Below are positions 1-64,000 of a DNA stretch of 64,000 nucleotides, in pieces (the stretch's first letter is position 1; every line of letters starts with the position of its first letter). Origin of the DNA: Candidatus Fermentithermobacillus carboniphilus. Lineage in GTDB: Bacteria; Bacillota; Sulfobacillia; Fermentithermobacillales; Fermentithermobacillaceae. The translations under genes were made by a program, and so were the position numbers. Under the pieces are notes generated by a model. It was not told the origin of the DNA and did not search any database. It was given only the letters and a program-made list of their open reading frames with translations. The DNA is taken from NCBI GenBank assembly GCA_018208355.1, contig CP062796.1, positions 960,494 to 1,024,493 on the forward strand. Direction: 5' to 3'.

Positions 1-33
1 CGAGCCTAACAACAGCAGCGTCAGTCTTTTCAT
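1..33 (-). CDS. 5' end (11 codons, MKRLTLLLLGS) of a gene running off the window start; hydrophobic, signal-peptide-like
   Basis: Minus-strand ATG at 33..31, preceded by GAAGGAGA (46..39) with 5-nt spacing. Too short to name. Confidence 0.3.
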   Translation of the reverse strand, partial: MKRLTLLLLGS

Positions 34-160
34 CGGAGTCTCCTTCGAAAATTGAATACCGTAACGTTCATTTTCGAAGCGCTCGCTTCCAATAACCTAC
101 TCGATAGCGGCTGCCCCCACATGAAGCATCTGTCTAACGAGGTAAATCTTGGTGCAATAG

Positions 161-1483
161 TCAGCCGATACTGATGGATCGCCCCAACCCTAGATACCTA
201 AACCCTGCCTCAAGAACCTCACTAGGGTTCAAACAATTCCTTGCATCGATACAAATTGGATTCTTCATCTGTTCTCTTACAGACGTAAAGTCCATGTTAA
301 CAAATTCCGCCCACTCTGTAGCCACAACCAGAGCATCCGCGTGCTTTACGCAAGAGGCAGCATCTGAACACACCACCAGGCCAGGTAAGTTCCCATCTGG
401 AGTCGCAACTGGATCATATGCTTTTACCGTTGCCCCCAATTGGAGCACTCTGCTTATCAACCTCAACGCTGGTGACTCTCGTGTATCATCGGTGTTGGGC
501 TTGAAAGCAATTCCCCACACTGCCACTGTCTTTCCCGCAAGTTCACCCAAGACAGCGCGGAGCTTGTCGATTACCCAGTCGACCTGCGAATCGTTTACCT
601 CGACGGCCGCCTTCAAGATTTTAAAATCGAATCCCACCTTAGAACAGATGCGAAGCAGGGCGGCAGTGTCCTTTGGAAAGCACGAACCGCCATACCCAAG
701 CCCGGCTCTGAGATGCTCCGGCATAATCCGGTGGTCGTATCCCATTCCCTCAGCTACCTTGACAACGTCGGCCCCTACTCTCTCACATAGCCTAGCAATG
801 GAGTTTATAAAAGATATCTTGGTTGCCAGAAACGCATTTGATGCGTATTTGATGAGCTCAGAGCTTCTCCTGTCGCAGAAAACGAAGGGAACACCTAACG
901 GAGAGTAAATCTCTTTAAGCACCCGAGCCGGCTCGGGCTCGCTGCTTCCGATTACAATCCGATCAGCCTTCATAAAATCGGCGACGGCTCTCCCCTCGCG
1001 CAGAAACTCAGGATTAGAAACCACCGATATGCCATCAGAAACTGTATTGCCTCGCGCGGCTCGGACCATCTCTCGAAGCCTTTTCTCTATCATGTCACAA
1101 GTGCCCACAGGTACTGTGCTCTTAACCGCTACAATTAGCGGACGGTGCACGTGATGAGCTATGGTATCAACAGCCTGCCACACATATCTGAGTTCAACAT
1201 CGCCGTTGCTGTCCGAAGGGGTACCAACAGCAATGAACACAACATCTGTCCACGGAACAACCTCATCGTACGACGTAGTAAATCTCAACCTTCGTCCCGA
1301 ATTACGATGAACCAGTTCACTTAGGCCAGGTTCGTGAATCGGCATAACTCCGCTCCGTAGGTTCGAGATCTTCCCTTCGTCGACATCCAAAGCGATGACG
1401 TCATGACCGATCTCCGCAAGGCACGCGGCCGTTACCAACCCGACATATCCGGTTCCGATTACTCCTAATTTGTAGGTTTGCAC
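161..1483 (-). CDS. ugd: UDP-glucose/UDP-sugar 6-dehydrogenase (Ugd/WbpA family)
   Basis: N-terminal Rossmann motif GVIGTGYVGLVTAACLAEIGHDV and catalytic GGSCFPKD motif. ORF 161..1537 trimmed to the GTG at 1483, which follows GAGGAGG. Last gene of the nucleotide-sugar operon. Confidence 0.85.
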   Translation of the reverse strand: MQTYKLGVIGTGYVGLVTAACLAEIGHDVIALDVDEGKISNLRSGVMPIHEPGLSELVHRNSGRRLRFTTSYDEVVPWTDVVFIAVGTPSDSNGDVELRYVWQAVDTIAHHVHRPLIVAVKSTVPVGTCDMIEKRLREMVRAARGNTVSDGISVVSNPEFLREGRAVADFMKADRIVIGSSEPEPARVLKEIYSPLGVPFVFCDRRSSELIKYASNAFLATKISFINSIARLCERVGADVVKVAEGMGYDHRIMPEHLRAGLGYGGSCFPKDTAALLRICSKVGFDFKILKAAVEVNDSQVDWVIDKLRAVLGELAGKTVAVWGIAFKPNTDDTRESPALRLISRVLQLGATVKAYDPVATPDGNLPGLVVCSDAASCVKHADALVVATEWAEFVNMDFTSVREQMKNPICIDARNCLNPSEVLEAGFRYLGLGRSISIG

Positions 1484-2496
1484 AGGCTGTCGCCTCCTCG
1501 CGGGAACCTCATTATGGGGGTCTGCTGGTAGATCCAACGTACCAGTGCTAACGACTTGCGGCCTTCCGTTCCGTCAACGGAAGGTGCCCTACCGTGTAGC
1601 AAGCTTTCCGTGAAATCTCTAAGTACTTCGTAATGACCATACCAATTTGGCCTATCTTCCAGCACCGGAGTCATAGGGACCGATGGCACATTCCAAAACC
1701 GGAAAGAATCAAGCTTTTTTCCGCCCATTACTACGCTTCCTTGTGTGCCTATAATGGTTAGCGTCTCCTCGAGGTTTTCTGGATAGGCACAAGTCGTCGC
1801 ATCAATCGAGCCAAGCGCACCGGACCTAAACCGAAGTGACGCGACGGCGGTATCCTCAGCTTCAATATCATGCCCTAGGGTAGCTCGGAATGCTGATAGT
1901 TGGTCAACGTCGCCCATAAGCCAAAGAAGAAGGTCAATATGATGAATAGCTTGGTTCATTAAGACCCCGCCATCCATTGCTTCAGTGCCACGCCAGCCGG
2001 ATTCTGAATAATACTTCTGTGGCCTATACCAACGAACGGAGGCACTTCCCCAGATAAGCCTCCCTAGTTTTCCGCTCTCAACTGCCGTCTTCAGTATTTG
2101 ACTCGCTTGGTTAAAACGATTGTGGTAAACCACACCCAGTGCTTTCTTCTTGCTGCCAGACATCTCGATCATTAGATCGGCGTCCTCAACTGTCATCGCC
2201 ATAGGCTTTTCTACCAACACGTGCTTACCTGCGTCCAATGACTCCAGCGTCATTTTGGCATGCAACCCGCTTGGTGTCGCAATGATAACTGCATCAATGT
2301 CAGGTCTATCGAGTATGAATCGGTAATCTAAGTACATGTCTGCTGACACTCTATTAGCCGCTTCTTGAACCCTGCACCGATCCTTGTCGGCGACTGCCAG
2401 GATAGTAGAATTCCTTAGGCGGCCAATTGCTTCTATATGTTTAGCGGCAACTGCCCCGCAACCGATGAGCCCGAAACGTATTTTTTCTGAAAGCAC
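1465..2496 (-). CDS. Gfo/Idh/MocA-family NAD-dependent oxidoreductase (WbpB-like UDP-sugar 3-dehydrogenase)
   Basis: N-terminus IRFGLIGCGAVAAKHIEA with EKPMA motif. Sits between the aminotransferase and the 6-dehydrogenase, as in WbpA/B/E/D pathways. Confidence 0.8.
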   Translation of the reverse strand: MLSEKIRFGLIGCGAVAAKHIEAIGRLRNSTILAVADKDRCRVQEAANRVSADMYLDYRFILDRPDIDAVIIATPSGLHAKMTLESLDAGKHVLVEKPMAMTVEDADLMIEMSGSKKKALGVVYHNRFNQASQILKTAVESGKLGRLIWGSASVRWYRPQKYYSESGWRGTEAMDGGVLMNQAIHHIDLLLWLMGDVDQLSAFRATLGHDIEAEDTAVASLRFRSGALGSIDATTCAYPENLEETLTIIGTQGSVVMGGKKLDSFRFWNVPSVPMTPVLEDRPNWYGHYEVLRDFTESLLHGRAPSVDGTEGRKSLALVRWIYQQTPIMRFPRGGDSLCKPTN

Positions 2497-2519
2497 TTCT
2501 ATACCTCCATTCCACTATC

Positions 2520-3623
2520 CTAAGCATCGAAAAACTTGGCTAGGGCTTCCACAACGGCTGCAACTTTCTCCTCTCCGATCTCCGGATAGATAGGCAATGA
2601 AATCTCACTTTCCGCAGCCCACTCCGAAACGGGCAGAGACCCCCGCTTGTACCCGAGTGACTCATAGCATGGCTGCAAATGCAGCGGTATGGGATAATGA
2701 ATCCCCGCTTGAATTCGCTGGTCATGAAGGTACTTGAGAAGCGCATCGCGCCTGTCCACTGCTATGGCGTAAATGTGGTATACCGCAAAGGATTCGTTAG
2801 TGGGTTCTACAATCTTAACCGGGAGGTTCTTCAGATTTTCGTCATAAAGAAGTGCCCATTTCCGTCGAGCCTCAGTCCATTCGGTAAGGTGCTTCAGCTT
2901 GGCTGAGAGTATAGCTGCCTGAAGTGCGTCAATGCGTTCGCCGTACCCAACTTCTATATGCTCGTATTTGGTCGTTCGGCCATGGTCTCGTAGCAGCCGA
3001 ACCTTATCCGCTAACTCCTTGTTATTAGTTACCACTGCCCCGGCATCCCCGTAAGCGCCCAGGTTCTTTCCAGGGTAAAAACTGAAGCAACCGATATCGC
3101 CAATCACTCCCACAGGGGTGCCTTTGTATTTGGCCCCATGAGCTTGAGCCGCGTCCTCTACGACCTTCAGGCCATACTTCTTGGCGATTTCCATGATCGG
3201 GTCCATATCGCAGGGGTTCCCGTATAAATGCACCGGCATAAGCGCTTTAGTTCTGGGCGTAATAGCAGCTTCGATCAAGGATGGATCCATGCAGAACGTC
3301 TTCGGGTCTATGTCGACGAACACGGGCCTCGCCCCAACATGGAAGATAGCCTCTGCAGACGCAGTAAAGGTCATAGTTGAAGTGATGACCTCATCACCCG
3401 GGCCAACGCCGAGAGCTCTCAGAGAAAGAGCAAGGGCCGCCGTACCTGAACTAACACCAACGCAATATGTAGAGCCCGAAAATGAGGCAAATTCGGTTTC
3501 AAACTGCTTAACCTCATCACCCAGGATGAATGCTGTCTTGTTTATCACCCGAGCGATGGCAGCATCAATTTCCTCTTTAATTGAGAGATATTGCGCCTTT
3601 AAATCAACAAGCGGAATAGCCAT
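2520..3623 (-). CDS. DegT/DnrJ/EryC1/StrS-family PLP aminotransferase (WbpE-like)
   Basis: 367 aa. Typical family sequence (FETEFASFSG..YCVGVSSGTAALALSL, FSFYPGKNLGAYGDAG, ISLPIYPE). Confidence 0.85.
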   Translation of the reverse strand: MAIPLVDLKAQYLSIKEEIDAAIARVINKTAFILGDEVKQFETEFASFSGSTYCVGVSSGTAALALSLRALGVGPGDEVITSTMTFTASAEAIFHVGARPVFVDIDPKTFCMDPSLIEAAITPRTKALMPVHLYGNPCDMDPIMEIAKKYGLKVVEDAAQAHGAKYKGTPVGVIGDIGCFSFYPGKNLGAYGDAGAVVTNNKELADKVRLLRDHGRTTKYEHIEVGYGERIDALQAAILSAKLKHLTEWTEARRKWALLYDENLKNLPVKIVEPTNESFAVYHIYAIAVDRRDALLKYLHDQRIQAGIHYPIPLHLQPCYESLGYKRGSLPVSEWAAESEISLPIYPEIGEEKVAAVVEALAKFFDA

Positions 3624-3640
3624 TTCGGCACCCCCTAATC

Positions 3641-4384
3641 TTAGTTAGACTTTCTGGGAACAAGAAGCTGATCCTCCGGAACGTCGCGAACCACCCTCGC
3701 TGGAACTCCCATAACCAGTTTGTACGGGGGCACATCCCGAGTGACTACACTACCCGCAGCCACTACCGCCTCCTGACCGACCTCAATCCCTGGCAAGATA
3801 ACCGAACCTGCAGCTATCCTACCTGCCCTTCGCACAACAACACCCTTTCTAAACTGAAAGCGTTTTTCGGTTCGTCCAATATAGTTATCGTTGGTGGTTG
3901 TCACCATTGGGGCAATGAAAACGTCTTCCTCAAGCGTAGAATGAGCCGTTATGTACGCACCAGTTTGGATTCGAGTCCTTTCTCCCACAAAGCAGTCATT
4001 TTCCACGGTCGCTGCGTGCCCTACGATCACGCTGTCGCAAATCGTGCATCTTTCACGAATCTGGGCACCGTCGGCAATGTAGCAGTCTTTGCCGATGGTT
4101 GTACCCGCATAAATCACCGCTCCCACCCCGATGATGGTCCCTTCCCCGACAACAAGCCCAGGTAAGTCATCGGAGACCTCCAGGGTACTTATCTTTGCTT
4201 TAGTGGGACGCTGTCCCAAGATTGAATTGGCTCCAATCCTTACATTGTCTCCAATGCTTGTCCCCGCATAAACCACAACGTTGGGACCAATTTCCACAGA
4301 TTTGCCCAGAGATACACCATCCTCGATGTATGCAGACTCGTGGATGCGGTTATGTCTTTCCTGTGGTTCGTAGAATCCGTTCAT
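3641..4384 (-). CDS. Left-handed beta-helix (hexapeptide-repeat) N-acetyltransferase (WbpD-like)
   Basis: Repeated [LIV]G-x4 hexapeptides throughout. Start moved to the ATG at 4384, preceded by GGAGG with 6-nt spacing. Confidence 0.8.
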   Translation of the reverse strand: MNGFYEPQERHNRIHESAYIEDGVSLGKSVEIGPNVVVYAGTSIGDNVRIGANSILGQRPTKAKISTLEVSDDLPGLVVGEGTIIGVGAVIYAGTTIGKDCYIADGAQIRERCTICDSVIVGHAATVENDCFVGERTRIQTGAYITAHSTLEEDVFIAPMVTTTNDNYIGRTEKRFQFRKGVVVRRAGRIAAGSVILPGIEVGQEAVVAAGSVVTRDVPPYKLVMGVPARVVRDVPEDQLLVPRKSN

Positions 4385-4549
4385 AAAAACCTCCACTCCT
4401 GTTTGTGCCTGAAGGTTGCCTAGCCAGCTCACTCTTCCTCCCCGGCTAAATCCTTATCAAACTTCGGTAACCTGCCAGCCACGTCCGACCTCGAGCTCGC
4501 GTGTCAATATACCCTTCGCCCCAACAGGCCAACGGTCGACGGCTTACGC

Positions 4550-5539
4550 CTAGAGCGCCCCGGTGCTGGCAAGCAACTTCCTATGACTCACAAACCACGC
4601 AGCGGTCCGTCGGAGTCCCTCTTCCAGCGAAACAACGGCCACCCAACCCAGTTCCATCCTCGCTCTGCTGCAATCAAGAATGCTTGACCGCAGGTCACCC
4701 GGCCTTGGGGGGCCATGCTTAGGAAGTGGCAAGTCAACTTGCTTACCGTCAGCGCCGAGAACCTTCTGTAGAGCCGATCGGATCGCTCTCTCCAGCTCGT
4801 TCACGTCGGTTCCTCTGCCCGCCCCGATGTTGTAAGCGCGAAAACCTTCGCACTTGCTGTTTAAAGCCAGGAGGTTAGCACGAGCTACATCCTCCACGAA
4901 TACGTAATCGCGCACGTATTTCCCGTCACCGTTTATGATCGGCTCCCGTCCCGATAGCAGCCTCTGCATGAAAATAGCGACGACACCTGCTTCTCCGAAT
5001 GGGTCCTGTCGGGGACCGTACACGTTACCATAGCGTAGGGCCAGGCATCGCATACCATATTCATTGGCGTAAAAACGCAGGTAATTCTCCCCGGTAAGCT
5101 TACTGATACCGTACGGAGACACGGGCACTAACGGTCTATCTTCCGACGCTGGCTCGTGCACGTCACCATAAAGTACACCGCCTGAAGATGCAAAGACAAA
5201 AGAGCCCACGTGATGTCTTACCGAAGCCTCAAGCACGTTTAGAAGTCCGAGCACATTTACGCGAGCATCCCTCACAGGATCTCTTACGGAACGGCTAACT
5301 GAAATCTGTGCCGCCATGTGTATGACACTAGTCGGCCTTACCTGCGCGAAGACTTTATTAACGCCGTCGGCGTCGACCACATCCACGCGATAAAATGGTA
5401 CCTCTTTAGGAAGGTTCTCGAGCTTACCGGTGGACAAATCGTCAACCACGGCGACGTAATACCCAGCTTCAAGACACTTATCCACCACATGCGAGCCGAT
5501 AAAGCCAGCCCCTCCGGTCACCAAAACGCGCAATTTCAT
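4550..5539 (-). CDS. NAD-dependent nucleotide-sugar epimerase/dehydratase (GalE-like SDR)
   Basis: MKLRVLVTGGAGFIGSH glycine-rich N-terminus and the YGISK (YxxxK) catalytic motif. Confidence 0.85.
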   Translation of the reverse strand: MKLRVLVTGGAGFIGSHVVDKCLEAGYYVAVVDDLSTGKLENLPKEVPFYRVDVVDADGVNKVFAQVRPTSVIHMAAQISVSRSVRDPVRDARVNVLGLLNVLEASVRHHVGSFVFASSGGVLYGDVHEPASEDRPLVPVSPYGISKLTGENYLRFYANEYGMRCLALRYGNVYGPRQDPFGEAGVVAIFMQRLLSGREPIINGDGKYVRDYVFVEDVARANLLALNSKCEGFRAYNIGAGRGTDVNELERAIRSALQKVLGADGKQVDLPLPKHGPPRPGDLRSSILDCSRARMELGWVAVVSLEEGLRRTAAWFVSHRKLLASTGAL

Positions 5540-6152
5540 GTCCTCCTGCGTTGGTCTGTACTTCCGCTAGCGAGTCCGAGAACACACAACGGTATATGCT
5601 TTTGCCGACCCGCTTTTGGCGCGTATTGAACCATCTTCGTCGTGTCGGCGGCTTCCAACGTACGATTATAAGACCCGTCTATATTTCTATTTCGCCGCAC
5701 GGACCACAACATCCTCCACCTGGGGCGTTCGAGTACCAAAGGTTAGACGCTCTTCTCTTGTTCCTTCGGGATGTTGACGTCGATATCGATAACGTACAGG
5801 AAATCCATCGCTCTACATGTTGGGTCAACTGCAACAATGGCGCGTAGTCTTCGTTTAGTACCCAGCCCACGCATGATGAGAACATCTTCTGCGACTGCCC
5901 TTCTGACAGGGCATCACACCGGCTGCACCGGTCTCTGGACGGGGCATCTTGGCTGGTGGTAAGTGATGAGATCGGCGCGCTGACGGTTGCAAGCGGGAAA
6001 GCGCTTTCGGAGGAACACTCAACCTGACCACGGGCAACACTTCCAAGCACAAGGCTATGAGTTACGGGCGAATGAAGAAGGAAGAAGAGCTATTGGCCAA
6101 GAAATCGACGCGATAATGCACGAGGCGCCACGTTCGAGGCAAGAACAATGCA

Positions 6153-8024
6153 TCACAAACAGCACGAATCTAGGGTTAATTGCTCCCGAGATTTGGCTAG
6201 TATGTCTCTCAGTCCGATTAAACCCGACCGTGCGACAACCTTGTCCTCGCAGTTGCCTAGAATATCCCCTAACATTCTCACACACTCGCGAGCTTTTATT
6301 GAAAGAGTAAATGGGTTTGATTTCATGAGGTTGGCTGCCCTCTCAATATCTGTTACAGCATAATTCAAGAGCCCTCTCTTGGCGACCACTACAGCCCTGA
6401 CAAGAAGCGCCTCGGCCTCAACTACAGGAGAACCGTACTTGGAAACTGACGGGAAAGCAGCCGAGAGAGGTATCGACTGGTACACCTTGTCGAATATAAT
6501 TCTTTCATATTCGAGGGTCTTTTTGGCGACATTAGAAACATCAAACGAATCGAAACTTGAACCCCGTGCACCTGTATGCTGGAAGTAGAACGCGCAGAGG
6601 TAATCCGCCGCAATGACGGGGTATCTGTGGACGATCCGAATCCAATAATCGTAGTCCTGGGCGCGAATAAGTCTTTCATCGTACATCCCCACGTCTTGTA
6701 TCACCTTCTTAGGTACCAAAACAGTCGGCGTGAAAAACCTGTTTCCAAGCAACTCTGCTTCCATGATGGAATCGGGTGAGAACTCGGCTGGGACCCAAAC
6801 ATGGATAACCTCAAAGTTCTCATTGACCGAAATTGCTGCCGAATGTATGAGCCCCGCTCCCGAAGCTTCCATTAGCGGAACTTGAACTTCGAGTTTCCGT
6901 GGTAAGGCTACATCGTCATCGGCAAAAACCCAAACATACTTTCCTCTTGCTTCTTTAATTCCGGCGTTCATGGCAGATGGGCTCCCTCGATTCGGCTGCT
7001 TGAGGTACTTAATTCTATCAAGGTAAGGAGCAACAACCTCTTCAGTGGAATCAGTGCTTCCATCATTTACGACGATGATCTCGATGTTCTTGTATGTCTG
7101 GTTAAAAAGGCTTGTCAGACTGCGCAGCAGGAGCGATGCCCTATTGTACGTTGGCACTATAATGCTCACCAGAGGATTACCATGACACGGGACATAGAAG
7201 GGTTTCAGGTAAAGAGATACATCGGGGCAATTTGTTTCCCCCAACTTGTCTACTACAACGACTGCTGAAAGCCAGCCTTCAGAGTCCAGTAGTGTAACAG
7301 TCCCATTAAGATTTTCGCGGAGGAGCTTTAAGAATGTCTGTTTTGTGAAAATACTGATCTTCTCAGGCCTGGTTACCCAGTACGAGTCCGGAATCGATAC
7401 CAGGATCCTACCGCCGGGCTTCACCAGCCTTTGTGCCTCTTGTAGTACAGAAGATGGATCTGGGACCCGATCCAACACATCTACAAGTACCACAGAGTCA
7501 AAGCAGTTATCCGGGTCAGGATGGATAACAAGGTCTCCCAGCCTAAAATGACCGCAGGTTAATCCCAAGGTGTAGAATCTGTATCTTGTAACGTCAATCG
7601 AAAGAGGGTCAGGATCTACTCCGAAAACCTCAAGACCGAATGCGCTTAGAATTACTGGCAAGTCGCCGAAACCACACCCAACAGTGAAAACAGACCCTTG
7701 GCCTGCTAGCATCGCAAGGTCAACCATTCGGATTAGGTCCGATTGGGTACGGGGGATTCTATCAACAGCCTGCACGGGACCCTCCGGGCTTGGAGCCAAT
7801 TTAGTCACCGAGGCGCATCCCTCTTCAATAAGCGCAGCAATCACCATGTCGTCCTGAGTGCGCCGGTCTTCACTCAACGAGTTCATGTAAAGCCGTGCGA
7901 TGTACGGCCATCCGCGACAAACGAGAGATCGTGCGACACTTCTTATGGCATCGGGATTCTCCGGCTCTTTCGCAAGGGTTTGCAGCGCCTGGCTATATAG
8001 ATTGCTGTATGCTGGTGCGCTCAC
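6153..8024 (-). CDS. Fusion protein: class I SAM methyltransferase domain plus family 2 glycosyltransferase domain
   Basis: Methyltransferase motif I VFTVGCGFGDLPVILSAFGLEVFGVDPD and post-I region LVKPGGRILV. GT2 signature VSIIVPTYNRASLL..NIEIIVVNDGSTD in the C-terminal half. Confidence 0.8.
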   Translation of the reverse strand: MSAPAYSNLYSQALQTLAKEPENPDAIRSVARSLVCRGWPYIARLYMNSLSEDRRTQDDMVIAALIEEGCASVTKLAPSPEGPVQAVDRIPRTQSDLIRMVDLAMLAGQGSVFTVGCGFGDLPVILSAFGLEVFGVDPDPLSIDVTRYRFYTLGLTCGHFRLGDLVIHPDPDNCFDSVVLVDVLDRVPDPSSVLQEAQRLVKPGGRILVSIPDSYWVTRPEKISIFTKQTFLKLLRENLNGTVTLLDSEGWLSAVVVVDKLGETNCPDVSLYLKPFYVPCHGNPLVSIIVPTYNRASLLLRSLTSLFNQTYKNIEIIVVNDGSTDSTEEVVAPYLDRIKYLKQPNRGSPSAMNAGIKEARGKYVWVFADDDVALPRKLEVQVPLMEASGAGLIHSAAISVNENFEVIHVWVPAEFSPDSIMEAELLGNRFFTPTVLVPKKVIQDVGMYDERLIRAQDYDYWIRIVHRYPVIAADYLCAFYFQHTGARGSSFDSFDVSNVAKKTLEYERIIFDKVYQSIPLSAAFPSVSKYGSPVVEAEALLVRAVVVAKRGLLNYAVTDIERAANLMKSNPFTLSIKARECVRMLGDILGNCEDKVVARSGLIGLRDILAKSREQLTLDSCCL

Positions 8025-8163
8025 TTAGATCCCCCCGTAGGGTAAGATGCATCCTCTATGTATTTGAACACTGCTAGGGCAAAGAAACCTCATCATACTC
8101 ACTATCGGGCTGGCGACCCTTCCAGTTAAGGAAATCATCGCTGTTACTGTGGCGTACTCAGGG

Positions 8164-8198
8164 TTAGAAGGTGGAGTTGACGGCCTCGTTCATATCAG
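8164..8198 (+). repeat. Solo copy of the terminal about 35 nt of the IS110/IS1111-type element whose 3' end lies at 45313..45347
   Basis: 23/23 identity (gttgacggcctcgttcatatcag, 8176..8198 vs 45325..45347), plus a flanking agaag-N-gg match. Lies in the divergent intergenic region between the two MT-GT genes. Confidence 0.55.
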
Positions 8199-8448
8199 CA
8201 CAATACTCTGAGTTATCACTGTTGGGACTCTCGAATGCGCAAGAATTATCGATAAGATCGAATGTACGCTCTAATTGGAGATCTGGATTGTGGATCTTGA
8301 GTGCAGGCCTCTTTTGAGGATTTCAATTGTATATCTCGGATTGCCGTCTAATCCTTGGTCCTACTTGCCGAATCGTTGGACGGACATACGACCATAGACC
8401 AACATAGGGAAGTAGAACAGTACCTGACCGAAATGGAGGATTTCTCGT

Positions 8449-10539
8449 ATGCCAATCAAAGGAAGTCATATCTTGCCTTCAAACGTGAAAATAGTATGGA
8501 ATCGGATGGATTACGTCGCCGGACAATGTTTTGGAAAAACTGTTCTTCATCTGGGATGCGCCGATGCGGGTCTAACTACCGACAGGTTTTTTGCCGGACA
8601 TCACCTACACGCTAAACTGCTGTCCAGTGCTAGAAGAGTTTTCGGGATAGACATTGACGAGAAGGGTATAGACTTTCTTCGCAGGCACGGGGTGAAGGAT
8701 GTCTACGTAGGAAACGTGTATCACCTGGACAAAGTGGAATTACCCGAAAAACCCGATATCATAGTCGCCACAGAGCTCCTCGAGCACCTTTCAAACCCCG
8801 GACAGTTTCTCGATAATCTCAGAAGCACATACCCAGATACGCCAGTGATTCTGAGCGTACCCAATGCCTATTCCTGGGTAGCTTGGCAGAGCATGTTGGA
8901 TGGATTGGAGCAGGTACACGAGGACCACAATTTCTACTTTTCACATAAGACACTCGAGACGCTTCTGCAAAAGCACGGTTACCGAATAGAAAGTGAGGTC
9001 GTTTATTCGTGGGGACCTCCCTCACCAGAAAAAACCGCCGAATTCCGAAGGGCACTCGCCCGAAACATTTTCTTCGCTGACGGGATAGTAGTGACAGCTG
9101 TTCCTGAATCTACGGGCGGGCAGGTTTCAGGGGGCCCTAACGACCAGGAAGCTGCGAACCCGGATGATCAGCTTCCTGTACTTGCCCTGGACGGTACTGC
9201 CAGCGATGAACCGGGGCCCCAGGCAAGGTACGCTTTAGGACCTGCGGCAACCAGTACCCTGGCAGACAGCACGAGCGACTTTGGCGCCAGTGTGGCTACC
9301 AGCCCGGCTACTGTCCATCCGAAACGTCGCCTAACCTTTCTTGCAGGTGACGCTGGAAATTTCACTTTCGTCAGGAATATCGCCAGAGAACTCGAACGTG
9401 ACTACCAAGTCGAGTTAATGAACCCTGGTAATCAGCAAGCAGTACAGGTCGATCAGATACCTGATGACGGCGGCATCATCTGGCTCGAGTGGGCAAATGG
9501 ACCCGCCATAAGCGTCAGTGCATCACCAGAACTCTACCGAAAGCATCCGATCGTGCTCAGAATACACAGATATGAGATATTTTCTCAGACGCCCAGGTAC
9601 ATAAACTGGCACAGGATTGATGCAGTGATATTCGTGTCCCGTAAGGCTCAAGAAAGCTTTCGTGATCTGCACCCGGACCAATACCGCGCAATCCGGAGAG
9701 CATTTGTGGTACCCAACGCTGTCGACCTTGAGAAGTTCCGATTCCGGGACCGGGGGCCCGGGTTCAACCTGGCCTGCACCGCAAGGATCCACCCCGACAA
9801 GAACCTTCCACTTCTTGTACAGTGCATGGATGCTCTTCGCCGGATAGACACACGATATCGGTGTGAGGTTGCAGGCAAGGTATCAGACCTAGCCTTGTAC
9901 CGATACCTGAAGCAGATGGTGTCGAGGTTAAATCTAGATGAAAACCTCGTCTTCTTGGGCCACGTCAATGACGTAAGCCAGTGGCTCGACAACAAGAACT
10001 ATATCGTTCAGACCAGTGTGGTTGAGGGGCATCCGGTAGGTCTCCTGGAAGGCATGGCAATGGGTCTGAAACCGGTAGTACACTCATTCTATGGAATTGA
10101 AGAAGATATGTACCCGGAAGGCTCGGTGTTTCTCACTCCGTCTGAATTTGCCGACATTGTTGTACATGGGGACTACCAGCCCTCATTATATCGAGACTGG
10201 GTTCTCGAACGGTATTCACTGGCGGGCCAGATACGAGCAATTAAGTCCATCTTGGAGGTAGCTACAAAGGCATACGAAACAAGGCGCAATCGAGAATTAT
10301 TCCTTGAGCAAAGCAAGAAGCTTCTTGAGGCCGGCAACATAGATGGGGCACAAGAGCTTTTGATGCTTCTAGCTAAGGAACTCCCTGATGACGCTCAAGT
10401 CCTTAATGACCTTGGGGTTATACTATTCATGAAAGGTCATGCTGATTTGGCCAGGAGACTCTTTATTGATGCCCTATCGTTCGATCCTAACCATGAAGAA
10501 GCCAGATACAACCTTTCAGTGCTACAGGAGAAGGCGTGA
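8449..10539 (+). CDS. Three-part fusion: class I SAM methyltransferase, low-complexity linker, GT-B (family 1/4-like) glycosyltransferase, C-terminal TPR
   Basis: N-terminus VLHLGCADAG..ELLEHLSNP (methyltransferase). Centre has an E-x7-E-like VVEGHPVGLLEGMAMGLKPV (GT1). C-terminus has TPR-like LNDLGVILFMKGHADLARRLFIDALSFDPNHEEARYNL. Confidence 0.8.
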   Translation: MPIKGSHILPSNVKIVWNRMDYVAGQCFGKTVLHLGCADAGLTTDRFFAGHHLHAKLLSSARRVFGIDIDEKGIDFLRRHGVKDVYVGNVYHLDKVELPEKPDIIVATELLEHLSNPGQFLDNLRSTYPDTPVILSVPNAYSWVAWQSMLDGLEQVHEDHNFYFSHKTLETLLQKHGYRIESEVVYSWGPPSPEKTAEFRRALARNIFFADGIVVTAVPESTGGQVSGGPNDQEAANPDDQLPVLALDGTASDEPGPQARYALGPAATSTLADSTSDFGASVATSPATVHPKRRLTFLAGDAGNFTFVRNIARELERDYQVELMNPGNQQAVQVDQIPDDGGIIWLEWANGPAISVSASPELYRKHPIVLRIHRYEIFSQTPRYINWHRIDAVIFVSRKAQESFRDLHPDQYRAIRRAFVVPNAVDLEKFRFRDRGPGFNLACTARIHPDKNLPLLVQCMDALRRIDTRYRCEVAGKVSDLALYRYLKQMVSRLNLDENLVFLGHVNDVSQWLDNKNYIVQTSVVEGHPVGLLEGMAMGLKPVVHSFYGIEEDMYPEGSVFLTPSEFADIVVHGDYQPSLYRDWVLERYSLAGQIRAIKSILEVATKAYETRRNRELFLEQSKKLLEAGNIDGAQELLMLLAKELPDDAQVLNDLGVILFMKGHADLARRLFIDALSFDPNHEEARYNLSVLQEKA

Positions 10540-10736
10540 CGCGTGCAGTTCTGAAGGGGTAGTTGGCAAGACCTGGGCCGAAACATGACGAATAGATTAT
10601 CCAGCCGAGAGTCATGAAATCAGGGGGCATTCGGTTATCTGACGAGCCTAAAACAGCAAGGTTGTGATCGAGAGACCTGGGAAACTACTCGGGGTTCGGA
10701 ACAGCCCCAGACTACATCGGTGAGCACTCACATAGA

Positions 10737-10931
10737 CTAGTAGGGAGTGAAGTATCTAAGAACAAACGCGACCCCGTTCTCGTCGTTGGTCTTTGTAACA
10801 AATTTCGCGGCCTCTTTGGTTTTTGCGTCCAAATTACCCATGGCTACCGGGTAACCCACCGCCTTTAAGAGTTCTATATCGCTCTCCGCATCACAAACGG
10901 CCATAACCTCCGAAAGTTCCAGCCCTAATGG
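10737..10931 (-). pseudogene. 3'-terminal fragment of a Cof-type HAD phosphatase gene (paralogous to 23056..23976)
   Basis: Only the last about 60 codons are homologous (LELSEVMAVCDAESDIELLKAVGYPVAMGNLDAKTKEAAKFVTKTNDENGVAFVLRYFTPY). About 89% nucleotide identity by manual alignment to 23152..23342. The upstream part of the ORF is unrelated, and the conserved GD motif reads CD. Confidence 0.8.
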
Positions 10932-11437
10932 TCTCCGAAACCCATCTCTCGAACTCCTTTTCGTTGGCCGTCCAGTCAAGTCCCCCGGTTCTTGCCTTGA
11001 CCCAGTGGAAGGGACAATTGTCGCGGATGACCTTGAATATACAGTGAAAATCCTCCATCTTCTGCTCACCTGTCAGCTGAGCTCCCGAGACCTCTTAGTT
11101 TTGACCGAGAACCAGGCCTCGCGTGTAGCCCGAAAGAAACGCAGTCCCCTGAAACAGGCAAGGCAGGACGAGCAAGAACAGCAATTGGAGCCAGGCATGC
11201 CCGATAACACCTGATCCTTGGTGCGGTCCATCGCGCCGAACGGCCTGAGGACCACCGAATACTTTGCAATATCTCCATAGCAATCGGTCAAGGTTTCAGG
11301 AGGCAGGCTCGCAATCTGGACAGGAATAAGGTCTCGCCACGGGTCAGACTTGTCTAAGATGACCGAACCGCCCGGACAATTGAGAAGCAAGCAGCTCTCC
11401 CAAAAGGAGAAGCGGAGACTGAATGCCTAAACTCCAT

Positions 11438-12064
11438 TCATCGGCAGTGCTCGCGGATCTTTTCCAGGAAATCCTCCCTGGTCAAGACAAGGTCGTACAC
11501 ATAGTTGGCCTTCGATCCGGGACGGCACTTAACCTTACGGACAACTTCGAAACCCATCTTCTGAAATGCTTTCATGCTTCGGGTGTTGTAGTCAGCGATT
11601 CCCGGAATATAAATGAGGTCTACGCCCTGGCTTATGAACGCGAACTCCGTCAGTAGCCTAATCGCCGTACTTCCTATCCCCATACCCCAGTAATCCTTCT
11701 CGCCGATCATAATGTCTATGCGCCTTACATCCTGCCTGGGATATTTTGCGTTGATTTCCTCAAGGTTCATCTCCTGAAGCCAGCATTCACCCACCGGCTT
11801 GCCCTGGTATTCGATGATAAAGCAAAATGCGTGCTGAGAAACCGTGCGGTATATGCAGCGTACTTCTTCCGGGCTCCACGATTTAATGTCGTCGCCTTCA
11901 GAAAAGTAGAGCACCTCCGGGTCGCTGTTCCACCTTTCCAGGTAGGGCCAGTCACCTTCCGTCATCGGCCTTAGTCTCACTCTGGCCCCGGCCGGAGTAA
12001 TTCCTTCCAGGACGATGCTATGCTCTCTCAGCAGCACCGGCCTTCTCTCCCCGCATGGAAGCAT
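11438..12064 (-). CDS. GNAT-family N-acetyltransferase (RimJ/RimL or AAC(6')-like)
   Basis: LRPMTEGDWPYLERW N-terminal motif and acetyl-CoA loop WGMGIGSTAIRLLTEFAF. Confidence 0.75.
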   Translation of the reverse strand: MLPCGERRPVLLREHSIVLEGITPAGARVRLRPMTEGDWPYLERWNSDPEVLYFSEGDDIKSWSPEEVRCIYRTVSQHAFCFIIEYQGKPVGECWLQEMNLEEINAKYPRQDVRRIDIMIGEKDYWGMGIGSTAIRLLTEFAFISQGVDLIYIPGIADYNTRSMKAFQKMGFEVVRKVKCRPGSKANYVYDLVLTREDFLEKIREHCR

Positions 12065-12457
12065 CAGTGATAGGTTTCAGCGCCATGAACTTACCCTCCA
12101 TGTCCTGGAGATTGGCGCGGTCCCGAGAAATAGCCCCAGCCTCTGCCCCTCACAGCGTTCAGGTTATCTCCCTCCCACACGCCTAACCGTGGATTTGACG
12201 ACGCACCAAGCTGTGGATCTAATGGGGTGTTCTACCTTCCAGGACCGGATTCCTGCCAGAAAGAGCTTGTCCGTTCACCGAAATTGGTACTACCCGATGA
12301 GGTTGATCAGGAAAGGAATAGCCGTGTCTGTTCTCGAACTCACGTGTATCCGAGATTCGCGTTTGGGGACGCTCAAGTTTATTCCTTGGCCTGGCTGTAG
12401 TCGTGATGTACAGCCTTAGGTGCATTACCTGATGCTTTATAAGCGGGAGCGATACGG

Positions 12458-13318
12458 ATGACAGCATTAGCGCTGATACTTGTCGTAGCCGCGGCATTCG
12501 CTCATTCTCTGTGGAACTTCCTGGCCAAGAAAGCAAGCGGGGGCTTACCCTTCGTATGGATTTTCACCGGCCTGGCTTCACTGATTTACTTTCCTGTAGC
12601 CACAGGAGTTTTCCTAATTCAGAGACCCCACCTGGGTCTACCCAACCTGCTGATGATTCTGGCCACAGCCGCGGTTCACTCGGCGTACTTCTTGCTGCTG
12701 GACATGGCGTATAGAACAGGCGATATGTCCCTGGCCTACCCAATCGCCCGCGGGACAGGCCCGCTCTTATCAGCAGCAGCCGGAATACTATTGCTGAACG
12801 AGCGCCCGTCTCCGCTGGCTCTTGCAGGGATAGGACTGATGATTTCAGGCATGCTCCTCCTCACCGGGAACGTGGCGGCGCTGAAACACCCAGGGACAAG
12901 AAGGGTAATACTTTACGCATTGGCTTGCGGGGCTACCATCTCACTTTACACGGTCCTCGACAAGGTCTCTGTAAGCCGTCTGGGAACACCTCCGCTGATC
13001 CTGGACTGGGGAACCAACTTTGGACGATTTCTAATTCTCACGCCGGTCGCCCTCCGGTATATGTCATCTGTGCGGGAGCAGTGGCGGTTAAATCGAAAAC
13101 GAGCTTTCGGCGTTGCGCTGCTTAGCCCTCTGGCTTACATCCTTATACTCACAGCCATGGCCACATGCCCCGTGAGCTACGTAGCTCCAGCCAGAGAGAT
13201 CAGCATACTGATAGGCTCAATAATGGGAGCCCGGCTTCTTTCGGAGCAGCAGGCAGCAGTACGTATCGCCGGAAGCGCCGCTATGGCGGTAGGGCTTATA
13301 GCTCTTGCTCTTGGTTAG
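12458..13318 (+). CDS. EamA/DMT-superfamily transporter (10 predicted TM helices)
   Basis: 286 aa, hydrophobic throughout, two-fold internal EamA-like organisation. Confidence 0.75.
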   Translation: MTALALILVVAAAFAHSLWNFLAKKASGGLPFVWIFTGLASLIYFPVATGVFLIQRPHLGLPNLLMILATAAVHSAYFLLLDMAYRTGDMSLAYPIARGTGPLLSAAAGILLLNERPSPLALAGIGLMISGMLLLTGNVAALKHPGTRRVILYALACGATISLYTVLDKVSVSRLGTPPLILDWGTNFGRFLILTPVALRYMSSVREQWRLNRKRAFGVALLSPLAYILILTAMATCPVSYVAPAREISILIGSIMGARLLSEQQAAVRIAGSAAMAVGLIALALG

Positions 13319-13416
13319 GGTGCAAGTGCAACATGACTCCGTGCCACCACAGCAAAACTTGTATACAGCATTAGGAGGTGACCAGAATACCCAAAAATAC
13401 CTCAGGAGAAACCAAG

Positions 13417-13677
13417 ATGGTTCATATCCGCATGCCTCGTAGCCTTGTTAAAGAAATCGATACCTATGCTCTTAAACACAAGCGATCGAAAACTGGGCTC
13501 ATTGTTGAGGCTGTATCTTCTTACCTACGTCGAGAAGTTTCGGCAGAGAATTTCAGGCAATTGAGGGAAGCCCTAGGTCCCGAGGACGATCCTGAATGGC
13601 CATCGTGCACCGGATCCGAATGGGTGAAAAGGCTGAGAACTAAGGAGCGCGATAATCCTGAATGGCCTACCTTGTAG
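13417..13677 (+). CDS. Ribbon-helix-helix (CopG/VapB-like) antitoxin
   Basis: MVHIRMPRSLVKEIDTYALKHKRSKTGLIVEAVSSYL is a typical RHH fold sequence. ATG at 13417 follows AGGAGA. The 3' end overlaps the ATG of a PIN-like ORF. Confidence 0.65.
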   Translation: MVHIRMPRSLVKEIDTYALKHKRSKTGLIVEAVSSYLRREVSAENFRQLREALGPEDDPEWPSCTGSEWVKRLRTKERDNPEWPTL

Positions 13678-13787
13678 ATAGCTGCGTTCTCATTGATTAC
13701 CTTCTTGGTAGACTTCCGGCCCGAACCGGGAAATGGCTAGTGGATCTGCCAGAGTTTCAGAGCAAGCGCAGGTATTGTGGGAAGTAG
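13662..13787 (+). pseudogene. Truncated PIN-domain (VapC-like) toxin; only 41 codons remain open
   Basis: Manual translation gives MAYLVDSCVLIDYLLGRLPARTGKWLVDLPEFQSKRRYCGK*. The LVDSCVLID motif is the PIN N-terminal acidic motif. The ATG overlaps the RHH gene end in classic toxin-antitoxin layout. No continuation in frame. Confidence 0.55.
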
Positions 13788-13984
13788 TATCAGGGGGAAC
13801 AGCCACCAGATCGTTAGAAGCGCCTTTGCGGGAAAGTATGGCGCTCGAGGATCAGTTTGACAACGCGGATACTACCTGATAGGGTCGGTAGGGACCCGGG
13901 AGCTTCTTCGTGCGTCTACGTCAAAGGGTCAGGCCGCGCCGCCGATATACTACAAAGGTCAGGTCCGGGGAGTGATCTGTCTCG

Positions 13985-14560
13985 ATGGTCAGGAAAAAGT
14001 TCGTAATTACGCTGCTCTTAGCACCGTTGTTGGTTTCCGGGGTCCTGCTGGCCTGGATATCGAGGTTCGGGGCTTCAGCTTGTCCCGTAAAGTCGGATTG
14101 CATAATCGTCCTGGGGTGCAGGCTCTACGGCACCGTCCCCAGTCCTTTCCTTAGGGCTAGGCTGGATGAAGCGTTGAGGCTCTATAGGGAAGGGTATGCC
14201 CGTTACATCATCGTGTCCGGCGGACAAGGTCCCGGGGAGGATATCTCCGAAGCCCGGGCTATGAAGCAGTACATGGTTCAAAACGGTGTGGACGACACTT
14301 ATGTCATTGAAGAAGATAAATCAACGTCGACAGAAACGAACCTCAAGTTTTCCCTGGAAAAGATGAAAGAGCGGGGGCTTAAGACCGCCCTAGTTGTGTC
14401 AAACGATTACCATCTGGCAAGGGCTGCCGTCATCGCCCGGAGGATAGGCCTGGATGCCGGTTATTCAGGCGTGCGCCTGCCTCAGTACAGACGGTGGGAG
14501 ATAACCGGCCTACTTCGTGAGATACCTGCGCTCATTTATACCCTTCTGACGGTCTGGTAA
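13985..14560 (+). CDS. YdcF/SanA/ElyC-family (DUF218) protein with N-terminal membrane anchor
   Basis: CIIVLGCRLYG..PSPFLRARLDEALRLYREGYARYIIVSGGQG..EARAMKQY matches the DUF218 core. Confidence 0.75.
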   Translation: MVRKKFVITLLLAPLLVSGVLLAWISRFGASACPVKSDCIIVLGCRLYGTVPSPFLRARLDEALRLYREGYARYIIVSGGQGPGEDISEARAMKQYMVQNGVDDTYVIEEDKSTSTETNLKFSLEKMKERGLKTALVVSNDYHLARAAVIARRIGLDAGYSGVRLPQYRRWEITGLLREIPALIYTLLTVW

Positions 14561-14739
14561 CGAGGTGGGGTACAGCAAACCAACGTGGGGCGAATCCCCT
14601 GCAAGGAGGCTGAGTGGTTGCCTCCGCAACTCTCTTCCCTGCCTTATCCGCAACCCCGGAACCGACAACCGCGACAGAGTCGGCTGGTCCGGGGGTTGGA
14701 ACTGCCTCCCATCGCAACAGAACTTCTTATGCCGATTTT

Positions 14740-15043
14740 CTATGACTTCCCCAACCCACCGACCGCACTTATCGTTCGTCTTGTACTCGCGGCGTCAAAG
14801 AGTTTCTGGCCGATTATCTCAAAGAAGGGGATGAGCGTAGCCCGAAAGAGAAGCTCCTCGACCACGTTACTTGTATATTCTGATGTTTCTTGTAGCGAGG
14901 AAAAGCACACAGGCAATCGGAACCCCAACGTAGAAAAGAGGAACTGCTGCTCTGGATAACGTGATTTTAACAACAGCAGCCGTCACCGCCGCGACCATCA
15001 GCGCAAACGCAATCTCCCTTATCGCTTTTTCCACTTTCGACAT
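14740..15043 (-). pseudogene. Decayed paralog of the CPBP (CAAX/Abi-type) intramembrane protease gene at 16785..17444
   Basis: Two frames carry homologous pieces. MSKVEKAIREIAFALMVAAVTAAVV..PLFYVGVPIACVLFLATRN matches the N-terminus, and VVEELLFRATLIPFFEIIGQKLFDAASTRRTI matches the EELLYRATLIPLFEMIGQRLFD core. About 60 codons are deleted internally, and the C-terminal half with the His motifs is missing. Confidence 0.75.
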
Positions 15044-15599
15044 TGCCTTTCGTCTCCTTGTACCGAATATCAAACGCTAGTTTCCTCACCCAACGTTCGC
15101 CGGTTCATCGTAGTCACCTCCTCACAACCGCGTCTATGAGGCTTCGCTGCCCAGCCCCTAAAAAGTATCTGTTCGGCAACCGCAGACACATGGCTTTTCC
15201 TATCCGGATCCTCGCGTTGGGTCTGTTGACGCTGTGGATATCACTTATCACGCGAACTGGCCCTAGAGCCACACCTCGCTGCCTACAAACCTCCGCTACC
15301 ATCCAATCGGGGCACCCCTGACGACCGTTCCCTTTCCCGGACGACCACACTTCCTTCATAGGAAAAGATGCCAGACACGTGAGAGCCCCTGGAACCTCAA
15401 GGAGCTTGCTCGCTGATCAATTCAAGACACGCCGCCAGCACGGTTCGCATTCTGGGTCCAGACTGCGAACCTCCCCCGGACCGCGGCAGTGGACGACCTC
15501 AAAAATGACTGAAAGTCTTCCACTAGCACATCTGGGATCGGCAGAAACTCCCCGCGGATAAAAAATCGCGCGCATAATCCCCCATACGAACATGCTGAC

Positions 15600-16200
15600 C
15601 CAAATCCGACCGTATCCGGCATTTGTCTTCGCACCGATTCCCCAGTTCTCAAGGGCCTCCAGGAGCAAAGTCATTGCCAGGTGTGCCCAAGCCTTACCGG
15701 AGTCGGAGTCCCCCGGAACATCACAACGCACCGAGAGGAGGAACCTCCCTTTTGCGCCCACAAAGGCAATCAGAGTTGGGTAGTCGAAGTCCGATGGCGG
15801 CCCGCTGCGATCTTGGCCCTTGAGGTCGTCATCGGGCCGAGTATGACGACAGGTTTTGCAATGAGGGGGAACGGCGCCAGCATGAACTACCAGTTCTTTT
15901 TCCGTCCGACTTGTGCAGCTAGGGAGGTCAAAGAGATCTGCCGGAAATTAGGTGTGGACGTTCAGTTTCTTTTAGGGGACGTGCAGCCCGGAGCAATGGG
16001 AGGAAGTCTCCTCTCAACTTGATGTGCTTCAGGACAAATACGTGGACGCGCACCTTTGTATCGGGTTTGGCCACCTGGTCGAGATTCGGCGCGATGACTC
16101 GTGAGCACAAGGACCGAATGAATCTTGTAGGGACCGACTCCGATAAGGCCGTCTGCTCCGTTGAAGAGGAACTGGCTCGCAAAGGCAGGGACAGTCATTC
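15600..16200 (-). pseudogene. Relic of a type III CRISPR RAMP gene (Cmr6-like), frameshifted and lacking a start
   Basis: An open frame without a start (15947..15417) reads ..ELVVHAGAVPPH..PPSDFDYPTLIAFVGAKGRFLLSVRC..AWAHLAMTLLLEALENWGIGAKTNAGYGRI. The GIGAKTxxGYGR glycine-rich loop and the preceding P-x-x-I-x-F..G..F.F pattern are Cmr6 hallmarks as recalled from memory. An upstream shifted frame reads FNGADGLIGVG..RPGGQTRYKGAR. No other cas genes or array are present. Confidence 0.5.
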
Positions 16201-16529
16201 TAGGAGCCCGTAGAAAAGTGATAGCCAGAACCCCCTCGTCGAGGTGAAATGCAGACTCAGTTCATGGCTCTTACACCGTAACCATCTAAATAAGGACTGT
16301 AAAAACAAGCTCGATTTCATGAAGGATCTGAGCCACAGTTTGCCAACCGCCATTATTTATTTAGTGACCTTGGAGGAAGGAAAAAGTTTGGAAATTGCAT
16401 TAAGAACCCTCATGAGCCAAGGATATACCTGCATATCAGTAGTGCCGATATCAACTCTTGAATCCCGTCTCAAAGTATGCTTGCCTTAATCAAAGGTAGC
16501 GACCACCGGACCAAGTCTTGTGAACGTCC

Positions 16530-16795
16530 TTCCCTACATTTTTCTCGACCCATTCCGAAGGTCCAATCCATTGGAGGTCGTCTCCCAATTATGGTTCATC
16601 CCAGATGGTCTCCCCAGACTCTAGAGTTCAAGAAGTGCCGGATTACGGCACGTTTAGGCTGTAAGACGCCGGTTGACGTGTTGCAAAACTTTCCTGCGAC
16701 TCCGGAAGGTGGCAGACTGAGCGAGGTCGAATGTGTACTGAAACCCGTTTCCAAAAACTCGGGTGCGGTGCAGGGGTGAGGGCAATGTCGAGACT
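16530..16795 (+). mobile_element. Relic A of an IS30-like (rve/DDE) insertion sequence: 3' end of the transposase gene plus terminal sequence
   Basis: The frame reads ..LEFKKCRITARLGCKTPVDVLQNF.. (compare the IS30-type C-terminal RPRKxLGyKTPxEVf). About 150 nt are homologous to 22925..23110 in inverse orientation. The terminal aaaaactcgggtgcggtgcagg recurs at 41967..41992. Internal deletions and no intact ORF. Confidence 0.5.
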
Positions 16796-17444
16796 CCACA
16801 GAGCGATGAGGGAAGTCTTATTCGCCTTGGTCGTCGCGGCGGTGACGGCAACGCTCACTCTCATCGTGATATCCAGTGCAGCAGCTCTTCTTTTCTATGT
16901 TATCATCCCGATTATCTGCATTCTTTTCTTGACTGCCACCAGGACCAGAGTAAACGTCGATCCAGTAACGGCTGTCACTGACCTGAAACGGTATTGGAAG
17001 GTGATGGCGGCGTTTACCTTGTATAACGTCGTTCTGGTCACCGCAGGTGTGCTTATTGCGGGAAATCCCGGTCGTGAATGGTCCAGGATATCTACGGGTT
17101 TTATTATAAGCAATCCGATCGAGGAACTCCTCTATCGGGCCACGCTCATTCCCCTCTTTGAGATGATCGGCCAGAGGCTTTTTGACATGACAAGTACAGG
17201 ACGAGCTATAGTTTCTACCTCAATAGCCTTCTCCCTGGGCCACGTTAGAAACCTTCTCTTTGCAGGCAGCGTGCTGGCAAGGGGAGCCGCCATTGTGAAC
17301 ATGTTCAGTGCGTTTATCATAGGCCTATTCCTCGGCATCGTCTACAGCAGATCTCGCAATCTCGTGAGCGTTACGATCTTCCACTGGTGGTTCAACCTGC
17401 AGAATCAGATAATCGAGTACCTGGCGTTTCTTGTGATATCGTAG
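16785..17444 (+). CDS. CPBP-family (CAAX protease/Abi, PF02517-like) intramembrane metalloprotease
   Basis: EELLYRATL (EExxxR) motif, FSLGH and FHWWFN His motifs, multiple TM helices. Start placed at the ATG at 16785 (MSRLHRAMREV) by homology with the decayed paralog. Confidence 0.75.
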   Translation: MSRLHRAMREVLFALVVAAVTATLTLIVISSAAALLFYVIIPIICILFLTATRTRVNVDPVTAVTDLKRYWKVMAAFTLYNVVLVTAGVLIAGNPGREWSRISTGFIISNPIEELLYRATLIPLFEMIGQRLFDMTSTGRAIVSTSIAFSLGHVRNLLFAGSVLARGAAIVNMFSAFIIGLFLGIVYSRSRNLVSVTIFHWWFNLQNQIIEYLAFLVIS

Positions 17445-18438
17445 GAAGCCCGCGGCCATCTACAAGCGCCCATATTCTGGGATCCTCCTGACCCAAGCGC
17501 CAGACGCCGATGCCTCGCCACATTCTTCTCAGGACTGCTTCCAACTTGACCAGGAAACTCCTTACGTCTTCGAACCAGACGATGTGCCGAACCACGTCAG
17601 CTGTGTAGGTAAAGTGTGGCTCCTGCGCTTCTTCGTTGTAGATGATTGTAGCTCCATGGGCTTGGGCGGTTTCAATGGCATCGGCATAGGAGAGGGTGAG
17701 GGGGAATCCCCCTGGCTGAACCCAATCGTATCCGTAGACAGGGATGCCGAGTTTTAGTTTAACCACTGGAACCTGAGTTTCGGCGAAGTCCATCACACGA
17801 CGAACGAAACCTATAGATGCTACAGGCCCGGGGGTCGCAAAATGCTCGTCGTATGCCAAGACGTAAAGATAGTCGGAGTACCGAGCCAGGTCCCGGTAAC
17901 TGAAGGCGCCCGAAAACGGGTGTTGGGGGTTCTCTTCGAGTTCAGCCGGCACCGAGATCGTGACCTGTTTTCGCAGAGGCGCCAGGGCCTCGTAGAGCTC
18001 TCGCATAAAAGCTGTGAGGTTGGGTCTATCTCTGGGTGGGACGAACTGGAAATCTATATTGACGCCCGAGTACTGCCTCGCCCGAACCAACCTTACGATG
18101 TTTCGTATCAGGTTTCTACGGATGGCCTCGTTTGTAAGGACTCGGTGTACCAATGGTCCGTATTCCCGGCTAGAGTAGTTGTGTATGATGGCGAGAATTG
18201 GGATGCCCGCCTCTTCAGCGATCCGTTCTGCTTCCTGGTCCACGTCGGAGTTAAGACCGCCTTCTTCGGTGATTCCGAACCAGAAAGGAATAAGATGGTC
18301 GATTTGCCTTGCATGAAGCTGGAGGTCTTGTCTGGCTATGTCTTCGTTTGCATAGTACCAGTCGCTGTCAATGAAGTACGGGTTGTTATCGGGAAGGCGT
18401 TCTTTGATCCCCCACCCAGGCCAAGATTGAGCTGCCAT
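17392..18438 (-). CDS. GH18-family protein of the spore YaaH/YdhD type, with the catalytic Glu replaced by Gln
   Basis: ..IPILAIIHNY..RARQYSGVNIDFQFV..YVLAYDEH.. is the GH18 (beta/alpha)8 core. The DxxDxDxE motif reads S-G-V-N-I-D-F-Q. No LysM repeats. The 3' end overlaps the CPBP gene by 53 nt in convergent orientation. Confidence 0.75.
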   Translation of the reverse strand: MAAQSWPGWGIKERLPDNNPYFIDSDWYYANEDIARQDLQLHARQIDHLIPFWFGITEEGGLNSDVDQEAERIAEEAGIPILAIIHNYSSREYGPLVHRVLTNEAIRRNLIRNIVRLVRARQYSGVNIDFQFVPPRDRPNLTAFMRELYEALAPLRKQVTISVPAELEENPQHPFSGAFSYRDLARYSDYLYVLAYDEHFATPGPVASIGFVRRVMDFAETQVPVVKLKLGIPVYGYDWVQPGGFPLTLSYADAIETAQAHGATIIYNEEAQEPHFTYTADVVRHIVWFEDVRSFLVKLEAVLRRMWRGIGVWRLGQEDPRIWALVDGRGLPTISQETPGTRLSDSAG

Positions 18439-18553
18439 ATGATCTGCTCCTTTATGCTAATGTTTACATAATGCTTCGTTCTATCATATGCTGCCCGTTG
18501 CTGGTGGTGCAAACCGGAGTCTTGTCCAGTTTGCTATGCCTTGTGGGAGGCGA

Positions 18554-18685
18554 AAGTATGCTACAGTTCAAGCGATCAGAGGGATAAGCTTCGCGATCCG
18601 ACCGGGAGAGTGTGTGGGATTCATCGGCCCCAACGGCGCAGGCAAAACGACCACGATCAAGATCCTCTCAGGTCTCCTGGCCCCT
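18554..18685 (+). pseudogene. N-terminal fragment of an ABC-transporter ATPase gene (through Walker A)
   Basis: [44 protein letters not shown], then unrelated sequence. No Q-loop, signature or Walker B. Confidence 0.7.
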
Positions 18686-18904
18686 ATGGGAAGCTCGCAA
18701 CACTCTGGCCCTGGTTCTTGCCTCCTCTACATCCAGCGGAGGAACATTCGGCCTGCTGAGTTTTCCAAACACTCGCTCAGATCGAGTTCTACCTGGAATC
18801 CTCTCTATGTAGAACCTGTCAGCGTCCTGGACGAACAAAATCCGGTCCCCTCCTTTTAGGCCCATTTCATCCCGGACGCTTGCGGGTACCGTGATGGCCT
18901 CCTT
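18668..18904 (-). pseudogene. AbrB/MazE/SpoVT-type antitoxin gene lacking its first codons
   Basis: In-frame ..[46 protein letters not shown].. begins directly after a TGA (18907..18905) with no start codon for the first beta-strand. Its 3' end abuts the ABC fragment at about 18685. Confidence 0.55.
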
Positions 18905-19216
18905 TCAGCTTGAGCGCCTGAATTCCGGGCTATGACCACCGGCAAAGTTGCACTCTTGGCCTACGGCATTTTCTGGCCATATCTACCCGATACCAGTTTT
19001 TCAATTGCTCTACGCGCCAAAGACCCGCGAGGGCCTCCATGTCTTTGGCCAGGTCGAGCGCCACTTTGTCCTCCGGGAAAGCCCGCTCTCAAACATCTAG
19101 AACGTTGTATCGAAAATTAGGATGTAACCTGCTCGTACAAGTTGACAGAGCCTAACTTTGAATCAGGAATCAATGCATCACCTCCAAAAGGTTCTGAGAA
19201 TATCGAGTGTTAAATA

Positions 19217-22078
19217 ATGATACTGACCAAGGAGATTACATCGATGGCTGAAAACCAAATACGCAACAACCTCGGAAACTCGTCGTGCTTCGGGCGTACG
19301 TCACGTTCCCCAGAAGCGTCTGGAACAGAAGTGTGGGACGACCTCTGGGAGACAGCCGCTGTCCCGACTTGGGATAGCATGTCTAACGAGATTCTTTCCG
19401 CGTTAGTCAGAGAATGCGGTGATCCTAGTAATAAGAAGTGGCTTGAGGCAGGGGCCGGTTCCGGAAGGATATCAGCGCGACTCGCTAAGCGGGGTGCCTC
19501 CGTGTACCTTGTCGATTACTCACCCACTGCCCTTGAGCTTGAAAAGCGTTTATTCGAGGAAGAAGGTGTGACCGGCTCCTTTCAGAATGCCGACATCCGC
19601 AATCTACCATATGAGGACGGTTTTTTTGATATCGTTTGGAGCGCAGGCGTCCTCGAACATTACGAGTACGATGACCAGTTGGCAATGCTTTCAGAATTGC
19701 TCAGAGTAACCAAGGAAAGTGGCCTCGTCATCAATATTGTTCCGTACGCCCAATCACCTTTTTACGTATTAGGTAAATGGTGGGCCGAAAGATCCGGGAA
19801 CTGGCCGTATGGCCGGGAGGTCCCGCTGTCAACTTTCCGGGAACACGCTGAGCATCTCAAAGCAACCCTGGTCAGAGAGTACACGATAGCAAGCGAGACG
19901 TCCCTCCACTTTTTGTCTCATATCCCAGGTTTCAGCGAATTCCTGAAAGCGGTAAGTTTGGCTATTTCCATCGATCCGGATTTACGTTCAAGCATACCTG
20001 GATACCTTCTTGTGTCTGTATTGAAGCCAAACAAAAGTGGTAATTCCAACTCCCGATATACGGCTCCGCTTACATCAAACAAAACACAGACAAATGTTGC
20101 TGCCTACCAAACCCCCGAACCTCAGTCTTATTATCAAACTATGTCAGCAAAATCGGTATCCAAACCAACATTATCTATAGCGGCAGGTCCAGTTCAGAAG
20201 ATATTGCTCGACGAGGGTTATAAGACTATAGTCTGTTTCTCGTCCACCGACTGGGATTTCCTGAAACAAAGACCGCAACACTTATTCGAAAAGTTCAGGG
20301 ACATGGGGTTTCGGATTATTCATATCAATTACACAAAAGCACGCCTTCAATTGGACAGGAGTTTCACGTCGAAGAACCCGAATGATCTATTAGACCTGGT
20401 ACGAGGCCAATTGTTAAGAGTCATCAGAGAAGTCGAACCCGGCATCTTCGCTGTGACCCCAATTGAAGCAATCGTCGATAACTCCGGTAAATCGGTAGAA
20501 GTCCTTCGTTACTTCATAGACCAGGTAATGCGCTTGTTCTCACCCTGTAAATACATTTGCTGGGTCCTGGCTCCGGCATGGGCCCCGGTGCTTCCCGTAC
20601 ACAGCACGAACTGCATCCTAGTCTATGATTGCGTTGATGAACACTCTGGTTTCAATCCCTCTCCACTAAACTTGGCCCGTGAAGAAGTCATCCTGCGTAG
20701 CTCAGATGTAGTCTTCGTGACCAGCCAACCTCTTGCCGAGTCCAAACGTATCGTCGCATCCTCGGTATACCTTGTTCCTAACGGAGTAAACCGCGATACG
20801 TTTCGCGGGGAATTCCCCGAGCCTAGGGATCTCTGCAATATCCCACATCCGCGGATCGGTTTCGTCGGCGCCATCGCAAGATGGGTTGATTTGCAGTTGA
20901 TCCGCGATTTAGCTGCAAACGAACCAGACTGGTCCATAGTCTTGATCGGACCGTCATTCACGGATACATCCTGCTTGAATCTGCCCAATATCTACATGCT
21001 GGGGTCTAAACCGTACGAGCAGCTTCCTGGATACTACAGACACCTGGATTGTGGCATAATCCCGTTCAAGACTGATGATATCCTTGCTCACAATAGCAAC
21101 CCCATCAAACTTCTGGAATACATGGCCGCAGGCTTGCCCGTGGTCAGCACGCCAATTCCGGAAAGCAAGCGTATGTGTCCCGCCGTCAGAGTAGCTGAGC
21201 CATCAGGTTTCGTTGCCGCCATTAAGTCGGCTCTCAGTGAGAAAACCGCGCGACGGGCTTCTGACGGTTATCAGTTTGCGCCTACAAGCGAGTCCACCTA
21301 CAGGGAAGAACTCCTGAATGCGTTATCATGGGATCATCTGGCAGAGACAGCTTGTGGAATCATAGCCAGTAGACTTGCCGCGTCTAAAAATGACTTTTCG
21401 TTGGCACGGCACATACTGAAATCGATACTGCCCCACTCGGTCGACAAGGCAGCGATTCATGCAGACGTACGGCTCTACGCTAGACTCGAGCGGTATTGGC
21501 AAGGAGCTCCGAGAACCGAAGCTGAGACTCGTCACTCATCCGTGATAGAGCGAGACTTAGGATACGAGAACCCGTCGAAAGAATCCGGAGTTGGCGGGAA
21601 GCCATCTCTTACTCCGCTTCGCATTGCTGCCAAGTTGCCTTACTGTATGCTGCTTTTCCCCGATTGGGATAACCCAGCCGGTCCTTGGGTCGACTCTCTG
21701 AAGACCGTGCTGAGACTATTCCAGAACAACAGGCGAATGACGCTGGCGATCAGGGCAGATCCCGATGTTATTCCGGCAGACAAAGCGGTCACAATCATTT
21801 CCGACTTAATGCTTCAGGCTACAGCCACGACAGAGACAGATTTTTCAGACAACGTCACGATTGTGGATGATCGTATATCTCCCGAACAGATTGACCGTCT
21901 TCTTTTAGCGGTAGATGCAGTCATTGTCCCGCAAGGCGAAGAAGAATCCAAACACCTCTCCCAGGTCCTTCAGGTTGCCAGCGAGATAGGCGTAACCCTG
22001 GTGAGTTTCTTGAACGAAGGCGCGCATACGAGAGTAATCGTAAGAAACCCTGGAACAAGCCTGAAAGTAGAGAGGTGA
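19217..22078 (+). CDS. 953-aa fusion: class I SAM methyltransferase, Q/S/T/P-rich linker, TuaH-like GT-B glycosyltransferase, about 250-aa C-terminal domain of unknown function
   Basis: WLEAGAGSGRISARLAKRGASVYLVDYSP..FFDIVWSAGVLEHY (methyltransferase). CFSSTDWDFLKQRPQHLFEKF and NPIKLLEYMAAGLPVVSTPIPE (GT1/TuaH-like). No recognisable motif in the last third. Confidence 0.75.
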   Translation: MILTKEITSMAENQIRNNLGNSSCFGRTSRSPEASGTEVWDDLWETAAVPTWDSMSNEILSALVRECGDPSNKKWLEAGAGSGRISARLAKRGASVYLVDYSPTALELEKRLFEEEGVTGSFQNADIRNLPYEDGFFDIVWSAGVLEHYEYDDQLAMLSELLRVTKESGLVINIVPYAQSPFYVLGKWWAERSGNWPYGREVPLSTFREHAEHLKATLVREYTIASETSLHFLSHIPGFSEFLKAVSLAISIDPDLRSSIPGYLLVSVLKPNKSGNSNSRYTAPLTSNKTQTNVAAYQTPEPQSYYQTMSAKSVSKPTLSIAAGPVQKILLDEGYKTIVCFSSTDWDFLKQRPQHLFEKFRDMGFRIIHINYTKARLQLDRSFTSKNPNDLLDLVRGQLLRVIREVEPGIFAVTPIEAIVDNSGKSVEVLRYFIDQVMRLFSPCKYICWVLAPAWAPVLPVHSTNCILVYDCVDEHSGFNPSPLNLAREEVILRSSDVVFVTSQPLAESKRIVASSVYLVPNGVNRDTFRGEFPEPRDLCNIPHPRIGFVGAIARWVDLQLIRDLAANEPDWSIVLIGPSFTDTSCLNLPNIYMLGSKPYEQLPGYYRHLDCGIIPFKTDDILAHNSNPIKLLEYMAAGLPVVSTPIPESKRMCPAVRVAEPSGFVAAIKSALSEKTARRASDGYQFAPTSESTYREELLNALSWDHLAETACGIIASRLAASKNDFSLARHILKSILPHSVDKAAIHADVRLYARLERYWQGAPRTEAETRHSSVIERDLGYENPSKESGVGGKPSLTPLRIAAKLPYCMLLFPDWDNPAGPWVDSLKTVLRLFQNNRRMTLAIRADPDVIPADKAVTIISDLMLQATATTETDFSDNVTIVDDRISPEQIDRLLLAVDAVIVPQGEEESKHLSQVLQVASEIGVTLVSFLNEGAHTRVIVRNPGTSLKVER

Positions 22079-22923
22079 AACACACAATGGTACGTGTACT
22101 CGTCGGATCCCCTGTCCGCCAAAAACCTGAAATTCTTGCATATTTTCTCGAATCTCTCAAGACGCTTAAGACAAGTCGAACTGGAAATGAATCTCAACAA
22201 ATATCGTTGGATTACCTTTTCGTGGACGACAATGTAGACCCTGCAGCACAATCTCTTCTTCGCAGCTTTCACCGAGAGGGAAGCCAAGTATATATCCGAG
22301 ACGCGGGAGTTCGCATAGGCAGATATGACTGTAATGGCCCTACCCACGCGTGGCGGGAAGACCTCATCTGGAAAGTGGCTGAGTTCAAGGACTCCATGAT
22401 CAGATATGCGCTTCTCTCAGGATACGATTATCTCTTCTTGATAGACTCGGACCTCGTGCTGCACCCGGAGACACTGCTTCATTTATTATCTTTGGGTAAG
22501 GACATCGTATGCGAGATTTTTTGGACCAAGTGGCAACCCGGTTCACCTGAGCTCCCTCAAGTGTGGTTGCGGGACCAGTACACCCTTTACCATTCAGCCC
22601 GAGGGGAGAATTTGAGTAAAGAAGAAATTTACGCGCGCACGATGGCATTTTTAGAACAGTTGAAAGTACCCGGTGTCTACGAAGTCGGAGGCTTAGGGGC
22701 CTGCACCCTCATCTCGCGACGTGCAATGGAGTCGGGCGTTTGTTTTAAGGAAATCCCAAACGTAAGTTTCTGGGGAGAAGACAGGCATTTTTGTATACGT
22801 GCAGCAGCTCTGGGATTCAAGTTATATGTCGATACAAATTTCCCGGCTTATCATATCTACAGGGATGAAGACCTGATAAAGCTTCGGGGTCTGATCCCCC
22901 CTCCATCTGGTTCTAATATGTGA
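22075..22923 (+). CDS. GT-A fold glycosyltransferase (family 2-like)
   Basis: VRVLVGSPVRQKPEILAYFLESL..DYLFVDDN and the D-x-D segment YDYLFLIDSDLVLHPETL. ATGA overlap with the upstream gene. Confidence 0.6.
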   Translation: MKHTMVRVLVGSPVRQKPEILAYFLESLKTLKTSRTGNESQQISLDYLFVDDNVDPAAQSLLRSFHREGSQVYIRDAGVRIGRYDCNGPTHAWREDLIWKVAEFKDSMIRYALLSGYDYLFLIDSDLVLHPETLLHLLSLGKDIVCEIFWTKWQPGSPELPQVWLRDQYTLYHSARGENLSKEEIYARTMAFLEQLKVPGVYEVGGLGACTLISRRAMESGVCFKEIPNVSFWGEDRHFCIRAAALGFKLYVDTNFPAYHIYRDEDLIKLRGLIPPPSGSNM

Positions 22924-22924
22924 T

Positions 22925-23110
22925 CCCAATGTCTGATTTTGCGCTGCACCCGTTTTTTGGACATGGGTTTACATTCGACCTCGGTCAATCTGCCACCTCC
23001 CGGTCGTACGCAAGTTTTTGCGGCATCTCAAGCGGCGTTCTATACCCCAAACGTGTTATTGTCCAGGTCTTCTTGAACTCCTGGACCACGAATGCTTGGA
23101 TTCATCTTGA
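22925..23110 (-). mobile_element. Relic B of the same IS30-like element (inverted relative to relic A)
   Basis: The reverse complement reads ..QEFKKTWTITRLGYRTPLEM.. then, after a frameshift, GGRLTEVECKPMSKKRV. This parallels relic A (LEFKKCRITARLGCKTPVDV..GGRLSEVECVLKPVSKNSG). Confidence 0.5.
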
Positions 23111-23976
23111 CTGTCCAGGAGCCGCGTCGCGGCAATGGGATCAGCGCAATTGGGAATGAAGTACCTAAGAGCAAACGCAACTCCGCTCTCGTCGTTGCTC
23201 TTTGTAACAAATTTCGCCGCCTCCTTGGTGTTTGCGTCTGAATTACCCATGGCTACCGGGTAACCCACCGCCTTCAAGAGTTCTATGTCGCTCTCCGCAT
23301 CACCGATGGCCATAACATCTGAAAGTTCCAGGCCCAATATGGCGAGAACCTCATCCAAAGCACGCCTCTTTGAACACCCGGCTGCCACGACCTCGACAGT
23401 TTTGGGACCAGTAGACCATACATTGACCCACTTACCCCACCTATCATTGAGATAGGAGATAAGCGGTCCTTGCTCGCTGCGTTCAACTCTGATCCCTATC
23501 TTTCGGACCTTCAGATTCTCACACTTGACAAGAGCTGGAATGTCCAATGATGCTCTTGTCGAAACGTGGTTCGAATAGCCAGGTAGGGGAAATCGTGCGT
23601 CCCGAATAACCTCGCCTACAGTCGTGTATATGTGGTGATATCTGGGCGCGGACTTCAGGAATGTCAGAATCTCCATGCTGACCCCTTGATCTATGTGCAC
23701 GTCAATAACCGGTTCCGACCTTCCCGGTATCATCACCAGGGCGCCATTTGAACATATGAGGATCGGGCTGAAACCGAGCATATCCAGAACATCCTTAAAA
23801 AACTGTGGAATCCGGCCGGTTGCAATTGCTACCATAACCCCGGCCTCGTGAATCCGCAAAAGCTCTCGCGTGTCTTCCTCCGAGACCTGCCCCTGGCTGT
23901 TCAAGAGAGTCCCATCTAGGTCAACTACCACAAGCCTGACCACGTCTCTCACCGCTGAACTAACGATTTGAGCCAA
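23056..23976 (-). CDS. Cof-type HAD-IIB sugar phosphatase, with a C-terminal extension read from IS-relic DNA
   Basis: VVDLDGTLLNS (motif I), ATGR, AIGDAESDIELL (motif IV). Homology with the fragment at 10737 ends at RYF(I/T)P. The next 30 codons (NCADPIAATRLLDSQDESKHSWSRSSRRPGQ) lie in relic B. Confidence 0.8.
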   Translation of the reverse strand: MAQIVSSAVRDVVRLVVVDLDGTLLNSQGQVSEEDTRELLRIHEAGVMVAIATGRIPQFFKDVLDMLGFSPILICSNGALVMIPGRSEPVIDVHIDQGVSMEILTFLKSAPRYHHIYTTVGEVIRDARFPLPGYSNHVSTRASLDIPALVKCENLKVRKIGIRVERSEQGPLISYLNDRWGKWVNVWSTGPKTVEVVAAGCSKRRALDEVLAILGLELSDVMAIGDAESDIELLKAVGYPVAMGNSDANTKEAAKFVTKSNDESGVAFALRYFIPNCADPIAATRLLDSQDESKHSWSRSSRRPGQ

Positions 23977-24722
23977 GAAAGTCGTTCCACATACCTTCGC
24001 TCTATCTCCACCCTAAACGCTTCTTGCATTTCCTCCGCCTCATCAAGGTTCCCGCTGACCATAATCGGCGGAGTATCTCCCCGCTCCACAAGCTTTTCAA
24101 TTGCCGCCGCAATTACCGACCAAAGAATAGCGACCCCGGTGACAGTGGAAGTGGGACAGGCTTTCACCGGGAGCCCCTTGAACTCAAGGGCTGCGTCTCC
24201 AGGTACTCCCATGTTGTCCAACACGACATCGGCAATGTCATGTAGTTTCTTCCCGGAGGAGTGCCTCGAGGCCACCGCTTCGGCATGGGCAAGGGACGTG
24301 ATGGCAATGACTTTTACTCCTTTTTCCTTGAAAAGGAGCGCCATTTCGATCGGGCAGGCGTTCCTACCTGAATTGGAGACGATTATGGCCACATCCTCAG
24401 GTCTTACATCACAAGGATGAGAGTCCAGGAGCACCTTAGCCAAACCCGGTAACCTCTCAAGGGCAGAAGACTTCCCATACCCTTCGTGAAGCATTAGACA
24501 CGGTTCCAGTATAGGCGCAACCGCAAACAAACCGCCGGCTCGAGCGTATGCCTCTTCTGCAAGAATGTGAGAGTGACCCGTGCCGAAAATGTGCAATATG
24601 CCGCCTTTCCAAAGAGACTCTGCGACAATTTGGCCCGCTTCCTCGATCTTCGTGGCCTCCTTTTCACCTATAGTCTTCAGGATCGATATAACGACATCAA
24701 TAAAACGACTACCGCCCATCAT
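23949..24722 (-). CDS. SIS-domain protein of the UPF0309 type (putative phosphosugar isomerase/binding protein)
   Basis: IEEAGQIVAESLWKGGILHIFGTGHSHILAEEAYARAGGL..VSNSGRN. Start set at the ATG at 24722, after GGGAGG with 6-nt spacing. Confidence 0.7.
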   Translation of the reverse strand: MMGGSRFIDVVISILKTIGEKEATKIEEAGQIVAESLWKGGILHIFGTGHSHILAEEAYARAGGLFAVAPILEPCLMLHEGYGKSSALERLPGLAKVLLDSHPCDVRPEDVAIIVSNSGRNACPIEMALLFKEKGVKVIAITSLAHAEAVASRHSSGKKLHDIADVVLDNMGVPGDAALEFKGLPVKACPTSTVTGVAILWSVIAAAIEKLVERGDTPPIMVSGNLDEAEEMQEAFRVEIERRYVERLSWLKSLVQR

Positions 24723-24862
24723 CAGGTGCCTCCCATCGAAACCGGTGCCAGATTCAACATTCAAACCGGTTTATGCCGTTCCTGGAAAACATATAAGTGC
24801 TTCGCTGATGTGCCAAAACCCCCGTCGATGAAACTATCACCGGGAGAATCCTTGTCGGATTG

Positions 24863-25294
24863 TCAAGGAGTCCCAAGAGTTGGAGAGGTCTGTAACCGCG
24901 ACTTTACCTCTGAGCCTAGATCTTGGATGCTGGCCCGTCCGGCATTTATCGCGATATCTACGAGTTCTTGAGCCGACGCGCCTGCCCGTGCAGTAAAGAC
25001 CTCGAGGAGCATCGCCAAGTTAACTCCGGTTACAAGATGGAAACCCGAAAGCCCGGCCAGAAGACAAGCAGCATTACCGGGCGTCCCACCTTGTAGATCT
25101 GCGAAAATGATAAAACCATCTCCCTCATCCACACACTGAATAGCTTCTTGTATCTTCTGTTGCATATCTGATAGGCCCTCGCCTACTTGAAGACCAACCG
25201 CTTTGACCTGTCTTTGTTCCCCTAATATCATGAAAGCTGCTTCTAAGAGACTCTCGGCTAGACGACCATGGGATACAATGACGAGTCCTACCAC
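24863..25294 (-). CDS. PTS mannose-family EIIA component
   Basis: VGLVIVSHGRLAESLLEAA (phospho-His motif SHG). GTG at 25294 lies immediately after the nanE stop. Confidence 0.75.
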   Translation of the reverse strand: MVGLVIVSHGRLAESLLEAAFMILGEQRQVKAVGLQVGEGLSDMQQKIQEAIQCVDEGDGFIIFADLQGGTPGNAACLLAGLSGFHLVTGVNLAMLLEVFTARAGASAQELVDIAINAGRASIQDLGSEVKSRLQTSPTLGTP

Positions 25295-25296
25295 GT

Positions 25297-25977
25297 TTAT
25301 TTCAACCCCTTGCACTGCCGTCTTTGTATAAACTCAACATAACGCCGGGTGATCTCTCGTGGTCGTGTGATTGCGGTACCTACAACCACAGCGTAAGCTC
25401 CGCAATCCAACGCCTTTACAACCTGTTCCGGATACCAGTAACCGCCCTCCGCAATGACGGGGCAGGTCACACTTTGTACGATCCTTTCAAGGAGCCCGAA
25501 GTCAGGACCGTTTTTAGAGTCGCTCAAAGTAGTCGCAACGATATCTGCCCCTGCTTCGGCTGCAGCGATAGCATCGCTCAATGTGGCGCAATCTGCCATG
25601 ACAGGAACATTCAGCCTGTTATGACACGCGTCAATTATCTCCTCTACCCTATCTCCGAAAGGCTTTTCGCGCGTGGCGTGGGTGGCTACGATATTGGAGC
25701 CCGCGGCGACGATAGCTTCAGCGGCATCCACCGTTGGAGTGATCCATACTCTGCCCAGTTGGTCACGTTCCTTAAGTATACCTATGATGGGTAGACGTAC
25801 TGTCCTCCGAATGAGGGCGATGTCGTCAACCCCATTTGCACGTATACCAGAGGCACCTCCCAGTTCTGCGCTATACGCCATTGCTGCCATCAACACCGGT
25901 CCATGCAGAGGTTCTCCATCGTGGGCCTGACACGACACGATCAGCCCGCCCTTAAGTTTTTCGACGATCGGATACAT
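25297..25977 (-). CDS. nanE: N-acylmannosamine-6-phosphate 2-epimerase
   Basis: GLIVSCQAHDGEPLHGPVLMAAMAYSAELGGASGIRANG..LPIIGILKER is closely NanE-like. Length 226 aa. Confidence 0.85.
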   Translation of the reverse strand: MYPIVEKLKGGLIVSCQAHDGEPLHGPVLMAAMAYSAELGGASGIRANGVDDIALIRRTVRLPIIGILKERDQLGRVWITPTVDAAEAIVAAGSNIVATHATREKPFGDRVEEIIDACHNRLNVPVMADCATLSDAIAAAEAGADIVATTLSDSKNGPDFGLLERIVQSVTCPVIAEGGYWYPEQVVKALDCGAYAVVVGTAITRPREITRRYVEFIQRRQCKGLK

Positions 25978-26099
25978 GGAGGTCCCCTCTTTCGCCTGTT
26001 GGAATCTAACCCCTTCAAGTCCTGTCTTTGAGTCCGGTCAAACATCTAACGCTGGTTTACGTGCGCTCCGAGGTTCCCATCAGGGGTTCCCATCAGGAG

Positions 26100-27416
26100 T
26101 TACCATGAGGAGCTCTCATCAGATACAAGATCTTGCACCATCTCTTTGCCGACCTTGGCGATGATTTCTCCCGCATCAACACCGGTAAAAGTAACTCCAG
26201 CCTCATAGCCTTGCTCTCCATATACATCGGGAGTCAGTATATAGCCGACGTAGTCATTTGCGTATCCGGCAATAACGACCGTGGCCCGGTCGGTAGAATC
26301 TTTAATCTCTTTGCCTATCTCGTTAAACAGTTCTGCGGGGACTCCTACAACTACAAATGGCCCTATCCGAAGCGCCTGCATTTCGGTAACGATATCTTGG
26401 TCTCCCAGTAAGTCCTTCAGTAAGATAGCACGCTCTGCACCCTGGAGGGTGACCTCGGCAGTCCGAACAAGGTTTTCAGGAGCACCGCTTTCGCGAAGTC
26501 GTTTCAAATTCTCCCGCGCTTCTCTGAGCATAGCTTGGCAGACGTCATCCGGCGGAAACTTACGGACCGGAAGTGTGATCTCGCGGACCGCAGCACACAG
26601 CCGGTCATCATCTGACTCGCGTGCAGCCGAGGCTAGAGCAATAGCCTTCCCCGCTAATAGTTCACCCATCCTCCTGGCCTCCTCGAAAGTGGAGCCCCTC
26701 CTGGTATGACGAGTGCTCACATCCCCCGCAGCTCCTTGCAAGAACATGGGAGTACAACCGGGATAGACCCTGGTGAGAGATTCCTGCGTGAAACTGGGAT
26801 AATCACCACTTATCAGATAATTGGACGCGCTTAGGACGGTCGGATGGCACGTATAGTTCACCAGTATGCCCCGGACGTGGCCATTTTCCCCGGTTACCTT
26901 AAGCACTGTAACCCTGTCGTCAAAGGGTCCGTTTGGATCACGCCTGTTGCACCCAAGTCCCTTAAGATGCCCTGTTTCTACTCCGATCTTTGCAGGAGCG
27001 AGCTTCCTGTTGGCAGCCAGTATGGCTCCCGCTATCGACTCACAAAGGTTGAGAAAATAGGCCTTCTCCGCTTCGGTTGGCCGCTTAGTCCTTTTCACGG
27101 CGCTCCATCCACTCAGACGAGAGGCATTTGGACCTGAGTGTGTATGAGAAGCAGTTAGCATGATGTGATCCTCGGGGATATCGGTCAGACGAGAAACTTT
27201 TCCCCTAACGTACTTGGTAATCTGCCAGTCAATGCCGACAAGATCCGAAGTAACCAGACACACCTTGGTTTTTCCGTTTGAAACCACCATGGCCCTGGCA
27301 TAAAGGGGATTTGCGATACCCTCGCTGCCATGGTCGCGCTCTTCATAACCGGCAAGTTCGGCACCCACCGGAGGAGTAATGTCAACGGTCTGGAATCCTG
27401 CCCAAATAGCCATCAT
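26100..27416 (-). CDS. Neutral/alkaline ceramidase-like N-terminal-domain hydrolase (predicted amidase)
   Basis: AGFQTVDITPPVGAELAGY..PLYARAMVV..CLVTSDLVGI..TASHTHSGP resembles the bacterial neutral-ceramidase N-domain. Start at the ATG at 27416 or 27413, after AAGGAGG. Confidence 0.6.
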   Translation of the reverse strand: MMAIWAGFQTVDITPPVGAELAGYEERDHGSEGIANPLYARAMVVSNGKTKVCLVTSDLVGIDWQITKYVRGKVSRLTDIPEDHIMLTASHTHSGPNASRLSGWSAVKRTKRPTEAEKAYFLNLCESIAGAILAANRKLAPAKIGVETGHLKGLGCNRRDPNGPFDDRVTVLKVTGENGHVRGILVNYTCHPTVLSASNYLISGDYPSFTQESLTRVYPGCTPMFLQGAAGDVSTRHTRRGSTFEEARRMGELLAGKAIALASAARESDDDRLCAAVREITLPVRKFPPDDVCQAMLREARENLKRLRESGAPENLVRTAEVTLQGAERAILLKDLLGDQDIVTEMQALRIGPFVVVGVPAELFNEIGKEIKDSTDRATVVIAGYANDYVGYILTPDVYGEQGYEAGVTFTGVDAGEIIAKVGKEMVQDLVSDESSSW

Positions 27417-27433
27417 CAGCCCTCCTTGAAGTA

Positions 27434-28258
27434 TCACCGATCCTGTTGGGAAAATAGAGCAAGTAGACTTTTAACCGTAGCATTCACAGCGTCACGAGTG
27501 GCAGGTAGAAAGTCCGGATACCGGTATTTGTCCCTGGTCATTACGTCCTTGACAGCCAGAACAGCAGCCTGTGAGAGCCGCGTAAATATGCTGATCTTAT
27601 TCACACCTAGTGCAACCGCCTTTGCGTAATCGTCATCAGGAACTCCCGACCCACCATGCAAGGAAATATCAACCCGGCAGGATGAAGTGATCCGCCCGAG
27701 CCTCAAGAGATCCAACCTGGCCTCGCCGGCCGAGAGCCCATGGGTTGTCCCCACCGATACAGCCAATATATCGATCCCTGTACGGTTTACGAAATCTTCT
27801 ACCAGATCAGGATCAGTTAGCTCGCTCTCCTCCCTGCCCTTGCTCCCGATAGTCCCAAGAGGGGCTTCCAGGACGGCTCCATACGAATGCGCCATACGAA
27901 CAAGTTCAGCGGTCATACGCACTTTCTCCTCATAGTCCAGGCCCTTCCCATCATACATGACAGAAGGAAAACCGTTCCTGAGGGCGGTTTCAATTGAGTC
28001 GGGGGTCTGGGCATGGTCAAATTGTGCGGATACTGGAATACTCGCTCGTTCGGACCGGGACCGAACTGCCCAAAGAAATGTCTCCATGTCGATGAATTTT
28101 AGATGGCTCTCTGATAGGGCCACAATAATGGGCTGACCAAGTTCGTCCGCAGCTGAAACTATCCCATCAACAAACTCGATACAAACCGCGTTAAAAGACC
28201 CTACTGCTTTCTTTTGGGTTCTTGCTTCTTTCAAAAGCGGTTCAAGAGGACTTAGCAT
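27434..28258 (-). CDS. Class II ketose-bisphosphate aldolase (tagatose/fructose-1,6-bisphosphate aldolase, KbaY/GatY-like)
   Basis: LLKEARTQKKAVGSFNAV..IIVALSES..FDHAQT..SLHGGSG are class II FBA/TBA motifs. Confidence 0.8.
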   Translation of the reverse strand: MLSPLEPLLKEARTQKKAVGSFNAVCIEFVDGIVSAADELGQPIIVALSESHLKFIDMETFLWAVRSRSERASIPVSAQFDHAQTPDSIETALRNGFPSVMYDGKGLDYEEKVRMTAELVRMAHSYGAVLEAPLGTIGSKGREESELTDPDLVEDFVNRTGIDILAVSVGTTHGLSAGEARLDLLRLGRITSSCRVDISLHGGSGVPDDDYAKAVALGVNKISIFTRLSQAAVLAVKDVMTRDKYRYPDFLPATRDAVNATVKSLLALFSQQDR

Positions 28259-28267
28259 ATTATCTAT

Positions 28268-29092
28268 TCATCTCCGATTCAGCTGTTCTTGAAGGTATTC
28301 ATACGCGACTTTGCCCGAAACTTTGTCCTTGAAGATCATGCTTATGGCTCGCGTAATCGCTTCAGGGTTCTCATGTTCGAATATGTTCCGGCCCACAGAA
28401 CATCCTATCGCTCCCGCTTCGCGGGCTTGGGCCATGCGGTCCAAGAGTTCTTCATCGGAGATCCGCGGTCCACCCGCAAGAACTACCGGAACCTGCGTCG
28501 CTTCAATAATCTCGGCCATATCCTTGATGCTTCCGGGCCAATTCACCTTAATGATGTCAGCGCCCATTTCCGCGCATAGACGTGCGTTCCGCTTCAAGTA
28601 GTCGGCGCCGTATTCGGTTTCTAACGTATCGAGCGATTGATAGGCCGTAGGATACTCCGCCTCGGCGATGAGAGGCATTCCCCAGAAATCGCACTTCTCT
28701 CCTACGTCGGATAGGTACCGAATCATTTCGGGTTCGTAATCCTGAGCAAGTGCCACGTAAACAGTTACCGCGTCAGCACCGAGCCTCAACGCCTCTTCTA
28801 CCGAACTTATAGGAGTGATCTTTGGCCCCGCAGGCCTTCCCGCAGCGCAAGCAGTCATCATAAGCGCAAGTGAGGTATCTGGCTTAAATTCCTCAACTGT
28901 CTTATAGGCAAACCCGCGACCTAACATAAGCACGTTCGCACCACCACTAATGGCCTGCTTAACTCGGGTGCGGGTATCCATAAGACCTCGCAGAAGAGTC
29001 GGAGATGTCATGCCGTGATCGATCGCAAAAATGATGCACGAGCCTGTATCCTGCTGAATCAGCCTCTTCATTCGTATTGTCTTCCCTAACAC
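28268..29092 (-). CDS. Class I aldolase of the DhnA/FbaB/LsrF family
   Basis: IFAIDHGMT..NVLMLGRG..DAVTVYVAL..ADIIKVNWPG (Schiff-base Lys region)..VVLAGGP..GCSVGRNIF. Confidence 0.7.
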   Translation of the reverse strand: MLGKTIRMKRLIQQDTGSCIIFAIDHGMTSPTLLRGLMDTRTRVKQAISGGANVLMLGRGFAYKTVEEFKPDTSLALMMTACAAGRPAGPKITPISSVEEALRLGADAVTVYVALAQDYEPEMIRYLSDVGEKCDFWGMPLIAEAEYPTAYQSLDTLETEYGADYLKRNARLCAEMGADIIKVNWPGSIKDMAEIIEATQVPVVLAGGPRISDEELLDRMAQAREAGAIGCSVGRNIFEHENPEAITRAISMIFKDKVSGKVAYEYLQEQLNRR

Positions 29093-29184
29093 AGTACCCT
29101 ACCTCCTACTTGACGATTGTTAAAAGATGTGTAGTTTTTGAATAGGCAGCACCAAATCCCCAAGATCTGTCAATAGAGGATTTG

Positions 29185-29952
29185 TCAGTTGAATTCTTCT
29201 CCCAATCGAACCTTTCTCAGGGTTAAAGGCGAAAGCATCCTTGCGGCCGCCTTGTCTACAATCATCGCTGAGTTCCTATGAGTCCGGATCACTGTCATGG
29301 GTACTTCTTCGGTAATCGGCCCTTCAACAACTCTCCTAACAATCTCCGCTTTGTCCTTGCCGGAGACAAGAATCACTATTCTTCGCGCTTCCATGATTGT
29401 GGCAATCCCCATGGTAATGCCGGTCTTCGGAACTTCTTCAAGTGAACTGTACCATCTGGCGTTCGCTTTTCTGGTTTTCTCGTGGATGACGACCATTCTA
29501 GTCCTGGATGAAAATTCGGAACCTGGTTCGTTATAACCAAGGTGTCCATTGTGTCCCAAGCCATCTATGACAAGATCGATTCCGCCGACGTCTCTTATTT
29601 TGTCTTCGTACTCCTGAGCAAACCTTTCGGCATCGTCAGGCATCGGATCCAAATAGAACCAATTATCCGGGTTTAGATTTGTCTTGCTGCTGAAATGTTC
29701 TCGGATATACGAGTAATGCGTATGGGGATCAGACCGCGGGGCATAGACCGTATCAATATCGAACAATCGCATTCTCGAAAAGTCCACACGCCCCTTCCGA
29801 TACGCATCCACAAGCCGCGAATACATGCCGATCGGGGTTCCGCCTGCGGGGAGGGTTATAACGGCGTCCGGCTTTTCCTGCAGAAGGCTTATGATAAGTT
29901 CTGCAGAAACGCATGAGAGTTCTTCGTAGTCATTTACTATTGTTAAACGCAA
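29185..29952 (-). CDS. nagB: Glucosamine/galactosamine-6-phosphate deaminase-isomerase (NagB/AgaI family)
   Basis: ITLPAGGTPIGMY..DLVIDGLGHNGHLGYNEPGS. TTG start after AGGAAGGTG. Confidence 0.8.
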   Translation of the reverse strand: MRLTIVNDYEELSCVSAELIISLLQEKPDAVITLPAGGTPIGMYSRLVDAYRKGRVDFSRMRLFDIDTVYAPRSDPHTHYSYIREHFSSKTNLNPDNWFYLDPMPDDAERFAQEYEDKIRDVGGIDLVIDGLGHNGHLGYNEPGSEFSSRTRMVVIHEKTRKANARWYSSLEEVPKTGITMGIATIMEARRIVILVSGKDKAEIVRRVVEGPITEEVPMTVIRTHRNSAMIVDKAAARMLSPLTLRKVRLGEEFN

Positions 29953-30008
29953 TCTGATTCACCTTCCTACCCGGTAATTGCCAGCAAGCATCGTTCTTTT
30001 GGGGTCTA

Positions 30009-30077
30009 GGGGCAACACCTTCCTTCACCGGCTTCGGGGTAAGACCTTCCTTTACGGGTTTCGGGGCAACACCGGGG
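30009..30077 (+). repeat. 2.5 tandem copies of a 27-nt unit (ggggYaaSaccttccttYacSggYttc) in the IICD-nagB intercistronic gap
   Basis: Units at 30009..30035, 30036..30062 and partial 30063..30077, read directly. On the minus strand they encode Pro/Lys-rich PKPVKEG repeats without a start codon. Confidence 0.7.
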
Positions 30078-30186
30078 CTGGAGGTCCAGGAGTAGCCACA
30101 CAGTCCGTCAGATCCGAGACCATGGATGGTTTCGGGGTAACGGCTGGCGGTCCAGGAATTGGACCCCCAACCCCCGTACCTTCTAT

Positions 30187-31761
30187 TTACTTAAAGAACC
30201 CAACGAGAGCCCCGAGAATACCCAGGATAAGGAGGGTAAAAAGGACCTTGGTGGGTGATGTGCCCTTCTTCAAGACCCTGTAACAGACCCAGGTCAACGC
30301 CAGCGGCAACAGATTTGGTAGTATCGCATCAAGGACGGATTGGAGTCCCACACTAGCCTGCCCGATTTGTAGAGTGGCTTTTGTGGAAATGCTGACCATG
30401 GTCGCAGTCATGGCACCCAGAACCATCATCCCGAGAACGCTGAGCGACTCAGTAACACGCTTAATCCCGCTCTTAATTGTGGCCAAGAAGGAAACGCCGA
30501 GTTCGTATCCCTTGACGAATGGATAATAACGAGTCCAAAGATGGGGGATGTTGAAAAGAACAAGAGATACGATAGGTCCAATAATATTCCCACCCTGAGC
30601 CAATGCAATGCCAATGCCTAGACAGATAGGCCTTATAGTCATCCAGAATAGGGAGTCGCCGACCCCTGCTAGAGGTCCCATGGTTGCGACTTTAAAGGCA
30701 CTGATGGATTCAGGTGCCACTTCCCCTCTGACCACCCCTTCCTCCATGGCGAGAGAAATCCCGAGGATGGGCGCCGCCATGTAAGGCTGGGTATTGAAAA
30801 ACTCAAGGTTTCTCTTTACTGCAGCCTTGAGCTTTTCAGGGTCGTTCCTGTAGAATTTCTTGAGGGCCGGTAAGACTACGAATGCCCAACCCAGGTTCTG
30901 CATACGTTCAAAGTTCCAGGCCGACTGTAGGAAGAACTGCCTCCAAACCAGCTTCCTCAGTTCCGGCTTGGACAGGAACCTGGAGGAACTGTCGGTAGAT
31001 GCACCAACCTCTCCAGCGGTGAGAGGTTCATCCCGGTACAGGAAATAGTCATGCAGAAACGCGGCAGCAGCCCCCAGGATGGCAACACCGACAAGAGGGA
31101 CTTTCATGAAGGTCGCCGCAACAAACCCCACAAAGAAGTAAGGGAAGAGTTTGGGAATTCCGACCATGTTGAGAAGCATTCCGAAACCCAGAGCAGGCAA
31201 CATCCCACCGGCAGCCTGCAGTCCCACAGTGATAACGGATGGTATATTGCTCACTACCGATTTCACCGCATCCACACCGAAATAGATTGCCGGGTACACC
31301 ACCAGGAAAGACCGTAAGAACATAAGGATAATTCCTGCCACGTTGGCCCAGACTACAGCATCGACTTTCCCTTCGTCGATTTTGCGTTCCGCCCAGTGTG
31401 TCAGACCAGAGTTGATGGTACGAACGAATATATCCAGCGTTTGGGCGGCGATTGCGACAGGCACGGCAATTGCGAGAGCCACTTCTGCTCCTTGGCCGGT
31501 AAGAATCGCAAAGGAGGTGGCCAACACCGAGCCAATCACAACATCAGGGGGAACTGCGGCCCCTATTCCCACTACCCCCATCCAGATAAGCTGAAGGGTA
31601 ATGCCGATTGTGATACCCATCTGGACATTGCCTAACGCAATACCGACTATTGTTGAGGCCACAAGGGGATTGGAGAAACCGAATTGCCCTACAGACAGCC
31701 TCTCCACTCCTAGTATTCCCGCGATTAAGGCAAGCAGTAACGCCGTCCCAGCCATCTTCAA
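30187..31761 (-). CDS. Fused PTS mannose-family EIIC-EIID membrane component
   Basis: The N-terminal about 240 aa is IIC-like and hydrophobic. The C-terminal half carries the IID hallmark QSAWNFERMQNLGWAFVVLP. Single 524-aa ORF. Confidence 0.8.
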   Translation of the reverse strand: MKMAGTALLLALIAGILGVERLSVGQFGFSNPLVASTIVGIALGNVQMGITIGITLQLIWMGVVGIGAAVPPDVVIGSVLATSFAILTGQGAEVALAIAVPVAIAAQTLDIFVRTINSGLTHWAERKIDEGKVDAVVWANVAGIILMFLRSFLVVYPAIYFGVDAVKSVVSNIPSVITVGLQAAGGMLPALGFGMLLNMVGIPKLFPYFFVGFVAATFMKVPLVGVAILGAAAAFLHDYFLYRDEPLTAGEVGASTDSSSRFLSKPELRKLVWRQFFLQSAWNFERMQNLGWAFVVLPALKKFYRNDPEKLKAAVKRNLEFFNTQPYMAAPILGISLAMEEGVVRGEVAPESISAFKVATMGPLAGVGDSLFWMTIRPICLGIGIALAQGGNIIGPIVSLVLFNIPHLWTRYYPFVKGYELGVSFLATIKSGIKRVTESLSVLGMMVLGAMTATMVSISTKATLQIGQASVGLQSVLDAILPNLLPLALTWVCYRVLKKGTSPTKVLFTLLILGILGALVGFFK

Positions 31762-32246
31762 CCCTCCTGTCTTGAGAGTAAGTTTTGGATAAGAGTCTTT
31801 GGATCTGATGGAAACATCCGAACTTCAACTTCGACGCCGCTTTGGATGATTTGCCAAAAATCCGACTCTTCTTGGGGAGAAACTGATACCGCTTTTGATA
31901 TCTGCCTCCTTTCTGGGGTGAATTTCATGCCACCCACGTTGATGCTGTGGAGTGGCACACCGGCTCGAATCAGCATGAGTGGCTCTCGTGGTCCCGTGAA
32001 GATCAGCATGAGTCGACGTTTATCGAATTTCCCCTGCTTAAAGTCTGCTACAAACTTGTCTACTGACAGGGCTTGAACATCTACCCCTGGCGGTGCGGCG
32101 ATAGACAAGACAGTAGATTGTATTGGATCTTTTGCGATTGCATCATTTACTATTACGATTTGGTCTACGTTATGGGACCTCGTCCACCCAACCGTAACCT
32201 GACCATGAATGAGTCGGTCGTCGATCCGCGCTAACACGATCCCCAA
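31758..32246 (-). CDS. PTS mannose-family EIIB component
   Basis: MGIVLARIDDRLIHGQVTVGW signature. ATGA overlap with the IICD gene. Confidence 0.85.
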   Translation of the reverse strand: MGIVLARIDDRLIHGQVTVGWTRSHNVDQIVIVNDAIAKDPIQSTVLSIAAPPGVDVQALSVDKFVADFKQGKFDKRRLMLIFTGPREPLMLIRAGVPLHSINVGGMKFTPERRQISKAVSVSPQEESDFWQIIQSGVEVEVRMFPSDPKTLIQNLLSRQEG

Positions 32247-32261
32247 TTATTTACACCCCTC

Positions 32262-32294
32262 TCCACTGACATCATATGACAGTCCTCTGACATC
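32262..32294 (-). promoter_or_regulatory. Candidate operator: direct repeat gatgtcag(a/t)gga x2 flanking a TCATATGA palindrome, upstream of the PTS genes
   Basis: The plus strand reads tccactgacatc-atatgacag-tcctctgacatc. A related tctgacgtc lies at 34638..34646, upstream of the kinase gene. A GntR/HutC regulator is encoded adjacent. Confidence 0.35.
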
Positions 32295-32329
32295 TTAAAA
32301 CAAAACATGGTGGCCGGTGGCCGACGCAT

Positions 32330-33055
32330 TTAGGAAATAGCTCTCCGCCGTACGATGAGGCTAATCTGTTCGGTATCAAGATAGTCTTTAGATACTGCAA
32401 TTACATCGTCGTTAATGTCATAAACCATTTCGTGCGATAAGACGATTGGCCGTCCTTTGCATCTGGGCATATACTTGGCAATACTTGCAGGCGTTACGAT
32501 GGCCTTTAGCCGAGATTCTGTGTGATGCGGATTATGTCCGGTCTTTTGTAGCGCTTCGAAGAACGATTGTGATAGCTGATCCCGGTCGATTGGTCCTCCG
32601 AGATAAGCAAGCGGAGCCAAGTCTATTGAATAAGCTACCGGTACGTCGTTTAGAAGACGAATCCTCTCCAATTCTACGGCAACCTCGCCTGGCCAGCGGA
32701 ACTGTTGCCTCATCTCTTCCGTCAGCGGAATCTCACTGATTTTGATCAGCTTAGTATCGGCAGTTCCACCTGAAGCCCTCAAGATATTGCTTAGGCCGGT
32801 CAGCACATCGAACGTGTACAGGAGGGAGTCTGCATTACTCGATATGAACGTACCGATACCATGCCTTGACCGTACTATGCCTTCCCTTTCTAGCAGTCTC
32901 AGAGCTTCCCGAACCGTGGTCCTCGAGACCTGATATTGGTCAGCCATAGCGACCTCACTGGGAAGACGGGCTAAACCATTTCCTAGTGTCTTGGCGTAAT
33001 CTATTCTGATTTTTTCTGCTATCTGTACATATAGAGGTCGTCTATCTCTGGCCAA
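32330..33055 (-). CDS. GntR-family (HutC/UTRA subfamily) transcriptional regulator
   Basis: LPSEVAMADQYQVSRTTVREALRLLEREGIVRSRHGIGTFI winged helix-turn-helix plus a C-terminal UTRA-like domain. Confidence 0.85.
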   Translation of the reverse strand: MARDRRPLYVQIAEKIRIDYAKTLGNGLARLPSEVAMADQYQVSRTTVREALRLLEREGIVRSRHGIGTFISSNADSLLYTFDVLTGLSNILRASGGTADTKLIKISEIPLTEEMRQQFRWPGEVAVELERIRLLNDVPVAYSIDLAPLAYLGGPIDRDQLSQSFFEALQKTGHNPHHTESRLKAIVTPASIAKYMPRCKGRPIVLSHEMVYDINDDVIAVSKDYLDTEQISLIVRRRAIS

Positions 33056-34582
33056 TTAAATGTCCTCCTTTAGATTAAACCCTAATTCGAACAACTTGTG
33101 TGATAGGGCTGCAATGCTCCTGTAAAACTCACAGTAGACCGCGTAGTAACGTTCATATAGGCTTGCAACGTCCTCTCGAGGCAAAAAGCACCTTTCCCGC
33201 TTAACCATGGCGGTGACACCATCAACCGGTGTGTCAAAGAGCCCGATACCCGTGAACCCCATGATCGCCGCACCAAGAGCCGATGCATCAGCCACACGTA
33301 GACGATGTACCGGTTGATGTAAAACGTCAGCCTTGATTTGAAGCCACCTGTCGCTTTTCGAACCACCTCCAGCCGCTCGCACCTCACGGACAGCCACACC
33401 GGTGGTCCTACAGAAGTGCTCCGCAATCAGCCTGAGTTCGTAAGTGATTCCTTCGATGAGGCCTCTAACAAACATCCCTCTTGTAGTTGAAAGCCTTAAA
33501 CCGACAATTGCCCCTAGTGACCTGGGATCATGTAGCGGAGCACCTGCCCCCGCAAAATGTGGTAACACCAACAATCCAGACAAACTCTCCGGCATCTCAT
33601 TAAGGAGCACGTCATATGGGTCTACCCCTGATGTATCAGGCGGCAGCCCTCCGAACATAAAGTTATCTCGAAACCACCTGAGCACGCTACCGCCTGAAGG
33701 GTTCGTGATCGTATACACGAACCCGTCGCCTGTTAAGCTCGGATTTGCGGGGTAACTCGTAGTTGGGAGACGGGTTTTACTATAAAAACTGGCGCTTTCC
33801 ACAGTCCCCGTTCCTATACCCATTATTCCCTCCTCTGTAACCCCACACCCCAACGCCGAACAAGCCTGATCGAATCCACCGGTTACCACAGGAACATTCG
33901 ACATCGCCTCAAGTTCCGGCACAAGTTCCGAGCTCAGGCCGGCCACTATTGTACCTGGCCTGACGACTTCGGGTAGCAGGTCGTGCCGAACCTCTAGGGC
34001 GTCGATGATTCGGTCATACCAGGAGTCCCTGTTAAGATCGAAACACATGAGCCGTGCAGCAGAAGAAGTTGAGCATACATACTTTCCGGTCAGCCGGCCG
34101 ATTATGAAGTCCTCCCACGTGGCAAACTTAGTCGTCCTTGAATAAAGTTCAGGCATGTTATGCTTAAACCAAACAATCCTATTGATGCCATACTTCGGCG
34201 CAGGCGGTAGACCGGTAGCAGAATGAATCTCCCCCGGGTCCATTTTAGTGAGGAGCGCATCAAGTTCCTCTTTGCCGCGAACATCACTCGACATTATCAC
34301 GTTGTACAGGGCCTGATTTCCGCACAGCGGCATGATCTCATCGCCGGAAACCGATACCGCTATGCTGGCCGGTTTTCCGAATCTCGGGACTACCTGCGAG
34401 GCCACCTGCCCAAGCCCTGACACAACGGCATTCCAAACATCCTCTGGATTTAGTTCGACCCACCCATTGCGAGGAAAAACATACCGATACTCGCGTCTGA
34501 CCGTTGAAAGCACATCGCCCTGTTCAGTGACAGCCAGCACTTTACAAGAGGAGGTGCCTATGTCCAGCCCAATCGACCACAT
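33056..34582 (-). CDS. FGGY-family carbohydrate kinase (xylulokinase/ketose kinase-like)
   Basis: MWSIGLDIGTSSCKVLAV N-terminal ATPase motif, and the C-terminal GGGSKSDRWLQIKADV motif. Confidence 0.85.
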   Translation of the reverse strand: MWSIGLDIGTSSCKVLAVTEQGDVLSTVRREYRYVFPRNGWVELNPEDVWNAVVSGLGQVASQVVPRFGKPASIAVSVSGDEIMPLCGNQALYNVIMSSDVRGKEELDALLTKMDPGEIHSATGLPPAPKYGINRIVWFKHNMPELYSRTTKFATWEDFIIGRLTGKYVCSTSSAARLMCFDLNRDSWYDRIIDALEVRHDLLPEVVRPGTIVAGLSSELVPELEAMSNVPVVTGGFDQACSALGCGVTEEGIMGIGTGTVESASFYSKTRLPTTSYPANPSLTGDGFVYTITNPSGGSVLRWFRDNFMFGGLPPDTSGVDPYDVLLNEMPESLSGLLVLPHFAGAGAPLHDPRSLGAIVGLRLSTTRGMFVRGLIEGITYELRLIAEHFCRTTGVAVREVRAAGGGSKSDRWLQIKADVLHQPVHRLRVADASALGAAIMGFTGIGLFDTPVDGVTAMVKRERCFLPREDVASLYERYYAVYCEFYRSIAALSHKLFELGFNLKEDI

Positions 34583-34822
34583 CTACTCCACCGCCATTTA
34601 TCTAAGACATTCCAATTACCTGAGGCCGACTAAGTTGTCTGACGTCTGTTCATTAGCGGTGGTATTCTACAGAGCAGTGTCAAAATCCTTCTGGGTCACA
34701 AACATTTCTCTTGAAGTCAGCCTGAATTGGGTCGGAAGGTTAAGGACTCTGGGTCATGCCCATGGATTCGCTTGTTGGTCAGGGTTTCGTACTCGTCCAT
34801 GCATGCTAAGAGAGGAATTGGT

Positions 34823-35440
34823 TCACGACAATACCCTGGCATCTTTCAACATATCCTCAAGTTCCGGATCGAATCGATAAGTTACCATCCCTACATCTGC
34901 GCTCACCAACCGCCAAAAATGGTGTCCTGCTCCTGTCCTCACTTTGATTGCCCAATAAGGCTTGTATATGAGTTCCAAAGAAAGCTCGTGGATCTGCGCC
35001 GTCAGGAACCTCCCACTCGCAAAGCGGAAGGATTGTTCCTTGATACGACCAGCTGCCTGTTCTGCCGTGATCCTGCAACTCACCACATGCTCAGCTATCC
35101 CAATATCAAGCAGGCTGAATTGCGGTAAGGTACCCTGTACAACTCCCGGATCACCTTTCCATCCGTCGCACGCAAAAAGCCTGCGTGACAAGTGTTCGCC
35201 AAAGGCACTTCTCAATATCAGCCTGCCCTGTCCGATCCAGTAAGGAATATATATCAGTTCCTGGTTTAGCGGAGTCGCATCACAAACTCTCTTGAACCAC
35301 CCTCTGCAATACGTCCTAACCGCTATCGAAGCTGCTATATTCTTGTCAATGCGGGACGGCTCAACAACTATCTTCGCTTCGGGATTTTTCTCCATCTCGA
35401 GCATAGCCACCCTCCCAACGAGGTTCGGGCGCCCCGACAA
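34823..35440 (-). CDS. Hypothetical protein with an internal duplication (ELIYIPYW.. / ELIYKPYWAIKV)
   Basis: 205-aa ORF with no family I can name. Two similar segments lie about 105 aa apart. About 200-nt gaps on both sides. Confidence 0.45.
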   Translation of the reverse strand: MSGRPNLVGRVAMLEMEKNPEAKIVVEPSRIDKNIAASIAVRTYCRGWFKRVCDATPLNQELIYIPYWIGQGRLILRSAFGEHLSRRLFACDGWKGDPGVVQGTLPQFSLLDIGIAEHVVSCRITAEQAAGRIKEQSFRFASGRFLTAQIHELSLELIYKPYWAIKVRTGAGHHFWRLVSADVGMVTYRFDPELEDMLKDARVLS

Positions 35441-35639
35441 AGCAACGGCTTGTATCGACCCATTTTCTTATCGGTTACCCCTTGGCCTCATCCGTCAGGG
35501 CTCCCGAACCCCAACGTACCATTCATTCAGTCAGTCAGAACTTACAGCAAAGACTTGTGCACAGCTCACATCTTTAAACCAACTAGCACCAGGAACAGCG
35601 GTATCTACAAACCGGCGATGTACTGTGTTGTTCCGGTTC

Positions 35640-37100
35640 TTAGGCAGCATAGAATATTTCTTTCGTTTTCTCATCGGGCGGCGCACTTAGATATGTGCCT
35701 ATGAGCATGAAAACCAACGACACTGCTGTTCCCAGAACACCGGGCCAAAGCCCGTAGGGCCAGTTGGAAAGAGACTTGAACTGTTGCCACCCTAAATAGT
35801 ACCAGTACAGCGATGAAATGAGACCCGAGTACATCGCAGCCAGAGCTCCTTGCCTGGTAGCTCTAGGCCACCAAGCTGCGCAGAGGATCGGAACTGTCAG
35901 GCTGGCTGCCATAACATTGAAGGAGAAGGCAACGAGCCACTGCACCGCATCGATAGGCCTTATCGCCAAAAGAATCGCGGCTACACCGAGAACGACTGTG
36001 GTTATACGTCCCACCTTGAGCTGCTGCTCGTCACTGGCTTTAGGGTTAATCAATGGTACATAAAGATCACGAGTTGCCGCCGCCGAGCAAAGGAGAAGCA
36101 CCGAGTCAACCGTAGACATAATAGCAGCTAGCACGGCAGACAGGACAACCCCACCGAAAACAGGGTGAAGAAGGTTGGCTGCCAAGGTAGGCACGAGAGA
36201 ATCTGCAACTTTGAGGTCGGGTAGCAGAACCCTACCGGCAAGGCCGACAACCCCCACAGATGCAAAGATTATAGTCTGGAAAACAATCGAATAACCAAGT
36301 GCAGCACGGAGCGTCTTCATGTCTTTGGCAATGATGAAGCGGACCACGGCAGCCGCGGATCCTCCGATTTGCAGCACCGACCAAGTTATCATATTGCAGA
36401 CAGCCCAAGTGCCGGTAACAAGTCCCGTTAGTTTGATGAGCCTTGGATCGATAGCAGCCAAGTTCTGGTGCAGAGCAGCCATTCCCCCGGCCCTGGAAAG
36501 GCTGGTGAATGCCAGAACGACCAAACCAACTATCATAATAAGACCTTGAACCAAGTCAGTCCACGCCACAGCGAACATGCCGCCTGTCCAGGTGTAAACA
36601 ATAATTACAATGCCTGCTACCACCATACCAACTAGATAGTCCAAACCTAAAGCAACCTTCAGAATCTCTCCGCAAGCTTTGAGCTGCCCCACCATTAGTG
36701 GGATATAGAAAATGAGCATTAAGAACGCATAGAAGAACCTGGCGTGCCTTCCATACCTTGCTTCAAAAATGTCGCCATAGGTATAGGCGTTGATGCGCTC
36801 GGCAATTTTGCGCATGCGCTCTCCGATTGAGAGGAAAGTGAACCATGGTGCGGCAGTCGAGGCAATGGAGACTGGAATGTAGTTGTAACCCAGTTTCCAC
36901 ACGGTAGCAGGGCTACCGATTGCTGTTCCGGCACTCATCTGGGTCGCAGAATACGAAAACCCGGTAACGGCAGCGTTTGTGCTACGGCCTGTCGTATAGT
37001 ACTCGTCTGTTCCGGTCACCTTTTTCGAAAAGTACCAACCTAGCGCAAGCATACCTATGAGGTAGAGTGCAAGAACAACCGAATACGTAAGGGTGATCAC
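35640..37100 (-). CDS. Sodium:solute symporter family (SSF) transporter
   Basis: 486 aa, about 13 TM helices, SSF-like N-terminus (YYTTGRS..). ATGA overlap with the small upstream membrane ORF. Confidence 0.8.
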   Translation of the reverse strand: MITLTYSVVLALYLIGMLALGWYFSKKVTGTDEYYTTGRSTNAAVTGFSYSATQMSAGTAIGSPATVWKLGYNYIPVSIASTAAPWFTFLSIGERMRKIAERINAYTYGDIFEARYGRHARFFYAFLMLIFYIPLMVGQLKACGEILKVALGLDYLVGMVVAGIVIIVYTWTGGMFAVAWTDLVQGLIMIVGLVVLAFTSLSRAGGMAALHQNLAAIDPRLIKLTGLVTGTWAVCNMITWSVLQIGGSAAAVVRFIIAKDMKTLRAALGYSIVFQTIIFASVGVVGLAGRVLLPDLKVADSLVPTLAANLLHPVFGGVVLSAVLAAIMSTVDSVLLLCSAAATRDLYVPLINPKASDEQQLKVGRITTVVLGVAAILLAIRPIDAVQWLVAFSFNVMAASLTVPILCAAWWPRATRQGALAAMYSGLISSLYWYYLGWQQFKSLSNWPYGLWPGVLGTAVSLVFMLIGTYLSAPPDEKTKEIFYAA

Positions 37101-37339
37101 TTGGATTCCCCCCTCTTGTCCTCTTCCCTATTTTGTCTGTAGATGAAAATGAACGAGGTTACTATAAGGATCACATAGCTCAGCCACGTCACATAGAAAG
37201 TATTCCAGCCGATTCCCCAGGGTCCCTCACCAGAAGTAACAAAATTCGCGACAATCAGGGACAGCAAGAAGAGTGCCATTCCGAGAAACCTAAGATACGG
37301 GACTCTAATCCATTTCCCATCCTTGGACGGTGCTCCCAT
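37097..37339 (-). CDS. Small two-TM membrane protein (YhdT/DUF997-like symporter accessory subunit)
   Basis: 80 aa, two hydrophobic helices, translationally coupled to the SSF gene. This arrangement is typical of PanF/PutP-type systems. Confidence 0.55.
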   Translation of the reverse strand: MGAPSKDGKWIRVPYLRFLGMALFLLSLIVANFVTSGEGPWGIGWNTFYVTWLSYVILIVTSFIFIYRQNREEDKRGESK

Positions 37340-37358
37340 TTGAATCCTCCTTTCTGGA

Positions 37359-38492
37359 TTAAAATTCTTGGAGAATCCTGAACAACAGGCCGATACGCTG
37401 CGGGAGAGTGCTGACCAAGATGTGTTCGTGAACTGCGTGACTACCGTCTCCGACTGCTCCTAGGCCATCCAGTGTAGGAACTCCGAGGTTGGCTGTGAAG
37501 TTGCCATCACTCCCGGCTCCGGTCGAAGCTTCAGGCAAGTCGAATCCGAGCTCTCGTGCCAAAATCTTGGCCCTCGAGTATAGTTCTGCGGTCTTTTCTG
37601 TCCGGACCATGGGTGGTCTCGTCATCCCACCTGTCACTTCAAGAGTAATACCGGGTCGGGTTGGCTTGAGACCTAGTATGACCGATTCCACTGTTTTCAT
37701 AGAGTCATTATCCGGTACTCTGACATCGATCTTTGCCGATGCTTCAGCTGCCACTACATTGGACCGGGTGCCTCCAGATATGACTCCGACATTTACAGTG
37801 GTACCAGTCTCGTAGTTTGTGAGGCCGTGCAAAGTCAGGATGTGACGGGCCAATTCCTCAATAGCACTTACTCCACGTTCGGGGTCCGAACCAGAATGAG
37901 CAGAGATACCTTTAACCTTAAGTTCAAAAGTTCCCTGACCCTTCCTTGCGGTTTTCAGAGCACCCCCGGGAGCGCTGGGTTCCAGGACAAGCACGTACTT
38001 GCTCTTTCTGGCTTCATTCTCGATGAGCAGTCTCGACGACGGGCTTCCGATTTCCTCGTCAGAGTTGCAGATGATGACAATACGTTTCTTGGGAGAAACT
38101 CCGAAATGCTTGAAAGCTTTGATAACTTCTACGGTGTAAAGGAAACCCGCTTTCATGTCGTAGATACCGGGCCCATATGCTTTATCTCCTTCCACCCTAA
38201 ACGGGCGACGGGCAACCTCTCCAACAGGCCAGACGGTATCCATATGACACAGGATAAGAGCTTGATCCTCGCCATCTCCGAAGGTCACCTTGAGGTTGTC
38301 ACCCTGCTGACCTCCCGAGAAGACTTCCACAGCGGCGCCTAGTTCCCGGTATACGTCAGCCAGGAAGCTGCCAAAACGGTCGACTGCCGCCTTGTCTGTA
38401 GAAGGCGACTCGTGCTCAACCAAGGATTTGGCAAATGAGAGCATTTCCCTAGTACGGTTTTCAAAGTAGGTCAGCAACACAGAACTATTCAA
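37359..38492 (-). CDS. M20-family metallopeptidase/deacylase (carboxypeptidase G2/ArgE-like)
   Basis: LILCHMDTVWP, GPGIYDMKAG, NSDEEIGSP, GISAHSG, AVHEHI are M20 metal-ligand and catalytic motifs. Confidence 0.8.
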   Translation of the reverse strand: MNSSVLLTYFENRTREMLSFAKSLVEHESPSTDKAAVDRFGSFLADVYRELGAAVEVFSGGQQGDNLKVTFGDGEDQALILCHMDTVWPVGEVARRPFRVEGDKAYGPGIYDMKAGFLYTVEVIKAFKHFGVSPKKRIVIICNSDEEIGSPSSRLLIENEARKSKYVLVLEPSAPGGALKTARKGQGTFELKVKGISAHSGSDPERGVSAIEELARHILTLHGLTNYETGTTVNVGVISGGTRSNVVAAEASAKIDVRVPDNDSMKTVESVILGLKPTRPGITLEVTGGMTRPPMVRTEKTAELYSRAKILARELGFDLPEASTGAGSDGNFTANLGVPTLDGLGAVGDGSHAVHEHILVSTLPQRIGLLFRILQEF

Positions 38493-38515
38493 TATCGTGT
38501 CTCCTTTCCGAACCT

Positions 38516-39685
38516 TTACCCCTGAATCAGTTTTCCGTCCTTGATTACTGCAGCAACCCGGGCAATATCTGTGATATCGCTCAGGGGATTCCCCTCGAAA
38601 ACTGCGATGTCAGCCAGTTTCCCAGGCGCAATGGTTCCCAGCCGGTCTTGGACGCCTATGCACTCAGCTGCCATAGATGTGACCGATATGATGGCTTCTT
38701 TCGGAGTCATCCCCGTTTTCACCAACTCCTCGAGACAGACGGAGATCTTTCCGTGAGGAGCATAGGGGTTGCCACCCGCGTCGGTTCCCATGCATATCTT
38801 GACACCATGTTTTCTTGCTATCTCCAGAGTTTTGGCCGCCCTAGACCTCAATGGCATCATCCTGCGGGTCCAGTCGGGATCGAGATTGGGAAACATACTT
38901 TCATGGCCCGGGGTTATAACCATAAAAACTCCCTTGTCAGCCATCATCTTGGCACCGTCTTCGTCCAGAAGACTTGCGTGGTCAACGATGTCTACTCCAC
39001 CTTCGACTACTCGTTTGATTCCCGCTGCTCCGTGGGCGTGGACCCCAACTCTGCGGAAGTTGGAGTGGGCTACTTCGACAGCGGCTCTGATTTCGTCGAG
39101 TTCCAGCTGGACTGCCTCTAGATGCTGCCCGGGTGATGCCCCACCACCTGTAGCCATGAGTTTTATCATATCGGCACCATTTTTGATCTGCTCTCGAACT
39201 GCAGCTCTCATCTCGGCAGGACCGTTTGCCTCTGTTGCAATGACATAGCAGTGGCCACCCGTTGCCGTAATCATCTTACCTGAGACAAACATCCGGGGGC
39301 CTATGAGTATTCCCTGCTCAATGAACTTTTTGAGAGATACGTCGAGATAATTAAAACCGCCAACATCCCTGCAAGTAGTTACGCCTGATAGTAGCGTCTT
39401 TCTCACAGAATCAACAGCCTCGAAGCACAGCTTGTCCCTAGGGTCAAGGTAAAGTTTGAACAAACTCTCTCTGCCGTTGAATGCCAGATGAGTATGGGCG
39501 TCGATTAGGCCCGGTAGAACTGTCTTATCATGAAAATCTAACACCTGATCGAAGGGACCTTCCGGTTCTCTGTCTGTTACGGATTCAATTAGGTTACCGC
39601 TAACAACGACATACTGGTTCTCCTTGACTTCAGACGCCCTGTCGCCGTTAAACAACCTTCCTGCTTTAATCAGCAATCTGTTCAA
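38516..39685 (-). CDS. Amidohydrolase-superfamily metal-dependent hydrolase
   Basis: VLPGLIDAHTHL (HxH), VGVHAHG, DHAS, GTDAG. Start moved to the TTG at 39685 (AAGGGGG plus 8 nt), because the annotated ATG at 39721 would lie upstream of the predicted transcription start (about 39714). Confidence 0.8.
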   Translation of the reverse strand: MNRLLIKAGRLFNGDRASEVKENQYVVVSGNLIESVTDREPEGPFDQVLDFHDKTVLPGLIDAHTHLAFNGRESLFKLYLDPRDKLCFEAVDSVRKTLLSGVTTCRDVGGFNYLDVSLKKFIEQGILIGPRMFVSGKMITATGGHCYVIATEANGPAEMRAAVREQIKNGADMIKLMATGGGASPGQHLEAVQLELDEIRAAVEVAHSNFRRVGVHAHGAAGIKRVVEGGVDIVDHASLLDEDGAKMMADKGVFMVITPGHESMFPNLDPDWTRRMMPLRSRAAKTLEIARKHGVKICMGTDAGGNPYAPHGKISVCLEELVKTGMTPKEAIISVTSMAAECIGVQDRLGTIAPGKLADIAVFEGNPLSDITDIARVAAVIKDGKLIQG

Positions 39686-39724
39686 ACAAAACACCCCCTT
39701 GTGTCGATTGCAATAAATCACAGA

Positions 39725-39740
39725 AGCAAGAAATATTCCT
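39725..39740 (-). promoter_or_regulatory. Candidate sigma-54 (-24/-12) promoter for the amidohydrolase-M20-SSF genes
   Basis: The minus strand reads aGGaatatttcTTGCt. The GG-N10-GC spacing is correct and the -12 TTGCT is perfect, but the -24 half is weak. Confidence 0.45.
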
Positions 39741-39820
39741 ATGGAAGCATTAGTTACAAAATCGAGTCATCACAGTAGGTATAAAGATTGAGGATCCTGA
39801 CGAAGCTGAGATTTGGTTGC

Positions 39821-41905
39821 CTATTGTACTGCCAAATAACCTTTTTGCCTTAGATAGGCAAGGTAATCTCTCCCGCGGGGAGTAAGCCTGGTTCCATTTC
39901 GCCCCCGTAGAGATTCAGTCAGTCCCAAGTCACTCAACAAGCGAATGCGAGTCCTTATCTGACCCGGGGTCATAGAGATCCCACTAGCCATCAGCGAGGT
40001 ATGAATAGCGTCTCGCCCTATACCATGCTCGTTCCCATTCTGGGCAAGACACTCCAGTATTATGGCGAATTCGTCAAGACCAGCACAACGACGTAATCGA
40101 TTGCTGACCTGGTCAAAAGACTCAGGTGTCGATTTCAGCGGTATCATGGTAAAAGTATTAAGGAATTCCTCTATAGCCGAGTGAAACTCCTGCAGCGTAT
40201 CTGCAACGCTGGCCGCGTATTTGATAAGTTCTTCCAGTTCACGCACATTTCCCGGCCAGGACCAATTCTGAAGCTTCCTCAGGAGCTTGTCCGGGAAAGT
40301 TGGATCCCATTGTGAGTACTTCCTTGTAAAGTATGCCGCTAAAAGAGGTATATCCTCTGGCCGCTCCCTAAGAGGAGGTATCCGCAGGGGGAAAGCACAT
40401 AGCCTGTAATAGAGATCCTTTCTGAATCGGCCTTTCTCGACTGCTTCTCGCAGGTCCTGGTTGGTTGCAGCTATAACGCGGACAGATACAGGGATCAAGT
40501 TTGAACCACCCACCCTGGTTACTTCCCTTTCTTGTAGTACCCTCAGAAGGCTCACCTGGACTGCCATACTTATGTCCGCTATCTCGTCTAGAAATATGGT
40601 CCCGCCATCGGCAAGTTCGAATAGGCCAGGTTTACCCTCTCGACGAGCTCCTGTGAACGCGCCGCTTTCATATCCAAACAATTCGCTCTGGACCAACGGC
40701 TCCGGCAATGCTGCAATATTCTGAGCTACAAAAGGACCATGTCTTCGAGGAGAGGCGTTATGAATGGCATGTGCAAACAATTCCTTCCCGGTACCCGTCT
40801 CGCCTGTAATGAAGACAGTGGTATCAGTAGCGGCGAGCTTCTTGGCTATATTCACAACCCGTTTAAGACCTGTACTTGCTCCAATAATATCTTCAAAGCG
40901 ATAACGGGCAGCTCGGGGTCTTGATCTCATAGCCCTTGCCAAATCTCGACGCGCTTCTTCGATGGAGGCTGACTCTAACGCGGTTATAACAAGGCTGCGT
41001 TGCTGATCCTCAATTGGAGTGACTGTTACCAAGTATTTTTTGTTCCCCAAAGTGCAAAGGCGGTTGACCTCAGCTACCCCGGTAGCAACCACCGTGTTTA
41101 TGAGGCGCTCTGGTAACCACTGCTTGATATTGGCCTGCTCGATATCCATCGTCCCAACCTTGACACCAGCCTCCAACATCAGTTTGGCGGCGTTATTCAG
41201 TTTCCGAATCTTACCTGTTGAGTCGCACATTATTACCGCGTCGTGAACGTTATCTAGAATGACTTCAAGTTCCTTTCTGGATGATTCGATTTCTGAAAGC
41301 AGGTTGACTTGTTCGCGGATAGCTTTTAGCATGCCCTTGTAATTGGCCGCAGTAGCGTAGTGTATACCTTCCAGGGGAAGATCAAGCCGGAGTGCTATTT
41401 CTACTAGAGTAGAAATGTCGATAGGTCTTACCCCAAGATCATGAATTTGGGTAACGTGCGAAGGAACTATGCTAGTAAAACCTGGAGTCACGGCAATCTT
41501 GACACTTCTTACATCCTTGTCACACCCGGGCCACCATGGGATGAGGTTGAGCGAATCGAGGCCAAACTCCCTAAGAACGTCCACAGTATCCTCAGCGACA
41601 TCCTGCGCGTTATTGACCACCAGTACTTTCGTATTAGCCTCCAATTTAAAAAGCGGGCCGAGTTTGGACGGATCAAGAGTCCGGCGCGAAATTATAAACT
41701 GCTTATTGGTTATCTTTCCCGCGAGAACAGGTACTACATCGCGAGATGATACGAGGATAAGATCGCCTTCAATCTGTGGAATTTCATGGGAGTCCTCCAG
41801 GCACACACCATAAATCGCCACCTGATCCTTAAAAAAGGATTTCAGCTGAGTTTCGAATATGCGGTATGTCGCGCGGGAGAGGGTAAGGAACGTAAGACGT
41901 TTCAA
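39821..41905 (-). CDS. Sigma-54-dependent transcriptional activator (PrpR_N-like sensor, PAS, AAA+, C-terminal DNA-binding domain; PrdR-like)
   Basis: GETGTGKELFA (Walker A), ESELFGYESGAFTGA (GAFTGA loop), GGTIFLDEI (Walker B), PAS-like LEVILDNVHDAVIMCD. Probable TTG start at 41905 (AGGAG plus 8 nt). The long ORF to 42070 runs through IS-relic DNA. Confidence 0.85.
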   Translation of the reverse strand: MKRLTFLTLSRATYRIFETQLKSFFKDQVAIYGVCLEDSHEIPQIEGDLILVSSRDVVPVLAGKITNKQFIISRRTLDPSKLGPLFKLEANTKVLVVNNAQDVAEDTVDVLREFGLDSLNLIPWWPGCDKDVRSVKIAVTPGFTSIVPSHVTQIHDLGVRPIDISTLVEIALRLDLPLEGIHYATAANYKGMLKAIREQVNLLSEIESSRKELEVILDNVHDAVIMCDSTGKIRKLNNAAKLMLEAGVKVGTMDIEQANIKQWLPERLINTVVATGVAEVNRLCTLGNKKYLVTVTPIEDQQRSLVITALESASIEEARRDLARAMRSRPRAARYRFEDIIGASTGLKRVVNIAKKLAATDTTVFITGETGTGKELFAHAIHNASPRRHGPFVAQNIAALPEPLVQSELFGYESGAFTGARREGKPGLFELADGGTIFLDEIADISMAVQVSLLRVLQEREVTRVGGSNLIPVSVRVIAATNQDLREAVEKGRFRKDLYYRLCAFPLRIPPLRERPEDIPLLAAYFTRKYSQWDPTFPDKLLRKLQNWSWPGNVRELEELIKYAASVADTLQEFHSAIEEFLNTFTMIPLKSTPESFDQVSNRLRRCAGLDEFAIILECLAQNGNEHGIGRDAIHTSLMASGISMTPGQIRTRIRLLSDLGLTESLRGRNGTRLTPRGRDYLAYLRQKGYLAVQ

Positions 41906-41966
41906 AACGACCACTCCTGCCCCAGGTCGAGCTTTGAAAGTCCATTCCATAGAAGAACAACCCGTT

Positions 41967-41992
41967 CCTGCACCACACCCCAGTTTTTGAGA
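41967..41992 (-). repeat. Relic C: solo terminal segment of the IS30-like element
   Basis: Minus-strand tctcaaaaactggggtgtggtgcagg matches 22/26 to ttccaaaaactcgggtgcggtgcagg at the end of relic A. Lies in the M28/activator intergenic region. Confidence 0.35.
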
Positions 41993-42066
41993 TGATGTGG
42001 AACTCGAAAGGGGAAAAGAAGAGTGTGTTAGCCTCTCCTTTCCCCTCCATAAATTCCCGATAGCCA

Positions 42067-43830
42067 TCATTCACCAGACATTACTGCAATTGCTCGGTCC
42101 AGATAGACAATGGCTTCCCGGAGGGCCAATGCAAGTCTGTTTCTTTCCCTTGTTAGCTTGGTCAAGAGATAATAGAACTCCGATGAAGACTTCCCCAACG
42201 TACGTATCTTTCTTGCTCCATAAAGTCCGGGAATAAATGGCATGGAAATTGCCAGATCTTGGTGGAACGGACCTGCTTCTGTGTACAAAACTGGAATAAG
42301 GCACCTGCTGACTTTGAGCAGATACTCATTGACCTTCCGAGCACCTGATGGTTCGACATTTGTCTTTTTGACTCGCGCATCGAACTCCTCGGCTTTCTCA
42401 GCAAACCTACCTGCCAGATTCATAACGAGCTCCAACGAGAAAGAATCATTTGCCTCACGCTGATACGAAGCAAGGGTTTCTGAAATTTCCCTGGCAAGTC
42501 TGGCATAGCGGTAGGGAAGGATATCATCAGCCACCATTCTGAGAACAGCTAGAGAATATATTTTCGTGTCCCGGACCAGGATGTCTATATCAGCTTTGTC
42601 CAGGATATCGTATTCTGAGTGCCACCACCAACCACCAGCAGAACCGCCTACCTGGGCACTTTTCTCCTTCGGCCGGTTTCCCATGAGAAAGAACATAGAA
42701 GGTACTCCAGTGCCCCAGAATGACTGGTCCGCTGCTCTCGTCGGCCGGACTGTGAAGCATTCCATATTTGTTATCATACTTGCTGTTTCCTCTACGAGAT
42801 CCTTGAGTTCTCCCATGGCGGTAAGTTTGGAGTAATCGTCCGCTCCTGCACAACCCGGTGAGTCTATGTTGTTATACGCCAGACAGTTATCATACAGATC
42901 AAGCCAGAAATTATCATTGTACCAAGTAGACCCTGAATAACGTCCGTAACTGTGCCCGGGCCACCAGGCAAAACGTACACTGCGCTTAAGACGATCCCGG
43001 AACTGGTGAAAGACCCTTGCCATCTCCAGGGAAGCTGCGTTCCCGGTAGCGTTATCGGTTATTCCAACGTACCAAGAATCCAGGTGGCCTCCAACCAACA
43101 CGAATTTTTCAGGCTCTTCGGTACCCTCTACCTGCGCTACAGGCAGTCTCAGTTTTCTCCAGGCCGTATCGGTTTCTGTACGCAGAATGGCCTTAACTGT
43201 ACCGCTATTACACATTTCTTTGAGGATATCCCCGTCGCGCTTAGTCACGCTCACACAGGGGATTTTGGGAAGCCACGAGGCTGATTCCGGAGTAGGGGTA
43301 CCCCACACCGGGCTTGCGATCATTTCGTGGATAACGTCTTCGTCGGAAGGCCAGGCGTTTATAAGTCCGACTGCTCCTGCCCTCTGAGCGTAAAGCACTC
43401 CATCGGGTCCACCCCGATCCGTAATCACAATTTTCCCGCGAACATCAATGCCCTGGAAGTCATCGGAAAGCGAGTCATCTCCCAGGATCCCAGGAGTTCC
43501 GTCTTTTATCGGGACATAGACCACTTCGGCAACGATACCCTGGGGAGGGGTGGATGGAGACAGGGCACGTGTCTTGCAGTGGAATTCTCTCTCCGTAGGA
43601 ACCAACGTTCTAAGATTAGCCCCAACCGGGTAAGAGATAAGTGAGGAAAACTCATACACCTGTACGGGAATTCCGTATCCTGATAGGTAGTCTACTATGT
43701 AATCTACAGCCTTAAAATCGTCGGGACTGCCCGACCGCCGATGCAGCCCGCTCATAACATGAAGGTGCTTCTGCATCTCCGCTGCAGAAATGGTAGCAAG
43801 TAAAGACTTCTTTAAATCTTCATCCTGCAT
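42067..43830 (-). CDS. M28-family Zn aminopeptidase/carboxypeptidase with PA domain
   Basis: GGHLDSWYVGITDNATG, WWPGHSYGRYSGSTWY, and a PA-like insert (GKIVITDRGG). 587 aa. Confidence 0.75.
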   Translation of the reverse strand: MQDEDLKKSLLATISAAEMQKHLHVMSGLHRRSGSPDDFKAVDYIVDYLSGYGIPVQVYEFSSLISYPVGANLRTLVPTEREFHCKTRALSPSTPPQGIVAEVVYVPIKDGTPGILGDDSLSDDFQGIDVRGKIVITDRGGPDGVLYAQRAGAVGLINAWPSDEDVIHEMIASPVWGTPTPESASWLPKIPCVSVTKRDGDILKEMCNSGTVKAILRTETDTAWRKLRLPVAQVEGTEEPEKFVLVGGHLDSWYVGITDNATGNAASLEMARVFHQFRDRLKRSVRFAWWPGHSYGRYSGSTWYNDNFWLDLYDNCLAYNNIDSPGCAGADDYSKLTAMGELKDLVEETASMITNMECFTVRPTRAADQSFWGTGVPSMFFLMGNRPKEKSAQVGGSAGGWWWHSEYDILDKADIDILVRDTKIYSLAVLRMVADDILPYRYARLAREISETLASYQREANDSFSLELVMNLAGRFAEKAEEFDARVKKTNVEPSGARKVNEYLLKVSRCLIPVLYTEAGPFHQDLAISMPFIPGLYGARKIRTLGKSSSEFYYLLTKLTRERNRLALALREAIVYLDRAIAVMSGE

Positions 43831-43942
43831 TTCATAAAACCTCCTCTGGCATACAGTCCCATGAAGTTACAAATTATCGGGCACAAATGGCTCAACATAT
43901 GGCTAAACGCACCTCTACGAAAACTGTTTCCATGATTCTATA

Positions 43943-43958
43943 TAGCAAGAATTGTACC
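43943..43958 (-). promoter_or_regulatory. Sigma-54 (-24/-12) promoter upstream of the M28 peptidase gene
   Basis: The minus strand reads TGGTAC-aattc-TTGCT against the consensus TGGCAC-N5-TTGCW (10/11). It lies about 115 nt upstream of the start codon. Confidence 0.7.
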
Positions 43959-44015
43959 AAAAGCGTAACATCAAAAATGCCTGGTGATGGTGATAGACAG
44001 AATGATTGTGCATTT

Positions 44016-44032
44016 AAATTGGTTACCAATTT
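44016..44032. promoter_or_regulatory. Perfect 8-1-8 palindrome AAATTGGT-t-ACCAATTT, a candidate upstream activator site
   Basis: Located 58 nt upstream of the -24 element. A related atttggttgcctatt (12/15) sits 61 nt upstream of the second sigma-54 promoter, at 39801..39815. Confidence 0.45.
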
Positions 44033-44205
44033 GGAAAGCGAATCGTGATAGCTTAGGCGGTCAGATCGTTCAAGGAGATCCCCCTGAAGGCCTTCCCGCA
44101 TCTGTGTTATCATACATATCGTGCCAGACAAATCTACACGATGCCGGCCACCCGAACACGCAATGTCACAAACCGCCTCGTGGTACGCGAGAGAGGAGAG
44201 CCACG

Positions 44206-44307
44206 ATGATCGAGGCAAGAGGGCTCACAAAGAAATACGGAAACTTGACCGCGGTAGACCACCTTAACCTTGAGGTTCGACCCGGCGAAATCTACGGGTT
44301 TCTCGGC
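44206..44307 (+). pseudogene. First 34 codons of an ABC-transporter ATPase gene, broken inside the Walker A motif
   Basis: GAGAGGAGAG Shine-Dalgarno plus [37 protein letters not shown], then the expected PNGAGKT is replaced by IS sequence. Confidence 0.75.
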
Positions 44308-45347
44308 CGGGTGAAGAAGATGAAGCATTGAGGGACCTTGTCAGGTCGAGAGAAGATGCCAAGGAAGACCTGCTACGCGCCAAGCACCGGGTTCTCAAGT
44401 TCTTGCAGAGGCATGGGATAGAGGAGCCTGCAGGCGTAAGGCCATGGACTGCCAAGTACTGTGCGTGGTTGAGGAGCCTGCAGTTTGAGTCAACAGCTTT
44501 GCAGGTGACCTTTGACGAATACAGGCTTGCCATCGAGGAGATAGAGGGACGTCTGAAGAGGATCGAGGACGAGATACACAGGCAGGCAGAGAGCAGCGTA
44601 CATGCTCCCGTAATAAAAGCTTTGCAGACCCTGCGCGGGGTGAAAGAAGTGGCGGCAGTCACTTTGGTGGCTGAAGTTGGGTATTTCTCGAGGTTTACAA
44701 AGGCGCCACAGATCATGTCGTACAGTGGCATAGTGCCAAGCGAACACTCGAGCGGGTCAGAGGTGAGACGGGGCAGCATAACCAAATCAGGGAACAGCCA
44801 TTTGAGGCGTATCTTGATTGAATGTGCCTGGAGTTACCGGCACAAGGCGCATATGTCGGAAGCAATCCGAAAGCGTCAGGAAGGCCAGCCTGCCTCTGTG
44901 AGAGCGATAGCGTGGAAAGCCCAGGTGCGCTTGTGTCAGAAGTACCGTAGTCTGGTGAGCAAAGGCAAGAGTAGTGGAATTGCGGTCACGGCAGTGGCAA
45001 GAGAACTGCTTGGATTCATCTGGGCGATTGCTCGAGAAGTTGAACAGCAACATATCAATGGGCAACACGCAGCGTAAGAGTCACAAGTTGATTAGGCTGG
45101 TACTGTAAACCAAAGATTTCTCAAGGAGGATTGTTCTGAGACTCTGGCACCGGGAAAGGAGAACCCTCGGCATTCCTCTGTACAGGGATTATTTCCCCAC
45201 GTACGCTCTTAGTTCGAGGTAGCTCCAGACGGAGGTATGTGGTGCAGTAGCCAACCCGCGAATATCAGAATGCCAACCGTCGACGATAGCCAGAGTCTCG
45301 GAGACACCTCTGTGAGAAGATGGGGTTGACGGCCTCGTTCATATCAG
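44307..45347 (+). mobile_element. 5'-truncated IS110/IS1111-family insertion sequence (C-terminal transposase domain plus about 270-nt 3' non-coding end)
   Basis: Transposase homology starts mid-protein at ..[20 protein letters not shown]. The N-terminal DEDD catalytic domain and the left end are absent. The right boundary is inferred from the 23-nt terminal match to 8176..8198. Confidence 0.7.
44328..45077 (+). pseudogene. IS110-family transposase, C-terminal (Transposase_20-like) part only
   Basis: ALQTLRGVKEVAAVTLVAEVGYFSRFTKAPQIMSYSGIVPSEHSSGSEVRRGSITKSGNSHLRRILIECAW is the conserved IS110/IS116/IS902 C-terminal domain. Confidence 0.8.
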
Positions 45348-45446
45348 ATATGTGACGTGCAGTCGGAATCCCGGGACACCGTAATACACGCCTCGGTGTT
45401 CCTTACTGGCAGTCTGAAAGGATTGTTTCTAGCCAGTATCACATAT

Positions 45447-46457
45447 TCACACAAAATACTCTACTCTGACACCGGGCAATATCCGGTTTACGAGCTCCAT
45501 CATGGAATCTTTCGCTTGAGCGAGTTTCTCGGCAGGATAAACGTATTTTCCGTAGCCGAACTGGCCCATTTTGAAAAGCCTGTCGTTTTCCTTCATTGGT
45601 AGGCGGGAATCCGGCCGTCTTGCCAGGATCTGTGACTTCGCGCGCTCCGTGAACCTGTGGGTCACGAACTCCAGCGTCGTGTCCTCACGGAGCCCAGATG
45701 GGAACGCCTCTTTAATCATAGTAAGAAGACGCTCGTACGGTCCAAGCCCCCTTTCAAGAAATACTGGGGCGATGAGGAAACCTATGGGGTAGCCGTCTTC
45801 CGCCAGGGTTCTCGCCGCCTCAAGTCTTTCCTCGAGAGGCTGCGTGCCGCGCTCAAATTCCCGATGAAACTCCTCGGCCTCCAGACTGTACCTCATTCTT
45901 GTCTTTCTCCGGTGGTCGAGGCCGAGAAAACTGCTTATGTCCGTGAATTTCGTCACAACTCTGAGGTAGCCGTTGGGGACTTCCGCGAAGAAAGCTATGG
46001 CCCGGCTAATCGCCTTCGTATATCGCTCAACCGGAACGGGATCGGATACGCTCGATCCTTCGAAGGTCACCGCGCCGCTTTTCCGCCTGCAGATTTCTCC
46101 CGCCTTCTCCAAGATCTCTTCGACATTCACGTTTATCCGGATGTACGGAGAAGGCCCCATGGTAGTCTGCAGGTAGCAGTACTCACACATCCCAGGACAG
46201 CCTTTCACAAGGTTGAGCTGGTAGTCGGCGCTCGGCCTGCAAGTGAGGAAAGACGGTTTCTTGTCGACTCCCAGCACGACGATGGTCTTAGCCCGTGCGT
46301 ATCTTGCCGCGGCGGTGAGATTTCGGGGAAGCCTGGGGCTCCCGCGGACAATGACTGAGCCTGCCCGGCGGAAAGCATCCAGTATCCTGGAAGTATCGGG
46401 ATACTCCAGCGCTTTCGGGGTAACAAAGACTGTTTTGGGCACAAATACTGACGCCAC
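45447..46457 (-). CDS. splB: Spore photoproduct lyase (radical SAM)
   Basis: LVKGCPGMCEYCYLQT (CxxxCxxC cluster in SPL context), 336 aa, overall SPL-like sequence. Confidence 0.85.
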   Translation of the reverse strand: MASVFVPKTVFVTPKALEYPDTSRILDAFRRAGSVIVRGSPRLPRNLTAAARYARAKTIVVLGVDKKPSFLTCRPSADYQLNLVKGCPGMCEYCYLQTTMGPSPYIRINVNVEEILEKAGEICRRKSGAVTFEGSSVSDPVPVERYTKAISRAIAFFAEVPNGYLRVVTKFTDISSFLGLDHRRKTRMRYSLEAEEFHREFERGTQPLEERLEAARTLAEDGYPIGFLIAPVFLERGLGPYERLLTMIKEAFPSGLREDTTLEFVTHRFTERAKSQILARRPDSRLPMKENDRLFKMGQFGYGKYVYPAEKLAQAKDSMMELVNRILPGVRVEYFV

Positions 46458-46673
46458 ACGCGTATTCTTCCCTGTCCCGGCGTAATGAATCCAGCACAGT
46501 CCACGGAAACAAAAACGAGACGGGAGTTCCTTGGATCCCCATCCTGTCTGGCATCCTGGTTTACATCGCCTGCCTCATCACCTTATCCTCTCACGCTGTC
46601 CCTTACCTATTAATACCCTGCTGTAACCTTTTTTCGTGCGAAGGCGAACGAAGAATGCTTGGAGCGGACCGGG

Positions 46674-47096
46674 TCAACCTAAGACTTCAAAGCCTTGTTC
46701 AGCAAAATGGCGATCAAAGGTAAAAACCCTCTTCAGTCCACGCCGCCGCATCACCAGGAAACTCACACAGTCCACCAGGCTCAGCTCCCTGCGATTCGCG
46801 GCAAGCACAGCATCAACTGCGCTTTCATGGATAGGTGCGTCAACCCAAAAGATATTGAGTATAGGGTAAACGTCCTCCCGGAAAGCGCGGAGAGCTTCAA
46901 CACCCAGGCGGCGCTGTATCAGCGCAGACGTCTCGACAAGGACGTAGCTGCTGCACGCAAGGCTCGCCCCGGACTGGAGCAATTCTCTCCACAAATCTGC
47001 AGCCCGATGGTGATATACGTCGCTGGCATCCAGCACTGCGAGAAAAGCTGATGTATCAACGTAGACTACCTGCTTTGATACTACCTGCCCTGGCAC
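46674..47096 (-). CDS. vapC: PIN-domain toxin
   Basis: VVYVDTSAFLAVLDASD N-terminal acidic motif, LSLVDCVSFLVM, C-terminal FTFDRHF. 140 aa. Confidence 0.8.
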   Translation of the reverse strand: MPGQVVSKQVVYVDTSAFLAVLDASDVYHHRAADLWRELLQSGASLACSSYVLVETSALIQRRLGVEALRAFREDVYPILNIFWVDAPIHESAVDAVLAANRRELSLVDCVSFLVMRRRGLKRVFTFDRHFAEQGFEVLG

Positions 47097-47098
47097 TC

Positions 47099-47347
47099 TT
47101 AACCACCCATCGCTTCCACAAAGTATTTGTCGTGTTCGACAGACAAGTCGCCAAGCCCTGACCTGAACTTCCCGGCCACAGCAATTGCCCTGGAAATGCA
47201 GTCGTCCCTTTCAGAACCCCGATACTCCGAAATCATCCTGTCAACTGCTCGCCGAACGATCTCAGCCAGAGATACACCAGACGCCGCACTCATGGCCTTC
47301 AGAGCCTCAAACTGTTCCTCAGTCAGTTGAACCTGAGTCCTTACCAT
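47099..47347 (-). CDS. vapB: Ribbon-helix-helix antitoxin
   Basis: MVRTQVQLTEEQFEALKAMSAASGVSLAEIVRRAVDRM. 2-nt gap to vapC. Confidence 0.75.
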   Translation of the reverse strand: MVRTQVQLTEEQFEALKAMSAASGVSLAEIVRRAVDRMISEYRGSERDDCISRAIAVAGKFRSGLGDLSVEHDKYFVEAMGG

Positions 47348-47387
47348 TTCGCTGGCCTCCTCCGTTCATCATGATATAATGTTAGCA

Positions 47388-47402
47388 ATGCTATGATAGC
47401 AT
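47388..47402. promoter_or_regulatory. Perfect 7-1-7 palindrome ATGCTAT-g-ATAGCAT in the vapBC promoter region (likely autoregulatory operator)
   Basis: Read directly, 41-55 nt upstream of the vapB start. RHH antitoxins bind palindromic operators. Confidence 0.5.
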
Positions 47403-47449
47403 GCCTTCATAATTGTGCACAATAAGTCAAATAGCGGAGCGAGGAACAT

Positions 47450-47762
47450 ATGCCCGGAAATCCTCGCGGTTCGGCCCGGCGCCTCGAAGGTCGACTTAAC
47501 TACCGTAGTTGAGCCTTATGGGAAGGACTCGCACGTCGTTACAGAAATTGCCAGCCAAACCAGGGACATTTGTTGAGACTTTCGGCACTGTCCCCGAAAA
47601 TATGCTGAAGTTTTCGGCGGATCCAGCACAGGTATGCTGAATCCCTCCGCAGACCACGTAACCCTATGCAGAAATTCTCCGCCAATCCAGCACCCGGTTT
47701 GCCGAATTCTTCCGCGAACCGTATAGTCTTATGCGGGAATTTTCCGCTAATCCAGTGCCGCT
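47450..47762 (+). repeat. Array of about 9-10 degenerate tandem repeats of 32-33 bp (core TATGCnGAA-n6-TCCGC-n3-ATCCAGCAC) with a 65-bp dimeric higher-order pattern
   Basis: The best units are 47601..47632, 47633..47664, 47665..47697, 47698..47729 and 47730..47762. Odd units end in atccagcac, even units in accRYRta. Upstream units are progressively more degenerate. No ORF spans the array. Confidence 0.7.
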
Positions 47763-47821
47763 CACAATGGAGTATGATCGTTACTGGAAGTACCTGCCTT
47801 TAATTGGGAGGCGTAGTGCTG

Positions 47822-48502
47822 ATGACAACGTGGAAGCAGTATGTGTTGCCTACTGTAGGGTTTTCAATATCGGCCGTACTCTGCCTTATGGCAGCATTGA
47901 CCAGCATTCCTCAACACAAAAGGCTCGCATTCTTAGCTTACTGGATCCCGGTGATATTCGTGTGCATGGCCCTTATACTGGGATGGACGTTGCAAACTCA
48001 CAATTGGGCCTCCTTGTGGGGAACAGGATTCACTGTCCAGACAGCCGGAATATATCTTGGCGCCTCCTTCCTGATAATGGCAGTCCAACGTCCACTCACC
48101 GCTGCAGTCCTAAAATCAACGAACCCTGCCGCGGTTGAAGGCTTGCGGTTGGCTCTTTTCCGCTTCCCGGAATTCTCTCCAACCGTCTTTCGTTCAGTGA
48201 TTGGCAGTCCCATATCTGAGGAATTCCTATTTCGAGGGTGGCTTCTAACCTGGTTTCAAAACCACGACCTATCGCCGATCAAGGTGGGAAGAATTACCCT
48301 TAATGCGGCAAACGTTCTCGCCAGTCTTTCATTTGCGGTGTTTCACATCCCATCCGGCTCGATTTTCAATATGATTGGCGCCTTTTTCATTTCGCTCTTG
48401 CTAGGATCAGCAAAACTCAAGTCCGGAGGCATCCTTCTACCTATGTTGTGTCATGCTCTGATCAATCTCATGAACGAAACCTACTTCGTATGGGTAAGGT
48501 GA
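47822..48502 (+). CDS. CPBP-family (CAAX protease/Abi) intramembrane metalloprotease
   Basis: SEEFLFRGWLL (EExxxR), FAVFH, LCHALINL motifs and multiple TM helices. ATG at 47822 downstream of GGGAGG. Confidence 0.75.
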   Translation: MTTWKQYVLPTVGFSISAVLCLMAALTSIPQHKRLAFLAYWIPVIFVCMALILGWTLQTHNWASLWGTGFTVQTAGIYLGASFLIMAVQRPLTAAVLKSTNPAAVEGLRLALFRFPEFSPTVFRSVIGSPISEEFLFRGWLLTWFQNHDLSPIKVGRITLNAANVLASLSFAVFHIPSGSIFNMIGAFFISLLLGSAKLKSGGILLPMLCHALINLMNETYFVWVR

Positions 48503-48961
48503 ATGCCCCTTGTGAAACCTGTCCCGAGGAACAAGACTGCTGTCCCGAAGTTCCCGGGGCCTGTCAAGCCAAAAACAGGACACAATACTGACCTTAGATT
48601 GGAGAATCTCAGTTAAATGTAGAAAGCCAAGCCCCTGCCTGAACGTCACCTTACGGCCACACGGCAACACAGGTGCCTGGCAAAGGATTCACCTAGCCCG
48701 CCAAATCTGTGATTGCGAGTAAACGTGGCGGCAATGTGATCTGCTCCAGGCTCCCTGCCGGTAACCAAGCACCCTGCGTACCTTGACCGGGACTGCCACC
48801 CAGCCTTCACCAGTTCACGCACCATTGGTTGAAATCAAAAATTCATGTCTACCCCCTTCAACACGGGAATACCAAATATTGCACAAATGTTCACAACAAT
48901 TTCTATCTTTGGGAAGGATTTTACTCCCCATACCGAGAACTACGCCACGCAAGCATTTGAT

Positions 48962-48975
48962 TGAACAATTGTTCA
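48962..48975. promoter_or_regulatory. Perfect 14-bp palindrome TGAACAATTGTTCA abutting the Shine-Dalgarno site of the PTS IIB gene (candidate operator)
   Basis: Read directly. A half-site-like tgttcacaaca lies at about 48887..48897. The SorC-type regulator is encoded in the operon. Confidence 0.45.
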
Positions 48976-48993
48976 CGAAAGGAGGATGATTTT

Positions 48994-49491
48994 TTGGGTT
49001 TTGCCCTGGTTCGCATTGACGATAGGCTTATCCATGGACAGGTGATGGCCGTCTGGGCCAAGGCGCTGGGAGCAAAACGAATCGTCATAGTGGACGACCA
49101 GGTTTCTCAGGATCCCTTTCTGCAGAAAGTGATGCGGCTTGCGGCTCCGCCACAAATCAAAGTAGATATCTGTAGCATCTCCCAGGCACGTGAGGTCCTG
49201 ACAGGTCACGACGAAGCAAGCACTATTGTACTACTCAAGACGCCCCAGACTGCCTTGAGCCTTTTCGAAAATGGAGTACGGTTCAACAGCCTGAACGTGG
49301 GTGGCATCGGAGCCGGCCCCGGGCGCAAACCTGCTTACCGAAACATCTCTTTGTCGAGCGATGAATTTAGCGCGTTGGAAAAACTTGTTTCATCGGGAGT
49401 GCAGGTCGTTTTTAAGATTGTTCCGGATGACCGCGGGATGACGTTGGCTGACCTTGAGCCGAAACTAAAGGCAATTTTTAAGCACAACTAA
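48994..49491 (+). CDS. PTS mannose/sorbose-family EIIB component
   Basis: GFALVRIDDRLIHGQVMAVW. TTG start 8 nt after AAGGAGG. Confidence 0.85.
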   Translation: MGFALVRIDDRLIHGQVMAVWAKALGAKRIVIVDDQVSQDPFLQKVMRLAAPPQIKVDICSISQAREVLTGHDEASTIVLLKTPQTALSLFENGVRFNSLNVGGIGAGPGRKPAYRNISLSSDEFSALEKLVSSGVQVVFKIVPDDRGMTLADLEPKLKAIFKHN

Positions 49492-49509
49492 GCCCGGGAG
49501 GGGTGAGCA

Positions 49510-50268
49510 GTGAACATCGGGGTTTTCCAGGCCTTTCTTATAGCCCTATTCTATTATTTCTCCCAAAGTCCATGGTTCGTGGGGCTGGGATACTGGATTT
49601 TGTATAGGCCGCTTGTAGCCGGTACGATCGTAGGCATTATTCTCGGGAATCCTGTTCAGGGTGCCATAGTGGGAGCCACCATCAACCTTCTATACCTGGG
49701 ATTCATCTCTGCAGGCGGATCGCTTCCGGGAGACCCTGCCCTGGCCGGTTACCTCGGAACGGCTCTCGCGCTGAGTTCCGGCCTTGATGTGAATGCTGCC
49801 TTGGCCTTGGCTGTGCCTATCGGCCTTCTCGGCACAGTCATCTGGTTTGGGCGGATGACGCTGGATTCAATCTTTGTCCATTGGGCTGACCGGTACGCAG
49901 AAGAAGGAAATATGAGGGGTATAGTCATCGCCAACGTTATCGCCCCTCAAATACTGCTGTTCACCATCTCTTTCTTCCCCGTTTTCTTTGCAAGCCTGTA
50001 CGGCCCCCAGGCGGTAAAGGCAGTTCTTGACTTCCTTGGTGCCAATATTCTGCACATGCTCATAGTCATCGGCGGGATGATGCCGGCCTTGGGTATAGCT
50101 CTTAACTTGCGTTCCATCAGCGGACCCGATACCATGCCTTTCTTCTTCCTGGGTTTCCTAGGGGCAGTCTATCTGAAACTTGACGTCATAGCTATCGGCA
50201 TCTTTGCGTTGGTCATCGCGTTTTACGTGGTGAAAAACAGGAGGGTAGTGAGCGCCGATGGAAACTAA
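49510..50268 (+). CDS. PTS mannose/sorbose-family EIIC component
   Basis: 252-aa polytopic membrane protein with a typical IIC-Man sequence (GATINLLYLGFISAGGSLP). Confidence 0.8.
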   Translation: MNIGVFQAFLIALFYYFSQSPWFVGLGYWILYRPLVAGTIVGIILGNPVQGAIVGATINLLYLGFISAGGSLPGDPALAGYLGTALALSSGLDVNAALALAVPIGLLGTVIWFGRMTLDSIFVHWADRYAEEGNMRGIVIANVIAPQILLFTISFFPVFFASLYGPQAVKAVLDFLGANILHMLIVIGGMMPALGIALNLRSISGPDTMPFFFLGFLGAVYLKLDVIAIGIFALVIAFYVVKNRRVVSADGN

Positions 50269-51076
50269 CAAGAAAAGCCTGACCCGTAAAGATCTTCTGA
50301 AGTCGTGGCTCATCTGGACGTTCTTCTCCCACTCCTGCTACAACTATGAGCGACTTCAGGCTCTCGCCTTTGCCCATTCCATGACCCCCATAATCAAGAA
50401 ACTATATGACAAAAAGGAAGAAGTCGTCGCTGCTCTCAAACGCCACCTTGTATTTTTCAATACAGAACCTAACGTTGGGAGCGTCATTCACGGCATAACC
50501 ATAGCAATGGAGGAGGAAAGAGCCAACGGCGCCCCCATAAGCGATGAGGCCATCACCTCGGTTAAGACGAGTCTCATGGGACCTCTTGCCGGTATAGGCG
50601 ATACCATCACCCAGGGCATACTTGCCCCCATCCTGATCGCATTTGGCGTTGACCTCGCCAAAACAGGAAACCTTCTCGGTCCGGTCTTTTACGCCCTCCT
50701 AATCGGTATCGCCATCCTTGGTATAGCGTACTTTACGTTCTTCCAAGGTTACAGGCTCGGAAAGAAAGCAGTAGAGCAGATCCTTGAAGGCGGACTACTT
50801 AAAAACGTGATATCAGGCGCGGGTATAATGGGAGCCACAGTGATCGGGGCACTCACAGCAAAGTTCGTCTCCGTTTCAACTCCCGTGATCCTTACTGTGG
50901 GTCAGGCACAAGTGAAACTTCAAGATGACGTCTTTAACAAAATAATGCCCGGGCTATTACCGCTGCTCCTCACTCTTCTGGTGTTGCGACTCCTCCGTCG
51001 GGGGAACTCGCCAACCAAGGTAATGCTTTGGATTGTGGTTATCGGCATTGTAGGAAGTCTGGTTAAGTTCTTCTAA
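50258..51076 (+). CDS. PTS mannose/sorbose-family EIID component
   Basis: FFSHSCYNYERLQALAFAHSM (the NYERMQ hallmark), 272 aa. Confidence 0.85.
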   Translation: METNKKSLTRKDLLKSWLIWTFFSHSCYNYERLQALAFAHSMTPIIKKLYDKKEEVVAALKRHLVFFNTEPNVGSVIHGITIAMEEERANGAPISDEAITSVKTSLMGPLAGIGDTITQGILAPILIAFGVDLAKTGNLLGPVFYALLIGIAILGIAYFTFFQGYRLGKKAVEQILEGGLLKNVISGAGIMGATVIGALTAKFVSVSTPVILTVGQAQVKLQDDVFNKIMPGLLPLLLTLLVLRLLRRGNSPTKVMLWIVVIGIVGSLVKFF

Positions 51077-51096
51077 TGGTTAAAGGAGGGGAGATC

Positions 51097-52086
51097 TTGG
51101 GCGTTAAAGATATAACCCATGGACATCACCTCGATGAAAATGATATTCGACTTATTATATCCGTCGCAGAACGATACTACGAGTTCGGGCAAACGCAGCA
51201 AGAGATCGCAGACCAGCTCGGGATCTCCCGTCCGAAAGTATCCCGGTTGCTCACTAGAGCAAGACAAGAGGGGATAGTTCAAATTAGCATCGTAAACCCA
51301 TTTTCCCGGGAAAAAGAGGTTGTCCGGGAACTTGTAGAAAAGTATCACCCATATGGATTGGAAGATGCGGTGGTTGTTCCCACCAGCCTCCGGGAAGACG
51401 CACTGATAGCTCAGAAACTCGGTCAGGTAGCTGCTTCATATTTGTGCGAGCACCTCTCAGACGGTGAAGTCGTGGGCATAGGACGGGGACGTACCATATA
51501 CGAGATGGTCAAAGCTCTACCTGAAAGGGAGTTTCCCAACGTACAGATCGTCCCTCTTTCCGGAGGCCTTGGCCAGGCTGACGCCCGGTTTCAGGTCAAT
51601 GAGATGGCTCACCGGGCAGCAGAGAGATTGGGAGGCCGCTGTGTTTACCTTTACGCTCCGGCCATTGTTGAGAGTGAACAAAGTAAAAAGGCGTTGTACT
51701 CGGTCCCGCACATACGCAAGGCGGTCCAGTTGTGGGATCACCTTGACTGGGCAATCGTGGGAATTGGAGCCATCGACAGTCCGCACAATGCAGAGTATTT
51801 CCAGGTAATGAAGTACCTCATCGATGTTTTGGATGTAAGGAACGCAGTCGGAGATATATGCCTCTGGCATTTTGACTTTAACGGTTCCTTCTGCAAAGGG
51901 AAACACGACATTCTGATAAGCATTACTCCCGAACAGCTGAAGCGTTCCAAGAAAACACTTGCCGTAGCCGGTGGAGCCAAGAAAGTTGGAGCGATAGCTG
52001 CAGCACTGAAGGGAGGCATTGTCAGTGTCATGGTGACTGACGAATACACAGCCAGAAAAGTGCTTGAAACAACACAGCAAGAGTAG
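51097..52086 (+). CDS. SorC/DeoR(Bsu)/CggR-family sugar-binding transcriptional regulator
   Basis: N-terminal helix-turn-helix YYEFGQTQQEIADQLGISRPKVSRLL followed by a sugar-phosphate-binding domain. TTG at 51097 after AAAGGAGGGGAG. ORF opens at 51076. Confidence 0.8.
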   Translation: MGVKDITHGHHLDENDIRLIISVAERYYEFGQTQQEIADQLGISRPKVSRLLTRARQEGIVQISIVNPFSREKEVVRELVEKYHPYGLEDAVVVPTSLREDALIAQKLGQVAASYLCEHLSDGEVVGIGRGRTIYEMVKALPEREFPNVQIVPLSGGLGQADARFQVNEMAHRAAERLGGRCVYLYAPAIVESEQSKKALYSVPHIRKAVQLWDHLDWAIVGIGAIDSPHNAEYFQVMKYLIDVLDVRNAVGDICLWHFDFNGSFCKGKHDILISITPEQLKRSKKTLAVAGGAKKVGAIAAALKGGIVSVMVTDEYTARKVLETTQQE

Positions 52087-52088
52087 GG

Positions 52089-52499
52089 ATGAATATGGTC
52101 GGAATCCTAATTATGTCTCACGGGGATTGTGCCTCTGGCTTACTTTCGGCAGCAAGTCTGATCATGGGCGAACTTCCTCTATGTAAAGCCGTTGGGCTTT
52201 ACCCAGGAGAATCCCTTGAAGATTTCATCAACAAGGTGCGGAAGGTCATCGAAGAGTTCCCAAACGGGGTAGAAATCTTGTGCCTCGTCGATCTCTTCGG
52301 AGGGACTCCCGCAAATACAGCCGCTCTCCTCTACGAAATGAGGGGTCACAGATGCATAACTGGTGTAAACCTCCCGATGCTCTTGGAAATCCTTTCGTCC
52401 CGAGAAACCAGGAATATAGATGAACTCGTGGCGATCGGCCAGGAAGCTGGCAAGAGGGGAATCCTGAATCTCGCCGACTCCCTGGAAAGACAGGCCTAG
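52089..52499 (+). CDS. PTS mannose/sorbose-family EIIA component
   Basis: VGILIMSHGDCASGLL with the phospho-His motif. 136 aa. Confidence 0.8.
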   Translation: MNMVGILIMSHGDCASGLLSAASLIMGELPLCKAVGLYPGESLEDFINKVRKVIEEFPNGVEILCLVDLFGGTPANTAALLYEMRGHRCITGVNLPMLLEILSSRETRNIDELVAIGQEAGKRGILNLADSLERQA

Positions 52500-52575
52500 G
52501 CTTAAAAGTGGCGACTCGGCCGATGGAATACTCGTAGTTGTCGAGGTCGCTCAAACATTGAAAGGAGTTACTAGC

Positions 52576-53364
52576 ATGAAGGACTTGAGGATGAACCGGA
52601 TATTTGCAAAAGATGGTAACACCCTCATTGTGGCGATGGACCACGCCGCGACTATGGGGGTATTGCCTGGACTCCAAAATCCTGGATATGTCATTGAAAA
52701 AATCACATTGGGTGGCGCAGATGCAATAATGACGAGCTACGGTGTCATCTCCCGGTTTGGTCACATGATCCGCGGCCTTGGCGTAATCTTGCGCGTGGAC
52801 GGAGGAACTTCTGCCCTCGGGGATAAGGCCACAGGTTTCATGCAGGAGATATACACGGTAGAGGATGCACTGCGCTTGGGCGCAGATGCCGTCGTTTGCA
52901 TGGGCTTTCCCGGATCAAAAAACGAGCATCTTACGTTGAATTATCTGAGCCGAGTAGTTGCTGAGGCCGAGAAATGGGGAGTTCCTGTTCTCGCAGAGAT
53001 GCTGCCACGAGGATTCGAGTCCAGAGAGGACTCACGGACAGTTGAGAATATCAAGACCGCTGTCCGTATAGGTGCAGAGCTTGGGGTGGATTTCATAAAG
53101 ACCCAATATACCGGAACGGTTGATAGTTTCAGGGAGATAGTCGAGAGCGTTTACGTTCCAGTTGTCGTTTTGGGGGGCAGTAAGATGGAGACCGACATCG
53201 ACGTCCTCCAAACTGTCCATTCGGCTATGGAAGCTGGAGCTAGAGGAGTTGCTATCGGGCGTAACATTTGGCAACATCCTGCCCCTGAAAAGATGACGAG
53301 GGCACTACATGCCATAATCCACGAAGGAGTGAGCGTTTCCCAAGCTTCAAAGTATCTCTGCTAA
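52576..53364 (+). CDS. Class I aldolase of the DhnA/FbaB/LsrF family (paralog of 28268..29092)
   Basis: LIVAMDHA..DAVVCMGFPG..VDFIKTQYTG..VVVLGGS..VAIGRNIW. ATG at 52576 after AAAGGAG. Confidence 0.7.
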   Translation: MKDLRMNRIFAKDGNTLIVAMDHAATMGVLPGLQNPGYVIEKITLGGADAIMTSYGVISRFGHMIRGLGVILRVDGGTSALGDKATGFMQEIYTVEDALRLGADAVVCMGFPGSKNEHLTLNYLSRVVAEAEKWGVPVLAEMLPRGFESREDSRTVENIKTAVRIGAELGVDFIKTQYTGTVDSFREIVESVYVPVVVLGGSKMETDIDVLQTVHSAMEAGARGVAIGRNIWQHPAPEKMTRALHAIIHEGVSVSQASKYLC

Positions 53365-53468
53365 GTGGCACAAGACGACGGATAAGCCGCCGCAACGTGT
53401 ACCTTACTGCAGCTGGACTAACCAACCGTACCAAGCATCAAGCATCAATCCGGAAAGGAGAGAGGACC

Positions 53469-54509
53469 GTGGTCAACCATCAGTTAGTCATATGGGGTCC
53501 CAAGAAAGTGGGTATTATTGAGTCTCCTGTACCCGAACCTAGGGCAGAAGAGGTGTTGGTTAAAATCAGGGCTTCTGCCATCTGCACATGGGAACAAAGG
53601 GCATATTCCGGCAGCCAGCAGGATTCGTATCCACTTCTCGGAGGTCATGAGTTCTCCGGCGAAGTTGTCTCCGTGGGACCCGGAGTGAAAAACAGGGATA
53701 TCACTGCCGGTAAGACTGTTGCTGTAGCCAGGTTAACACGGTGCGGAGAATGTCACAACTGCCGTACCGGAAAGGATAATTTGTGCCTAAATACGAGATT
53801 TGACAGGGTTGAAGGGAAACCGTTCGGTCCCGGCGGGTTGAGTGAATATGTGGTGGCCCCCAGCTACCAGATATACCCTTTCAGCAACAATGTTTCCTTT
53901 GAGGAAGCGGCACTCAGTGAGCCTCTTTCCTGTGTAGTACGGAGCATTCGACGCGCCAACGTATCATTTGGGCAGAATGTACTGGTAATAGGAGCCGGTA
54001 TCATGGGGCTTTTGCACGGACTCCTTGCGAAGCTTAGAGGTGCAACGGTCATAATCAGCGAGCCTTTAGAGCATCGACGTAGCAAAGCCCGTGAGATCGG
54101 AGTAGATACTGTAATTAATCCCAAGGAAGAGAATGTGGTTGAGCGTGCCCGCGAACTTACAGGTGGTCTGGGAGCAGATGTAGTATTCGTAACTGCAGGT
54201 GGGGCTGCTGCCATCGAGGAGGCCCTCAGGCTTGTCGCTTCCGGAGGGACCGTAGTCCTTTACGGCGCGATGTATCCACCTCCCATGGTGACCGTGGACG
54301 TGAACAAAATCCACCATAATGAGATCACAATTACGGGAACTATGAGCCAGACCAGAGAGGACTTTCTGATCGCCACGAAACTGATAGACTCGGGTGCTAT
54401 TGATCTTAAACCTCTGATTTCAGCAACCATCCCATTCTCGCAGGTCGAAGAAGCATTCCAAAGAGCACTAGACCCAACAAATTACCGTATTGTTGTGACC
54501 ATGCCCTAA
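53469..54509 (+). CDS. Zinc-dependent medium-chain dehydrogenase (sorbitol/threonine dehydrogenase-like)
   Basis: CTWEQR.., LLGGHEFSGEVV, structural-zinc CGECHNCRTGKDNLC, GAGIMGLL Rossmann motif. GTG start after GGAAAGGAGAGAGG. Confidence 0.85.
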   Translation: MVNHQLVIWGPKKVGIIESPVPEPRAEEVLVKIRASAICTWEQRAYSGSQQDSYPLLGGHEFSGEVVSVGPGVKNRDITAGKTVAVARLTRCGECHNCRTGKDNLCLNTRFDRVEGKPFGPGGLSEYVVAPSYQIYPFSNNVSFEEAALSEPLSCVVRSIRRANVSFGQNVLVIGAGIMGLLHGLLAKLRGATVIISEPLEHRRSKAREIGVDTVINPKEENVVERARELTGGLGADVVFVTAGGAAAIEEALRLVASGGTVVLYGAMYPPPMVTVDVNKIHHNEITITGTMSQTREDFLIATKLIDSGAIDLKPLISATIPFSQVEEAFQRALDPTNYRIVVTMP

Positions 54510-54545
54510 AATCAAGACCACTTTTCTGGTTACCCTTGATAAAAA

Positions 54546-54582
54546 CCCGAGGGGGTCCGGAATTCACTGGGGACCCCTCGGG
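54546..54582. terminator. Strong 12-bp GC-rich hairpin between convergent operons; the U-tract is on the minus-strand side
   Basis: cccgagggggtcc-loop-ggacccctcggg, preceded on the plus strand by AAAAA (TTTTT after the hairpin on the minus strand). Lies 37 nt after the dehydrogenase stop and about 265 nt after the nagB-like stop. Confidence 0.65.
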
Positions 54583-54846
54583 TGTGATAAACACCTCGCC
54601 TTTATCCTAACACGAATCTCTAGAAGACGCTGGTGAATCGACTGGATAGTACTGACGTAGAACGTCGTCTCTCATCAGTCTCACCAGATAAATCTCTTCT
54701 CACCCAACACCGACTTAATTGCTTTTGGCACCAAAATACCCAACCTGACGCGTCATAGCCCCCTCTCGTCAAAGAACCTACCTACCACAAAATGGGCGAC
54801 AAATCGACCAGCAAGACCGCGATGAAGACACCACGGTTCCCTCTGC

Positions 54847-55659
54847 CTACGGCGCCAGTTGTCGGGACAGGTGCAACCCTGGAGTCCCGTCCGATAGCAA
54901 AGCCGCCGCTTCGTTATCCAGGAGCACTGTTAGATTCCCGTGCACACGTAATAGCGAAGCGGGAACCTCTGGAGTGGGCGGATCCAGCAGGAATGCACGG
55001 ACCACTTTGGCCTTGTGTGGCCCACAGGCAAGCAGCACGATCTCCCTAGCCTGCAGGATCGTCCGCAGACCTACTGTCAGTCCTAGCCGCGGCACGCGCT
55101 CAACCGAGCCCCCAAACCAAACTGCCTGCGCCCGCCGGGTCGCTTCTGAAAGATCCACCACATGTGTCCCTAGACTGGGATCGCTACCAGGTTCGTTGAA
55201 CGCCACGTGCCCGTTGTTACCAATGCCTACCAGAGCCAGATCAATCCCACCCGCCTCCGCGATGGCTTCTTCGTAACGCCGGCATTCCTTTTCCAGGTCC
55301 TCTGCCCAACCACGCGGGATATCATATTGACCCTTATTTAGCCCTGCCGGGCCCCAGAAGCGCTCCTTCATGTACCTGTAAAAGGAACCTTCATCACCCG
55401 GCTGAACCCCTACAAACTCGTCCAGATTGAAAAACCTGGCCGAATCGAACTGCAAGATCCCCGCCTTGCGGCGTCTTACCAGCTCATCATACATGGCCAG
55501 AGGTGTTGCACCGGTAGGCAGAGCGAACACTGGGTTAGGGCGCTCCAGCAGCACCTCCTGGATGAGGTCTGCAGCACGATTCCCTACCTGAGTGCAGGAT
55601 TGCCAGATCTCAACTCTCACCGGTGATTCCTCACCATGATCGAGAACGTTATCTCCCAT
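54847..55659 (-). CDS. Glucosamine-6-phosphate deaminase/isomerase family protein (second NagB-like paralog)
   Basis: FALPTGATPLAMY..FFNLDEF..DLALVGIGNNGHVAFNEPGSD. ATG at 55659 after GGAGG. Confidence 0.8.
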   Translation of the reverse strand: MGDNVLDHGEESPVRVEIWQSCTQVGNRAADLIQEVLLERPNPVFALPTGATPLAMYDELVRRRKAGILQFDSARFFNLDEFVGVQPGDEGSFYRYMKERFWGPAGLNKGQYDIPRGWAEDLEKECRRYEEAIAEAGGIDLALVGIGNNGHVAFNEPGSDPSLGTHVVDLSEATRRAQAVWFGGSVERVPRLGLTVGLRTILQAREIVLLACGPHKAKVVRAFLLDPPTPEVPASLLRVHGNLTVLLDNEAAALLSDGTPGLHLSRQLAP

Positions 55660-55759
55660 TATGAGCACCTCCATTGGCTTCATCCACCGAGGTCAACCTC
55701 ATCCACCGAGGTCAAAGACAAACTTTGTGCCACAAAGTATCCGTAACCTCAATCAAGTA

Positions 55760-56956
55760 TCAATCAAGTATCATTCTCGTACCTGCCTCGGTTTGCCCCA
55801 CACCGAGATATGATGCGGCTGTGGCGCCGATATCAGAGAGCGTAACACGCACTCCAAGGGACCTCGGCTTGAACTTCTTGCCGAACGCTAGCAGCAAGGT
55901 CTTCTCCCTTGTATGATGCCCTGTTCCCCTGACGGGGTCGTTGCCGTGATCTCCTGTCACAAACAGCAAGTCCTCATCGTTGAGAACTTCTATCAACTTT
56001 GGGAGATGCTGGTCTACCACCATCAGTGCCTCTGCCCACTTTACCGGATCTCGCGAATGGCCAGCAAGGTCCGTCTCCTGGACGTTGGCAACTATCAGCC
56101 CTGCATCCAGCTGGGACGCATATCTGCACAGGGTCTTCATAACTTTTTCAGTATCGACGCAGGGTTCGTATATGGCTCCGTCTGCATGCAAAACATCCGC
56201 GGCTTTTCCTATCAGTACAACAGGAAGCCCCGCCTTTCTTACTAGTCCTGTCACTTGTAAATCCGGGCGGTCAGTGTTGCCAAGATGTCTCACGACGTAC
56301 CCTCTCTTGTATACACCAGAGCGGGTACAGTTCACTCCAGTGGCCCCGTAAGGCGTCCGTTCGATAGCTGACATGATGTTGTCTATCGTTATGCCTCGGC
56401 CACCCAATACGATTACCCTCGAAACTTGCGCATATCGTCTGACGATTTGCCCGATCCTTAGCACCTCATCGAAAGGGATGCTGTCCAACGGAGCCGTTAC
56501 GTTGTAGTTGAGGTACGGTTCTCCTTCGATGTTATCCGCAACCACTACAAGCCCATTTACCACCAGATACCCACCGCTTCCGTCGGGTTGCTCAGCCCGG
56601 TATCCTGCCGTCTCCAGCGCATGGCGGACCCTTTGCGCTGCATCCCTGAAGGGTATGGCAACCGGTGGTTTTGGCAAAGAACCTGCAATTTCCTGATGAC
56701 CCTGAAAGGTATCGGCTCCCTCGTGGGCCAGCAGCGAAGCACCATAAGATGCAAGAGGTGCCTCTATGGGCCGAAGGTTGGAGGTACGCACTATGAGTCC
56801 GGCACCCAGCGATTCAAGGGCGCGCAGGCGGACGTCAGGATTTGCTTCCAAGACATGCTTGAACGTGTTTGTTCCTACATCCTGGGGACGGACCATTGAC
56901 ACATCGTCCATGGCCCCAACTCCGAGACCATCGATCACCAATATTACGGCTTTCAC
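55760..56956 (-). CDS. Phosphopentomutase-like metalloenzyme (YhfW-like)
   Basis: MKAVILVIDGLGVGAMDD, ETDLAGHSRDP, TGDHGNDP are alkaline-phosphatase-superfamily phosphomutase motifs. 398 aa, against 408 aa for E. coli YhfW. Confidence 0.7.
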   Translation of the reverse strand: MKAVILVIDGLGVGAMDDVSMVRPQDVGTNTFKHVLEANPDVRLRALESLGAGLIVRTSNLRPIEAPLASYGASLLAHEGADTFQGHQEIAGSLPKPPVAIPFRDAAQRVRHALETAGYRAEQPDGSGGYLVVNGLVVVADNIEGEPYLNYNVTAPLDSIPFDEVLRIGQIVRRYAQVSRVIVLGGRGITIDNIMSAIERTPYGATGVNCTRSGVYKRGYVVRHLGNTDRPDLQVTGLVRKAGLPVVLIGKAADVLHADGAIYEPCVDTEKVMKTLCRYASQLDAGLIVANVQETDLAGHSRDPVKWAEALMVVDQHLPKLIEVLNDEDLLFVTGDHGNDPVRGTGHHTREKTLLLAFGKKFKPRSLGVRVTLSDIGATAASYLGVGQTEAGTRMILD

Positions 56957-57010
56957 AATGCAACACTTCCTTGGATCGGCGCAAAATGCCGCAAATAGGC
57001 CGCCATGTTC

Positions 57011-58204
57011 TCATCCTTGTACCTTCCTAAGCAGGTTTCCGCGGGAATCGTATAACCCCGTAAGATGCGGATTACCCCCGGAAATCCCTTCTACGACCGC
57101 CACGTAGGATCGTGTTACAAATATCTGCGTCCTAAAAGCAAAAATCGCGGTATCTCCTACCTTTACGTTATCTGCGACCCGTACTGGCAGGTAATAGTCG
57201 ATGTGATCCTGCCTCGGCTGGCTGGCTCTGAAGCGGCGCTCGCAAATGGTATCAGGGTCATTCCCGACGAGCGCTTCTTTCAGGTGGGAGCGGGCGTAAA
57301 ATCCTCCCCCAAACACGTAAGCCTCGTTTTTGAAAACGTGTGAGACCTCGCTCACGTACACCATGGCAGGTATTTCGGGCTGGTCGGACACCGCATGGAG
57401 GGGAGTCGTCCCAGTTAGGGAATGGCCTGGTTCAGCGTGGGAAATCCCCAGGGATTTCAGCAACCCCATTGTAGAAGCACAGGTCATGCTCGGACCGTTG
57501 ATCTGCCTAACCTCCACCCCCGCATCTCTCAAGATAGATGCCGCTCGCAGCATGGTGTTCACATTTGGAGTAGGCCTTGGTTCCCGTGTTGCATTGTCCA
57601 TGATAAGGCAGGGAAATGAAGTAACACCCACCACTTGAATGCCCGGAAGTTTCTTGAGCTCCTCGATGGCCCGGGGCAGTTCTTCAATAGCGATGCCCCC
57701 GCTCTGCATGGGGTAGAAGAAATCATCCCGGGAAACTACTCTGAGAAGGATGTTTTGCCTGGTTCCCGCTTTGACCGCCGCCTCGGATAACTCCCTGGCT
57801 TTATCCACGGAAAAGCACGTTACTACTTCGGGAGCAACAGATATTACCCATTCTATAAGCCCCGAGGGTACTTGGACGAGATGCCCTACATGTCCCAGGC
57901 GGATTCCAAATCCGTGGAGTTGCTGGGCTTCTTCATAATCAACGGCAACCGCCGAGTCTATACCCGCCTTCGAAATTGCATCTGCAAGTTCCGGGTTCCG
58001 GCCAATTTGTTTTGTCATGAAATACAGACCCAGGCCGTGCTTTCTGGCGGAATCCGCGATTATACGCGCATTCTGGAAAACCGCGTCTTTATCGATCACA
58101 TAAGTATTGGGTGGAATCAGGCCCTTCCTATGAAGTTCACATGCTGTGACGATTAACTGCGGATTCCTCTTGACCATCGATTCAAGGAACAAATCCGATG
58201 TCAC
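57011..58204 (-). CDS. Alanine-racemase-fold PLP protein (YhfX-like)
   Basis: 397 aa. Position and size match E. coli YhfX. The N-terminal TIM-barrel-like region includes the FMTKQIGRNPE Lys region. Family assignment is from memory, not a search. Confidence 0.55.
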   Translation of the reverse strand: MTSDLFLESMVKRNPQLIVTACELHRKGLIPPNTYVIDKDAVFQNARIIADSARKHGLGLYFMTKQIGRNPELADAISKAGIDSAVAVDYEEAQQLHGFGIRLGHVGHLVQVPSGLIEWVISVAPEVVTCFSVDKARELSEAAVKAGTRQNILLRVVSRDDFFYPMQSGGIAIEELPRAIEELKKLPGIQVVGVTSFPCLIMDNATREPRPTPNVNTMLRAASILRDAGVEVRQINGPSMTCASTMGLLKSLGISHAEPGHSLTGTTPLHAVSDQPEIPAMVYVSEVSHVFKNEAYVFGGGFYARSHLKEALVGNDPDTICERRFRASQPRQDHIDYYLPVRVADNVKVGDTAIFAFRTQIFVTRSYVAVVEGISGGNPHLTGLYDSRGNLLRKVQG

Positions 58205-58223
58205 CTCTTATCCGGCTGAAGTG

Positions 58224-59339
58224 CTAGTTCATACCCTGGCCTTGCGTTGACCTGGCCCGTTCCAAGGCTTTACGGAGTATTCTGATCACTGTATCGGGGC
58301 CAGCCCTCATGGGATTAATCCGGATAACGCGGTCTTTCATCTCTGGAGATGCCTGGAGAAAGGAACCAGAAACGCGGTAGAACATGGCACCTATTTCGTA
58401 TCTTGATTCGGCTCCCACCGGATAAGGTACGGCTCCAAGGTCCCTGGCCGCTTGGAGCACGTTTGCTGCAATCGGCTCTTCAAATTCAACCAACACAACC
58501 CGGGATTGAGCGTTGGCTACGCACGCGCTAATGACACCTGGTACTTCTCCCTCATTAAGACGGGCAGCAATCTCATCTACGACTCTGGCTTGAATGGCCT
58601 GCGCCACCGGCACATACACAAGAGACCTGAGGGCTTCCATGGCTTCGTGCCCCTGAACCTGACTCCCGCCGGAGTAGTTGTACCCCCTGACGCGCTGGAT
58701 TACACTGGAACGCCCGACCACACACCCGATACCTTCCGGGCCGAGTAACTTGAACATTGAAAAAGCCGAAGCATCCGCCCCCATTGCGGCCCCCACCAAG
58801 TGTACCTTCATTACAGCATAGTTTTCGTCTGTGACTATCGGGACATCAGGCAAGATACTTCGGATCGCCTCTATCACCTCGCATACATCGTACCGGTCCG
58901 TGAGGACTTGACGGCTCCGCTGGATAAGGACTGCATCAGGACGAAGGGCGCAACCCCGCCTGACGTCAGCAAGATCGTTCATGTCTACGGGTAATACGTT
59001 AATCCCCATGGATTCGATAAGGGTCTTAGTAGTGCTGTATATTGGAGCTTGGTGGATAAGGAGCTTTGCGCCAGGCCGCAACATAGCCCAGATGGCGAGC
59101 CTCAGGGCGCCGGAACCGGCGCCCCTCACCAGCACGGCACTTTCGGTACCAAAGAACCTGGCCAGCACTTCTTCAACTTTCGCGGTAGTTTTCGGCCTGC
59201 CCAGCCCCGGGACAATACCCAAGTCCCCCAAGGAGAGCAATTCGTCGCCCGAGAACACCGATTGAATGATGTCTACAAGTCTGAACTGAACTTGAATTGC
59301 TTCATCGAGTGTCAGTTGTTTTAGCGGATACGATTTCAA
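58224..59339 (-). CDS. PLP-dependent transferase-fold protein (YhfS-like)
   Basis: 371 aa. GAGSGALRLAIWAML.., FSMFKLLGPEGIG (Lys in a PLP-like context). Size and position match E. coli YhfS. Confidence 0.55.
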   Translation of the reverse strand: MKSYPLKQLTLDEAIQVQFRLVDIIQSVFSGDELLSLGDLGIVPGLGRPKTTAKVEEVLARFFGTESAVLVRGAGSGALRLAIWAMLRPGAKLLIHQAPIYSTTKTLIESMGINVLPVDMNDLADVRRGCALRPDAVLIQRSRQVLTDRYDVCEVIEAIRSILPDVPIVTDENYAVMKVHLVGAAMGADASAFSMFKLLGPEGIGCVVGRSSVIQRVRGYNYSGGSQVQGHEAMEALRSLVYVPVAQAIQARVVDEIAARLNEGEVPGVISACVANAQSRVVLVEFEEPIAANVLQAARDLGAVPYPVGAESRYEIGAMFYRVSGSFLQASPEMKDRVIRINPMRAGPDTVIRILRKALERARSTQGQGMN

Positions 59340-59380
59340 TACAAAAGACCTCCTCAGGAAAGAACCGTCTTGTCCACATC

Positions 59381-60250
59381 TCAGAAGGGTCCAAAGAGCT
59401 TTTCGGGAGCTTCAGAAAGCATCAGGTTCAGATCCCTGTCCGAAAGCCCTAATTCGCGCAGCATAGGCACAAATGACTCCATAAGATAAGCCCGCCCATA
59501 GCCCCCGTACCGCCTCAGATGAGAAAGTCTTGTGATATCGGTGGACAGAAGCAGTTTCTCCGCGTATCCCCTGTTCGAAAGCTTGACAATGAGCGATGCC
59601 CTTAGCGCATCTGGCTGATAAGTTTGTTTCCCGATGGTATCAAAGCCGAGGTATACGCCGTGGTCTAGAAGCCGAAGGTAGTAGTCTAGCTCAGGGTTCA
59701 GGTCTACGTGGCCGATCACGACTTTCTCAAGATCTGCACCTGCAGCCTTAAGGATCTTGACCTGCTCTAAGCCCAATCGCCCAAGAGTCATGTGAGTATA
59801 AATCGGCACTCCCGTCTCACGTTGAGCAAGAGCTGCTGCGCGAAACACCTTTGCTTCGGTAGGGGAAATCTCGTTCCCCGTACCAATTTCTCCTATCAGT
59901 TTTGCCCTTTCTCCAGTATTTTCAATGCCATCGGTTATTTCCTTTATCATCAACGCCGCAAGCTCAGATTCTGACTTTTCGAGAACTATCTTGGGGAAAA
60001 AAGGCTCCTTGTAAAATCCTGTGGAAAAGGAGACCGCGACGCACGCTTTCTCACATAGCGCCTTCGCAGTCCTTACATCTCGTCCCATCCCGATGTTGGT
60101 AACGTCAATTATCCGCTGGATACCGCTGGCCACAGTCTGCTGGAGGTCTTCCAGAATCGCCGTACCATCGAGCATCTGGGCATCGGGATCGTTTTTCATC
60201 ATCGAAAGATCGATTACCACATGTTCGTGGCAAAGGGTTTTCAAAACCAT
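59381..60250 (-). CDS. php: Phosphotriesterase homology protein (amidohydrolase superfamily)
   Basis: Collinear similarity to E. coli Php as recalled: TLCHEHVVIDLS (HxH), AKLIGEIGT, VPIYTHM, VVIGHVDL, LGFDTIGK, LLLSTDITR, GGYGRAYL. 289 aa against 292 aa. Confidence 0.85.
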   Translation of the reverse strand: MVLKTLCHEHVVIDLSMMKNDPDAQMLDGTAILEDLQQTVASGIQRIIDVTNIGMGRDVRTAKALCEKACVAVSFSTGFYKEPFFPKIVLEKSESELAALMIKEITDGIENTGERAKLIGEIGTGNEISPTEAKVFRAAALAQRETGVPIYTHMTLGRLGLEQVKILKAAGADLEKVVIGHVDLNPELDYYLRLLDHGVYLGFDTIGKQTYQPDALRASLIVKLSNRGYAEKLLLSTDITRLSHLRRYGGYGRAYLMESFVPMLRELGLSDRDLNLMLSEAPEKLFGPF

Positions 60251-61362
60251 TCGCCTCCGAAGAAAAGGTCGTCTGCTTCAACGGGATCCTGCCGAAAGTA
60301 ACGATAAAACAGCGGTGGTCGGACGATACCTCTGTCGATTTCGACTGCAAGCTTTAGAGCTTTACGCGCGGTAACAAAACCAGGTTTGGCCATCAATACT
60401 ACCCCACAAGCCATGTCCGTTCCAGGGAGTACGATGGAGGTCGCCTGGCTCATGTTAGCCGCCCTGATTAGAAATTTGCCTGAGGTTTGCCGCACTCTTC
60501 GACCAGTAACCCCGAGCTCACCTAGGACTGAGTCCCCAAGGCCCCATACATCGATAGGTCCTTCGTATGAAATCACAATGTCTACTTCCGAAAATGCATG
60601 TGAGAGCGCATGCAGCGCTGTCTTCCGATCATCGCAGCCAGACAAGTTAAGTTCCTTTACCTGGACCCCGAAGCGCTCAAGGCTTCCTACGACCCTCATG
60701 AGGTTTTCCCTCATATCCCCAAGCGTGGGCAGTTCAAGACATCCTCGAGCCGGGACACCTACTATGACTCCGTCCAATGATTCCTCGTTTATGACATCGG
60801 TAGATATCTGCTTTAGAGTCAAGTGTTCAACGGCATCGAGAGCTACCTGAATATCTTTAGATATGACTCCTATACCGGGTACGAACGAAAGTTCGTCTGT
60901 AGATATTCTTTGCCTCGTACCGGTAAGCCCGATTCCCGAGGCCACGATTCCGAACAGGTTGCACGATAGAGCCGGCCCCAACACCGAGCCACCCCCATCG
61001 GCCCCCACGGCAAGATCGTTGATGCCGTACAGCACGTTGATTGCACTCCCGCTGGAAGAGCCAGTCATGACTCGACCTGTTAGGGGATTAATTCGGAAAG
61101 GATCGATAGCTCTTCCCTTGAACGAACAAGTATCGACGGTCAACCATACGTAGCCGGGCGCGCGACGAAGGTTTTGTACCAGCTGGCGACTTATTTGTGA
61201 CGTATCCTTTATTCCGAACAAGACAAGTCTCTCACTGTCAGAGATAGCGCGCTCGGCATCCCTAGGGGCAAGAGGATTTAGATACTTAACCGTATATCCC
61301 CGCATTTCGTTTGCGCGCATGATAGATAGGCACAGCCTGGCCATTTCAGAAACTTTATTCAC
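60241..61362 (-). CDS. Amidase-signature-like protein (short form)
   Basis: GSSSGSAINVL and GADGGGSVLGPA resemble the amidase-signature GGSSGGS/GTDxGGSIR motifs. 373 aa. Not part of the E. coli yhf cluster. Confidence 0.5.
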   Translation of the reverse strand: MNKVSEMARLCLSIMRANEMRGYTVKYLNPLAPRDAERAISDSERLVLFGIKDTSQISRQLVQNLRRAPGYVWLTVDTCSFKGRAIDPFRINPLTGRVMTGSSSGSAINVLYGINDLAVGADGGGSVLGPALSCNLFGIVASGIGLTGTRQRISTDELSFVPGIGVISKDIQVALDAVEHLTLKQISTDVINEESLDGVIVGVPARGCLELPTLGDMRENLMRVVGSLERFGVQVKELNLSGCDDRKTALHALSHAFSEVDIVISYEGPIDVWGLGDSVLGELGVTGRRVRQTSGKFLIRAANMSQATSIVLPGTDMACGVVLMAKPGFVTARKALKLAVEIDRGIVRPPLFYRYFRQDPVEADDLFFGGEWF

Positions 61363-61471
61363 GCTTCTCGCCTCTCAAATCCCGCCGGTTTTTGCTTTCC
61401 ACAATCTACAGGACAATGTCTCGTTCATTACCCCGTATACCCCAGACCGCCTGCCGCGTTTCGTAATCCAA

Positions 61472-61528
61472 TGGCCATCCGGTCTTTAGCCGGAGGCCGG
61501 TAATTTCCTGGCTTCCGCCGGATGGCCA
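61472..61528 (-). other. Intercistronic stem-loop (11-bp perfect outer stem TGGCCATCCGG/CCGGATGGCCA enclosing a second GC-rich helix)
   Basis: Read directly in the 190-nt gap between the yhfT-like and amidase-like genes. No adjacent U-tract. Confidence 0.5.
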
Positions 61529-61554
61529 GCCTACTGAGACTAATCTCCTTCAAA

Positions 61555-62835
61555 TTAAGCCGGCGGCTTAAAAAGGCCCAAAAGTGCCAGAATGTTGGCC
61601 AGAAGTCCTACAAGAATCGCAGTTACAGGGCCCACCGCCATCCGTACAACAGGCCGCCCGGCAACCTCGTTCAAGAGGTATAGACCTACGACGATGATCG
61701 TGCCAAGTCCCGGAAGAATCGCGTTTGCCGCATTGGCTCCGCCTACCAGCAGGGCAATTTCGAGAAGCTGGCTCATTGCAGTCCTAATGCTGTCAGCTGA
61801 GTTCTTGATTCCCGGGAACTTATCCAGAAACGACGCCACAGACCCAAGGAGGAACACTTCAGCAGCGATGATTACTGCACCAAGCAATCCACCAAGCACC
61901 GGGTTATTTACGGCAAGAGCAGCTGCGAAGATAAACGTCATCCCTACGGGTCCGTAAACCCCCGTGGCGATCGCGGTTGTCCCTACTAGCGGAACAAAGC
62001 CGAGCCCTCTTGCAAAGGCTGCAAGAGCTGCCGCGGAGATTTGCCCCTTAGAAACCAGGTTCAGCGAAATGGGGTCTCCGGCGAGAATGTGGAGGGAAGT
62101 AGCTGCTCCAACCAAAGCACCAATAATAGCAAGGTATATAACGTTCTTGCGTATTCTGCCTACACGGTCTCCGAAAAGTGAGGCTGTGGACACTGCAGTG
62201 TCTGACTGTCTCTCCCCTGCAGCGTAGGCAAGTAGGACGATCATACCAGCCAGCATCGCCATTCCTTCAGGGCTCAAACTAACCTTTACGCTCCCAAGCG
62301 CAATTGGGTTGAATCTCGCGAAAAGAGTACGAATAAGAGCAGAGATTGCAAGGGTGATAAGGCCGTTCTTTGCACCATATTGATTACCCACTGCAATTGC
62401 CGGAAATGCTGCAAAAGCGAGCGTCACTGGGGCACCGATTTGTCCCATGGCATTGAAGAAGTTAACTGGAAGATGCTTGAAGGCATTCACTACCCATTGC
62501 AGTCCGGATAAGAGTCCGACACCATAAACCGCCCCCACAACTGCAGCAGCAACCGCACCGAACTTGCTGGAAGGCGCCCAGGTCCCTATGATATCAGTAC
62601 CCAGCAAGATGCTATGAACCAAGAGAATGCTGGCACTGATGGATACAGGGATGCCGAAACCGATCACAAGACCAAAACTCAGCGCAAAGCTGGTGGCTAC
62701 GAGCTCAGCCTTAGTCATCCTACCCTCAAGGAACTCGGGCATGATGGGCCTAAGCCCGTCGTTAAACACAGCTATCCCGCGGTTGGCAAGTATGGCGGAT
62801 ACAGCACCGATAGCCCCAATGATTACATAGTTCAC
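61555..62835 (-). CDS. Polytopic membrane protein (YhfT-like putative transporter)
   Basis: 426 aa, Gly/Ala-rich with about 11-12 TM helices. Size and position match E. coli YhfT (434 aa). ATGA overlap with the upstream gene. Confidence 0.6.
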   Translation of the reverse strand: MNYVIIGAIGAVSAILANRGIAVFNDGLRPIMPEFLEGRMTKAELVATSFALSFGLVIGFGIPVSISASILLVHSILLGTDIIGTWAPSSKFGAVAAAVVGAVYGVGLLSGLQWVVNAFKHLPVNFFNAMGQIGAPVTLAFAAFPAIAVGNQYGAKNGLITLAISALIRTLFARFNPIALGSVKVSLSPEGMAMLAGMIVLLAYAAGERQSDTAVSTASLFGDRVGRIRKNVIYLAIIGALVGAATSLHILAGDPISLNLVSKGQISAAALAAFARGLGFVPLVGTTAIATGVYGPVGMTFIFAAALAVNNPVLGGLLGAVIIAAEVFLLGSVASFLDKFPGIKNSADSIRTAMSQLLEIALLVGGANAANAILPGLGTIIVVGLYLLNEVAGRPVVRMAVGPVTAILVGLLANILALLGLFKPPA

Positions 62836-63206
62836 TTTTGGTTTCCCTCCTTGTTCATTAAGACCTCGACCAGCATTGGCACCGCCGTATCGATATGGTC
62901 ACTGGTGATTCCGAACGCAACTTTCCCTTCCCGCACTGCTTTCTCTATCATCTCATGCTTGGGCGGTTTTCCTGGCATAGACAGAATGGCGCATTTCGCA
63001 GACCCAAGTATGGCCATAGCCAGCGCCAGCGCGCCACCGCCACCCGTAGCGCAAGCACCAACGTAATAATCGGCCTTACCAGTCTTAACAGCCATAGCCG
63101 CTTCTACGTCGGACATTACTGCGGCTTCAGCCTGGCCACCTGAAGCCTCCTTGATCTTGGCTGCCACTTTCTGTTTGTCGATCGCCCCGCCCACTGCGAA
63201 TTTCAT
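62832..63206 (-). CDS. DUF2620 protein (YhfU-like)
   Basis: MKFAVGGAIDKQKV..YYVGACATGGGGALALAMAILG. About 124 aa from the ATG at 63206. Coupled to the yhfT-like gene. Confidence 0.55.
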   Translation of the reverse strand: MKFAVGGAIDKQKVAAKIKEASGGQAEAAVMSDVEAAMAVKTGKADYYVGACATGGGGALALAMAILGSAKCAILSMPGKPPKHEMIEKAVREGKVAFGITSDHIDTAVPMLVEVLMNKEGNQK

Positions 63207-63310
63207 CTCATTGTTCACCTCCTCGTATGCTTTGATTTGAAGCCAAGTTTTCGAGCTTTCTTGGGTCATTCGCTTGGGACCGGTATGTCACGCCTTTGCT
63301 CATTGACATT

Positions 63311-63664
63311 TCAATGTAGTTCTTCCAGTAAACTGCAAATGTGCGCCATGACATACCCCTTTTCGCTATCAGGCAAGTTCACTCCGAGACTATCCATGAA
63401 GGACATGAACTGCCGGGCAAGTGGGTAGTGAGGGGACGCCTCTACCTGGCGAAGGATCTCCTCCGGCAGCCCCTCCACCGCCTCACAGGACCTTGCACGC
63501 TGGACAGCCATGGCCAGATGAGTAATGAACATCTGTCCATTCTCCCCATCTATTGGGATGCCTCTATCTGAAAGCCAGACCAAAAGCAATTGCAAGATGT
63601 TTTCAACCTCCTGCGTGATCACTCCCGAGTTCTTTAGAAGTCTGAGCCTTTCTGTCGGATTCAT
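63311..63664 (-). CDS. Stand-alone PRD-domain protein (YhfY-like)
   Basis: 117 aa, all-helical with conserved His (FITHLAMAV, YVMAHI). Size and position match E. coli YhfY. Confidence 0.5.
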   Translation of the reverse strand: MNPTERLRLLKNSGVITQEVENILQLLLVWLSDRGIPIDGENGQMFITHLAMAVQRARSCEAVEGLPEEILRQVEASPHYPLARQFMSFMDSLGVNLPDSEKGYVMAHICSLLEELH

Positions 63665-63721
63665 GGTAAACCTCCATCCCGGCTACTTTCGTTGGTCTGG
63701 AAGTATCAGGATCAGTTTGTG

Positions 63722-64000
63722 CTAATAGTTAGGTAGCAGTTTCTCATCCAGGACCAAACGTTGAAGTTCCAGCACCTTATCCACGTCAATCACAGTCCTG
63801 AGGAGATTCGAGATCGCACGGTTATTCCTCCGAACAACTACCACGGCTACCGTACCCCTGTCGTCAAGGTGGCAGGCTTCTTTGCTAGAAAGGTTACAAT
63901 ACGTGATCGGGTACCCTCTTTCAATGACCTCGTCGACGTTCCAGATGGCGGCATCTATCCGTCGCGTCAGAAGGCTCCTGATAACCTGACTGTAAGGCAT
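63722..64000 (-). CDS. 3' part of a gene continuing beyond the window end; YhfZ-like putative regulator, by position only
   Basis: Open to the window edge. The C-terminal sequence ..RRIDAAIWNVDEV.. resembles a substrate-binding-fold regulator domain. Assignment rests mainly on synteny. Confidence 0.35.
   Translation of the reverse strand: MPYSQVIRSLLTRRIDAAIWNVDEVIERGYPITYCNLSSKEACHLDDRGTVAVVVVRRNNRAISNLLRTVIDVDKVLELQRLVLDEKLLPNY

Follow-up and report, generated by a model that had tools for sequence, protein, structure and literature searches.

Why should a gene for a ceramidase-like protein lie within an operon for amino-sugar catabolism, and which bond would its product cut? The question arises from the window (the whole 64-kb stretch of DNA analyzed here), in which positions 26100..27416 of the minus strand encode a short, catalytic-domain-only member of the neutral ceramidase family of zinc amidases, surrounded by genes for a sugar phosphotransferase system (PTS) and for enzymes of amino-sugar phosphates. 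The original prediction had offered two answers: either the protein replaces the amino-sugar deacetylase NagA/AgaA, to which it is not orthologous, or it acts on another N-acyl group of an amino sugar.

The ceramidase-like protein and its active site

The predicted resemblance to the N-terminal domain of ceramidases was borne out. The protein matched the Pfam model Ceramidase_alk (PF04734) over two stretches with an E value of 1.3e-32 (113.6 bits, cut-off 32.1), and the neutral ceramidases 2zws (E 3e-16) and 4wgk (E 1e-13) in the PDB. A structure model (AF2, pLDDT 94.9) predicted a ceramidase-like fold, and a Foldseek search with this model returned 2zws, 2zxc, and 4wgk (E 1e-34 to 1e-33, TMq 0.76–0.79) and no credible match besides neutral ceramidases. 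When aligned with PaCD, the ceramidase of P. aeruginosa, residues H91, H191, E362, and Y392 correspond to the zinc ligands H97, H204, E411, and Y448, and H93, R158, and Y404 to the catalytic residues H99, R160, and Y460; the roles of these zinc-binding and catalytic residues have been described for human ASAH2 (PMC6952831). Among 86 homologs, every one of these positions is invariant or nearly so. Judged by its sequence, the product is an amidase of the ceramidase family whose active site is intact.

The protein does not reach the neutral ceramidase equivalog NF041649 (62.1 bits, cut-off 1200), and scans with Pfam and NCBIfam models yielded ceramidase models only, with no membership in the amidohydrolase family of NagA. 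The C-terminal Ig-like domain is absent, as the protein ends at 438 amino acids and its sole Pfam match is to the N-terminal domain. A secretion signal is absent as well, the N-terminus beginning directly at the first conserved strand, and signal peptides are also missing from the 86 homologs, with one possible exception in a long-branch paralog from Acidobacteria (L084:7600-8979). Lacking a signal peptide and the C-terminal domain, the protein is therefore predicted to be cytoplasmic.

The length of 438 amino acids results from the likely start at ATG 27416, which lies 7–8 nt after the motif AAGGAGG and coincides with the point at which the homologs start. The longer open reading frame of 445 codons begins at GTG 27437. 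Translational coupling to the upstream aldolase gene through an ATGA-type overlap at 27434..27437 had been proposed; the overlap actually reads GTGA and is probably not a real start. The gene is preceded by a ribosome-binding site of its own, and the likely start codon follows the aldolase stop at a distance of 17 nt.

The active site serine, S234, is followed by a cluster of arginines (R236, R239, R240, and R249). At least three of these four positions are basic in all 54 PTS-linked members of the family, and at most two in all nine symporter-linked members from Acidobacteria, where the motif reads GSEE. The loss of the cluster in the symporter-linked clade would fit a role as phosphate anchor; because the correlation rests on essentially one clade, it amounts to a single evolutionary event.

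The operon and its relatives

The gene lies inside a 12-gene operon on the minus strand, the content of which had largely been predicted correctly: profile matches identified a mannose-family PTS, a NagB-family protein, a class II aldolase, a NanE-like protein, an SIS protein, a kinase, and a GntR regulator, and they added two genes missing from the earlier list, which encode a further aldolase, of the DeoC/LacD type, and a HAD protein of the Cof type. Read in the direction of transcription, the operon starts with an FGGY-family sugar kinase (33056..34582; Pfam FGGY_N and FGGY_C; best NCBIfam match XylB, 254 bits, below cut-off), which is kept in the orthologous operon L011 (70% identity), and a GntR/UTRA regulator of the HutC type (32330..33055; Pfam GntR and UTRA). 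The mannose-family PTS follows with EIIB (31758..32246; Pfam PTSIIB_sorb, E 5.8e-48) and a fused EIIC–EIID permease (30187..31761; Pfam EII-Sor and EIID-AGA in one 524-amino acid frame), a fusion also found in L011, L016, L020, L036, L039, L042, L055, and L078. A NagB-family glucosamine-6-P deaminase-like protein (29185..29952; Pfam Glucosamine_iso; TIGR00502, 236.2 bits, cut-off 236.9) precedes two aldolases, one of the DeoC/LacD-type class I family, ADH-synthase/LsrF-like (28268..29092; Pfam DeoC, E 1.3e-37; PRK07226, 228 bits, cut-off 241), and one of the class II ketose-1,6-bisphosphate aldolase family (27434..28258; Pfam F_bP_aldolase, E 3e-67; best NCBIfam matches all below equivalog cut-offs). 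Downstream of the ceramidase-like gene lie those for a NanE-like putative N-acylmannosamine-6-P 2-epimerase (25297..25977; Pfam NanE, E 2.2e-48; PRK01130, 242.7 bits, cut-off 189), the mannose-family EIIA (24863..25315; Pfam EIIA-man, E 4.6e-27), a UPF0309/SIS_2 protein resembling the sugar-phosphate enzymes NagS and MurQ (23949..24764; PRK02947, 294 bits; PDB 9eol, E 4e-46, and 3cvj, E 2e-51), and a Cof-type HAD-IIB sugar-phosphate phosphatase (23056..23976; Pfam Hydrolase_3, E 7e-54; TIGR00099, 145.7 bits, cut-off 137). The amidase, the UPF0309 protein, and the PTS thus share one strand from 23949 to 32246. Terminator-like sites between the operon genes did not exceed chance, and in a scan of 22.8–35 kb the counts of promoters and terminators were not above those of shuffled sequence, with a weak promoter-like site before the IIB gene.

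That the operon has no gene for NagA/AgaA was likewise upheld, as no match to TIGR00221 was found anywhere in the window. An amidohydrolase encoded at 38516-39721 is Xaa-Pro-dipeptidase-like.

The ceramidase-like family comprises 1,515 representatives at 50% identity, and literature searches found no published function for it. Cultured strains that carry it include Holdemania filiformis DSM 12042, Wukongibacter baidiensis DY30321, and Clostridium oceanicum JCM 1407. The neighborhoods of 85 loci were scanned within 7 kb, and the homologs were arranged in a quick tree. The recurrent partners are the NagS/MurQ-like UPF0309 protein, encoded in 51 of the 85 loci and often directly adjacent (20–40 nt gap), the mannose-family PTS (any component in 52 loci, IIC/D and IIB in 47 each), and NagA (44 loci). 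Loci devoid of the PTS have a BadF-type kinase instead; L014 has an ABC importer and no kinase. A NanE-like neighbor is present in 8/85 loci, seven of them in the window's clade of Firmicutes (14 rows of the tree) and one outside it, in a member of Chloroflexota (L091). In Anaerolineae, two small conserved open reading frames (u147 and u201) adjoin the gene; they encode membrane proteins that belong to no family and are absent from the window.

The UPF0309 partner, NagA, and competing explanations

UPF0309 is the sister clade of MurQ, and NagS and MurQ each act at C2 and C3 of N-acetylhexosamine-6-P; NagS orthologs have been reported only in Streptomycetaceae (PMC12680351). The UPF0309 protein of the operon keeps all of the NagS residues with which it was compared (H53, S54, R64, S91, E94, S119, S121, D179, and N228; PMC12680351). 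The predicted complex of this protein with the amidase scored 0.01 (mark 0.32), which speaks neither for nor against an interaction. The UPF0309 gene is not near the ceramidase-like gene in L011, the closest orthologous operon, or in the Erysipelotrichaceae subclade, and its coupling to the amidase is therefore not obligatory in the window's clade.

One explanation assigns the two proteins to consecutive steps of a dehydration route. UPF0309 would convert an N-acetylhexosamine-6-P into a 2,3-unsaturated enamide of the 6P-chromogen-I type, and the ceramidase-like protein, as a dedicated enamide deacylase, would release a 2-keto-3-deoxy sugar phosphate and ammonia, followed by a DeoC-type aldolase or a GFO oxidoreductase. 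Besides the conserved NagS residues (S91 among them), the recurrence of DeoC/LacD-type aldolases (in the window, L011, L070, L072, and L073) and the presence of GFO oxidoreductases in 30 loci speak for such a route, and exactly this chemistry, NagS followed by a deacetylase, exists in Streptomyces (PMC12680351). There, however, the product is toxic and deacetylation is already performed by NagA, which is also found in most of the clusters considered here; furthermore, distant UPF0309 homologs of Clostridium and Paenibacillus showed no activity toward GlcNAc-6-P (PMC12680351), and L011 contains the amidase without UPF0309. On balance, the dehydration route appears rather improbable.

The first option of the original prediction, a non-orthologous replacement of NagA/AgaA that removes the 2-N-acetyl group from GlcNAc-6-P, ManNAc-6-P, or GalNAc-6-P, held only in its premise: an apparently intact ceramidase-family amidase does occur in an amino-sugar PTS operon without nagA. 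The same gap exists in L011, L020, and L023, where the ceramidase-like protein is again the only amidase encoded, as would be expected of a replacement, and PTS, NanE, amidase, and NagB would together complete a ManNAc route. Replacement itself is not supported, since the two enzymes coexist. A canonical nagA is present in the source genome, ∼1 Mb away (1970115-1971281; 331.6 bits, cut-off 225.65), as the single NagA match above cut-off in that genome, and the L020 genome also carries nagA (379.6 bits). In E. coli, the aga amino-sugar PTS operon can rely on a nagA that lies at another site and acts in trans (PMC3668189). NagA scored above cut-off in 43 of the 50 other carrier genomes, so the two distributions are not complementary. 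True nagA is even part of the same operon in L012, L014, L017–L019, and most loci from Anaerolineae and Bacillota; it adjoins the ceramidase-like gene in orthologous operons at 43–46% identity (318 and 377 bits), and of 37 loci with full flanks, 24 have it at a distance of no more than 7 kb, as have 20 of the 25 with the PTS. We regard replacement of NagA as quite unlikely, and annotators should not infer a replacement enzyme when an operon lacks nagA. Given this near-constant coexistence, the ceramidase-like enzyme probably cleaves another amide bond of a phosphorylated amino sugar; the 2-N-acetyl group that GlcNAc-6-P ordinarily carries is most likely not its target.

That the protein is a genuine lipid amidase (a ceramidase or N-acyl-lipid hydrolase) with an incidental position in a sugar operon is hardly credible: ceramidases are its only solved or characterized relatives, but the distance to the equivalog cut-off (62 versus 1200 bits), the missing C-terminal domain and signal peptide, the conserved arginine cluster beside the active site, and a linkage to amino-sugar genes that is maintained in Chloroflexota, Bacillota, Acidobacteriota, and archaea all argue against it.

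Proposed function and comparison with known systems

The explanation we favor, and consider probable, is that a cytoplasmic zinc amidase made of the neutral ceramidase catalytic domain acts on a phosphorylated amino-sugar intermediate and not on ceramide. The mannose-family PTS would import a modified N-acyl hexosamine and phosphorylate it at C6. The amidase could then hold the sugar phosphate via R236, R239, R240, and R249, as the correlated change in the symporter-linked clade suggests, and, by analogy with ceramidases, hydrolyze the amide with a zinc-activated water, the metal presumably being held by the aligned ligands H91, H191, E362, and Y392 and catalysis assisted by H93, R158, and Y404. 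The NanE-like epimerase and the UPF0309 enzyme may act on this sugar phosphate as well, at C2 and C3, and the operon's NagB-like deaminase, assisted in trans by the only NagA of the genome, would finish the product. These steps leave both aldolases, the FGGY kinase, and the HAD phosphatase without a part, which counts against the explanation.

As to the bond itself, a tentative first choice is a second amide on the C3 substituent of the sugar, which would mirror the order of MurNAc-peptide amidase and MurQ etherase. Almost as likely is an N-acyl group that NagA refuses, either because it is not acetyl or because the sugar has another configuration. The second option of the original prediction, with some other N-acyl or amide group on an amino sugar as the target, comes close to this reading.

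The source genome already encodes the canonical MurNAc pathway: its MurQ is fused to a β-lactamase-fold domain (L099:6095-8179), which we take to be AmiE-like, and its gene lies next to those for NamZ, a BadF kinase, and a GH3 enzyme. A peptidoglycan-derived substrate is therefore not required here, and a simple replacement of MurQ by UPF0309, with MurNAc or MurNAc-peptide as the substrate, does not apply to this genome, which has MurQ. The same enzyme is present in 24 of the 50 carrier genomes searched and absent from all 13 Chloroflexota (Anaerolineae-type) among them, 11 of which have UPF0309 in the cluster (two paralogs in seven); for Anaerolineae, replacement of MurQ by UPF0309 is suggestive. 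It is conceivable, if speculative, that the short amidase and UPF0309 form a widespread and hitherto undescribed pathway for the breakdown of a modified amino sugar that bears an additional amide and, at C3, a leaving group, for example, a peptidoglycan-derived muramyl-amide or muramyl-peptide or another N-acyl amino sugar, and that this route stands in for the MurQ pathway in Anaerolineae, where the cluster occurs without a canonical MurQ. Identifying the substrate would assign a function to the ceramidase-like family and to obscure UPF0309 proteins outside Streptomyces, reveal the cargo of a common class of mannose-type PTS, and possibly disclose a new way in which anaerobes of the gut, of digesters, and of sediments live on the debris of cell walls or glycans.

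To our knowledge, the ceramidase fold has so far been described solely for secreted enzymes that cleave lipid amides; the truncated version predicted here is cytoplasmic, makes up about 1,500 clusters at 50% identity, and forms part of operons for the uptake of amino sugars. With the neutral ceramidases of P. aeruginosa (CerN; 2ZWS/2ZXC) and human (ASAH2; 4WGK), it has in common the fold of the catalytic domain (Foldseek E 1e-34, TMq 0.77), the zinc ligands, the catalytic His, Arg, and Tyr, and the serine motif GDVS. It differs from them in identity (only 18–21%), in length (438 versus about 650–780 amino acids), in lacking the Ig-like domain and signal peptide, in the additional arginines that cluster behind the serine motif, and in a genomic context of amino-sugar catabolism instead of lipids. 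NagA and AgaA (amidohydrolase superfamily, CE9) likewise hydrolyze amides in a metal-dependent manner within amino-sugar PTS operons, but their fold is unrelated, and they co-occur with the ceramidase-like amidase instead of the two replacing each other. Streptomyces NagS (SCO4393, PDB 9eol) is a homolog of the operon's SIS_2 protein, with which it shares all catalytic residues; in contrast to the operon studied here, neither a ceramidase-like partner nor PTS linkage is described for the NagS/NagA route in the NagS paper (PMC12680351). A parallel in logic is the MurNAc-peptide amidase/MurQ system of peptidoglycan recycling (murQ-murP-amiE-nagZ-namZ in B. subtilis), in which an amidase and an SIS-fold eliminase acting at C2/C3 of an N-acetylhexosamine-6-P derivative precede NagA. 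The ceramidase-like operon differs from it in the fold of the amidase, the SIS subfamily, and the PTS family (of the mannose instead of the glucose type), and the source genome contains both systems.

A ceramidase-fold protein in an amino-sugar PTS operon

The protein encoded at 26100-27416 (minus strand) is a member of the ceramidase superfamily by profile, residues and fold. The resemblance to ceramidases noticed in the original prediction was confirmed by the profile search (Pfam Ceramidase_alk, E 1.3e-32), and two solved neutral ceramidases match at E 3e-16 and 1e-13. Residues H91, H93, R158, H191, E362, Y392 and Y404 align with H97, H99, R160, H204, E411, Y448 and Y460 of the Pseudomonas aeruginosa ceramidase, that is, with its zinc ligands and catalytic residues (for the human counterparts and their roles, see PMC6952831). 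These positions are invariant or near-invariant in 45 database homologues and in 86 homologues from genomic loci. An AlphaFold2 model built on the alignment (mean pLDDT 94.9) predicted the ceramidase fold; its sole credible structural neighbours were 2zws, 2zxc and 4wgk (E about 1e-34, TM 0.77 on the query).

The gene lies among 12 tightly packed genes on the minus strand, at 23.0-34.6 kb of the window. On one side of it are encoded an FGGY kinase (33056-34582), a GntR/UTRA regulator (32330-33055), PTS IIB (31758-32246), a fused PTS IIC-IID permease (one protein of 524 aa; 30187-31761), a NagB-family protein (29185-29952; TIGR00502 236.2 bits versus a cut-off of 236.9), a DeoC/LacD-type aldolase (28268-29092) and a class II ketose-bisphosphate aldolase (27434-28258). 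On the other side are a NanE-like epimerase (25297-25977), PTS EIIA (24863-25315), a SIS_2 protein of family UPF0309 (23949-24764; E 4e-46 to NagS, SCO4393 of Streptomyces, PDB 9eol) and a Cof-type HAD (23056-23976). The FGGY kinase and both aldolases are also kept in locus L011, which holds a 70%-identity orthologue. The IIC-IID fusion recurs in L011, L016, L020, L036, L039, L042, L055 and L078, archaeal loci among them. The predicted extent of the gene is right, as AAGGAGG precedes ATG 27416 at the usual spacing and homologues share this start point. For the same reasons, the overlap at 27434..27437 taken as a sign of translational coupling, which reads GTGA and is formed by an alternative start (GTG 27437) and the aldolase stop, is probably not the true start.

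The window also contains a second mannose-family PTS locus, at 48961-55683 (IIB, IIC, IID, SorC-type regulator, IIA). This locus additionally encodes a Zn-dependent alcohol dehydrogenase and a further DeoC/LacD aldolase, and on its opposite strand there is another NagB-like gene (54847-55683; TIGR00502 218 bits, below cut-off).

Genomic neighbourhood and the UPF0309 partner

All ORFs within at most 7 kb of a homologue were clustered for 85 loci. A UPF0309-type SIS_2 protein was found in 51 of these, often as two paralogues, mannose-family PTS components in 47 (IIC/IID), 47 (IIB) and 36 (IIA), and NagA in 44. GFO/IDH/MocA oxidoreductases (30), MtnX-like HADs (25) and GlmS-isomerase-like SIS proteins (15) followed. 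NanE was encoded in only 8, 7 of them within the 14-member Firmicutes clade into which the window protein falls (SH-aLRT 99, quick maximum-likelihood tree) and in which the gene usually has NanE beside it. Of the 37 loci whose flanks were complete, 25 contained PTS, 25 UPF0309 and 24 NagA; 20 of the 25 PTS loci encoded NagA as well.

Transport is by PTS in most clusters, and a few contain a BadF-type kinase. In the orthologous cluster of L014, an ABC importer (9861-13686) takes the place of the PTS; it consists of an SBP_bac_1/6/8 binding protein, a TOBE_2 ATPase and two permeases fused into one. We take it, as a lead, to resemble the AfuABC sugar-phosphate importers; this cluster lacks a kinase. 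Acidobacteria clusters rely on sodium:solute symporters and a TonB-dependent receptor. This PTS-free variant (L047, L053, L076, L085, L093 and L094, Acidobacteriota) comprises RpiR, the TonB-dependent receptor, the ceramidase-like gene, a GFO oxidoreductase, SSF symporters, an FAA-hydrolase-family protein and a GHL10/DUF4015 glycosidase-like protein.

NagS, phylogenetically a sister to the MurNAc-6-P etherase MurQ, dehydrates GlcNAc-6-P and ManNAc-6-P via C2 and C3 chemistry; distant homologues from Clostridium and Paenibacillus did not use GlcNAc-6-P (PMC12680351). The UPF0309 protein of the window keeps every residue known to be important in NagS (H53, S54, R64, S91, E94, S119, S121, D179 and N228), and only the S91 position varies among 79 UPF0309 proteins of the loci. 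Where two paralogues occur, one is Gly-type and one Glu-type at this position, the Glu-type gene being 20-40 nt from the amidase gene; single copies carry Ser, Thr or Pro. In L028, L040, L061 and some 20 further loci from Anaerolineae, the Gly-type gene is located between IID and IIA, and the Glu-type gene precedes the ceramidase-like gene by 20-40 nt. NanE was found only in loci with at most one UPF0309 copy.

Substrate and relation to NagA

In the reading that we favor, the protein hydrolyzes an amide of a phosphorylated amino-sugar derivative, working alongside NagA. R236, R239, R240 and R249 come after S234 of the GDVS motif, the motif that presumably contains Ser354. In 54 of 54 PTS-linked homologues, three or all four of these positions are basic. 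In all nine symporter-linked Acidobacteria proteins the number is two or fewer, and the motif is usually GSEE, as it is in the PTS-free variant described above. This pattern fits a putative phosphate anchor for a PTS product, with the caveat that the change is essentially one clade-level event.

As to the bond cut, a second amide on a C3 substituent is a tentative first choice. The amidase would remove this amide, leaving UPF0309 to catalyze a MurQ-like elimination and rehydration at C3, and NanE, NagA and NagB would complete the route. A precedent is found in the same genome (L099:6095-8179; C1:530094-532178), where a single 694-aa ORF joins MurQ (TIGR00274 302.7 bits) to a beta-lactamase-fold domain at the C-terminus and is flanked by genes for NamZ, a BadF-type kinase and GH3 (NagZ-like). 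We read this domain as presumably AmiE-like, and the fusion looks like a cytoplasmic amidase-etherase for peptidoglycan recycling. As the MurQ system and the UPF0309 module are both present, the substrate in the window genome is probably something other than that of the MurQ pathway. None of the 13 Chloroflexota (Anaerolineae-type) carrier genomes searched (2 complete) contained canonical MurQ, which would be consistent with UPF0309 acting in a MurQ-like way there.

Only slightly less likely, the bond may belong to an N-acyl group not accepted by NagA. In the ceramidase-like PTS operons L020 (Tepidanaerobacteraceae MAG; 10335-11702) and L023 (Holdemania filiformis; 12720-14315), the gene for a bifunctional GlmU-like nucleotidyltransferase/acetyltransferase paralogue directly follows UPF0309 (Arch_glmU 173 and 140 bits, below cut-off), which hints at re-acetylation of a freed amine. 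An enamide arising from NagS-like dehydration is an unlikely target.

About as unlikely is a non-orthologous replacement of NagA/AgaA, raised as one option in the original prediction for an operon that lacks NagA. This lack is real and extends to the entire window; the amidohydrolase at 38516-39721 is Xaa-Pro-dipeptidase-like (288 bits, below cut-off). (With an SSF symporter and an M20 metallohydrolase, it forms a separate peptide or amide-utilization unit at 35640-39721, upstream on the same strand.) The replacement keeps some probability because, in the subclade of the window, L011, L020 and L023, the operons encode no amide hydrolase besides the amidase. However, canonical nagA is present in the same genome (1970115-1971281, 331.6 bits), adjoining an LD-carboxypeptidase and other hydrolases with no PTS beside it; sister operons (43-46% identity) contain nagA, NanE and the amidase all together; NagA scores above cut-off in 43 of 50 other carrier genomes; and in E. 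coli nagA at another site stands in for agaA (PMC3668189). Therefore, nagA and the amidase do not show the complementary distribution that replacement predicts. The nagA genes of L012 and L014 are genuine (318 and 377 bits versus a cut-off of 226), and the L020 genome has NagA, while its operon is laid out as in the window, likewise without nagA. Of the seven carriers below cut-off, three had very weak matches only (a 0.6-Mb MAG included) and four had NagA-like genes that fell just short of the cut-off, at about 150-206 bits.

Comparison with neutral ceramidases

An exhaustive search (E <= 1e-30) recovered 1,515 representatives of 50%-identity clusters, mostly of 415-450 aa and named, if at all, only "neutral ceramidase N-terminal domain-containing protein"; a literature search found no published function for this family. 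The target is unrelated to NagA. Its score, architecture and location also set it apart from neutral ceramidases proper: it reaches 62 bits against the equivalog cut-off of 1200, has 438 residues instead of about 650-780, lacks the C-terminal domain, and carries no signal peptide, like all other family members save one divergent Acidobacteria paralogue. We infer that a known fold and chemistry are here applied to substrates of a new class and in a new cellular role.

Follow-up and report, generated by a model that had tools for sequence, protein, structure and literature searches.

The stretch of DNA analysed here (64,000 nucleotides, referred to as the window) carries, between positions 54847 and 64000, an intact Firmicute-type yhf/php cluster, whose yhfZ runs past the end of the window; its ten genes are the Gram-positive counterpart of the E. 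coli yhf/php orphan operon. Our tentative reading, at slightly less than an even chance, is that the operon is PTS-linked and catabolic and that its substrate is an aminated carbohydrate, the likeliest candidate being glucosamine conjugated to an amino acid or some other N-substituted amino sugar. No substrate assignment for the yhf/php cluster was found in the literature or in annotations, in agreement with an earlier note on this DNA, which had stated that the substrate was never assigned. The comparison set included about 170 related loci (species counts refer to 38 non-gammaproteobacterial and 42 gammaproteobacterial species).

All ten open reading frames listed in the earlier note are present and co-directional on the minus strand (gene order: yhfZ, yhfY, yhfU, yhfT, amidase-signature gene, php, yhfS, yhfX, yhfW, nagB-like), and profile searches placed each of them in the family that the note had proposed. 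The genes are tightly packed, as had been claimed (spacers of −10 to +100 nt), except at the structured 192-nt spacer between yhfT and the amidase-signature gene (61363..61554, minus strand; fold energy −64.3 kcal/mol, z = −2.5). This spacer contains a 55-nt hairpin with a perfect 10-bp outer stem (61473..61527, minus strand), not followed by a T-run, whose inverted repeat occurs nowhere else in the window; the spacer had no match in Rfam, and its equivalents in 18 other loci range from −6 to 129 nt. No convincing terminator was found within the cluster, where terminator-like matches did not exceed those of shuffled sequences. The first terminator-like site downstream is a hairpin at 54541..54582 (minus strand; 13-bp stem followed by UUUUU), 265 nt past the nagB-like stop, with a fold energy of −24.2 kcal/mol (z = −3.9; 0 of 200 shuffles fold as well). 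Judging from these sequence features, the cluster is most likely a single transcription unit ending at the terminator past nagB. The sole evidence for a spore-former examined in the window was a spore photoproduct lyase gene (45447..46457).

The regulatory genes may connect the cluster to the PTS. What remains of yhfZ in the window is its 3' end (63722..64000, minus strand; last 92 codons), the N-terminal two-thirds and the promoter falling beyond; the fragment belongs to an HTH_41/YhfZ_C-type regulator (PF14503 YhfZ_C, 66.8 bits; NF041241 YhfZ_full, positions 216-304) and is 31% identical to residues 212-301 of E. coli YhfZ (BLASTP). The following gene, yhfY (63311..63664, minus strand; ATG preceded by GGAGG), encodes a PRD-only protein of 117 aa (PF00874 PRD, 30.6 bits) and was found by ORF clustering in 66 of 80 loci. 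Its His49 is invariant (66/66 homologues), and the second PRD His position is occupied by His in 24 of these homologues and by Asn in 42. YhfY is likely to be phosphorylated by the PTS and to act with YhfZ in regulation, or else to be a phosphocarrier. Four unrelated loci of the roughly 170 encode ptsH and/or ptsI inside the cluster: HPr and EI genes lie directly 3' of yhfW in Alkalispirochaeta (L083) and in an unrelated metagenome contig (L100; EI 36% identical), an EI gene lies directly 3' of yhfT in a Chloroflexota MAG (L084), and a Symbiobacteriaceae MAG (L173) has an HPr gene flanked by yhfW and nagB. Because of these four loci the route appears PTS-dependent; the encoded proteins could act solely in regulating the PRD protein. 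Profile searches detected no kinase among the ten window genes, and the route, previously described as self-contained, is probably not so, since general PTS proteins are apparently needed. Fructose-type or mannose-type PTS genes adjoin some clusters, which may be coincidence.

YhfT and YhfU had been regarded as a membrane pair, a description that suits the first protein but not the second. yhfU (DUF2620; 62832..63206, minus strand; PF10941, 147 bits) could begin at 63269, but homologue lengths (118-124 aa) and the ribosome binding site GAGGAGG favour 63206 and a product of 124 aa. The AF2 model (pLDDT 90.4) corresponds to a soluble alpha/beta protein with an RpiB-like modelled fold, the top TM-scores being those of RpiB (5ifz, 0.66/0.70; 3s5p, 0.64/0.60). 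The loop Cys-x-Thr-Gly is invariant; its Cys and Thr align with Cys66 and Thr68 of E. coli RpiB (hhalign, 97 columns), and the same motif was met by weak profile matches to the RpiB/LacAB-like structures 2ppw and 3c5y. YhfU might carry phosphate or isomerise sugar phosphates. The yhfT gene (61555..62835, minus strand; PF10797, 582.6 bits) encodes a polytopic membrane protein of 426 aa, 38% identical to E. coli YhfT (BLASTP) and presumed to be a permease; the gene starts with a GTG that shares bases with the stop codon of yhfU (GTGA), which suggests translational coupling. YhfT had no sequence match among solved structures, and similarity to PTS EIIC proteins, including UlaA, was undetectable. 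The L173 cluster encodes, besides YhfT, a peptide/opine-type ABC importer (SBP_bac_5), so that YhfT may not be the importer; the location of SBP_bac_5 inside the cluster points to an amino-acid-containing substrate.

The php gene (59381..60250, minus strand), whose first 10 nt overlap the end of the amidase gene, encodes a phosphotriesterase-family binuclear-metal hydrolase of 289 aa (PF02126, 258.5 bits) matching the E. coli PHP structures 1bf6 and 4lef (E 1.8e-70). The metal ligands (H8, H10, E121, H153, H181, D238) and three cationic residues (K19, R57, R217) are at least 95% conserved among 72 homologues. Php scores only 88 bits as an organophosphate hydrolase (cut-off 500), and its Glu-bridged metal site is that of the PHP/lactonase branch. 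Both observations speak against a non-catabolic module devoted to detoxification or biosynthesis, for example organophosphate or phosphonate handling, which we consider very improbable: the PTE family name, the alkaline-phosphatase-superfamily membership of YhfW and the resemblance of YhfS to Aminotran_5, reminiscent of the phosphonate transaminase PhnW, would suit it, but an association with PRD, HPr, EI and NagB proteins is characteristic of carbohydrate catabolism and no C-P lyase/phosphonatase genes are present.

The characterised PTE-family enzymes nearest to Php in NCBIfam are the phospho-furanose lactonases (NF045706, 124 bits), an activity of this family mentioned in PMC10971088, citing Korczynska 2014. 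This relationship, together with the conserved cationic residues, favours a route for aminated sugar acids or phospho-lactones akin to the L-ascorbate (ula) and D-glucosaminate (dga) systems: a 2-amino-2-deoxy-aldonic acid lactone or lactam would be imported and phosphorylated, Php would open the phospho-lactone, YhfX would epimerise C2 of the 2-amino-aldonate phosphate (an alpha-amino acid), and YhfS would deaminate or transaminate it to a keto-deoxy sugar acid phosphate, leaving YhfW and NagB as a side branch. The ula operon is a precedent for the combination of a PTS and a phospho-lactone lactonase, the two PLP enzymes common to all clusters would find an alpha-amino-acid centre on the sugar itself, and in Halanaerobium (L086) the genes immediately upstream of nagB and yhfZ include ones for a KDPG-type aldolase, an FGGY kinase and dehydrogenases. 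We nevertheless regard this route as rather unlikely, since canonical nagB recurs at the cluster end although an aldonate would leave NagB without a function; YhfS did not match the SelA-like DgaE family, no obvious task would fall to the amidase or the phosphomutase, and the core cluster has no aldolase.

The amidase-signature gene (60241..61362, minus strand) encodes a 373-aa hydrolase matching PF01425 with 43 bits over residues 96-243 only. K52, S102 and S126 do not vary among 40 homologues, and the predicted amidase retains the Ser-cisSer-Lys triad (Lys52, cis-Ser102, Ser126). Nearly all of the best 50 Foldseek PDB matches of its AF2 model (pLDDT 91.5) were amidase-signature enzymes (E about 1e-16, TMq about 0.65, about 15% identity), 6-aminohexanoate cyclic dimer hydrolase being among the matches listed. 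The subfamily comprises 112 representative clusters at E≤1e-30 among 1.84 billion, and in unbiased look-ups this short amidase was found only in yhf clusters (7/7). The gene is present in 21 of the 38 non-gammaproteobacterial species with the cluster. An amidase of this kind can also be placed in the salvage of cell-wall or spore-cortex fragments (muropeptides, de-N-acetylated or lactam muramic acid, aminoacyl-glucosamines like bacillithiol), in which the amidase and Php would cut amide or lactam bonds, YhfX and YhfS would take the D-/L-amino acids and NagB would finish the glucosamine. The set does combine a racemase-fold enzyme, an amidase, a GlcN-6-P deaminase and a phosphomutase, amidase-signature enzymes can open lactams, as the cyclic dimer hydrolase illustrates, and the L173 importer is of peptide type. 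Salvage is quite improbable, however: MurQ-type etherase, NagA, NagZ and LD-carboxypeptidase are absent from all the clusters examined, amidase presence does not track cell-wall type (lactobacilli, Listeria and Bacillaceae clusters are without it), and the cluster is also present in non-sporulating Enterobacteria and Pasteurellaceae.

Two PLP enzymes follow php. YhfS (58224..59339, minus strand; 371 aa) is a fold-type-I enzyme of aminotransferase or lyase type (YhfS-like_C, 150 bits; Aminotran_5, 43.6 bits; Cys_Met_Meta_PP, 34 bits) with a conserved S194-x-x-K197 motif and D171. YhfX (57011..58204, minus strand; 397 aa) is a fold-type-III, alanine-racemase-like enzyme (YhfX-like_C, 118 bits; Ala_racemase_N, 63 bits) with a conserved K65 and a weak match to the ornithine racemase Orr. 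Their E. coli counterparts have structures (4j8l for YhfS, E 3e-116; 4kbx for YhfX, E 1e-105), both deposited as 'uncharacterized'.

YhfW (55760..56956, minus strand; 398 aa) is a DeoB-like phosphomutase (NF009049, 482 bits against a cut-off of 254) scoring below the cut-off of the DeoB equivalog NF003766 (158.7 against 256). All catalytic positions are intact (D9, D82-T83, H87, E89, D296, H300, D336-H337, H348, aligned with D10, D97-T98, H102, E104, D306, H311, D347-H348, H359 of E. coli DeoB), position 83 being Thr or Ser in 39/39 homologues. The last gene of the unit (54847..55659, minus strand) encodes a 270-aa NagB-like glucosamine-6-P deaminase/isomerase; the first ATG that could serve as a start is at 55683, but the start at 55659 has GGAGG 8 nt upstream. 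The protein keeps the D-E and GxGxNGHxxFNEP motifs in the alignment with E. coli NagB (Glucosamine_iso, 73.6 bits; NF001684, 230 bits) and scores 218.3 bits on TIGR00502, below the cut-off of 236.9. A nagB-like gene is carried by only a minority of clusters and is attached in at least eight lineages, including the window, L002, L086 and L173; in four independent ones (L006, L033, L058 and the L126 group) it directly follows yhfW at no more than 50 nt, with TIGR00502 scores of 286-303 bits that exceed the cut-off. This repeated attachment supports glucosamine-6-P as a pathway product. The previously suggested end point, fructose-6-P, is plausible on the same grounds, tempered by the sub-threshold score of the window protein.

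These genes could instead be neighbours or late add-ons, the amidase and nagB-like genes joining an eight-gene core unrelated to amino sugars that acts, for example, on a phosphorylated pentose or a nucleoside-amino-acid compound. This would agree with YhfW being a paralogue of DeoB (phosphopentomutase), with the resemblance of YhfU to ribose-5-P isomerase B, with the pseudouridine genes psuG and psuK after yhfW in L008, with the absence of nagB from most clusters and of the amidase from about half of the non-gammaproteobacterial ones, and with the 100 nt separating yhfW from the window nagB-like gene, where there is a weak promoter-like site (55763-55736). We find it distinctly unlikely in view of the recurrent nagB attachments, whose expected number by chance beside yhfW is far below one (a rough estimate from a gene-count ratio), of the narrow distribution of the amidase subfamily and of the amidase/php overlap in the window.

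In the amino-sugar operon that we prefer, uptake would proceed via YhfT and the translationally coupled Cys protein YhfU, with phosphoryl groups passing from PEP to Enzyme I and HPr; this input would explain the missing kinase, the PRD protein in the clusters and ptsH/ptsI in some of them. YhfZ would bind DNA and act in regulation with YhfY through its one invariant His. Php, whose nearest characterised relatives act on phosphorylated sugar lactones, and the cluster-specific Ser-cisSer-Lys amidase would unmask the substrate hydrolytically, YhfX and YhfS would perform PLP chemistry at an alpha-amino-acid centre, YhfW would migrate the phosphate to give glucosamine-6-P or an N-substituted analogue, and the NagB-like enzyme would convert this to fructose-6-P. 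The glycated, N-acyl or phospho-amino compounds named in the earlier note would be conceivable substrates; we infer the substrate's identity and the order of steps from the observed family memberships, intact catalytic residues, gene order and co-occurrence patterns.

The comparison with about 170 loci makes the old yhf/php puzzle easier to test. YhfU resembles RpiB rather than a known EIIB, which, like the undetectable similarity of YhfT to EIIC proteins, counts against the PTS reading. The eight genes shared with E. coli K-12 are 29-52% identical over essentially their full length (BLASTP; yhfZ fragment included), and the E. coli order (NC_000913), Z-Y-X-W-php-U-T-S, differs from that of the window. 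The window order had been called rearranged; it is the normal one outside Gammaproteobacteria, Z-Y-U-T-(amidase)-Php-S-X-W, common to many species and identical, amidase included, in four GTDB species, and the cluster variant is widespread, the locus being a typical example of it. The two extra enzymes are indeed absent from the E. coli cluster, as the earlier note held, and from 42/42 gammaproteobacterial species sampled. Some lineages dispense with the amidase or with YhfW, which weighs against the reading preferred here: the E. coli cluster is without the former and those of Photorhabdus and Xenorhabdus are without yhfW.

The ten co-directional ORFs described on the minus strand in the earlier note (54847..64000) were all recovered, and profile searches placed each of them in the family named there. 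Pfam/NCBIfam scores pass the cut-off for all eight core families except the partial YhfZ; only the last 92 codons of yhfZ, encoding the YhfZ C-terminal domain, lie inside the window, and its 5' part and the promoter fall outside. The YhfT profile score is 583 bits, and the eight common genes encode proteins 29-52% identical over the full length to those of E. coli K-12 (BLASTP). Spacers in the cluster range from -10 to +100 nt, with a sole exception of 192 nt between yhfT and the amidase gene. At two junctions, yhfU-yhfT (GTGA) and amidase-php, the stop of one gene overlaps the start of the next. Ribosome-binding sites favour the yhfU start at 63206 and, as originally read, the nagB-like start at 55659. 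The first strong intrinsic terminator was found 3' of the nagB-like gene (54541..54582; -24.2 kcal/mol, z = -3.9), and terminator-like sites within the cluster showed no excess over shuffled controls. Gene contiguity, common strand and terminator placement are compatible with transcription as one operon. On all testable criteria the locus belongs to the yhf/php orphan cluster; its gene order and two accessory enzymes set it apart from the E. coli archetype.

The 192-nt spacer contains a 55-nt hairpin (61473..61527) with a perfect 10-bp outer stem and no T-run, unique in the window. At 18 other loci, closest relative included, the yhfT-amidase spacer measures -6 to 129 nt. A regulatory RNA was considered and rejected: Rfam matched nothing within the cluster at E<=1, nor anything across the whole window at gathering scores, and the spacer hairpin is not conserved among relatives. 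Possible identities of the hairpin are an inserted element and an RNA processing/stability site.

Alignment of YhfT against one genome per species (GTDB) gave 179 relatives, the best 80 of which were examined. Gene content was taken from tblastn with the window proteins or from the called genes of the contigs; our own ORF calls were faulty at some high-GC loci (e.g. L009, L010; L-numbers denote loci of related yhf clusters, L001 being E. coli K-12), and no statement on gene content is based on them. Among these best 80 of 179, loci outside the Gammaproteobacteria normally show the order Z-Y-U-T-(amidase)-Php-S-X-W (tblastn). Four species (L008, L010, L020, L044) have the same core order as the window, amidase included, and in the closest relative found (L082, YhfT 85% identical) the gene order is identical. 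What had been taken for a rearranged order is the standard non-gammaproteobacterial arrangement, not a one-off rearrangement, and there is nothing exceptional about the window locus within this widespread variant. Of the 38 non-gammaproteobacterial species, 21 carry the amidase gene, as against none of the 42 gammaproteobacterial ones (best 80 of 179); yhfW is missing from the clusters of Photorhabdus and Xenorhabdus. A scan of metagenomes agreed with these results and included many human-gut contigs; because the cluster is common in such contigs, its substrate may be diet-derived or host-derived. Two metagenome contigs (L094, L095) carry the cluster as two divergent halves, W-X-S and Z-Y-U-T-Php; therefore, the enzymatic and the transport/regulatory parts can be separate transcription units.

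Flanking genes were evaluated as clues to function and set aside, being mostly unrelated housekeeping genes (metNIQ and sufCD in Enterococcus, mnmE, znuA, tRNA methyltransferase genes). The genes psuG and psuK were found 3' of yhfW in L008 only, and a DJ-1/PfpI neighbour in two Tepidanaerobacter species only. Two other neighbourhoods were recorded: in Photorhabdus luminescens (L045, 12862..20962), 11 tandem paralogues of ~226 aa lie on the opposite strand directly downstream of yhfS, belonging to a family with 88 copies over 11 Photorhabdus loci; in Lacticaseibacillus zeae (L055, ~2000..8000), yhfZ is immediately preceded by another PTE-family paralogue (32% identity to the window Php), and this paralogue is followed by a DRL-type oxidoreductase, a glucitol-type PTS (PEP:sugar phosphotransferase; IIA, IIC, IIBC), GutM and a SorC-type regulator. 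Elsewhere in the window, a sigma-54-dependent activator of 749 aa adjoins an M28/PA-domain peptidase (39821..43830), and a spore photoproduct lyase gene (45447..46457) is the sole direct evidence examined that the host is a spore-former.

From the gene families, residues and co-occurrence observed in these clusters we infer a substrate and an order of steps. The reading that we favour, and hold tentatively, is a catabolic operon, linked to the PTS, whose substrate would be an aminated carbohydrate: in all likelihood a glucosamine-containing amino-acid conjugate or some other N-substituted amino sugar. YhfT and YhfU would take up the substrate, with EI/HPr-dependent phosphorylation and regulation by YhfZ and YhfY; Php and the amidase would unmask it hydrolytically; YhfX and YhfS would perform the PLP processing of the amino-acid centre; YhfW would move the phosphate; and a NagB-type conversion would lead to fructose-6-P, the end product already proposed in the earlier note. 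Against this catabolic reading, a detoxification or biosynthetic module seems highly improbable.

The amidase scores 43 bits on PF01425 (gathering threshold 27), with a match to profile positions 124-280 of 445 only. Lys52, Ser102 (TGSSSGS) and Ser126 (DGGGS) are invariant in 40 homologues, the Ser-cisSer-Lys triad being kept, and the aligned Ser102-Ser126 spacing of 24 is that of malonamidase E2. Nearly all the 50 best structure matches listed for the AF2 model (pLDDT 91.5) are amidase-signature (AS) enzymes (E ~1e-16, TMq ~0.65, ~15% identity). The protein is a shortened, divergent AS subfamily: it shares the triad, the 24-residue spacing, the GSSSGS motif and the AS fold with GatA, malonamidase E2, FAAH and peptide amidase, but has ~370 aa compared to 410-600, and 50 residues from Lys to cis-Ser compared to ~70-75. 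The subfamily comprises 112 representative clusters at E<=1e-30 among 1.84 billion proteins, and it is deeply diverged, its profile finding only 776 of these proteins at E<=0.001. Context look-ups made without reference to YhfT placed seven of seven amidase homologues inside yhf clusters. The triad, the predicted fold, the small isolated subfamily and the yhf-only context argue for a dedicated, probably active hydrolase of the yhf pathway. Salvage of cell-wall or cortex fragments is, in our estimation, a very unlikely function for the cluster; we also discarded the notion that the occurrence of the amidase follows amidated Gram-positive peptidoglycan, as the clusters of lactobacilli, Listeria and Bacillaceae lack the amidase.

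Php scores 258 bits on PF02126 and 285 bits on NF007373, the latter below its cut-off of 486; it is 43% identical to E. coli PHP, and the structures 1bf6 and 4lef match it at E 1.8e-70. The binuclear metal ligands H8, H10, E121, H153, H181 and D238 are at least 95% conserved, and the Glu-bridged site is kept together with three conserved cationic residues. Judged by sequence, the window Php belongs to the E. coli PHP branch, for which we know of no substrate. The closest characterised enzymes to this branch are phospho-sugar lactonases, which share the PTE fold and the binuclear metal site, although Php falls outside the 'phospho-furanose lactonase' equivalog NF045706 (124 bits, cut-off 630). 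According to one report, PTE-family lactonases of Mycoplasma and Streptococcus hydrolyse D-xylono- and L-arabino-1,4-lactone-5-phosphate (PMC10971088). The main rival to the amino-sugar conjugate starts from this kind of chemistry: an ula/dga-like route for a 2-amino-aldonate phospho-lactone would provide natural roles for Php and the PLP enzymes but leaves NagB, the amidase and the mutase without any, and we regard it as unlikely. The PLP lysines of YhfX and YhfS are kept; the solved structures of their E. coli counterparts were deposited as uncharacterised. YhfW scores 482 bits on NF009049 (cut-off 254) and falls below both DeoB models (NF003766, 158.7 vs 256; TIGR01696, 135 vs 341), with all DeoB catalytic positions conserved, including the metal ligands and the Thr nucleophile. 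These scores point to a paralogous family, not demonstrably DeoB proper.

The other end of the favoured amino-sugar route concerns the nagB-like gene. The window copy scores 218.3 bits on TIGR00502, just under the equivalog cut-off of 236.9, so that its membership of the nagB equivalog is not demonstrable. Its alignment with E. coli NagB includes FNLDEFVG and GIGNNGHVAFNEPGS; the catalytic Asp72, His143 and Glu148 (E. coli numbering) are kept, and Asp141 is replaced by Asn, as in five of the six other aligned NagB-like sequences, E. coli NagB alone having Asp. Clusters with an attached nagB-type gene are those of the window, of L002, L006, L033, L058, L086 and L173, and of the human-gut group of L126. 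At four of these loci (L006, L033, L058, L126) it starts less than 50 nt from the yhfW stop, and the copies, 30-38% identical to that of the window, score 286-303 bits on TIGR00502, above the 236.9 cut-off. The attachment of nagB to the cluster is no accident, and its most economical reading is the repeated, independent recruitment of an ordinary NagB beside the mutase gene, so that the mutase step would yield glucosamine-6-P or a very close analogue. It could instead be that the accessory genes have nothing to do with the core, with its DeoB-like mutase, and that the substrate is pentose- or nucleoside-derived; we consider this quite unlikely. A second amino-sugar/PTS island lies on the minus strand of the window (23949..34582). 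It encodes a SIS-domain protein, NanE (ManNAc-6-P epimerase), a ceramidase-like protein, a class II aldolase, a LacD/DeoC-type aldolase, a mannose-type PTS IIC-IID fusion, IIB, a GntR/UTRA regulator, an FGGY kinase and a nagB paralogue (29230..29952) with 234.6 bits on TIGR00502 and 38% identity to the cluster copy.

The PTS link of the glucosamine route comes from general PTS genes embedded in several clusters: HPr and EI directly 3' of yhfW in Alkalispirochaeta (L083) and also in an unrelated metagenome contig (L100); EI 3' of yhfT in a Chloroflexota MAG (L084); and, in a Symbiobacteriaceae MAG (L173), HPr flanked by yhfW and nagB. These embedded ptsH/ptsI genes occur in phyla that seldom have a PTS. 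YhfY, a PRD-only protein, is present in nearly every cluster, its His49 being invariant in 66 of 66 homologues, and the core has an intact phosphomutase and no kinase. From the embedded HPr/EI, the PRD-only YhfY and a mutase without a kinase, we argue that phosphate would enter through the phosphotransferase relay.

The earlier note had paired YhfU with YhfT in the membrane; the model (pLDDT 90.4) predicts instead a soluble alpha/beta protein. Its best structure matches by TM-score are RpiB (5ifz, 0.66-0.70; 3s5p, 0.64/0.60), and a profile search and hhalign (E-value 0.01, probability 4%) both place its invariant Cys-x-Thr-Gly over Cys66 and Thr68, catalytic residues of E. coli RpiB. No Pfam family beyond DUF2620 matched YhfU at E<=10, and hence not LacAB_rpiB. 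Unlike RpiB, YhfU has Gly-Gly at the positions of Asp9-His10, is ~25 residues shorter and is translationally coupled to a membrane-protein gene. YhfU could be a sugar-phosphate isomerase or a Cys phosphocarrier, an option raised by the translational coupling to yhfT. A classical EIIB was tried and rejected (hhalign to UlaB/GatB gave chance-level matches of 17 or 9 columns), and so was a known transporter or EIIC for YhfT, for which Pfam gave no further family at E<=10, the PDB no sequence match, and hhalign against UlaA a probability of 0.3%. There is a small chance, in our judgement, that YhfT, YhfU and YhfY form a previously unrecognised type of PTS Enzyme II delivering a phosphorylated amino-sugar conjugate to the enzymes. 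YhfT would then be a permease unrelated in sequence to known EIIC, the phosphoryl group would sit on the invariant Cys of the RpiB-fold YhfU, and the single invariant His of YhfY would relay the HPr phosphate in place of EIIA. If so, a transport system regarded as completely catalogued would gain a new family.

The Symbiobacteriaceae locus (L173, 2532..15540) is the most informative single locus on the nature of the substrate. Between its yhfZ and yhfT lie the genes of a family-5 ABC substrate-binding protein and of two permeases, and yhfW is followed by HPr and a NagB-like gene. An ABC importer of this family (peptide/opine-type) within the cluster is a hint that the substrate contains an amino acid.

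In the window, a sorbose-like mannose-family PTS operon on the plus strand (48961..54509) converges on the yhf cluster, encoding IIB, IIC, IID, a SorC-type regulator, IIA, a LacD/DeoC aldolase and a Zn-dependent dehydrogenase. This mannose-type PTS was rejected as the transporter of the cluster, belonging as it does to a convergent operon with its own regulator. A PTS of similar, mannose type is found in Companilactobacillus futsaii (L062), two genes downstream of its yhf cluster; it is the only other trusted adjacency of this type, and such PTS adjacencies may be coincidence. The adjacent PTS genes at other loci are of the fructose type. A FruB-like EIIA-HPr fusion and EIIB'BC were observed directly upstream of yhfZ, in the same direction, in Photorhabdus (L029, L045, ~3000..5900), and a PRD/EIIA regulator, a class II aldolase and EIIABC in the same position and direction in Companilactobacillus (L072, 3346..8043).

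To our knowledge, yhf/php is one of the larger E. coli K-12 multi-enzyme operons still without a substrate. Its genes carry 'putative' or 'uncharacterized' names in RefSeq, and three of its proteins (PHP, YhfS, YhfX) have solved structures. A full-text search, with most subscription journals outside its scope, found no paper assigning the yhf/php pathway, and in a 2025 paper YhfZ is still a 'putative transcription factor'. The Firmicute version and its relatives carry clues absent from the E. coli operon: a dedicated amidase subfamily, canonical nagB repeatedly beside the mutase gene, embedded ptsH/ptsI, and one peptide/opine-type ABC importer. Together, these clues narrow the search to the PTS-dependent catabolism of a glucosamine-yielding, amino-acid-containing compound, and with the comparative evidence an E. 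coli operon that has long been an orphan becomes directly testable.

Compared to E. coli K-12 yhfZ-yhfY-yhfX-yhfW-php-yhfU-yhfT-yhfS (b3383-b3376), the window cluster has all eight families, also co-directional and tightly packed, in the order Z-Y-U-T-amidase-Php-S-X-W-NagB instead of Z-Y-X-W-Php-U-T-S; the short amidase-signature hydrolase and the NagB-like gene are found in the window cluster only. The E. coli cluster adjoins the fructoselysine operon frlABCDR, whereas that of the window does not. The frlABCDR genes converge on yhfS in E. coli (L001), and frlABCD are divergent from yhfZ in Atlantibacter hermannii (L036, 406..4449); no frl genes were found beside yhf at the other loci. The ula regulon (UlaABC and UlaG) is a working analogy, combining PTS uptake, a metal hydrolase opening a phospho-lactone, and enzymes rearranging sugar phosphates. 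However, no homology is detectable between YhfT and UlaA or between YhfU and UlaB, UlaG has a metallo-beta-lactamase fold where Php has that of PTE, and ula lacks PLP enzymes, amidase and NagB. Among the amino-sugar and related systems, Salmonella gfr acts on glucoselysine/fructoselysine through a mannose-type PTS, and dga on D-glucosaminate. The PTE, the two PLP enzymes, the DeoB-like mutase, DUF2620 and YhfT are not known from nagAB, frl, gfr and dga, and the yhf cluster lacks in turn the FrlB/GfrE/GfrF SIS deglycases, the FrlD kinase, DgaE and NagA. The systems nagAB, frlABCD, gfr and dga share a common logic, from a PTS or other transporter through deglycation or deamination to a glycolytic sugar phosphate, and the window cluster has a NagB-type last step.
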